Part shown: piece by piece, positions 1 to 64,000 of the stretch
Layout of the letters: every line of letters begins with the position of its first letter
How positions within the stretch are numbered: the stretch's first letter is position 1
NCBI GenBank assembly: GCA_002269645.1
Contig: NIVC01000293.1
Span: 434,001 to 498,000 of the forward strand
DNA from: Macrostomum lignano
Lineage: Eukaryota
Length of the DNA stretch: 64,000 nucleotides
Reading direction: 5' to 3'
The notes under the pieces: generated by a model
Databases searched by the model: none
What the model saw: the letters and a program-made list of their open reading frames with translations, nothing else
Told to the model about the DNA's origin: nothing
Made by a program: the position numbers and the translations under genes

Positions 1-429
1 CCAGAGCATTTTGGGGGGCAGGGAGCAGGTGTGCGGGGAAGAGCAGAGAGGCAAGCTCGGCTGAGGATGGAAATGACTGGGGGAGGATTAGCCATGAAGA
101 CAGGGGAACACACTGTAGCAATTCAAAGGAGCTGACGGCTTCTGGTTTCGTGTTTCTGGCTCTCCTACCTCCCGAGAATTTTCTGCTTTCACCGTCCATG
201 GCTTTGCGCTGCCGTTCTCCGCTACCAAATCTAATCCTAGCGTAGGGTTCACTCGGAGAGAGCTGGGATATTCTATAGTAGAGAGCAAAGGTAAAACTAT
301 GGGAAATAGGCATTTATTGTAGTGTTCGAGTTAATTTGGAAAATATTATTGACGTAAACTCTATTGTAAATACACAAGCTTAAAAAATTAAATTAGATAT
401 AGTAAATTAGATCAGATTAGATAGATAGA

Positions 430-1120
430 GTTTCTATAGTTTCCTAGAAACAGTGTGTAGGTTGGGGTAGGTTCAAAGAGTAGTGAGTTTCTTAGAAATA
501 ATTTGTAGATTTGGGTAGGTTCAAAGAGTAGTGAGTTTCTTATAAATAATTTGTAGGTTGGGGTAGGTTCAAAGAGTAGTGAGTTTCTTAGAAATAATTT
601 GTAGGTTGGGGTAGGTTCAAAGAGTAGTGAGTTTCTTAGAAATAATTTGTAGGTTGGGGTAGGTTCAAAGAGTAGTGAGTTTCTTAGAAATAATTTGTAG
701 GTTGGGGTAGGTTCAAAGAGTAGTAAGTTTCTTAGAAATAATTTGTAGGTTGGGGTAGGTTCAAAGAGTAGTGAGTTTCTTAGAAACAATTTGTAGATTG
801 GGGTAGGTTCAAGGAGTAGAGAGTTTCTTAGAAATAATTTGTAGATTGGGCTGGGTTCAATGAGTAGAGAGTTTCTTAGAAACAGTGTGTAGGTTGGGCT
901 GGGTTCAAGGAGTAGAGAGTTTCTTAGAAACAGTGTGTAGGTTGGGCTGGGTTCAATGAGTAGAGAGTTTCTTAGAAATAATTTGTAGATTGGGGTAGGT
1001 TCAATGAGTGGAGAGTTTCTTAGAAACAGTGTGTAGGGTGGGGTAGGTTCAATGAGTGGAGAGTTTCTTAGAAACAGTGTGTAGGGTGGGGTAGGTTCAA
1101 GGAGTAGAGAATTTCTTTGA
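430..1120. repeat. 48-bp minisatellite (GTTGGGGTAGGTTCAAAGAGTAGTGAGTTTCTTAGAAATAATTTGTAG)n, ~14 copies
   Basis: Direct reading of the periodicity. It explains the 16-aa repeat ORF 412..1140. Confidence 0.95.
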
Positions 1121-1389
1121 AAAATAAATATAATGCTCAAGCATTAAGACTGGAGACACTGAAATTGTCTTGACATTGACAGCAGCACTTGATGCTGTAA
1201 CACAGGCGTGCTATAAATATAGGGGTGCAGACTTATGGCACCTCAGTGGATTGATGACATCTGAGTGCCAGAAATAGATGTGCAATTGTTTTGTGATTGG
1301 TTTGGCATGATAAAACTTGATTAGACTAGATTGTAAAGCAATGAGACTAGACTCACATAGACATGTCTCTAGTGAGACTAAATTCATAT

Positions 1390-2490
1390 AGACACAGAGA
1401 TACTTTAGATCCATATTGACACAGTGAGACTAGATCCAATATTGACACAGTGAGACTAGATCCATATTGACACAGTGAGACTAGATCCAATATTGACACA
1501 GTGAGACTAGATCCAATATTGACACAGTGAGACTAGATCCAATGTTGACACAGTGAGACTAGATCCAATATTGACACAGTGAGACTAGATCCAATATTGA
1601 CACAGTGAGACTAGATCCAATATTGACACAGTGAGACTAGATCCAATATTGACACAGTGAGACTAGATCCAATATTGACACAGTGAAATTAGATCCAATA
1701 TAGATCACAGTAAGACTGGATCCATAAAGACACAGTGAGATTAGACCCATATAGACACAGTGAGACTAGATCCAATAAAAACATAGTGAGATTAGATCCT
1801 TATAGACACGGTGAGGCTGGATCAAATATAGACACAGTGAGATTTGATCCAATATAGACACAGTGAAACTAGATCAAATATAGACACAATGAGACTAGAT
1901 CCAATATAGACACAATGAGACTAGATCCAATATAGACACAATGAGACTAGATACTAATAGACACAGTGAGATTAGATCCTTATAGACACGGTGAGACTAG
2001 ATCCAATATAGATAACAGTGGGACAAGATCCAATATAGATAACAGTGAGACTAGATCCATGTAGACACAGTGAAATTAGATCCAATATAGATCACAGTGA
2101 GACTGGATCCATAAAGACACAGTGAGATTAGATCCAATATAGATCACAGTGAGACTAGATCCAATAAAAACATAGTGAGATTAGATCCTTATAGACACGG
2201 TGAGGCTGGATCAAATATAGACACAGTGAGATTTGATCCAATATAGACACAGTGAAACTAGATCAAATATAGACACAATGAGACTAGATACTAATAGACA
2301 CAGTGAGATTAGATCCTTATAGACACGGTGAGACTAGATCCAATATAGATAACAGTGAGACAAGATCCAATATAGACACGGTGAGATTAGACCCAATATA
2401 GACACGGTGAGACTAGATCTATATAGACAGTGAGACTAGATCCAATATACACACAGTGAGACTAGATCCGCAGTGAGACTAGATCTATAC
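1390..2490. repeat. ~26-bp minisatellite (GACACAGTGAGACTAGATCCAATATT)n, ~40 copies
   Basis: Direct reading. The array begins ~15 nt into the intron that follows the THAP exon. Confidence 0.95.
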
Positions 2491-2505
2491 AGAAAGCCGC
2501 CTCAC

Positions 2506-2664
2506 CTGGCTAACAATGGTGTCTTCAGTTCGGCCGATGGCCTCCAGCCACCGCTCCCGCAGTACGGCGGGTTTCTTTGGCACCCGATAAAAATGTCTAT
2601 TGTCGTCCGAACCTCGGTATCTCGAACGGAATTTGCAATTCGGAAATCCGCAAGTTGTCGGCAT
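2506..2664 (-). CDS. First coding exon (53 codons) of a THAP zinc-finger gene, THAP-CtBP (C. elegans CTBP-1)-like; remaining exons not found in the window
   Basis: ATG at 2664 gives MPTTCGFPNCKFRSRYRGSDDNRHFYRVPKKPAVLRERWLEAIGRTEDTIVSQ, with the THAP CxxxxC, P and W signature. It ends at a canonical CAG|GTGAG donor (2506/2505), before the final C..H ligands. Confidence 0.85.
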
Positions 2665-3049
2665 GTTGGGGGGAGGGAGGGGGCTGTTTGAAGATGCTGG
2701 ATATTGATGAGGAGGAGATAGGATAGATCTCGCTCGGGCTCCCAAATCTGTGCTTTTAGGCACCAAGGATGTAAAGGAAGGTTTGAGCATGATTGGCTAG
2801 GGAGACAAGGCACCTGTTGCAGTGTCCCCAGGAGCGGTGGCGAAGGCGGGTGCATCCAATCTGCGGTCTCACAACCGAAGCCAAAAACCCTGCCATGCGT
2901 GTATCTTGCCTGTTCAGAAAGCGATCAACTGACCTGGTCTCCTGCCCCGCCCAAAAATCTCTTAGATGTATATTTATGGTCTTGTCCAATGGGGGCCCGG
3001 CATTACCTGGCCGTGTTCAAGATATTAACCGTTCGAAGAGATGTTTATA

Positions 3050-3502
3050 GCGCCCCTAGGATAGCAATGGCGCCCCTAGGATAGCGATGGCGCCCCTAGG
3101 ATAGCAATGGCGCCCCTAGGATAGCAATGGCACCCCTAGGATAGCAATGGCGCCCCTAGGATAGCAATGGCACCCCTAGGATAGCAATGGCGCCCCCTAG
3201 GATAGCAATGGCACCCCCTAGGATAGCAATGGCGCCCCTAGGATAGCAATGGCACCCCCTAGGATAGCAATGGCGCCCCTAGGATAGCAATGGCACCCCT
3301 AGGATAGTAATGGCACCCCCTAGGATAGCAATGGCGCCCCTATGATCTTTATGGCGCCCCTAGGATAGCGATGGCGCCCCTAATATAGCAATGGCGCCCC
3401 TAGGATAGCGATGGCGCCCCTAATATAGCAATGGCGCCCCTAGGATAGCAATGGCACCCTAGGATAGCAATGGCGCCCCTAAGGATCTCGATGGCGCCCC
3501 TA
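3050..3502. repeat. 20-bp minisatellite (ATGGCGCCCCTAGGATAGCA)n, ~22 copies
   Basis: Direct reading. Each unit contains the palindromes GGCGCC and CCTAGG. Confidence 0.95.
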
Positions 3503-4027
3503 TATTCTTTAACTATTCTTGTTTACTGACTGTCCACGTCTGCAGTTACCACACCAAAATATTTATTAAGACCGAGTTTTGATTTTTATATGTTTAGAAA
3601 ACTCCAAGGCACTACTCAAAATCGAAATTCTAACGCAATACTTGTTTTTAGCTACAAACGATCCACAGCATCTTCCCCTAATTTCCTATTTCATTATCCT
3701 CGAACGCAGATCCCAAACGTGACCTCCCAGGGGTTGATGCAGAATTTCATATTGAAAAAAGCACACACTCCAACAGCCAGTCGTGATTTATAGTAGCATC
3801 GAGACTCGGGATAAATATGGAATATACAAACGAGATCGACTCCCAGAGGCGCCAGGTGCAGCATGGAAGATGTTTGCTAATTAAAGGATTAAAGATAAAT
3901 ACGTTATAGACGAGACAATAATTAGCATGCACTACAGATTGAGCGTAAATGGGTAATCCATCCATATAGTGTTGAGTTTATAATCAGTGCTAAGTTTATA
4001 ATTAGTACGAAAGTTATAAAAAATTTA

Positions 4028-4255
4028 GGGTTTTGGCGCCTGAGAATCCGTGGTTTTGACGCTTAAGAATCTGTGGTTTTAACGCATGAGAATCCGTGGT
4101 TTTGACGCATGAGAATTTGTGGTTTTGGCGCCTGAGAATTTGTGGTTTTGGCGCCTGAGAATCTGTGGTTTTGGCGCCTGAGAATTTGTGGTTTTGGCGC
4201 CTGAGAATCTGTGGTTTTGGCGCCTGAGAATTTGTGGTTTTGGCGCCTGAGAATT
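4028..4255. repeat. 23-bp minisatellite (GGTTTTGGCGCCTGAGAATTTGT)n, ~10 copies
   Basis: Direct reading. Confidence 0.95.
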
Positions 4256-4619
4256 AATGGCTCCAAGGTTTCCAATGTTTTACTAAATCAAAAATGAATT
4301 ATATACTTCAGAATAAGTCAACGAAAAATGATCATGCAACCCCACAGATTCTCATAAAAGTTCAGTATGAAAAAATAATTTACAGAGCCACTACCGTCTA
4401 TTTACACGAGCGAAATAGCAAGCTCGCTTTTGTGAGTTCAAGATTAGCTTCAGCTCTGGCATATTTTAGGCTCGTAAAAAGTAACGAATGGAAAAATTAT
4501 TTTCATTCGAAGTAAACGATATAATCCTGGGGGGAGATTTTCTAGGGTGGTTTATCGAGAGGCAGATAATCTAGGAGAAGATTGTCTGGGCAGATTCTCA
4601 AGGGGAAGATTCGCAAGAG

Positions 4620-5340
4620 TGATATTCTCAAGCTTGAGATTCTCAATGGGAAGTCTCAAGGGTGAGATCCTCAAGAGCGATATCCTCTAGGGGAAGAGTC
4701 CCATTGAGGTCCCATAGACATCTCGATTTTAAGGTTGTGATTCTCAATGGAAAGAGTCTTAAAGCTGAGATTCGCAAGGGTGAGATTCTCAATGGAAAGA
4801 GTCTTAAAGCTGAGATTCGCAAGGGTGAGATTCTCAATGGAAAGAGTCTTAAAGCTGAGATTCGCAAGGGTGAGATTCTCAATGGAAAGAGTCTTAAAGC
4901 TGAGATTCGCAAGGGTGAGATTCTCAATGGAAAGAGTCTTAAAGCTGAGATTCGCAAGGGTGAGATTCTCAATGGAAAGAGTCTTAAAGCTGAGATTCGC
5001 AAGGGTGAGATTCTCAGGGGTGAGATCCTCAAAGGCAAGAGTCTCCAGGTTGAGATTCTCAAAGGCAAGAGTGTCAAGGGTGAGATTCTCAAAGGCAAGA
5101 GTGTCAAGGGTGAGACTCTCAAAGGCAAGAGTGTCAAGGGTGAGATCCTCAAAGGCAAGAGTCTCCAGGTTGAGATTCTCAAAGGCAAGAGTGTCAAGGG
5201 TGAGATCCTCAAAGGCAAGAGTCTCCAGGTTGAGATTCTTAAAGGCAAGAGTGTCAAGGGTGAGATTTTCAAAGGCAAGAGTCTCCAAGTTGAGATTCTC
5301 AAAGGCAAGACTGTCAAGGGTGAGATTTTCAAGAGTGAGA
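4620..5340. repeat. 15-bp-monomer minisatellite with 45-, 30- and 60-bp higher-order units (AAGGGTGAGATTCTC-type)
   Basis: Direct reading. It explains four overlapping repeat ORFs on both strands. Confidence 0.93.
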
Positions 5341-5784
5341 CCCCGAAAAAGTTGATTTGCGAAAATCTTGAAAAAACAAAGAAGAAACACCTTTTTTTTG
5401 CTAAAAATTTTAAGCAAACGATGAACTCGCATCGCAGACAGCAGGCCACAGTAGTGAAACACACGGAGTGTTAAGTAGTAAATACTACAGTAGTTTATCA
5501 GCACATTTAGTTTTTTTATTTGCAAATACAATCACAAAAAGTAACTCACTTATTTAGTTAAGTGATAAGGCAGGTTAAAGCTGCATGACAATCGTGCAGA
5601 TTCCGGAAAATATACGACAAGACAAAATCATTAAGTGCCGTGCATACGCAAAAGTTTTTATTTAAAGAACGAAAATACTCGGCAAAGACAAATATTAGCA
5701 GCTTAAAAATGAGTAGCCTAAGCTGAACCAGAACTAAAGCTACTGCCAAAACTTTGATGCAGCTTTTCTAAGAAATCAAAGAGT

Positions 5785-6100
5785 TTCTAAGAAAATAGAT
5801 TTTTCCGCCTCAGTTTCTAAGAAAGTGGATTCTTCCATCTCAGTTTCTAAGAAAGTGGATTCTTCCATCTCAGTTTCTAAGAAAGTGGATTATTCCATCT
5901 CAGTTTCTAAGAAATTGGATTCTTCCATTTCAGTTTCTAAGAAAGTGGATTCTTCAATCTCAGTTTCTAAGAAAGTGGATTCTTCCGTCTCAGTTTCTAA
6001 GAAAATGGATTCTTCCATTTCAGTTTCTAAGAAAGTGGATTCCTACATGCCAATATTTAGGAAAACTGATTGTATTATCTCCATTTTTAATTATTTTTTC
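5785..6100. repeat. Degenerate 30-bp array (CTCAGTTTCTAAGAAAGTGGATTCTTCCAT)n, same family as the large satellite
   Basis: Unit aligns with the 10435-26150 satellite in the same orientation and lies just 3' of the snurportin stop. Confidence 0.9.
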
Positions 6101-6197
6101 GAAAGTCAAAGCAAGAAAAAAAATATTTATAAAACTGAAACACTGAATAATCACACCGGATCATATAATTCGAACAGTTCAATAGAAAAATTGAAAA

Positions 6198-26776
<20,579 letters not shown>

Positions 26777-27316
26777 GAAATTCAAGCAACGTGAGGCAAT
26801 CTCAATAGCTTCTTTGCATGATTAAACTACCAACCAAGCTGAGTTGTCAGCAATTCAACAATCAGTCTACGAAACTATTCGATAAGAACTAACAAAAGTA
26901 CGGTTCTAATATATATATATTTTAAAATCACAATAAAGTAAATATATAACGGTTTCTTTATTCCTATCCTACACAATTATAATCATAGATTACAGAAGAC
27001 AATCAAATTGAAAAAAAGCAACAATGACGAATGAAAGTCCAAACTTCCTGTCAGGAACTAGCTAGCATATATCTCAAGATTTATTTACAATTCCTGTTTG
27101 AACAACAATTTTAAAGCATTTTAATCATTACGTTGTGCCACTGCAACAAGCGATCAATAGATTTCTTCATGCCTTATTTTGATGTCAGTGTTAAATCACC
27201 GAAACTTTAATACCTTTTACCAGTTAAACCAATGCTGTTTTGCAGATGTTTCAGAACAAAATGCCGTCATCAAGTGTTTTAAAGACTACTGGATAGTTTA
27301 AAAAGCAACTATAGAC

Positions 27317-29209
27317 TTAGGCAATCTTCTCAGCTACAGCCTGTACAAACACTCGATCAGCTCGAACACCTCCCCGCCTATTAATTGTCTCCCTTAGCAC
27401 GTAGCAGCACTGCAGCACTCGCAGACCGGCACCTTGGCACAGCGATTCCAACTCTTCAACAGTGAAGAAATACGAACAGGTGCCGTCCTGACGCACGTAG
27501 CGCGACTCGGCTAGCTTGGTGCCTCGACCAAACCTCAGCTGGCAGTGGTCGTGCAAGCCGTAGTCTCTAATTAACAATCGACCACCCGAGCACAACAGTG
27601 CTGCGGCATTAGCAACTGCGGTTGGCATTTCCGCGGGTTTAATAGCCGACAGTACAAACACCATAGCGGCTAAGTGAACGCTGCTTTCATTCCAATCGTC
27701 CAGATGCCCAGCAGCCAACAAGACAAAATCAGACGAAGTTAAATCGGCGCAGAATGCTTTGAACCGATTGTCATTCTCGTCAGTTCGTTCTCGTTGCCAA
27801 CGTTGCACAGCCATGTTCACTGCCCGAGGAGAGAAATCGCAAGCCAACAATCGCAGATTGGGCAGCTCAGCTAGCAGCGGCATGGCAAAGTTGCCAACGC
27901 CGCAGCCCAGCTCAGCCAGGATCAGCGGCTGGTCGCCACTATCGTTTTGCATACCAGCCAGCTCTACAAACTCCCTCTTAGTCCAATGCCGATCGCGAAA
28001 GAATCTATCGCCATTGCGATTGTAGAATTTGTCCCAATTGCGCTGCACCTCTGAGTCAATTTTATTGGCACGAAAATCGTTCACTAGTTGCTGACTGGAC
28101 AGCAACTGTTGCTCCGTTTCTGTCAGCGGACGAGGATCGCGGGTTTTATTCTGGAAAGATGACTCGTCATCAGCTTGGTCTTTTTGATGGTCATCAGCTT
28201 CGGCCTCTGTTGGTGATGATGTCTCGCGAGTCTGGTTCTCAGAAGGCGTCTCAATCTGGACATCAGTCTGACTAGAGTCAATCTCTTTCTCTCTATGCTG
28301 GTCGGCAGCATCAGCCTCCCTTACTGATGTAGATTCGCGAGTCTGAATCTGGAAAGATTCATCGTGTTCCTCATCATCAGAATCATGACAATCATCGCTA
28401 TGCTCTCCGCCCAGCTGCTCCTCTAACTCCTTGGCCAGCTCTCCATATGACAGGCGCCTACGGTTATCACTTTCGGCGGCCAAACTAGCAAGATGACGCG
28501 ACTGCACTTCCTTAACATCATTAGCATCGCGACAAGCAGCATAGGCGTCTAACAAGTCGGCATTGAGCTGACGAAATGCTTCACCCCAGCCGAATCTTGA
28601 TAGCACAATATCGGCATCGGAGTCCAATCCCACTATGGATAACCCAGCAGCGAATGCTTCTACGCAAGACAGATTAATCGGCTTGCCATAATTGACAGGA
28701 TTAGCAGCTACCAAGTAAGGAAGCAGTCGTTCATTGTGACACTTCATACGCGACCAGGGAGTCGATTGCAACTGTGCCCAGGAGCAATCCACTACGGCTA
28801 GGCCTCCCCGACGAACGATTTCGGCATCGGCTGGAGAAATCTGCTCCGTAGCAACTGGCGTCAAAACTACGCCGCCAAAACGACTACCAAGTCGAAGTTC
28901 CGACACTAATCCCAGTCGGGTCAGACGACGTCCGGTGCACTTTTTCGGATCGCAATGACCTAGATCCCACATTGCTAAGGGTATGGAAAGCTTCGATTGA
29001 TTCAAATCTTCGTCGCTACTCTTGACATTGTCGGATGCAGCTGTTGCGCCTGCAATTCTATGCGCTAAGCCTTCATTATCACTGCCATTGTCAGTTTTGT
29101 CGTGTCGGTAAACCCGTCTGTCCCGATTCTGAGCTCGTTTCTGCTCAGAGGCTTTGCGTTTTCCAGCGGCGGTATTCTTTGATCTATTGCCGCGTTTCTT
29201 ATTGTCCAT
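27317..29209 (-). CDS. Intronless fusion protein (630 aa): N-terminal TSR3 18S rRNA aminocarboxypropyltransferase, acidic linker, C-terminal METTL6-type tRNA m3C methyltransferase
   Basis: TSR3 motifs: LAMWDLGHCDPKKCTG, DCSW, LLPYLVAANPVNYGKP..LSCVEAFAA, FGWG. METTL6 motifs: NWDKFY..FFRDRHWTKREF, ELGCGVGN, ACDFSPRAV, FVLSAI, RDYG, YVRQDGTCSYFF, RVFVQ. One uninterrupted frame. Confidence 0.93.
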   Translation of the reverse strand: MDNKKRGNRSKNTAAGKRKASEQKRAQNRDRRVYRHDKTDNGSDNEGLAHRIAGATAASDNVKSSDEDLNQSKLSIPLAMWDLGHCDPKKCTGRRLTRLGLVSELRLGSRFGGVVLTPVATEQISPADAEIVRRGGLAVVDCSWAQLQSTPWSRMKCHNERLLPYLVAANPVNYGKPINLSCVEAFAAGLSIVGLDSDADIVLSRFGWGEAFRQLNADLLDAYAACRDANDVKEVQSRHLASLAAESDNRRRLSYGELAKELEEQLGGEHSDDCHDSDDEEHDESFQIQTRESTSVREADAADQHREKEIDSSQTDVQIETPSENQTRETSSPTEAEADDHQKDQADDESSFQNKTRDPRPLTETEQQLLSSQQLVNDFRANKIDSEVQRNWDKFYNRNGDRFFRDRHWTKREFVELAGMQNDSGDQPLILAELGCGVGNFAMPLLAELPNLRLLACDFSPRAVNMAVQRWQRERTDENDNRFKAFCADLTSSDFVLLAAGHLDDWNESSVHLAAMVFVLSAIKPAEMPTAVANAAALLCSGGRLLIRDYGLHDHCQLRFGRGTKLAESRYVRQDGTCSYFFTVEELESLCQGAGLRVLQCCYVLRETINRRGGVRADRVFVQAVAEKIA

Positions 29210-30942
29210 TGTTGTTGGTTTTTTGATGCTTTGATGCAACAATCAGAAATTTCAAATACGGTCTTAGGTTTAATAAAACTAAAGAAAGTTCATCCATCCA
29301 CCTATACTAATTGTCTAAATCACTATACTAAAAATGAGTTCTTTCTCATACGTTTAATTGTTAGCAAAAACGATTCAACCGATTTTTACTTAACTTGCAC
29401 CGTTCGATCAGGAATCTTTAGGATTCACCACCTTGTGACCTGTCATGGGAATCAATAATTTTGCTTCAGGCGCCAAAATATAGCGTCTTCGGGGCCAAGA
29501 TAAGCGCCTCTCTGCGACGCAAAAATGAGTTGCCTGCCTGCGGCGCCAAAATTTGCCGCTTTCAATTGTTTTGTCTATGGCCAAGCCTATAGCCTAGCAG
29601 TGGATCAAAATACTATAGTGGAGCTAGCTGAACAACTTAATAATTGCTTTTTACGCTCATACTACTGAACAGAGAGTACTTTTGCTACTCTCTACTTTGA
29701 ACAGAGAGTGTCTACTAAAAATGGTTTGAGTCAAGCTAATTATATAGTTACCATTTGTACGAGTATGTGTATTATTCCACCACACTGACATAACCAATTA
29801 GCACTCGAAATTAAAATTGTGAAAAAAAAACTATTTGGCCTATCCTACTTACTCTTGCTTTAAAGGCAATAAACGCTAATCTCACTACTGAATAGATAAT
29901 AGATTATAGCAAATGAGTAGCATATGTAAGTGCTACTAATGAGACCTATACTAACGTTACCATATGATTTACTAAAAAAACAGAAAGATAAAATAAATAA
30001 CTCAGTTTATATTTTTGCAGATAGATTTGTGCACATTATATATTGTATATGCAAATGGCAGTTAACACGAATGCGTAACACGTTTAACATTAACTGTCAT
30101 CGATTTAAACAATTCCTGACAACAGTAGAATAACAGAGATTAAATTTTCGTTCTGGATACACTGGCTCGCCCATATCGCTGCCTGAGAAAGATTTACAAA
30201 GGAAATAGTAGGCATAATTACATAAGTACACATACTTTGTGTGTATAAGAGAAGAGAAGAGTGTAAAACCTAACGATTATTTTGCTACTAAAAGTATTCA
30301 GTAAGTATATATATGCCTATATGTATAACCGCACTCGTTTGAATTTCAAAGTCCAATTACTTGAAGCACCGCAATGAACAAAACGTTTTGTGTCGATTAG
30401 CTATTCATATTTTTGAGTCTGAAGTGAGTATACGAGTATGTACCAGCAATCTATGCCTAATTAATAGAAATGATTTAAACTCACAACAAACAATAAATAA
30501 GCCTGATATATTGCTGATATAAACAAAATGAATTAATGTGGGCAGATGAGAGCAGCTCAGACGACGCGCATCAGGCTCTGGCTCAGGAAGTATTGTATTT
30601 CCCATTGATAAAAACCCTAATGAGTCTACTTGAGTAAGTAGAAAGTTAAGAGCTAACACAACAAATCTTCTACAACTCAAGAAGTGATGCACTCGTGACT
30701 CAAGCGTCGCCCCAGTTTACAATGACTCTTTAAGCGAATCTTGTCACGATAACGTTTTACGTTCAATAACGTTTAATTTTCAACTAAATGTTAGGAGCAC
30801 AAAAATTATTTCAGCTTTTAACTACTAAAAGAAAGTAGTATAGTGTGTTAGGGCTAATTTAAATTTCAGTTGTTTTCAACGAACTTTTCGGGTGTACATG
30901 AACTAATCAGTATTGACACGCATTTCAGCAGACTGCAAGCCG

Positions 30943-33900
30943 TCACAACCAAGCTACAACAACAGTCACATTATCGGTTGACCCGGCAGCCACAGCCATA
31001 TCAATCAGAGCATTAGCAGCTGCAGCTTCGCTCTTAGTTGAGTCATCAGCTTGCATAGCAACTAGCGCGGCGGCTGCATCGTTAGGCGCCACAGCGTCCC
31101 ACAGCCCATCGCTAGCCAGCACTACGCAGACATCTTTACTTCCGTCTGCATCTTCGCTGAGTTTCAATTGCCGATGCACGACTTCCGGTTCAGGTGTTGA
31201 TCCTGTAACTCCGCGATCGCCCAGACTGCGAGTGACAGCCAGCACGCCATTCAGTCTTGGCGGGTTGCCGTCCATCACGAAGCCGCCAGCAGATTCCACT
31301 CGGCTACGCTCAGCCGGGATGCTGGGCCTATGCGGCGGCGCTGTCAGCTGGGTTGCTAGGCCGTTGCTATGCACTAGCCAGGCTTCCGAGTCGCCAGCCC
31401 AGGCTACAGTTAACTGATCACCGGATATGATGCACACCTGATTTTAAGAGTGAAGACATTATACTTAGATGTTTAATCCGCTACCAGCAGTTAGGGATCC
31501 CAACTTAGGATGCAACATTTCAAACAGAAAAGGATTTGCGGGGATATTTGGGATTATATAACCATTTGTATGGATATCTGAGATTACGTAGGGACGCTTG
31601 GCATTATATAGGGATTTTTAGGGATATCTGGGATTACATACGGATTTTGGGGGACATTTGGGATTAGATAGGGATTTGTAGGGATGTTTGGAAGTAGATG
31701 GGATGGGATATTTGGGGTTAGATAGGGATTCTTAGGATATTTGGGATTAGATACGGATTTGTAGGGATATTTGGGATTAGATACGGATTTGTAGGGATTT
31801 TTGGGATTAGGATGGATATCGGGGATAAGATAGGGATTGTAGGGATATTTGGGATTAGATACGGATTTTTAGGGATTTTTGGGATTAGGATGGATATCGG
31901 GGATAAGATAGGGATTGTAGGGATATTTGGGATTAGATAGGAATTTGTGAGGACATTTGAGATTAGGGGATTTGTAGAATATAATTAGGATTAGACAGGG
32001 ATTTGTGGGGATATTTGGGATTAGATACGGATTTGTAGGGATATTTGGGATTAGATAGGGAATTGTAGGGATATTTGGGATCAGGATGAATATCGGGATA
32101 TCGGAGATTACCATAAGAAAAACACTGAAGTATTTCCCCACAGTTGGGACACAAATAAAATTTTCATGCCCCTAACAAACCGTGCAAGTGGCTCCGCCCG
32201 ATGCTCCGCATTGGCTAGCGGCTTCGCCCAATTTCGCGTCGGCATCGACAAACGTTCGACGAAGTCTTTCAACCAATTCTGACTTGCTATCAGAGTCGCT
32301 ATGAGAAGAATAAGACAGGAACAATGGCAGCAGATAGGAAGCGGCCAAGTCGGCTCCGTCGCTGCCGCCGTGACCGTCCAGAACGGCCAAGAAATTCGCC
32401 TGGCTATTGGCGTCCGGCGAGAATGCCGACACCAATAGGCGATCTTCATTGCGTCGGCCGCGATTTTTTGCGCTTGCCTGTTTGTTTGACGAGTTTGAGA
32501 GACTTTTCTTTCATAATTTAATCTCTAGTCCAATTCTTATGCTTGTTTGGGATACTGTCTGAACCTCTGTTCTACCCCAGTTTGATCATCTGTTCTACCC
32601 CAATTCGATCATCTGTTCTACCCCAATTTGATCATCTGTTCTACCCCAATTTGATCACCTGTTCTACCCCAATTCGATACTCTGTTCTACCCCAATTTGA
32701 TCATCTGTTCTACCCCAATTTGATCATCTGTTCTACCCCAATTTGATCACCTGTTCTACCCCAATTCGATACTCTGTTCTACCCCAATTCGATACTCTGT
32801 TCTACCCCAATTCGATACTCTGTTCTACCCCAATTCGATACTCTGTTCTACCCCAATTTGATCATCTGTTCTACCCCAATTTGATCATCTGTTCTACCCC
32901 AATTCGATCATCTGTTCTACCCCAATTTGATCATCTGTTCTACCCCAATTTGATCATCTGTTCTAACCCAATTTGATCCTCTGTTCTACCCCAATTCGAT
33001 CATCTGTTCTACCCCAATTTGATCATCTGTTCTACCCCAATTCGATACTCTGTTCTACCCCAATTTGATCATCTGTTCTACCCCAATTTGATCATCTGTT
33101 CTACCCCAATTCGATACTCTGTTCTACCCCAATTTGATCATCTGTTCTACCCCAATTTGATCACCTGTTCTACCCCAATTCGATCATCTGTTCTACCCCA
33201 ATTTGATCATCTGTTCTACCCCAATTCGATACTCTGTTCTACCCCAATTTGATCACCTGTTCTACCCCAATTTGATCATCTGTTCTACCCCAATTTGATC
33301 ATCTGTTCTACCCCAATTCGATACTCTGTTCTACCCCAATTCGATACTCTGTTCTACCCCAATTTGATCATCTGTTCTACCCTATTTTGGTCATCTGTTG
33401 TACCCCGATTTGATCATCTGTTTTCCCCATTTTAATATGTTATCGATCATAGATCCATTCTATATTTTTCCATATCCAATCGCTTGTTTACAGATATTCT
33501 GTTCTACAGCTCTCTAATTAATAATTACCAACGCACAAAACCGAAGGCTCACATGAGACACAAGCCAAGCGCAGCCACGCCTAACCACTGTTGGCGCATC
33601 AACACTATCATGTCTGGGCGTTGCCTTATCGCCATTATCATCATCATTGCTACTAATGTTTCTTTCTTCCATGTCTCCAAGGCAACTGCGTAATTTCTCT
33701 TTGGCATCACAGTCAGCCAGCTCGCGAACAACTTCGCCAACTAATCTCTGAACAGCTCGATACTCAGGCTTAGCAGTTTCATTTTCTTGGCTAATAAAGC
33801 GATTAGTGAACTGAGATCCAAGCAAATATTGCATTAGCTTAGCTTGAGCTCTCCAACCCATTGTTAAATCATTATTGGCATCGGATTGCACTACTTGCAA

Positions 33901-34068
33901 TAGGTAAGGCGTCAATAAGTCTAGAATTTGTTTAGCAAAATAGCATTGAGCAGAATGAGCATCGGCGAAGCATTGAAATGGAGGTCGAGACACTGCAGAT
34001 GGATCAGCAAGAGATTCAACTGCCTGTTGGGCTGCTGAGACAATCAACTCTGATGGACAGCTTGACAT
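30943..34068 (-). CDS. PP2C/PPM-family phosphatase, PPM1E/F-like; exons 34068-33553, 32477-32181, 31437-30943; ~435 aa
   Basis: WLVSH|ASAKNRGRRNEDR, AVLDGHGG, VAWAGDS, HRP..ERSRVE.AGG, LAVTRSLGD, LASDGLWD, STDNVTV. Both introns are GT-AG and phase 0. Confidence 0.9.
31545..32100. repeat. Degenerate ~30-bp minisatellite (GGATATTTGGGATTAGATACGGATTTGTAG)n
   Basis: Direct reading; fills PP2C intron 2. Confidence 0.92.
32560..33430. repeat. 23-bp minisatellite (TCTGTTCTACCCCAATTTGATCA)n, ~37 copies
   Basis: Direct reading; fills PP2C intron 1. Confidence 0.95.
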
Positions 34069-34171
34069 GTTTTCTTGGGTTCAGTGTTTTGATTTTTCTA
34101 TAATTTGGCTGCAATAGTTAAATAATATTCTTTAAATGCAAGAGAAAAATAAAAGACTTAATTTATGAAGA

Positions 34172-34445
34172 GAGCCATAACCTAGTGGTCTAGAGGAGTG
34201 CTCTAATGTGCCAGCAGCCTAGACTCAATTCCCAAGTGCAGTCGTGTTAATTGAGGCTAAATTGGAATCTCATCTTGGGTCTGCTTGTGTAATTACTGCC
34301 CTTGAGGGTCAACCCACTCAAGGCACAATGAAGTGTACACTCTTGTGTGTCTGCTTAGGGGTGTTGACAGAGTAGGCAGTAATGCCTCTCACTGGCAATG
34401 AAACAATGCTGCTTTAAGTGCACTAGGGTATAACTATCTTTTGTA
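34172..34445 (+). mobile_element. Possible degenerate tRNA-derived SINE
   Basis: A-box-like TAACCTAGTGGTCTA and weak B-box-like GACTCAATTCCC; AT-rich flanks. Confidence 0.35.
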
Positions 34446-36259
34446 TCTTAAACAAGCAAACACATTTAATATTTGTTCAATTTCATATATATTTTGCATT
34501 AACTAATCTGTAGCCTAGAATCTCCAACTAATAATACTAAAAATGAAAACTTCGCCAACTAAAACTAGGAAAACAAAAAATATTATTTACTTCACAAAAC
34601 ATATGCTTAGCTTGGCTTGTTAATAAATGATTATTGAGACTAAAATAAGTAAATATGCTTTAAAAATAAAAGTACATTGTGGCAACCTAATCAGTGTGCA
34701 GCCAGTTTAGAAGGTGCACTTGCACTAAAACTAAAGTATTTGACCTACTATATTGGGATAGGTGCACTCAGTCTAACATAGTTTGCTTAGCTAGAGGTTG
34801 GCTTTTCTTATGCCACTATTTTGCATACCATTTTAAAAGGCCAGTAAACCATGCAATATTCTATAATATATATACTAGCTAAAGTAATCACCAAGGTTGC
34901 ATAACTAAGTAAAGTAAACTAACTAAACTAACTAACTAAATCCAACTAAAGTGCTTTACTAATAGGTAAATTATGAGGAGCATGTCTATATGATGGCTAT
35001 AATAGAGGTCTACCTAGAAAAAGCAGATATCTTCATTAGCATTAGCCTATCCATATCAACAATCACTTGCCACTTTGGAGAAATAGCCATTGATATTATG
35101 TGTAGTCAACACATAAGAAACACTTAAGATGCTAAATTGTCATCTTCTTCCATAGCTTTATATTTTTAATTATAATCTATAACCATTATTTAATATTTAT
35201 AACATTTTTAAATATTTTTAATTATTAAAATACCTTCAAAATATTGATTTTTTAATTAAAAATTGGATTAAGTAGAAATATTTATTAAAACAAGGCATGA
35301 AAATGTGATCCTAATAATGTCCATTCCATCTAATCTAATTTAAATATACTAGATCTCTAATCTATGTCTGTCTGTCTGTCTGTAAAACGCTCTACAGACT
35401 GCAATTCTTGACCAATTTTGATCGCGTTTTCACCAAAAAGTTGCAACTCAACCAAGGATTGTATGGTTAACATTTCTTTTATCTGCTTCAATTCTAAAGG
35501 TCTTAAATATTCAAAAAACTGTATTTTCCCTATCTAATTAGTGTATTTTTCTCGCAGTGAGAGCTTGAAAAATAATAATACATCTATGGCCATAGACTAC
35601 GAGCTATAAATAATTAAATTATTTGCAAGCTTCAGAGTATGCACGAGAAAGATAAAAATATATTAAATTAATTTTCATTTATTTGTACCCCCTTGTGCCT
35701 GGACTAATCGAACATTTTTGATTAAAAGCAACTATTTTTTATTAATTAGTAATAATTAGCTTTGACTATCAGTTATCCCATCAATTGTTATTGCCTAAGG
35801 TCTAAGAAATTGCTAAAATGCAGACGATGTTGCTAAACTGCTGAAAGTATTGCTAAAAGCTGTGTTGTGCAAAAGATTGCAAAGTTGAAAAACGAAAAAC
35901 TGCTGAGGTAGTTCCTCCAGACTTATAAGTGTATAGCTGCAAACTGCCGATGGGATAACTATCTACAGAGTTTTAGTGGATAATAACTGTGAATGATTAA
36001 TTGCAAGTTTATTGAGGGGATAACTGTATTCTGCTGAGTGAATTATTGTAGTTTGCTGATGTTAATGAAAGTTGTAGATGGCAAAGTGGATATCTGCAGG
36101 CTGTTAATAGTAAGACTGCATTCTGTTTTGTGGGATTAGAAGAGAAGCTACAAGCTACAAGAATTACTGAATTACTGTAGACAAGCAATAACAGGCATAG
36201 GCTAAGCAGATGGTTGGCAGTTGGAGTCTGCATTGAAGCAGCAAATTTATCTGGCTTAC

Positions 36260-36915
36260 TGGGGGAATTGTTGAGATGTCAAGGCTTACTGGGGTAATTG
36301 CTACAATCTCGAGGCTTACTGGACTGGGAGAATTGCGTAGATGCCAAGGCTCGAGTATAATTGCTGCGATGTCAAGGCTTACTGAGGGGATTTCTGAGAT
36401 GTCAAGGCTTAATGGGGTAATTGCTACGATGTCGAGGCTTACTGGGGAAATTTCTGAGATGTCAAGGCTTACTGGGGAAATTGCTGAGATTTCATCAAGG
36501 CTTATGGCATATTGAGCTCCTGCTGTGGACCAGAAAATGCCCAGGCCAATGACGATATGCCCTAAGAGTTTGTGCTTGAAAGGATAAGTACTATTTGCTG
36601 AATGAGAAAGGGTTTTGGGCTGATGAAGGAAACTTTGGCTGGTGAAGGTTTTGATTCATGGCAACTGGGGGAATTGTTGAGTTGTCAAGGCTTACTGGGG
36701 GAATTGCTGAGATTTCAAAGCTTGCTGGGGGGAATTGCTGAGATGTCAAGGCTTACTGGGAGGAATTGCTGAGTTGTCAAGGCTTACTGGGGGAATTGCT
36801 GAGACTTCAAGGCTTACTCGGGGAATTGCTAAGATTTCAAGGCTTGCTGGGGGGAATTGCTGAGATGTCAAGGCTTACTGGGGGAATCACTGAGATGTCA
36901 AGGCTTACTGGGGGT
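36260..36915. repeat. Degenerate 30-bp minisatellite (GAGATGTCAAGGCTTACTGGGGGAATTGCT)n in two blocks
   Basis: Direct reading. Confidence 0.9.
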
Positions 36916-37419
36916 AAGGTTATTACTCATAGGCCAAAATAAAAACCATTTGGCGTCATTCTTGCATCCCCCAATGGGGGGCTTAAATTGCTATCCATAT
37001 ACTAAAAATGAGTTGCTTGTTTGTGTGAAATTGATTATCTCCCAAAAAGCTCAACCAATTTTGTTCGAATTTGCACTGTTCAATCAGAAATTTTTCTGTG
37101 ACGGTACGTGCATCGTGGCTAAGAAATTGCTTTGCTTGATGCTAAAGGGATTAAATATTCGAAAAACATGCTTTTTTGCAAAGGTCAATCAGCTCTTTCG
37201 ACTTGAAATGCATTGTAAGAATGCTAGAGAAAAGACTGACTGGTTGAATTCTGATTCTGAAATAGATTGCATCATAACTGAATTGTAACTCTAACTTGAA
37301 TTGTGTCATAGTATTGAAAATGCAGTGTGGAAGCGTAGTACCAGACACTGCAATCGCGTAACACTGCAATCAGCAGTCAATTGTACAACCGGGTTCATTA
37401 CATTACATTACATTATCTA

Positions 37420-38044
37420 CAGAGTGCCCTATCGATACCCAATCAATAACACCCTAGACTGCCTGGAAGTATCGGCTGATCTCCCAGAGTACATCGCGAA
37501 GCACCAGCGCAGACTGGCCGAGACAGAGAGAATCGTACGACAATGCCTGCACACCAAAATCTAACGCCGAGAGGAGTATTACGAGAATCAACCAAAGCCA
37601 GTGGAGTTGCAGCCCGGCAACCTGGTCTGCCTGGCCAACCCAAAGCTTGAACTGGGAGAGCTACCCAAATTCCACTGGCCGTACAAAAGTATGTACAAAG
37701 TTGACCGCAAAGTGGGAGAAGTGGCATATTGGATTAGACCGGCTACAGCCCGACGAGGACGCCTAGCTGAGATGTTGGTACATCAAAACAACATCAAGGT
37801 TCCGCAGATGATGGCGGACCATCCGCAGGAACCGCCGCGCCAAACTGAGCGGCCAATGCTGCCCCACAAATCTAGCAAAGACAATGAAGCCGAATCTGTC
37901 GAACAGCCCACTCCGGAACAACAGCCTGCAGCGCAACCTGACCTGCAAGGCAGCCAGCTATTTGAGCCGAGCTTGCGCCACCCGGAGGTGCTTGCTGAAG
38001 ATGACCTGGAGTTGCCAGACATCGGCATGGAAGTGGAACTCTAA
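37420..38044 (+). pseudogene. Gypsy-like LTR retrotransposon integrase C-terminal remnant
   Basis: Frame reads PYRYPINNTLD...HTKI*RREEYYE..VELQPGNLVCL..KLELGELPKFHWPYKSMYKV..KVGEVAYWI..LVHQNNIK, which resembles the GPY/F module. One in-frame TAA at 37562-37564. Confidence 0.7.
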
Positions 38045-41000
38045 AGGTATTTATCAGCGATTTCATATTGCGCCTAGTAATTTTGCTATTGTTGCGCATT
38101 ACTATAAGTAGTCAAATTTGTGAGCGCGTACTAAGCTTAAAGTTGCGGCTGTAAACCTTCTCTTGCACCTGCTAATGTGCTGAAGGTAATTTCAATTTCT
38201 CTCTCCTTATGCTTTCCGGGTAAAAGCAGAATTTTTCAATGTACTTTCAATGTGACCTTATGCTTGAGGGTAAAAGCAAGTCTCTCTCCTTATGCTTTCT
38301 GGACAAAAGCAGAATTTTTCAATGTACTTTCAATGTGACCTTATGCCTGAGGGATAAAGGCAGTATTTTTCCTGTCATCTCCTTATGCTTTCAGGACAAA
38401 AGCAAAGTTTATCTCCCAATTGTCTGTTTCCTTATGCTTGAAGGAGAAAAGCAAGTGTAAATTTTGGCGCTCATGTTTAGCCAACGCAACCCGCACCTCT
38501 GATATTTTAATATTTAGCCTTAGGCTTGATAAAAGCCTGCACCAACGCGACAATATTTATCCTCATGCGATACAATTGCTCAATTGCGTTTCATTAATCT
38601 TTGTGAATCCCCCAATCAATTGTAAGCTTTTCCTCGCATGCGATCAAAGTGCAGAAAGTCTCTTTTCTTTTATTATGCTTTTAGAAAAGCAACCAATCTC
38701 TGCTAACCTGTTAGTTTCAGTCGCAATCACAAACTGAAGGTGTCTTTTTAATTCCGCAAACCTCTGCTATTCTATTCCAGTTTTGCCCCGCTCAGGTCAA
38801 GGGTCCGAGCTCTTAGCCTTGTCTTCTGCGAAGGGGCATCTGAGGTGAACCGACCCCCATGTTTATCCTTTGTTAGCCTGGGAAAATTTGTCAGAGCCCT
38901 AGTTTGGCTCAGTTCCCAGTGCCTTTTCTGCCCCCTTTTTCCGCTGTAACTCCTATGGAGGCCCCCTTTGATAACTCAGTCATCCCGCCATTATCTGTTG
39001 TGCCTACAACTTTAGCAAGGAGCCACACTTGCATTTTACTATTATTACTATTATTAATTTTCAAGCTAATGTTATACAAAGCTCTGTTTTCCAGCCACAA
39101 ACCCGTTTAATATAAGCCATTTAGGCACCCTTTTCTAAATCAATAAGGCGCCTCTGTTTAGCCCGAGAAAGGAGGCTCCCGACCCCTGCCTCACAGTTTA
39201 AAAGTTTTATTGCTCTGCACTTTATTCCCCTACCTCACCTCTATGCGTGCCTGCCATAGAGTACATCGATGGCCTTTTCCCAATGGTTGGACAGCCTTGT
39301 CCACCGGATGGCCAGCCGGAGGTATTAAATTGTAAATTTTACTTGTGCCCCAAATTTTCAAGCTCTGCGCCTAAGTTTATTTTGGCAAAATTTTTTTTGC
39401 AATTTTATCGAGCTTTATTGTCAACAACTGAGACTGCTCCTGCGATCAATGGCAAATAATACGACTGCCGGCGGTGCCACGTGTTCGTCGACTAACTCTA
39501 GTGTTCCGTCGACACAAACTCCATGGCTCCGCCCTGGCAAGGCCGAGGCTTTGCGAGTCAGCGCGGCCACAGTTTCCGGCACCCTGTTAGCGAGGCCCTG
39601 GCTAAGGCAAGAATTAGAAGAAGCATTTCGCCAAGCCTCCCACAGAGGCCAAATCTGTGTCAACGAGCCGTGGCGAACGCTATGCCGGTGGATGCCATCA
39701 ACATCCACACGCAATCTACTGGATGATCAACTACGCGAGGCCGAATGTTATTTTGAGCTGCATGGAGGGCAACCCCAGCCGGCGTTGGCCCTCTTCCTGG
39801 CAATCGCCTACTGGGAGCGGCCATCTGCAAGATGGATGGGACCTGCGTTTGCCATCCTTTTGGGACAAGGCAGTGGAGTGGCGCGCCGAACGATTATATT
39901 TCGATGGGCAGCAAATCTACGTTCTGGAGCTGCCCCATGACACCCTGCCAGCCACGCCCACTGACAAGCAGGGCAACATCAGTAATGGCCAGACAGCCCC
40001 TACCCGAGCCGGGGGATGGCAAGGACCGGCCAGCCGCCGCGGCCAGGCGCCCTGACGACTGGAATGGCCATTGTCTTCACCAAGCGCATGGCGCACCTAT
40101 ACATATGGTAGGTGGGACTACCACTTAGTAAACGGCTATTGCGAAATTTTTCATAATTCAATGGACTGATTTATATCACTGCCACCCGTTGCCCCAGCTG
40201 TTGTCCCCACTCGTTGCCCCTTCTGTTGGTCTTGTTTTTTCCACCTTTGGCCCCTCCCATTGGTCTTGTTGTCCTTTTTGCCTGGCTCTTTGTTTTTCTA
40301 TGCTGATCCTGTTGGTCGTTTTTGTCCACTGTTTGCCCCATCTGTTGCCCCACCGGTTGCCCCATTGCCTGCCCGGTTGTCCCATCCCCTGCCCCACTCA
40401 ATCTACATTACTATTTAAATAAGTGTTTTATATGACAATCATGCATGTTTTTTTCATTTTCCCTTTTGTTGCAATTCTTGGTTTTGGTTTCTCTTTTGTG
40501 TTTGCCCACTACTTTTTGTGCAGTTAATTTCTTCTATTTTACGAGTGTTTAGTTTTATTTTGTGAAGTTTATACAGTTTGTGTTTCTCGATTGTTAGTCT
40601 AGTTCATTTTTAGTTTATCATCCGCACTCCTAGCACTAGTGCATTTCATCATCATCATTAACAATAATCCTCGCCATCTTGGTTCAATAACTAGTTTGAC
40701 TTATTATTCCACTTAATTAACTATCTTGTGCGTTAGGAATAAAAGACAATTGACAATAGTTTTCCTTAAGTTTTCGTTAATTGACTGAAGCCTTCGTAGT
40801 TTATCTTGAGTAATTTGCTCGTGGGGCATAAAACAACCAAATATCTCAACTCCAAAATGAGCTCTGAGATCTCAACGTTCCGTAATATGCCAAATTATGG
40901 TGGTGGCAGCAACTACCCTACTGACAGTAATCAGTCAAGCAGTTTGACGCATTAAATATACGGAGTCTGAATCTCCGGAATTTTTACATCTGAACGACCA

Positions 41001-42573
41001 TCCCGCTCTTCGACCGCTCCGCTGCGATTGCAACTACCTTCCCCCCGGACTTGAGAACCTGGCTGTTGGAGTAAAAGCAGAAGAAATCCTCTGTGATTCG
41101 TCTGCGCGATTTTTCAGACTTATTTCGTTTGAACTCAACGCTGTTTGGTTTAAAAAAAAACCCAACTTTTCAAACTTACCAACTTTCAAATATTAAATTC
41201 TTCTCCACCCCCACTTCAATATATATATATATGTATATGCATGTAATTTCAAAACCAATAAAGTGCATAATGTATTAAAAGCACAATTGTTTTGCTGATT
41301 TGAATTCAACTTTGACTTCATTTGTAAAGCAAAATTACATGATGTAACTGACCAATTAGCTAGGTTTTCAATTAGAAAGTGGACGTTGTAAGAACATATA
41401 GTGATGTACATATTTAAGAATATTCTTAAAACTAGGCCTACTCACTGTTTAAAGTGAAGAAATAAGATAAAAAATCTATAGGCCCCTATCTGAAGTACTC
41501 GGATAAAAAAACATGCTAAAATTTCTAAGTCACCCATGTAGGTACTTAGATGACATTGTTGACTTACCAAGTTCTTAACAATGGTTTGTTTTTTCTTAGG
41601 TTTTTCTTTTACTAGGCCTAAGCCTAGTATTAGGCCTTATTTTTGAACATAAGAGTGGACTGACTATTCTGTGTTACAAAAGTACAACAAAAGGCAATAA
41701 AAAAATTTACAATTTTAGTAATTTTGAGCACTAAATTTTTAGTTGTATAGTAATTAAATAGTATTAAAATTCAAATATATAAAGTTCTAATAAATTATAT
41801 CACATTATTTGATGAAGTGGTCAATTGCTTTTGCCAAATGGATTCTCTGAAATGGTCTTTCGCCAAAGTGGCCTTCGCCGAAATCGACTGAAACCATGCA
41901 GTTGCAGCTGCACTTCTGCAGGCTGCAGGCCCACACAGAAATGGATGGTATGGGGGCCCACTTGCCTAGGGCCGCAGGTTAAGGACCCCTTCATCCCTGC
42001 TCTAAACTAGCCCTAGCTTAGCTAGAGACTTGGGTCTAGGCTAGGCCTAGTCATTAGGTAGTTTATGAGACCCAAAATTCATGAAGTTTTGTAGTCTGGA
42101 CGATCTGGACCAAGAAATGAGAAAAAATCGCTGACTAAGTATTTTTAACATAGGCCTAGCTAGCCATTTATAAGCCTTGTTGCCTAATTTGCCCTAGGGC
42201 CAAGCTTAGGTCTATCTGGCTACTGTACTAACATAATGTACATTCAAAATTTTAAATTTCATAGGCGACGCGCATATACACAGCTCATCAAGTCCAGGCA
42301 TGTCCGTGATTTCCCAAGCTTAAACTAACTAGTCTTAAATTTAAAAATCAAAACAAACTTTTCCATATTACAAATTTAAAACTGTTTTTTTAAAGAAAGT
42401 CTGTTTGTAAGTGGCAAAATATTAAAACAACTTAAGCTTGCAATTAAAAAACTATCGCCTTTGCTTTAAACTGTTTTCTTCGAAAGAAGCTTTTTTCTAA
42501 GAATAACAACTTTTTAAAAAGAAATAGTAATAGAAACGTAACTTATAAAATCAATGTTTATTCCTTTTTGCAT

Positions 42574-42746
42574 CAGGGGCGTAGGGAGGGGAGATAGGGG
42601 GATGTATTCCCCCAAAGAGCCTGACCAAAACTTTTTTGTTGCCCTATGTTGCTTTACATGTTACCAGGTGGTGACTTTGTCATAGCACTTTTATCTTGGA
42701 CTTGGTGTATCCCCCCCTCCAAAGAAAATTCCTGGCTACGCCCCTG
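42574..42746. mobile_element. hAT-type MITE (173 bp)
   Basis: TIRs CAGGGGCGTAG / CTACGCCCCTG with a perfect 8-bp TSD TTTTGCAT (42566-42573 and 42747-42754). Confidence 0.88.
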
Positions 42747-44119
42747 TTTTGCATCTTACATCACAATTATTTAAATATTTATCTCATTTATGCTTATTTC
42801 TTGTGTTAGTACTGGCAGTGGTTTGCAGTTAATGTTATTTTTCTTCGGGCCTATCCCATTATGCATTAGGCATTAGGCATTAGCTAGTAGAAGTAGGTCT
42901 AGGCCTATCGTCTATGACTATGACTACTTGACTATTTTATGTTTCGAATAGTTTAGTCTCAGAGATAGCAGACCTGTACCAGCTACCAGTTGAATAAATA
43001 AATATGTTAGACCCACAGAAAAATTACTTTAATTGCACATAGACCTGAGGGATACTAGCCAACTAGGCCTAGGCCTACTTTATTTTATTTTAAAATTGGC
43101 TTTACTATAATTTTTAGATATTAATTATTCTTTCTAATCTAAAGCCTACTTTTAGAAAAGTGTAGGCCAATAGCCCTATACTAGGCCAGGTTCTAACCTC
43201 TATTTCCTATAATAATCCTAATCTATAATAATTTGTTTAGCATAGGCCTATTAGGGTTAGATGCTTGTGCCAAAGTCAAGAAAGTGGTAGATTTTTGTTT
43301 GTATGCCTAGTTTATATGCCAATACAAAATTTGTCATTTGACACAATGTATCTACTGTGTCATGTATGCTAGGATATTCCCTAATGTATGTTGAAACATG
43401 GTAAGACCCTTGTTTTGCACCATGATTTCTGGTTGTCCATGTCATCTTGACATCTTCTGAACTATAGCTAGGCCTAACCTAAGCCTACCAAAGTAAAATT
43501 TATCTAAAATTAATAGACATATGCCTTATTCTAATGCATTGTATGCAAAAAGTAAGGCATAAAAAAATAATGAGGAAGAGCTTCTTGTAATACAGTATGA
43601 ATGCTTTAAAATCCTATTTGTGTTACATTTATTTCTTAGAAAGACCATTATTTGAATTCTCGCAAAAATGCTAATATTTTTGTTTTAATGTTGTGAACGC
43701 AATTAATATTGTACGAAACCAATTTTGTTTTAAATGCATGGGCAAAACGGTATAAATAGAAGCTCCAAGCGGGCCAAGAGAGCAACTGTCCGCCACTTGT
43801 CAATTAATATTGAGCAAGCTAAATCTTAGAAGCAATCATTTGAAAATTGACTTGTTCATTTCTTAGAGTATAAACCCCAAATCGGGAGTAGTATTAAGAT
43901 CCACTAAGAGCGAGAATTTGCCTCAGGGCAGTAATAGTAAATTCGCCTCAGGGCAGGAGAACCACCTCAGAGCGAGGGAAAGATCGCTTTAGGGCAGGGA
44001 AAACGCATAGAGCTGTGACCCTCTGATCCTGGGAATGCCAGGACTGAGAGAATAATATTTTTAGGGGAAGTATAGGAATAGAATAGACAGTGTCAATAGA
44101 CTGCTCAGGCCAGAAAGTA

Positions 44120-44265
44120 CAATAGAAGTAGATATGCTACCAATAGAAGTACATATGCTACCAATAGAAGTACATATGCTACCAATAGAAGTACATATGC
44201 TACCAATAGAAGTACATATGCTACCAATAGAAGTACATATGCTACCAATAGAAGTATATGCACTA
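44120..44265. repeat. 21-bp minisatellite (CAATAGAAGTACATATGCTAC)n, ~6 copies
   Basis: Direct reading. Confidence 0.93.
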
Positions 44266-45057
44266 CCAGTAGAAAAACAATTAGTAACCAGTAAAATTGT
44301 TAAGGAGAAATAGCTTTATTACAACTTCGGTAACAGCAGTGAGAAATTATTAAGAAGGAAGAACCCCCCCTTATAACAACTTTGGTGACATAATGGTGGG
44401 ATTCTCATAGGGAGTCAAAAGGCCTGTTACAACTTAGTGTCTCAGCGGTGAGATTCTCAGTGTATAGGAATCACCACTGTTACAATAAATATATCATTAT
44501 GTGTGCATGCAAAACTTCAATAATTTTTTTGGCTCTAGTCTAAAGGAGCTTTAATAAATTAATATTATAATAAAGTTACCATTGTCTATTGCTACATTTA
44601 CATCTATAAGTATAATATGCATACTTTTGGGCAAAAAATCTATTGTAGCAGTCCTAAGCCTGCCGAAATGAGGGTGAAAGCAATGATGTCTGCCCACTAG
44701 CAAAATTTGTCTATGGCCCCAAGTGGGCACAAAGAAACTATGTGTATATTTTGAGCTAATATTTGCATTAACATGAGATAAACATTAGATATATAGTCCA
44801 TGACAGTCTTTAGATTTCTCATGCAGCATATCTTCTGACCTTAGTTTGATTGATTAAAGTTAAATGTAAAATTTTCAAACTTGAAATTTCCAAACAGTGA
44901 GCTTGCACTCTGGGAACTACCGACTGCAATAGAGTAGTTGGTAGCAGATCATGTGAATGAGTTCTTAGTCAGCACAACAGAGCTAGTCTAGCAGTTGGTA
45001 GCCAATCTCGTGATTACATCTCTAGTTGATACAACTGACCTGTTTGATCATGCTTGG

Positions 45058-45213
45058 GCGCAACCTTGGGATTCACTCGGCCGTTTCTATTGGCAACACA
45101 CACATGTAAGTCGCTATTGGACGGAATAGTAGTCACGTGACTGCTCTCAGCCAATAGCGACTTACATGTGTGTGTTGCTAATAGAAACGGCCGGGTGATT
45201 CCCAAAGTTGCGC
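45058..45213. repeat. 156-bp inverted repeat (63-bp arms, 4 mismatches) with central AGTCACGTGACT palindrome
   Basis: Arm 45058-45120 is the reverse complement of 45151-45213. Confidence 0.93.
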
Positions 45214-45289
45214 ATGTATGTGTTTGATGCAGTAAAGCTTGTTTCAGACTGGCCTGGAACAGCCAGTCGACAACTAATAGTGTTTGATA

Positions 45290-46240
45290 GATCAACCTTT
45301 GAGAACTTCATTCTCTTGTTGTAGAGGTCCACACTCTCAATCCTTTGTGGCCAGTTATGACTTGAATGTCTGATCTAGTGATTTCATCTTTGATAAGATT
45401 TTTGACACTACTGGATCTGGTGTCTCAGCTAAGATAATGCTCTTAGATGTTGACAGATTACTATCAGACAGGGTTTTTTGATAGATGTCTTTAGCAGGTC
45501 CACATAGCAAACACCGTCATGCTCGTAAATTTTCACATCAGCCTTAGTCAACTCTCGCAGCCACTCCCTGCCGCGAAAACCAAAGCCATAAACAATCTTG
45601 AACAGAACTTCAAATTGCAGTAAATTTGGTGTCAAACAATCAAAATAGAGGCGTAGGTGGTTGAAGTCTTTGTCATCAATTGGACAGTACTTTGGACCGC
45701 TGTCTATAGCCTTTTTTTGTTAAAGCAATTTGACCAACCTAGCCTTGTACGTTTGATCAAACAATAAGAATGCATCGTTGCCAATCAGCTTCAGATTTCG
45801 CTTCTCTAATAAATACCGGTGCACAGACGCGCGAAAACATGTTAGTGTTAACTGTTAACACACTTACAGCATATGGCTTTCCATCAGCTGTTTTTAACTG
45901 AACAAAGAACAGGCGTAGATAGGAGTTGAGATACCTCACTGGCATATTCTCGATGTGATCAGGTAAATTCTCCGCACATAGAAACTATTTTAGTTTGCAA
46001 ATATGCAATTCAGTTTGCTTAACCGTCGACTTCCGTTTACTTTCTTGCTCCACATGATGTAGGCCAGCTTCTTCTTCTTTGGTCAATTCACGAAACAGGT
46101 TTCCAACGTGATCTTCCTGTATAGGATTGCGTAGTTCCTCATCAATTAGCCTCTCTTGCTCATCTATCAGCCCCTGTCCATTGACCAATTCTGTTGACAT
46201 GGTCCCAAGGATTGAGATGTGTGATGAAATCGAGCTCATA
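45290..46240 (-). pseudogene. Decayed Crypton-like tyrosine recombinase (DUF3504/KCTD1-QRICH1-type)
   Basis: Fragments across frameshifts and stops: LFRELTKEE..RKSTVKQT; LNSYLRLFFVQLKTADGKPY; IDDKDFNHL..LTPNLLQFEVLF..FGFRGREWLREL..DGVCYV; IQVITGHK..ESVDLY (catalytic Tyr codon at 45321-45323). Confidence 0.72.
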
Positions 46241-48058
46241 TGAGCTCAATCCACTAATTTCATCTTTGCGTATTGAATAATAATGTGCAGCATATTCAAC
46301 AAACAGTAAAGGAATAAAAACATGATGGATTTTTCTTTCTAACATGACTTCAACATGACTTAATATTACAGGTCTCAAGTGCTTAGGCCATAGACAAGTC
46401 AAGAAGAAGCGGGCGAGAAATGCTTACTTCAAATTACTTCAAATTATTTCAACACTTAAGAGATAGCTTACTTCAAATGGAATTTGACCATAGAATGGAT
46501 TCAGTGGGTATGAAATTGTATTTCTTGCCTGCTGCATTGGCAGGCTTAGATTGGCTACAATACTAATATAGTTAGGCTGTCTTGGGCAGAAATGAGCTAA
46601 TCAGCCTTGGCGCTTTGCGCCTTGTCTGTTTCGCTTATTTCTGCCCTCAACAGCCTAATTATATTAATATATTGTTCTAAGTGCTCTTCTTTCTAAAAAA
46701 TCTTTGTTCTGTACACTTGATTTATGAAATATACCATGTTAGGCCTAGCCCTAGCCTAAATATTTAAAAGCCAATACTTGGTGACCAAGTCTTAGTGACT
46801 TGCATGTTGCAGACCATTGTTGTCATTATTGTACTTCTAGGCAATGATCTAGGTCTAAGTCTAAAAAAATTAAATAGGGCATAATGTTATAAGGAATTTA
46901 TTTATAGGTCTAGCTAAAAACAATAAAAAGATTTATTTATATAACTAATATATAATATTTTGACTAGGGCTTAGACTAGACCTAATTAATCTAACTAGTT
47001 CACAAGATAGCCAAAGTAGGTATAAAAAAACCAATCAACTAAGCTTGAAAATTGTATAGATAAATCTATATACCCTATAAAAAGAGTTAATAAACTAGTC
47101 TATATAGGTCACATATAAACTACAAAGTCTTATTATCCAACTTATAAGTCTTTTGGAACTTTACAATAGCAATCTAGCTTGCTCAAAAGATATGTCTTTT
47201 CTTAACACGTTTCTCTAGCAATCTTTTTCTTTGCCTTTGTTTACCATGTCTTTTCTCTTTTATTTCTCTTTTTTGCCTTATCTTTTCTTTCCATTTTCTT
47301 TTTTTGTCTGTCCCTTTTGTTTTCTCTTTTCTACTTTCCTCATTTCTTTTCGTTATCTATTTGCTTTTCTTATTTTACCTTTGTGCTTTTTTTCTTTTTT
47401 CTTCACCTCGCTTTTTTATCTTCTTTTCTATTCTTTTTAACAATGTTTTTCTCTCTTTTGGCCTGCAAGAATGCACTAACACTATATATATATAGCCTTT
47501 AGGTAATATAATTGCTAACCTTGTTATATAGTAGATATAAGAATACACAAGAAATATTTTGAAAAAAGAAAAAGAATAAAAAGAAAGCTATATAAATGAT
47601 AAAAAAAAACATATCAAAAGAGAAAAAAACTTTAGCTATTTAATGCCAATTAGAAAAATGGTTTTAAGTTGCATATAGCCTTTTGTGGATGCTATCTAAC
47701 TCAGTTTTAAATTTTAGTTCTGGCATGGCATAAGAAGTCTAGTGCACGTATACTAGTATAGAAAATTTAAGGGCAGATGATTGTAGCACAACATAGGAGG
47801 TCTCTATTTATGTAACTATATACCATGTATTAAGCATATGTGTGAGTGCATGTCTGCATACTTGCATGTGCTCAAAATTCCACAAATATGATTAGCAGTA
47901 CCCATGAATCTACAAAGTATATAATATGTTGTTATAAGGATATTGATGTCAAACTATTACTATAATTTTTATATGGCATGGCAGATGACACTTAAAAATC
48001 TATCAAATGGCTTTTGTTTGATGTCAGCCACAATAGCTACCAAGTTACCGCTGCATCC

Positions 48059-50295
48059 ATGACTGCCAGCTGCATTGCCCTGCCATCATTCGCTGATGCC
48101 ACCTCAGCTGCTGCCGCCACCCCAGCTGCTGTGTCTTCCTCATCTTCTGCAGCAGCAGCAGCCGCAGCAGCAGCAGCTGCTCAATTCTCGCCATTGATTT
48201 TATTCGAATGCACTTTATCCAATGCCAGCCTGCTAGTGGAGTCAATGCCCGATCGCGACCTGCTGCACGCTTTAAGAATTGTAGCAGCACTGCACAGTCG
48301 CGTTGTTGACGTCATGGATCCGCGATATGATCGACTCTGCCGGCTTGGCGATGCTGCCTCAGCTGCTGCTGCTGCTGCCGCTGCCGCTGCATCAGCCGCA
48401 CCCAATACTGAGGAGTCGACATCAAACACCGATCAGCATCCAAATGTTGATGTAGATACAACTGAAGCCACCCGACAGCAGCAGCAGAATCAGAGGCGGA
48501 ATCGTAGGCGTCAGACTCAAGCTAGCCGATTAGCTGCTAAACTAAGGTCTACTACTGCTAGTAATACTGATAGGGCTCGAATTGGTACTAAGCAGTCCAG
48601 TACCATTACTACTACTACTAATAATAATAATAATAACAGCAGTAACAGCAACAATGGTGTCACCTCAGTGGAAGATTGCGATGGGGTAAGAGACCAATTC
48701 ATTCTTTTGATGAAGTACAATATGTATTTCTGTTCAAATTTAAGAAAGTAGAATTTTTTCTACCCAAAAAATTAGACATAGTACTAACTAGATGCCGAGG
48801 TATTTAGCCCCAATAATTACTCATAGTTACTCCCGCCGTTTACCCAAAATCACGTTAATTAGGTTTTTTTTCATATGTAAGTCGCATGGCTGGTGTAAAT
48901 CAGAGGGGTTGCGCATGTATGCCATGTTTTGATATCAACACCGTTTTTTTCGCATAAAGCCTTCAAAACCAATCCGAAATCCATTCAGTCACACGGCACG
49001 GCCTCGGCAACCGCTACGCCGCCACCCGAAGACCTCAGAGCTGGCCCGTCTGACGGTGCCGGCTCCGATTTACTGTTCAAATTCGGCAATATCAAAACTG
49101 AGAGTCAACGGCAGAGCCGGCGTAGGCAAGCCAGTGCAGCTGGACTGTCTATGGCCGCAACCGCCAGCAGCAGCAGCAGCAGCAGCTACCCGATCGAGTG
49201 TAAAACAATTTTTCGTCGGGCCTACAAAGCGCTGAAAGGTGGCGGCGCGCATTTGTTCGACTTTTCTAAACCGTAAGAAGAGTTGTTTATGTTTTGGCCA
49301 TAAGCTTAACTTTCTACTAATTCAAGTAGACTAAGTAGTGTTTTTAGTTATAAATGCGAAATGCATTTCTAATTCATAAAAGTGACTCAGTAATTCTTAA
49401 GCGACTCTAGCACGCCTCAGAGATACGATTCTTAGGCGAATGTTACCGAGTTGATGTCTCGTCTTTTAGAGTCGTTTCCGGTCACTTACTTTACCTGATC
49501 ATTGACGCTAGTCATCCATCTAATTGGCTATGTGATAGACTGAATTTGTTTAACAACTATTCTAAAATGATTTACAGGTTTGTGTCGCCGTTCAATCAAA
49601 AGGTGGCCAGTCAGGTGTTAAAAAAGGCCCAGGAGATGGCTATTGGCAAAGATTGGCCAGTCGATGTATGGAAAAGTGAGTTTGTTACTTTGTTGCTAAT
49701 GTACCTAAGATTTATCAGTTTGAAACTTTCATTAATAAATCCTATTTAAACTTGCTCCCCCTATTCAGAGATACCCAACCAGTACAAAATCAACGCAATG
49801 TTCTTCGATTTTCGCTGCAAAATTAAGCGCAAAAATCTATTAAGCGTAAGTGTGAATTTTTTCATAAAAATGTTTATATTTCTACTTATAAGTAGTTTAA
49901 ATTGAACTTTTTTATTTATATTTTTTAAGAAGCTCAGCCGACGCCAAAAAGGCCTAGAATTATTATCAGACCGTTTGCCAGCCGAATCGATGAACAAATT
50001 TCAAAGCGTACTGACTAGAGATTACATGTCTAGCGATGAGGAATGCTCGGCAACTAGTGCCGGCTTGAGCACAGTTCGAGTTCGTCGTTTAGCCTGGGAG
50101 TCGGACGAATTGCGCAGTTTAAAACGTCAGCTCGATGCCGAGTTTTACGCGTCTCAACAGTGCCTGATTGGGACTGCTGGACACCAGCTGGAGGCTTCAT
50201 CTTCTTCATCAACTATATCTCTAGCGCCTCCAGAGTCTTCTGTTGTTAGTCAACGACTGCCTCCAAGCGACGCTCCAGAATGGGCTGTTAAGTGA
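48059..50295 (+). CDS. Uncharacterised protein, C14orf93/DUF4616-like C-terminus; exons 48059-48685, 48989-49272, 49578-49675, 49769-49845, 49930-50295; ~483 aa
   Basis: Five exons join with GT-AG introns of matching phases (0, 2, 1, 0). N-terminus has poly-A/S/N tracts; C-terminus reads LTRDYMSSDEE..RRLAWESDELRSLKRQLD. Start codon is uncertain. Confidence 0.65.
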
Positions 50296-50619
50296 ATAAA
50301 TGAGGTCACTTACTACTATTAGTATGTCAAGTTGCGGTTGTACTATCAAATATCGGATTAAGGTTGCTAGCTACTTGTGCATAGCGAATTTATATTGATT
50401 TTTTATAGTCATATCAATGTCCATGTGTCTGTCAGTGTGTGAAATTAAATCAACTCTTGCTTCCACGATTGCGCTTAGTGTTCAGGGTACTGCTAATGTT
50501 TATATCAAGTATCACATGTATCTGTTTTGTTTGTGTTAGTTTGGTTGATTATTTTCTAAATTTAATAAAATTTTGTTACAGATAATTAGGGCGTTTTGAG
50601 TTGCTAAGACTTGTGAATC

Positions 50620-52060
50620 TGAGTATTGGGGATCAGGGAACTGAGTATTTGGGATTGTGAATGTGAGTATTTTAGGATCAGGGACCTGAGTATTTTAGGA
50701 TCAGGGACCTGAGTATTTTAGGATCAGGGACCTGAGTATTTTAGGATCAGGGACCTGAGTATTTTAGGATCAGGGACCTGAGTATTTTAGGATCAGGTAT
50801 CTGAGTATTTGGGATCAGGGATCTGAGTATTTTAGGATCAGGGACCTGAGTATTTGGGATTGTGAATCTGAGTATTTTAGGTTCAGGGATCTGAGTATTT
50901 TAGGATCAGGGACCTGAGTATTTTAGGATCAGGGATCTGAGTATTTTAGGATCAGGGACCTGAGTATTTGGGATTGTGAATCTGAGTATTTTAGGATCAG
51001 GGATCTGAGTATTTGGGATCAGGTATCTGAGTATTTGGGATCAGGGATCTGAGTATTTGGGATTGGGGATCTGAGTATTTGGGATCAGGGATCTGAGTAT
51101 TTGGGATCAGGGATCTGAGTATTTGGGATCAGGGACCTGAGTATTTTAGGATCAGGGACCTGAGTATTTTAGGATCAGGGATCTGAGTATTTTAGGATCA
51201 GGGACCTGAGTATTTTAGGATCAGGGATCTGAGTATTTTAGGATCAGGGACCTGAGTATTTAAGATTGTGAATCTGAGTATTTTAGGATCAGGGATCTGA
51301 GTATTTGGGATCAGGTATCTGAGTATTTGGGATCAGGGATCTGAGTATTTGGGATTGGGGATCTGAGTATTTGGGATCTGGGATCTGAGTATTTGGGATC
51401 AGGGATCTGAGTATTTGGGATCAGGGACCTGAGTATTTTAGGATCAGGGACCTGAGTATTTTAGGATCAGGGACCTGAGTATTTTAGGATCAGGGACCTG
51501 AGTATTTTAGGATCAGGGACCTGAGTATTTTAGGATCAGGGATCTGAGTATTTTAGGATCAGGGACCTGAGTATTTTAGGATCAGGGACCTGAGTATTTT
51601 AGGATCAGGGACCTGAGTATTTTAGGATCAGGGACCTGAGTATTTGGGATTGTGAATCTGAGTATTTTAGGATCAGGGATCTGAGTATTTGGGATCAGGT
51701 ATCTGAGTATTTGGGATCGGGGATCTGAGTATTTGGGATCAGGGATCTGAGTATTTGGGATCAGGGATCTGAGTATTTGGGATCAGGGATCTGAGTATTT
51801 GGGATTGGGGATCTGAGTATTTGGGATTAGGGTTCTGAGTATTTGGGATTAGGGATCTGAGTATTTGGGATTGGGGATCTGAGTATTTGGGATCAGGGAT
51901 CTGAGTATTTGGGATTAGGGATCTGAGTATTTGGGATTGGGGATCTGAGTATTTGGGATCAGGGATCTGAGTATTTGGGATTGGGGATCTGAGTATTTGG
52001 GATCAGGGATCTGAGTATTCAGCATCAAGGATCTGAATGTTTAGGATCATCACGAAATTG
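50620..52060. repeat. 22/23-bp minisatellite (CTGAGTATTTTAGGATCAGGGAC)n, ~62 copies
   Basis: Direct reading. Confidence 0.96.
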
Positions 52061-53384
52061 AATATTTAGAATTAAGGATCCGAGTATTTAAAAGATTTTA
52101 TTTCTTTTAAATTAATCTCACTTTCATTAACATACCTGCTAGTTTGGCCTAATTATTAAAAATGAATTTTTATTCTTTTAAACATGCAGGTCAACATTTT
52201 ATTAACACGCATACCTCTCCGTTTGACTTATTTTTTATCGTAGATGCTGTAAGCAAGCGTGCGGTTGTAGCTTATTAATGTTGTGTACTATTTTTTACAA
52301 GTATAATATTTGTAGTGTAGTAAAAACTATATTTTCAAATTTCTATAAAGAGATTAATGGTAATAATAGATTAATTATTCAAATGCCTGTCCGTTCCTGT
52401 GTTTTTATTCAATTTTTACTGTTTAAAACTAGTCATTTAGAGATTACACAGCTGTAGTTATTAATACTCATACTACCTCACTGGCCATAAGATAATTATC
52501 TCTTAGTTCTTGCTTATTCACCAAGCTTTGGGGGTCCAGCATTTTCAATCATTTTTTTCTGATATAATAAGCTCTGTTCATTGAAATAAGTTTTTTGGTT
52601 TTCCTTTATATATAATACTATTAGTAATACTTACATTTTTGAAACAAAAGTACACAGTCGAATACCTCAGCTCTTCCTACATCCTTTGCACTTTTTTGTC
52701 AGATTTTCAACTGGTGTTTTTATTATCCTACTAATAGTAATTAACATTAACTGCCTCAGTCAGTCAGTGAAATATTTGTTTGTTAACCTGCAGTCGAAAT
52801 TGAGTCAGTCTTTCATTTTTATTGCGTGTCTGTAGATTTTTTCTTAGCTTGAAAGTAATTAGCTTAGCTTAGTTGCATTGTCTCCCATATTTATATTTTC
52901 GTTCAGGTATTTTGGTGCAATATTATTGCTTATTATTATTATTAGTGTTCTCCGTGTGCTGCATAGCAACCCTTTAGATTATTAAAATACAAATATATCA
53001 TATTATAGATTGCCAGTTGCTATTGGCATTTGAATGAAGCAAATTTTCAGTCTATTGAATAGAATTGACTTCTTTCTTTATAATAATTTAAATTATTACG
53101 AAAATAGAATTGTCGATTGCTTTGTATTTATTCGGAGACTTTTTTAACGATTTGAAAATTTCATTTGATTAAGCATTTACCGGTATGTATAGATAGTTAA
53201 TAGAAAGAGTATAAAATTAATTTTAGCAAGATTCTTGCACTGCATGCACTGCACTGCAATGCCGATCAATGCACTTACTCGTAAATTCAAATGCTTATTG
53301 CACGTGGTAGCTGAAACAAATAAGTTTGAAATACAATTTGAAATAAGTGGCAAATAAAATAACATTGACAGGGTGATAGAATGC

Positions 53385-53960
53385 GTTCACGGGGGATAGA
53401 AACCCATTCACAGAGGATATATTCCCATTCACGGGGAAAGAATTCCATTCACAGGGGATAGAATTCCATTCACAGTGGATAGAACTTCATCCACAGAGGA
53501 TAGAATCCAATTCACGAGGGATAGAATCCCATTCACGGGAAGAATTTCATTCACAGGGGAAAGAATTCCATTCACAGGAGATAGAATTCCATTCACAGGA
53601 GATAGAATCCCATTTCACAGAGGATATGATCCCATTCACAGGTGATAGAACCCCATTCACGGGGATAGAATCCCATTCACAGAGGATATAATCCCATTCA
53701 CAGGGGATAGAATCCCATTCACAGAGGATATAATACCATTCGCAAGGGAAAGAATCCCATTCACAGGGGATAGAATCCTATTCACAGGAGATAGATCCCC
53801 ATTCACAGGGCCCGGGATAGAATCATATTCACACAGGATAGAACCCCATTTACAGGGAATAGAACCCCATTCACAGGGGATAGAATCCCATTCACACAGG
53901 ATAGAATCCTATTCACATGGGATATAATCCCATTCACATTTGATAGAATCCCATTCAGCG
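53385..53960. repeat. ~22-bp minisatellite (GATAGAATCCCATTCACAGGGG)n
   Basis: Direct reading. Confidence 0.93.
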
Positions 53961-54316
53961 CGTTACAACTTCCCACTCAACTTCAACAAGTAAGATCCTA
54001 TTAGAATCGCGCAGACTAAGTTATTCATTGCATACCAGCAATTCACATCAGTTTATAGGAAGTATCAGGTATAAAAATCATACAAATATTAAATTTTCAA
54101 ATTGAAATACGGAAAAACTGTTTGATTTGTAAACTTTTAGTACGAGTTCGCTTGCAAATATAACAAAAAATAATCGGAAATGCGTCAAACAAAATGTAGA
54201 AAAATTACAAAAGATACAAAAACTACTACTAGAAGTACCACTGTAAGAATTGAAGCAGAACTTGAAAGTTATAGTTAATATTATTGTTTCTAAATAGCAT
54301 ATTTTTATAGCAGACT

Positions 54317-57300
54317 TCATTCGTTCGGATTGAGTTTATAAGCCACCAAAGAGTCCACCTTGTGAATTGAGGTGGTAAACGATTTCAATTTCACTTCGAC
54401 AGAATTGGACACCAGCTGAGGTCCAGTATCGGCCCATTCGCCGCTGGGCAATTCCGTGTTCTTGTCGCAGTAAATTAGCAGTTCAAAACTGCCTGTAATT
54501 TTCAAAAAAAAATCCTTCAGCTTAACAAACTATTTAGTTAAACTCCGAGACAACAAAGCAAATTAAAAAAACGCCAAACTTACACTGGAAATCCAGAGCC
54601 GGCAGAAAGGTTACGCTGGCCACAATTTGGCGGATAACATCGGCGATATCCTTCTTCACTTGCTTCTCGTCTTTCTCTGCCACCATTCTGTTTGATGAAA
54701 AATTGGTTCAAACTACTTACAGTAGATGAGTAGAAATATCGGATTTTTGATTGAAAAAATCACACCGGCTTACTGAAAGTAGTATAAAAGACAACCTCAA
54801 TACTCACGGTTCATCGGACTTAGCAGATTTGTCGCATTTAATGTCGAACTGCCAGCGTTCGACCACTTCCTGGGTGGACACTCGACGAATAACAAGCACC
54901 AGCTTCTCAATCACCAGGTCGCTGAGCCATTCTGAGTGGTTTTTTACAATCAAATCTTTAGGTGTTTATTTCAGGCGTGAAGGACGGAAACATGTACAGT
55001 CATCTCTGGAGTTTTTAGGATCTGGGAGACTGGCCCAGCAACTGAGGAGCTGGGAGGCTGGCCCAGCAACTGAGGATCTGGGAGGCTGGCTTAGCAACTG
55101 GGGATCTGGGAGGCTGGCCCAGCAACTGAGGATCTGGGAGGCTGGCTTAGCAACTGAGGATCTGGGAGGCTGGCCCAGCAACTGAGGATCTGGGAGGCTG
55201 GCCCAGCAACTGAGGATCTGGGAGGCTGGCCCAGCAACTGAGGATCTGGGAGGCTGGCCCAGCAACTGAGGATCTGGCAGGCTGTCTGCCCAGCAACTGA
55301 GGATCTGGGAGGCTGGCCCAGCAACTGAGGATCTGGCAGGCTGTCTGCCCAGCAACTGAGGATCGGGGAGGCTGGCCCAGCAACTGACACTCTGGGAGGC
55401 TGGCCCAGCAGCTGAGGATCTGGGAGGCTGGCCCAGCAACTGAGGATCTGGGAGGCTGGCCCAGCAACTGAGGATCTGGGAGACTGGCCCAGCAGCTGAG
55501 GATCTGGGAGGCTGGCCCAGCAACTGAGGATCTGGCAGGCTGGCCCAGCAACTGAGGATCTGGGAGGCTGTCCTAGTAACTGAGGATCTGGGAGGCTAGA
55601 ACAGCAACAGAGGATCTGGGAGGCTGGCCCAGCAACTGAGGATCTGGGAGGCTGGCCCAGCAACTGAGGATCTGGCAGGCTGTCTGCCCAGCAACTGAGG
55701 ATCTGGGAGGCTGGCCCAGCAACTGAGGATCTGGCAGGCTGTCTGCCCAGCAACTGAGGATCGGGGAGGCTGGCCCAGCAACTGACACTCTGGGAGGCTG
55801 GCCCAGCAGCTGAGGATCTGGGAGGCTGGCCCAGCAACTGAGGATCGGGGAGGCTGGCCCAGCAACTGAGGATCTGGGAGGCGAGTGCCACAGCAACTGA
55901 GGATCTGGGAGGCTGGCCCAGCAACTGAGGATCTGGGAGGCTGGCCCAGCAACTGAGGATCTGGGAGGCTGGCCCAGCAACTGAGGATCTGGCAGGCTGG
56001 CCCAGCAACTGAGGATCTGGGAGGCTGTCCTAGCAACTGAGGATCTGGGGTGGGGTGCTCAACAACAAAACTTGGGGTGACAGTTGATCTATTCGATACA
56101 GCTAGAAGTAACTCACGCTTCACTTGTTCCAATATCTTGATCAAATAGGCCTTAAGCTTCTCATCCGATGTCACAAGAACGGTGAGGCCATACTTCTGCT
56201 CAAACGAAAAGGATTCGCTTGGATAAATGCCACGTTGGTAAAGGATGGAATTCACCGCATAATCTAAAATGATTTAAGAAAGTTTGGGCAAGGATGCAAT
56301 ATTTATTGACATTTTTGCATCAAATTCAAAAATCTTTAAAAGTTAAACATTATGAGCAAAAGAAATATGATTACTCTACACACAAGAATAGGCTATAGAC
56401 ATTGCTTCAATACCCATCCCACAGCAATGCTTGAAAGTTCATTTAGTCTGATTAGCAGATTCTTATTTTCAGCAGTTAAATACCAAGTTATAAGAAATTT
56501 CTCAAGGCTATGAAATGCTACACAGAAGTTGAATGAGAGTAAAAGCAGATGGAAGAAGCAAAAAGCAAAAAACAAGCAGCTCTAGCTTGAGTCCCAGCCT
56601 CTACAAATGAAATTTAGATGCAGAAAGATAATAAAAATTTATATTGTTTCTGTCAGTTTTGAATAGGATATGGAAAATTGGAGCAATGCTATGGACTTCT
56701 TTACCCTGTGGTAGGATCTCTGCCTTCTAAAGGCGATTTCTTAGATTCTGATCTGGATATCTCGTTCTTCTGAGAATGGTTTGAACTCTCCCAATCTTGG
56801 GTTATTCCTAAGTCACTGTAACTATCTACTACTCAAAATAAGTAACACGAGTGATTACAAGCCCAGAGCTGATCAGATTTTATCTGCAAAATAAGCAGGT
56901 AAGCACAATCAAAGCTTGAACCCAAAGGCAAGGAAGAAGTTTTTTTTGGTCAGGCCCCCAGATGGCCCCTATTTATAATAAAATTTCATTACAGTTTTAA
57001 ACAAATGATTGTATAGAAATATACAAAATATACAAAATATTTCTAGTAGTTTTCAAATTTTACAAATTTCTAAGAAATTTAAAAGTGTGTTTACTAAAAA
57101 CAAAGCCTATTACTTATTTAATAATCTTATTTCACTTTTCAGCCTATCTGCTAAACCAACAATGGTTGGCAGACCCAGGGCACTTACAACAATCATATTA
57201 GCAGCCAATCTAAGGCTACCCTAATGATCCCACAATGTATACTAATATACCATTGAGGGGCTATAAGCACATGTGGAGGACAAATTCTAGAGGATGTGTG

Positions 57301-59808
57301 GCACAAGTGGTATACTGTTCAAAACTCACCTAAATGAGTATCTCTGGCCTAAACTCTCAAATAAGTTACATGGTACACTAGAAAAAGTGACCCCCTACAC
57401 TATAAATTCAAGTTTATGCCAGAAAAAAACTAATTTACTCATGATATATATGCTAGACATTATCAGAAAGGCAGTGCAACAAAAATTTTTGCTCAATTTT
57501 GCCTAAAAAACTCTGACATAAACTAGACACCTTCCTGACAAAAGGCAATAGAAGACCCTTCCTTGTATTACCTATCTCTGGAAGATCTAGTATATGCTAT
57601 AAAATCCTGGCATGCATTTGAAAATATCTACATGCATAATATGAATTGAAAATATCAGCGTACATGTTGTGCAACTGAAAGGAAATGTAGTTGTCAGCAT
57701 GCATAATTGGCATGCAATGTGTATTATGGGGCATCAGTATAGGACATAGCTGCATATGATAGACTATAGTCTCGTGGACATGCTGGTCATATGGAAACAT
57801 TTTTTGGCTGTCTTAGAAGTTATATCTGGCATGAGGCTAGTAGTCATGCTTTATACCTAGGGCTATGAGGCATTGCAACAGTAAAGGACCTTTCTACTAT
57901 GTAATCTTCTGTCTATGTGCCTAGGAATTTTTACCAAAAAGGCTACTATAAAACCTATAGTTTGGAAGTTGACATGGGTACTTGCCATTTTCAGTACACA
58001 TCAGCCTATATCCCAGCGTATTATAAAATAATGGAAAATTTACATTGTCATTATGGAAAAGGAATAATAAAAAACAATTTAGAAGTTTCTGCCCTAAAAA
58101 ACTTGTTTTTTCTCATTTTTTAGCAAATAAAAAGTATTCATTTGGTATTTATCCCTCAGCATAGTACAGTATGTGCAGCTATCTTTGTGCATAGCTGTTT
58201 TCAAGATCCCAATCCTAATCAATTTTAATTTCAATCAGTTTTAATAAATGTAATTTAACAGAAAATATTACTTGATTAACTTTTTATGCATGAATAAATT
58301 AAAACATTTTATTGCTTTTGCTTCTATTTATATCTCTTACTTTTATACACTTTGTTATATTGCATATTAGTTATGCACCATACAAACCATGGTAAACTTA
58401 TCAACACAGTTGACAAATAAAAAATTGACAAGTTTACCTAGATCCAAATTTTCTGGTAGGCCTATATATAAGATATATGGCCTAATTGGCCTTTGTCTCT
58501 AGTACTGTCTCTTCTTGTGGAAAAATTGCACATTAGGCCCTATTATTGATTGTTAACTAGCCCAATGCTAAAAACTTTATTAAAATTAAAACTCTTTTTT
58601 TAATGTTATAATCAAAATAATTTAATGCAACAAACTAGAACTTTCCCAGAAATGTAATTTCTTGGCTTGATATATTCTGCTTTGTCAAATAATTATTAAA
58701 ATATTTTTAATTTTTAGTATTAATTAGCTTAAAAATTATGGAATATTAATTATAACTTGTTTTCTTGGATAACAATAACAAAAGTACTAATAACTTATTT
58801 TTTGACATGATAAATTGACCTACTTAAATAGAAGGATCAAACCTAGAACTAGTCCTATGGCCTATATAAGCCATTGCCCATCATCTTCTAACAGGCCTTG
58901 GCTATCTATCATCCATACTCAGGAAGGTGGCCTGCACGTGGGAATTTTCCTGCGTGCACAAGCCACGCTAAAATTTTGGCATGCAAAGTTGGCGTGCAAA
59001 TAGGGGTCTCAAGCCACGCCTAAATTTTCAGCGTACAAGTTTTTTACTTGGCGTGTAACCTTGGCATGTAATTACAAACTGACAGTATATCAACAAGTCA
59101 GATATAGATGTATACACCAAATATATACAATATATAAAGTTAAACGTGAACAATTGAAATTGAATATTGATTAAACCAACTAGTTGAGGCTACAGCCTAG
59201 CCTACAGCCAGGCCTACACTCTATAGCCTACATTAAAATTAAAATATCCAATAACTTTTAAACGCTCTTATTTTGTGACTCTTGTAGACTTTTAGTTTAT
59301 TTGTTTCTTGAAATGTGAAGAAAAAGTTTTGATACTCACTATGTTCTTTGTAGCGAATTTCCTTTTTTTATATAAACTTTGTTTAACATAAGTAGAAAAT
59401 TTATTTAAAAATAGTGTCTAATATAGTATACACAATTTTCGGCATACATGATTTTTGGTATTCAAGATTTTTGGCGTGCAACAGAAATGTCATGTTAAGG
59501 GTTTTAAAAAATTGGCGTACATTGGCGTGCACTAAGGATTTTTCCATAAATTGATTCCCGCGTGCACTTGCCACCTTCCTGACTATGGAAGACTATGATA
59601 GACTATCATTAATGTATTTTTATTGTAAATTTACATTTTTACTTTTTAGTATCAATTTAATAGACACTAAACTACAAAAAACCTTTAATTAGGCTATATA
59701 AAACTAAGTGAAGTCTTAACATGTTATGGACTTACAGAAAAATTCAGAAACCGTCTTTGTAGATCCTTTTAGTGTTATGGCGTGCTTTGTTTTCTGTGCG
59801 ACAGGCAT
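54317..59808 (-). CDS. MAD2: Spindle checkpoint protein MAD2 (HORMA); exons 59808-59736, 56263-56117, 54931-54808, 54687-54584, 54492-54317; 207 aa
   Basis: AITLKGS..VSEFF, NSILYQRGIYP..QKYGL, VERWQFDI, VIRQI.ASVTFLP, SFELLIY, VKLKSFTTSIHKVDSLVAYK. Exon lengths sum to 624 nt with consistent phases. Confidence 0.96.
55015..56050. repeat. 28-bp minisatellite (GCTGGCCCAGCAACTGAGGATCTGGGAG)n, ~36 copies
   Basis: Direct reading; fills MAD2 intron 2. Confidence 0.96.
58912..59589. mobile_element. MITE-like element with ~35-bp imperfect TIRs, in MAD2 intron 1
   Basis: TCCATACTCAGGAAGGTGGCCTGCACGTGGGAAT versus reverse complement of ATTCCCGCGTGCACTTGCCACCTTCCTGACTATGGA. No clear TSD. Confidence 0.65.
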
Positions 59809-61363
59809 TATGAAATTATAGCTTCAAATGATTGATTTGCAACGATGTTCGTATCAAGCATCCAATAGTGATACTAAGAGATATCTAGCCTAGTCGAATG
59901 TGTAACTCCAACGATGGTCGAGCAGGCAAGGCGCAGCGGTCCGCGGACCTGCACGTGTAGAAATGAAAGTTAAATAATTATTACTGAGTATATTCTAAAA
60001 TATTGTACAAAATAATTTCATAAAATCAGAAGTTTGCACTATATATACTAGATAAGCAATTTCTAGGATTCAAGAATAAAAAACAATCGCGTATACGCTT
60101 GTTAATTTAATATTGCGCGAAATCTCCCGCACTTTTTCAAAACTCAATGCTGGCTAAAGCCTGTTTCTGAATTAGAAATCTCAGGTGCTGCTTACCCTTC
60201 ATATTATTTCATGTTCAATTATCAAGGTACCGGTAATTAACCTGTCCCTGCCTTTCATTCTCTCCACTCTTCTGTACTACACCGCTTTGTCGATCGATCC
60301 CCTCAATCGATCGATCCTTCCGATTTCCTCCTGCTTGACTCACCAGTTGCTAGCTAATCCCGGGCCTTTTTGCTTCCTACCTTTAGCAGAGTTTCTTACT
60401 TTTAGCATAGATTAACTTTATAGAAAGTCTGATATCATATGTACAGATGTCTATATGCGTACATGAATCCATAATATAACTTAATTCACTTTTATGCAAC
60501 GCTAATCCAGTCAGGAACACGCCAAAAAGGACTCGCGGTTTCATAGGATTGAACCATTCATGAACCATAGTGTTTTTGCACTAAATGCATTTAATGTAAT
60601 TGACGCGACAATAAATTTAACAAAATAATAAAACTACAATACAATAATTGAGACAATTTACTAAATTAGGACAATAAGTACTTTGCCATTTTGGCATGCA
60701 TGTGTGATATATTTTAAAGGTTTTATTAGTATAAACGATTTTAATACGAAGTAAAACAATTTAATTAAACCATATTTGTGATGTACTATTTAATTTCTAT
60801 TTCTGAAATACTTAGTCACAAATAATATATTTATATGGATTCTTATGAAATATACAGACAAAAACCAATTTAAATGAAAAAAATTTTAGGCTCAAACTAA
60901 CATTTTGTTTGACGCACACTCGATGCTGTAGCTTCAATCGCTCTTTTGTTAACTGGTTTAAATCAAAATGCCAATTAAGTTTATGTAGTTTTACAACTGG
61001 TAATCAGTGAAAATTTAAATCAGAACTGAAAATGAATGTAATTCGAGAGTTTTATTAAGTACTTACACAATTAAAAAACTACTTGACTTCGATGAGATTA
61101 CCAGGGTTAAATTTATGTACTCGTGCATGTACGTACCAATGCGCAATGCGCGATTCACAATTATAATCTTAATTTTCCAAGAAACATCCATACGAGCGTA
61201 TGCTGTCTAAGGACTTTAAGTTATTTGTGTGGAAGAAGTAGGTGCATAGCTAGCATTCTAACAGTGAACTTTTCATCTAACTCACGATGACTTAAATTAT
61301 CAAATAAGACGTTTAATCAAAAATTTTTATTCGTTAGTAAAATATTCGAATTTGGAATCGCTC

Positions 61364-64000
61364 TTAAGCGTAGAATGCTGATTGAGAATCCTTTCCAGTT
61401 TCGACCTTCAAAGTTACTTTAGCTTTCGTCGGCTCCTTGAGAAGTTGTCTCAGCCTCTCCGCCACATCCGCTGGCGTGGGCCGTTGGGCAGGGTTCGACT
61501 GAATGCAGTCCTCAATCAGAGTGCTAATCTCGTCGTTAATCTCTTCGAATTTTGGCGGAGATTTGCTACCGAAGCTGAAGATAATTGGGAAAACTGACTG
61601 ACTGACTGACTGACTGACTGACTGACTGACTGACTGACTGACTGACTGACTGACTGACTGACTGACTGACTGACTGACTGACTGACTGACTGACTGACTG
61701 ACTAACTGACTGACTGACTGACTGACTGACTGACTGACTGACTGACTGACTGACTGACTGACTGACTGACTGACTGACTGACTGACTGACTGACTGACTG
61801 ACTGACTGACTGACTGACTGACTGACTGACTGACTGACTGACTGACAGTAGCAACTCACATCAAAGCTTTCAAAACAGCACCCAAACTGAAGGTGTCCGC
61901 GCTGGCAAAATTGACAGATCGAATCTGTCCAACAGCAGCAGCAACTGCTGGCTGTGGCAGAAGCTCGGGAGGACAGCCACTCGATGGCAGGGTTGCCTCA
62001 CGACGCAGGAGCAGCAATGGGGTGTAGCGACCTTGACCAACATCAGACAGTCGAACAGAACGATTTTCGGGCGAAACCTTCGCGGGTTAGCGTTAGAAAA
62101 TGTATTGTTATTACTAATGAGAAATGGAGATGGGATGCTAGACATGAGAAATGGAGATGAGATGCTAGACATGAGAAATGGAAATGGGATGCTAGACATG
62201 AGAAATGGAGATGGGATGCTAGACATGAGAAATGGAAATGGGATGCTAGACATGAGAAATGGAGATGAGATGCTAGACATGAGAAATGGAAATGGGATGC
62301 TAGACATGAGAAATGGAAATGGGATGCTAGACATGAGAAAAGGAGATGAGATGCTAGACATGAGAAATGGAAATGGGATGCTAGACATGAGAAATGGAGA
62401 TGAGATGCTAGACATGAGAAATGGAAATGGGATGCTAGACATGAGAAATGGAGATGAGATGCTAGACATGAGAAATGGAGATGAGATGCTAGACATGAGA
62501 AATGGAGATGGGATGTTAGACATGAGAAATGGAGATCGGATGCTAGACATGAGAAATGGAGATGAGATGCTAGACATGAGAAATGGAGATGGGATGCTAG
62601 ACATGAGAAATGGAGATGGGATGTTAGACATGAGAAATGGAGATGAGATGCTAGACATGAGAAATGGAGATGGGATGCTAGACATGAGATAGACACAAGA
62701 CAGCGTATTCCTATATTTTGGATACCCCCCCTAGCAACTGTACAACTCACAAATATGTTGCCCATATGCAAGTTCAGATGAGGCTGACCATCCAGATGCA
62801 TCTGAGCGAGCGATTCGGCAATGTTCAAACCAATTTTTAGCCTGTCAGACAGAGACAAAGTCTGACAGAGCTCACTCAGTTGCTGCTCCATATTAAACGG
62901 CAATCTCTCAGTCCAAACCAGTAATTTCCATAGCGTAGGCCTATCGTTCAGCCTCTTGAGCTGAAGGTGCTCAATGCGGACTAGAGAGTCTCTGGTTGAT
63001 GTGCTGCGAATTTGAGGGAATGCGATGTGGAGAAGTTGATGGCTATGTGTAGTTCTTATTAGAGAGGCTATCGATGGAATGGGGTAGAATGGAAAGGGTA
63101 GAATGAAGGAGTATAATTAAAGGAGTAGAATGGAAAGCGTGGAATAGAAAGGGGTAAAATGGATAGGTCGAATCGAAGGTGGTACAATGGAAGGGTTGGA
63201 ATGGAAAGGGTTAGAATTAAAAAGGTAGAATAGAAGGGGTACAATGGAAAGGGTAGAATGGCAGGGGTATAATGGCAGGGGTAGAATGGAAAGGTAGAAT
63301 AGAAAGGGGTAGAATGGCAGGTGTAGAATGGCAGAGGTAGAATGGCAGGTGTAGAATGGCAGGGGTGGAATGGCAGGGGTGGAATGGCAGGGGTAGACTG
63401 GCAGGGGTAGACTGGCAGGGGTAGACTGGCAGGGGTAGACTGGCAGGGGTAGACTGGCAGGGGTACCGTGTAAGGCGTGGTAATAGAGCGCTTGGACAAG
63501 TTATTTCTCAGAAAATAATCTCATCGGAGGCACCTGACACTCTGGGCTTAACCCTAATTCCCACGCCACCCCCTTCTTATGTTGAACCCTCAGTCACCAG
63601 CTGTAGTGCAGAGCGGCAGCCATTGCAGTCAGCTGTCTGTCGTCCAAGTAGATCTTCTTGAGCACCAGAGTTTTGCGGCTAGTCTCGGCTTTGAGTCTCT
63701 TCTCAGCGTACACTGGGCTGCCTTGAGATCCGATGGCGATGCAGCTAAGGCTCTGCTTGAGCAGTTTGCTACACTCCGTCTCTGACAGTACCGATCGGAG
63801 TCGAAGCCAGAGTTTCAAACAGGTTGAACTGATCTCACGAAGCATATTTTTGCGATTTTTTAGTTTTTTTAGAAACGATTCCACGGGCTTGACAGCTCGA
63901 TCAACGGCTGTCATGGTGTCAGTTTGAGCAACGTGAATGAGTGTGGTGAGCTGCTCCAAGGACTGCTTCAATAGAGGCTTCAGATCGGCGAAGCCTGAGG
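61364..64000 (-). CDS. 3' part of a protein pseudokinase (TKL/DSTYK-like fold); exons (window edge)-63598, 63042-62751, 62077-61860, 61574-61364
   Basis: Degenerate Gly-loop IGSQGSPVY, LVLKK, RLKIGLNIAESLAQMH..PHLNLHMGNIFV, LSDVG, PPE, ADTFSLG, LIEDCIQSNPAQRPT. Splice phases 2, 0, 2 are consistent. Confidence 0.8.
61594..61846. repeat. (ACTG)n microsatellite, ~63 units
   Basis: Direct reading; fills a pseudokinase intron. Confidence 0.99.
62115..62692. repeat. 27-bp minisatellite (ATGAGAAATGGAGATGGGATGCTAGAC)n, ~21 copies
   Basis: Direct reading; fills a pseudokinase intron. Confidence 0.97.
63070..63465. repeat. 15-bp minisatellite (GGCAGGGGTAGAATG/GACT)n grading into a degenerate purine-rich tract
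   Basis: Direct reading; fills a pseudokinase intron. Confidence 0.9.

Follow-up and report, generated by a model that had tools for sequence, protein, structure and literature searches.

Macrostomum lignano carries a genuine single-ORF fusion of TSR3 to METTL6, with both modules complete by Pfam and PDB sequence searches. The gene lies in the window analyzed here, a 64,000-nucleotide stretch of contig NIVC01000293.1 (positions 434,001 to 498,000; assembly GCA_002269645.1), and its features are collected in Table 1. The best explanation of the data as a whole is that a constitutive bifunctional enzyme of approximately 70 kDa is made from a single mRNA and that the fusion is ancient in flatworms, a reading to which we assign a probability of roughly 0.78. 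We infer both enzymatic activities, and production of the protein itself, from sequence. The fusion is not a local novelty, as the same architecture was found in 26 named flatworm species from four major lineages: Macrostomorpha, Monogenea, Cestoda, and Trematoda. A previous sequence-only reading of the window knew of no described fusion, and our literature searches likewise found no paper describing one between TSR3 and METTL6. We conclude that the fusion is an old feature that M. lignano shares with parasitic flatworms and that has gone unremarked in databases.

The fusion gene and its copies in M. lignano

The sequence-only reading described an intronless frame of 630 codons, and the ORF listing agrees, save that the strand is minus and the gene runs from 29209 to 27317. 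The enclosing minus-strand frame (27317..29242) would encode 641 aa if begun at an upstream TTG, and the first ATG is at 29209. Methionine occurs at residues 1, 80, 155, 420, 443, 466, 516, and 528 of the 630-aa protein. As the same reading had noted, neither a methionine nor a stop codon intervenes between the end of TSR3 and a point past the sequence RHWTKREF (aa 407 to 414), and because residues 156 to 419 hold no in-frame methionine, no separate start codon is available to the METTL6 half. Moreover, M420 is replaced by arginine in the other protein type of M. lignano. The 630-aa protein shares 99% identity with PAA71245.1 of M. lignano and equals cluster member P0123 at all aligned positions. 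An exact-sequence look-up returned no recorded gene for it; the entries found were confined to P0001, a 7-residue variant, and the members of its cluster.

Two more loci of GCA_002269645.1 have the same intact, intronless ORF, and the gene order PP2C-fusion-snurportin is identical at the window and at loci L001 and L013. The neighbors PP2C and snurportin contain introns, and the fusion gene contains none at any of the three loci. Copies of the ORF diverge by 0.6 to 0.7% (12 to 13 of 1,893 nucleotides), whereas the surrounding 4 to 5 kb, ORF included, diverges by about 3.3%. Thus, the whole ORF appears to be constrained. The codon changes between copies comprise 6 synonymous and 6 to 7 nonsynonymous differences, very few in total. 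We note that the window is extremely repeat-rich, that the fusion ORF itself is without satellite, and that an intact LINE encoding reverse transcriptase and RNase H lies 2 kb away from the fusion gene.

Table 1. Positions within the window of the fusion gene, its parts, and nearby features
Feature	Residues (aa)	Positions	Strand	Basis or remark
TSR3-METTL6 fusion CDS, complete, intronless	1-630	27317..29209	-	630 codons plus TAA at 27317-27319
Basic N-terminal region, predicted disordered	1-71	28997..29209	-	AF2 pLDDT <50
TSR3 core (SAM acp transfer to rRNA, by homology)	77-239	28493..28981	-	PF04068 and PF04034, full length
DCSW motif	141-144	28778..28789	-	Alignment to 5apg; D and W invariant in 19 fused proteins
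Acidic disordered segment between domains	253-350	28160..28453	-	D+E 30%; pLDDT <50
Degenerate internal duplication in tail	281-315 and 319-351	28157..28369	-	Shuffle test
METTL6 module, class-I SAM methyltransferase and m3C-specific RNA-binding domain	351-630	27320..28159	-	Homology, Foldseek
N-terminal element of m3C RNA-binding domain	364-414	27968..28120	-	Alignment to 8owx; PMC11479938
SAM-binding motif I, GCGVGN	435-440	27890..27907	-	Invariant in 19/19 fused proteins
Candidate AATAAA polyadenylation signal		27080..27085	-	About 230 nt 3' of stop codon; read from sequence
Snurportin-1 first coding exon, downstream neighbor		26195..26785	-	Pfam PF11538 and PF21974

The N-terminal module is TSR3

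Two Pfam models match the N-terminal half, and both exceed the gathering score, which is the threshold for membership. Fer4_RLI (PF04068) matches aa 77 to 109 (E value of 1.6e-14; 53.8 bits against a cut-off of 23), and Ribo_biogen_C (PF04034) matches aa 114 to 239 (E value of 4.2e-49; 165.9 bits against 29.9) over profile positions 1 to 126 of 127. Together, the two matches make up a complete TSR3 core. A PDB sequence search matched the archaeal Tsr3 structures 5ap8 and 5apg at E values of 1e-24 and 9e-23, respectively, and when the AF2 model of this part was compared to 5ap8 by Foldseek, the TM score was 0.83 to 0.85 with an rmsd of 2.5 to 3.0 Å. Judged by this overall structural match, the predicted fold of the module is the SPOUT-like fold of Tsr3.

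Residues important for Tsr3 function also appear to be in place. In Tsr3, the putative catalytic base is VdD70/ScE111, and a tryptophan, VdW73/ScW114, shields the methyl group of SAM (PMC4872110). Alignment to 5apg equates D141 with the former, W144 with the latter, and T92 with VdT19/ScS62, and T/S92, L116, P118, D141, and W144 are kept in 19 fused proteins. All of the best 120 matches of the N-terminal half carry PF04068 and PF04034, and nearly all of those named by their source are called TSR3 or 18S rRNA aminocarboxypropyltransferase. By these matches, the module is orthologous to TSR3 and not to the DTWD/TapT tRNA acp transferases. The module resembles yeast Tsr3, human TSR3, and archaeal Tsr3 in both Pfam domains, in fold, in the SAM-contacting Leu, Pro, and Trp residues, and in the catalytic Asp, and it shares with eukaryotic TSR3 a basic N terminus and an acidic C-terminal tail. 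Its K/R-rich residues 1 to 71 are similar to the basic N termini reported for the eukaryotic proteins (PMC4275035). Unlike stand-alone TSR3, however, the fusion has no stop after the acidic tail, and the chain runs on into a second enzyme.

The linker is the native tail of TSR3

The two modules are joined by what had been described as an acidic linker of approximately 100 aa. Composition and length are as described, but the segment is not new: stand-alone eukaryotic TSR3 proteins have an acidic C-terminal tail (PMC4275035), and such tails (26 to 41% D+E) align with the acidic segment of the fusion. The linker thus is the native C-terminal tail of TSR3. The AF2 model has a pLDDT of <50 at aa 253 to 259 and 267 to 350, and both sequence and length of the linker are poorly conserved among the aligned fused proteins. 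Yeast Tsr3 functions without up to 76 of its C-terminal residues (PMC4872110).

The sequence-only reading also saw three internal echoes in the linker. The first pair is real, as alignment of aa 281 to 315 with aa 319 to 351 gave a score of 53 against a shuffled mean of 29.4 ± 4.8 (p about 5e-4), and the two units have the DNA 11-mer CAGACTCGCGA in common. The third echo is weak (p of 0.02 to 0.1 by shuffling). The duplication is not present in the other flatworm proteins of alignment A1 and, relative to known TSR3, is specific to Macrostomum.

The C-terminal module is nearest METTL6

Class-I methyltransferase models of Pfam span aa 428 to 600. PDB sequence matches of the C-terminal half were to METTL6 only, and the match to human METTL6 (8owx, 8p7b, 7ezg, and 7f1e; E value of 6e-63), in which query residues 347 to 624 are aligned, covers almost the whole chain. 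By Foldseek, the AF2 model matches 8p7b_A with a TM score of 0.89 and an rmsd of 2.9 Å. Among the best 120 matches of this half, those named by their source are nearly all METTL6 or METTL6-like, and we conclude from the matches that the module is nearest METTL6, not METTL2 or METTL8. The best stand-alone METTL6, P0133 (50% identity), is a marine metagenome sequence, from contigs of Tara Oceans, and is uninformative on flatworms.

The residues expected of a METTL6-type enzyme, a member of the m3C methyltransferase family IPR026113, are retained. The motifs WDLFYK and FFKDRHW characterize the m3C-specific RNA-binding domain, and F32 and R51 of METTL6 contact seryl-tRNA synthetase (SerRS) and are exclusive to enzymes acting on cytosolic tRNA-Ser (PMC11479938). 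The N-terminal element of this domain in the fusion holds F379 (human F32), R398 (human R51), NWDKFY (aa 391 to 396), and FFRDRHW (aa 403 to 409). Position 379 is F in 16 of 19 fused proteins, Y in two, and D in one; R398 is present in all 19, and the N, W, F, Y, FF, D, R, H, and W residues of NWDxFY and FF(K/R)DRHW are invariant. D458 and D489 are likewise invariant, and D549-Y550 is conserved. Alignment to human METTL6 extends from about residue 6 to 10 to about residue 264, with WDxFY, FFKDRHW, F32, R51, motif I, and D189/Y190 kept and with the small substitutions K43R, K50N, and K58R in the fusion. Unlike human METTL6 and Schizosaccharomyces pombe Trm141, the METTL6 of the fusion has neither an initiator methionine nor a 5' end of its own. 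Instead, its N terminus, which in the human complex lies beside the SerRS-contacting helix, is covalently joined to TSR3.

Distribution and gene structure in flatworms

The order TSR3 and then METTL6 was found in proteins P0002-P0030 and P0132. An exhaustive phmmer scan of 1.84e9 representative proteins returned only six two-domain matches, four from named flatworms and two from sequencing-run contigs whose sequences fall with those of flatworms; the other matches among the best 150 had one domain each. The two-domain proteins P0021 (UniParc/MetaClust) and P0029 (Logan SRR33002330) share 67% identity, and a neighbor-joining tree places them, though weakly, with the monogenean Cichlidogyrus. 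At database level the architecture is thus already widespread, in UniProt and NCBI entries with both Pfam sets, and those entries are automatically named either "18S rRNA aminocarboxypropyltransferase" or "methyltransferase-like protein 6." Among the sequences found, none was recognizable as planarian, catenulid, or gastrotrich, and the fusion's age and phyletic range therefore are only bracketed.

The fusions of Schistosoma, Fasciola, Clonorchis, Mesocestoides, and Cichlidogyrus have the same domain order and junction logic as that of M. lignano and are 38 to 44% identical to it over the full length. The Macrostomum gene differs in being intronless and in having a tail of about 100 aa, compared to about 25 to 100 aa in parasitic flatworms, and the large insertions that trematodes and cestodes have after motif I are absent from it. 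Shorter Schistosoma "isoforms" (439 to 475 aa) were considered as single-enzyme products and rejected, as they are shortened within the last METTL6 exon. Other multidomain TSR3 or METTL6 proteins in the phmmer scan were singleton chimeras only, with SET, eIF2D winged-helix, or CDP-alcohol phosphatidyltransferase domains, and are probably gene-model merges. TSR3 is likewise joined to another protein in Nosema bombycis, where it is fused to Noc2, a ribosome-assembly factor (Burroughs & Aravind 2014, PMC4275035). The Noc2, SET, and eIF2D cases, however, are each known from one species or sequence and may be gene-model merges, whereas the fusion to METTL6 is retained across a clade, with a transcript in support.

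Neodermatan fusion genes are multi-exon, with about 2 to 7 introns across 3.6 to 21 kb. The Logan contig L004 contains an unbroken fused ORF of 628 aa and maps to a 17-kb gene of Fasciolopsis buski (L006) as at least six exon blocks. Thus, L004 represents a spliced, fused mRNA that crosses the junction. In another species, a genomic-looking single exon (L003) spans the TSR3/METTL6 junction. These sequences bear on whether the fused ORF is an artefact of assembly or sequencing, such as a chimeric join or a stop or indel hidden in the linker, as might be supposed from the density of repeats in the window and from the duplicated haplotigs that M. lignano assemblies hold. The identical reading frame, however, is found on each of three distinct contigs, which derive from two sequence sources, the junction recurs in the single exon of L003 and in spliced transcripts, and the ORF contains no satellite. 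An artefact seems to us extremely improbable.

Origin of the fusion

How the fusion arose is suggested by its introns. Multi-exon versions of the fused gene occur in Monogenea, Cestoda, and Trematoda, and the fusion therefore predates the split between Macrostomorpha and Neodermata. An intron lies 43 to 59 codons upstream of NWDxFY in all four neodermatan genes that were mapped, within about 0 to 16 codons of the start of METTL6 homology, and stand-alone METTL6 of Lingula has no intron at the corresponding position. TSR3 and METTL6 are on different contigs in Nucella and Lingula, the two outgroups where they were visible. From the intron position, we consider it most likely that two adjacent genes on the same strand merged by read-through, no later than in the last ancestor that Macrostomorpha and Neodermata have in common. 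The stop codon of TSR3, the intergenic DNA, and the 5' end of METTL6 would have been turned into an intron, and all introns would later have been lost in Macrostomum.

The sequence-only reading had instead proposed that retroposition formed the fusion, with a retrocopy inserted in frame beside another gene in Macrostomum. Such an event would account for an intronless gene between intron-containing neighbors and with multi-exon neodermatan orthologs, and the nearby LINE shows that reverse-transcriptase activity exists in the genome. The proposal is contradicted, however, by the same domain order and the same junction in Monogenea, Cestoda, and Trematoda, which make the fusion older than Macrostomum. 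Moreover, no poly(A) remnant or A-tract was seen downstream of the 3' untranslated region, and the three M. lignano copies are not dispersed but keep one gene order. No intron-containing parent copy was found in the part of the genome that was searched. We regard an origin of the fusion by retroposition as very improbable; at most, retroposition or retro-processing of an already fused mRNA is a possible cause of intron loss in Macrostomum.

Discussion

How the fusion protein might act is suggested by its homologs. The ORF would be translated into one polypeptide of roughly 70 kDa, in which the disordered acidic tail of TSR3 tethers two SAM-dependent RNA-modifying enzymes that fold independently. 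By homology, the TSR3 module would place the SAM-derived aminocarboxypropyl group on N3 of the m1-pseudouridine beside the P site in 18S rRNA, a reaction placed in late cytoplasmic maturation of the 40S subunit, with release of methylthioadenosine. The METTL6 module, again by homology, would methylate N3 of C32 in cytosolic tRNA-Ser and release SAH, and seryl-tRNA synthetase would select its substrate. The AF2 model is consistent with this arrangement, as the two modules are confidently predicted to fold as separate domains (pLDDT of 75 to 96 in most of aa 72 to 252 and 351 to 630, <50 in the linker; pTM of 0.47).

Alternatively, the fused ORF could be translated and then split into two enzymes, the fusion being only a device for coexpression, whether by proteolysis of the linker, internal trans-splicing, or non-AUG initiation. 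Flatworms, M. lignano included, use spliced-leader trans-splicing. Moreover, conservation is poor in the linker, a long and disordered segment, and yeast Tsr3 tolerates C-terminal loss. Separate production of METTL6, however, would have to contend with the absence of an in-frame methionine from aa 156 to 419 and with an arginine in place of M420 in the other M. lignano type, and the essential RNA-binding element of METTL6 lies upstream of M420. In addition, a trematode transcript crosses the junction, and no protease or acceptor site was identified. We consider splitting of the product unlikely.

Perhaps one module is catalytically dead or has been repurposed, for example as an RNA- or SerRS-binding adaptor, while a stand-alone gene does the housekeeping. 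Stand-alone paralogs could exist, and the METTL6 halves of neodermatans have large lineage-specific insertions after motif I. Nevertheless, every residue known to be required in either enzyme to bind SAM, catalyze the reaction, or contact the substrate is unchanged or replaced conservatively in 19 fused proteins from four lineages, and no flatworm stand-alone TSR3 or METTL6 was found among the best 120 matches in three protein-database searches. The ten best single-domain representatives likewise included no flatworm; they came from insects, a crinoid, sharks, and fungi or were environmental sequences. Searches with each half of the protein returned only orthologs from other phyla among their best 120 matches, an absence that is uninformative, as the parent M. 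lignano protein was also unlisted. Loss of one activity seems improbable, and a constitutive bifunctional enzyme remains our preferred reading.

TSR3 and METTL6 are well understood singly, and no link between them was found in the literature searched. Retention of the fusion in free-living and parasitic flatworms, with active-site residues intact, suggests that both can work as one polypeptide. The fusion might be a "Rosetta stone" for functional coupling of two modifications that lie close to the anticodon and the P site, though we find this doubtful. If true, METTL6 and SerRS-tRNA-Ser tethered to TSR3 could couple anticodon-loop methylation with the final cytoplasmic step of the 40S subunit or, alternatively, one enzyme could be delivered to the substrate of the other. 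Such coupling would imply an unrecognized interaction between TSR3 and METTL6, or between SerRS and the pre-40S subunit, in other eukaryotes as well. Should the fusion be no more than a neutral joining of adjacent genes, it would be a tidy but ordinary case of domain accretion.

Whatever its function, the fusion could be a candidate rare genomic change that marks Rhabditophora or Platyhelminthes. Its bifunctional architecture is concealed by inconsistent automatic naming, as TSR3 in some species and METTL6 in others. Ultimately, the fusion offers a single knock-down target for two modifications of the translation apparatus, both in schistosomes, liver flukes, and tapeworms and in the transgenic model M. 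lignano.

One frame encodes TSR3 and METTL6

TSR3, the 18S rRNA acp transferase, and METTL6, the tRNA-Ser m3C32 methyltransferase, are encoded as two modules of a single 630-codon frame, and the sequence-only reading that proposed this was upheld by the ORF listing, Pfam, and a PDB sequence search. The coordinates that it gave, 27317-29209, stand, and the one correction is that the frame is read from the minus strand. The TSR3 core is complete at aa 77-239 (Fer4_RLI, E 1.6e-14; Ribo_biogen_C, E 4.2e-49, spanning 126 of 127 profile positions), and class I methyltransferase models match aa 428-600. The PDB search found archaeal Tsr3 (E 1e-24) and human METTL6 (E 6e-63; query 347-624, nearly the entire chain). 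Methionine occurs at residues 1, 80, 155, 420, 443, 466, 516, and 528 and nowhere else. Thus, the METTL6 half lacks a start codon of its own, as had been claimed, position 155 being followed next by 420.

Functional residues were mapped by aligning the TSR3 half to the Vulcanisaeta Tsr3 structure and the METTL6 half to human METTL6; the roles assigned to them follow Meyer et al. 2016 (PMC4872110) for TSR3 and Throll et al. 2024 (PMC11479938) for METTL6. Across 19 aligned fused proteins, the mapped positions are either invariant or show conservative substitutions, and they include SerRS contacts that are exclusive to enzymes acting on cytosolic tRNA-Ser (PMC11479938). In the AlphaFold2 model (pTM 0.47), aa 72-252 and aa 351-630 are each predicted confidently as a domain, with a stretch of pLDDT below 50 between them at aa 267-350 and a basic, disordered N terminus ahead of the first, and Foldseek matched the model to METTL6 (8p7b_A, TM 0.89) and Tsr3 (5ap8, TM 0.83-0.85). 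Moreover, among the best 120 matches to each half, stand-alone relatives with a source name are almost all called TSR3 for the N-terminal half and METTL6 for the C-terminal half.

Features of the window, the fusion protein, and neodermatan fusion genes
Feature	Position	Strand	Remarks
Fusion ORF (ORF listing)	27317..29242	minus
Fusion CDS from first ATG	29209 to 27317	minus	630 codons; TAA at 27317-27319
30-bp minisatellite blocks	10432-20028, 25413-26145, 5782-6042		in snurportin-1 first intron
Non-LTR retrotransposon	20029-25412		5.4 kb; GC-rich (0.53-0.59); within 30-bp satellite
Retrotransposon ORFs	20384-21502, 21502-22074, 22308-22979, 22877-25318	plus
Further minisatellites	438-9732, 31532-33433, 36253-36914, 50617-52049, 53363-53957, 55017-56049, 61593-63465		units 14-48 bp
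20-bp unit x120	7331-9732
22-bp unit x64	50617-52049
28-bp unit x36	55017-56049
VdD70/ScE111 equivalent	D141		proposed catalytic base (PMC4872110)
VdW73/ScW114 equivalent	W144		Trp burying SAM methyl group, hence directing acp transfer (PMC4872110)
VdT19/ScS62 equivalent	T92
Adenine-packing equivalents	L116, P118		PMC4872110
Human F32, R51 equivalents	F379, R398		SerRS contacts
NWDKFY, FFRDRHW			WDLFYK, FFKDRHW motifs of METTL6
GCGVGN			SAM motif I
Human D189-Y190 equivalents	D549-Y550
Short intron, Schistosoma guineensis	L002 3087-3120
Short introns, Fasciolopsis buski	L006 2099-2149, 3967-4014
S. guineensis gene			about 21 kb; at least 7 exon blocks mapped
F. buski gene			about 17 kb; 8 exon blocks mapped
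Mesocestoides corti gene			3.6 kb; 5 exon blocks mapped
Cichlidogyrus casuarinus gene			5.3 kb; 3 exon blocks mapped

The linker is the TSR3 tail

Stand-alone eukaryotic TSR3s end in an acidic tail of about 100 to 130 residues (Burroughs and Aravind, PMC4275035). Aspartate plus glutamate make up 26 to 41% of the last 100 residues in six stand-alone TSR3s, versus 29 to 30% of the Macrostomum segment, and mollusc and echinoderm TSR3s align by HMMER through the supposed linker to query residue 348-388. METTL6 homology, in turn, begins at about human residue 6-10. The protein is therefore essentially a whole TSR3 without its stop codon joined to a METTL6 that is whole but for a few residues at its start. 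In yeast, Tsr3 withstands the loss of 76 C-terminal residues (PMC4872110), a tolerance with which a role of the tail as a passive tether would fit. Of three internal echoes reported in the linker, ESFQIQTRE and ENQTRET belong to two segments that share one DNA 11-mer and form a significant degenerate duplication (score 53, versus a shuffle mean of 29.4 +/- 4.8), but ESSFQNKTRD is marginal.

Copies and repeats in M. lignano

The window protein is 99% identical to M. lignano PAA71245.1, and it equals the database protein P0123 (630 aa) at all aligned positions. At least two more loci of GCA_002269645.1 (L001 and L013) carry the same intronless ORF, flanked by a PP2C gene and snurportin-1, and the copies encode two protein types seven residues apart. 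Between types, the ORF differs at 12 to 13 of 1,893 nt (6 synonymous and 6 to 7 nonsynonymous codons), whereas the surrounding 4 to 5 kb, ORF included, is 96.6 to 96.7% identical between copies. Thus, the whole frame, linker included, is better conserved than its flanks, and an assembly artefact as the source of the fused ORF is ruled out. It also follows that the copies, which share synteny, are duplicates or haplotigs rather than dispersed retrocopies.

The gene's surroundings are repeat rich. A 30-bp minisatellite (AAGAAACTGAATTCTTCCATCTCAATTTCT) fills 9.6 kb with 319 copies that match at 98% and occurs in two smaller blocks besides, and array length differs greatly between M. lignano copies, as L001 and L013 hold only about 1.6 kb. 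In the retrotransposon within the satellite, an ORF of 813 aa is intact and encodes reverse transcriptase (PF00078, E 2e-30) and RNase H (PF00075, E 7e-13). L001 and L013 lack the element at the matching site, and thus this LINE insertion is polymorphic and possibly recent. A 166-aa ORF at 25364-25864 (minus) was rejected as a gene because it is an in-frame reading of the 30-bp satellite, with repeats of a 10-residue type. Strong local GC and AT skews are due to the further minisatellite arrays with units of 14-48 bp.

The fusion across flatworms

Both domain sets occur in proteins of 23 named flatworm species by word-indexed search, and cluster look-ups added Fasciolopsis buski, Schistosoma japonicum, and Anoplocephala perfoliata; the bearers span Macrostomorpha, Monogenea, Cestoda, and Trematoda. 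When 1.84 billion representative proteins were scanned exhaustively with phmmer, six fused matches came up, four from named flatworms and two from sequencing runs (P0010 and P0029) that group with flatworm sequences. The five besides M. lignano's own scored 244 to 431 bits, and the rest of the best 150 were single-domain proteins at no more than 262 bits. Well-conserved fusions in other lineages would have ranked near the top, but very divergent ones may exist. TSR3 and METTL6 lie on separate contigs in Nucella and, judged from contig size, in Lingula.

Three singleton chimeras, P0165 (TSR3 with a SET/PR domain), P0218 (TSR3 with an eIF2D winged helix), and P0260 (METTL6 with a CDP-alcohol phosphatidyltransferase), are probably merged gene models. 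The stand-alone METTL6 closest to the Macrostomum module, P0133 (50% identity, 262 bits), is a 299-aa eukaryotic protein whose intronless gene lies on short marine metagenome contigs (L007-L009; Tara Oceans and others).

All four neodermatan fusion genes mapped are multi-exon. The Logan contig L004 (2,641 nt) holds an uninterrupted 628-aa fused ORF and aligns to the gene of F. buski in six or more exon blocks; thus, it is a spliced mRNA crossing the junction. In contig L003, a single exon spans the TSR3/METTL6 junction. Tiny introns of about 32 to 50 nt lie beside introns of several kilobases in the TSR3 part of trematode genes. Shorter isoforms are annotated in S. japonicum (P0129-P0131, 470 to 475 aa) and S. 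rodhaini (P0030, 439 aa); they stop soon after the FVLSA motif, in a few unrelated residues, missing the last METTL6 exon with its RDYG motif, and P0030 also lacks the WDxFY/FFKDRHW exon. If real, the isoforms would be TSR3 forms with a dead methyltransferase; otherwise, they are annotation artefacts.

Origin and meaning

The lack of introns in Macrostomum had suggested that retroposition formed the fusion. Macrostomorpha and Neodermata both have it, however, so the fusion is older than their split, and with multi-exon genes in neodermatans, retroposition was not its creator. No poly(A) remnant was visible downstream of the M. lignano gene, and the copies are syntenic. The intronless state could instead reflect reverse transcriptase-mediated intron loss or an ancient retrocopy that replaced its parent gene. 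In all four mapped neodermatan genes, an intron lies 43 to 59 codons upstream of NWDxFY, within about 0 to 16 codons of the start of METTL6 homology, and no intron occurs at the corresponding place in stand-alone Lingula METTL6. We infer from this position that two adjacent same-strand genes may have merged. An intron would then have formed from the stop codon of TSR3, the spacer, and the 5' end of METTL6, its 3' splice site possibly derived from a former trans-splice acceptor.

Literature searches on TSR3, METTL6, their fusion, and flatworms returned reviews and primary enzyme papers and no description of this fusion, and a 2014 survey of TSR3 domain architectures has a Noc2 fusion and none with METTL6 (PMC4275035). 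The claim that no fusion had been described therefore holds for the literature searched, but the architecture is already visible in public databases under inconsistent names, as TSR3 or METTL6. We conclude that the fusion of these two known RNA-modifying enzymes is real, ancient, and clade-wide, the most likely reading being a protein that is constitutive and bifunctional. The enzyme class is not new; what is new is an undescribed architecture and the possible coupling that it implies.
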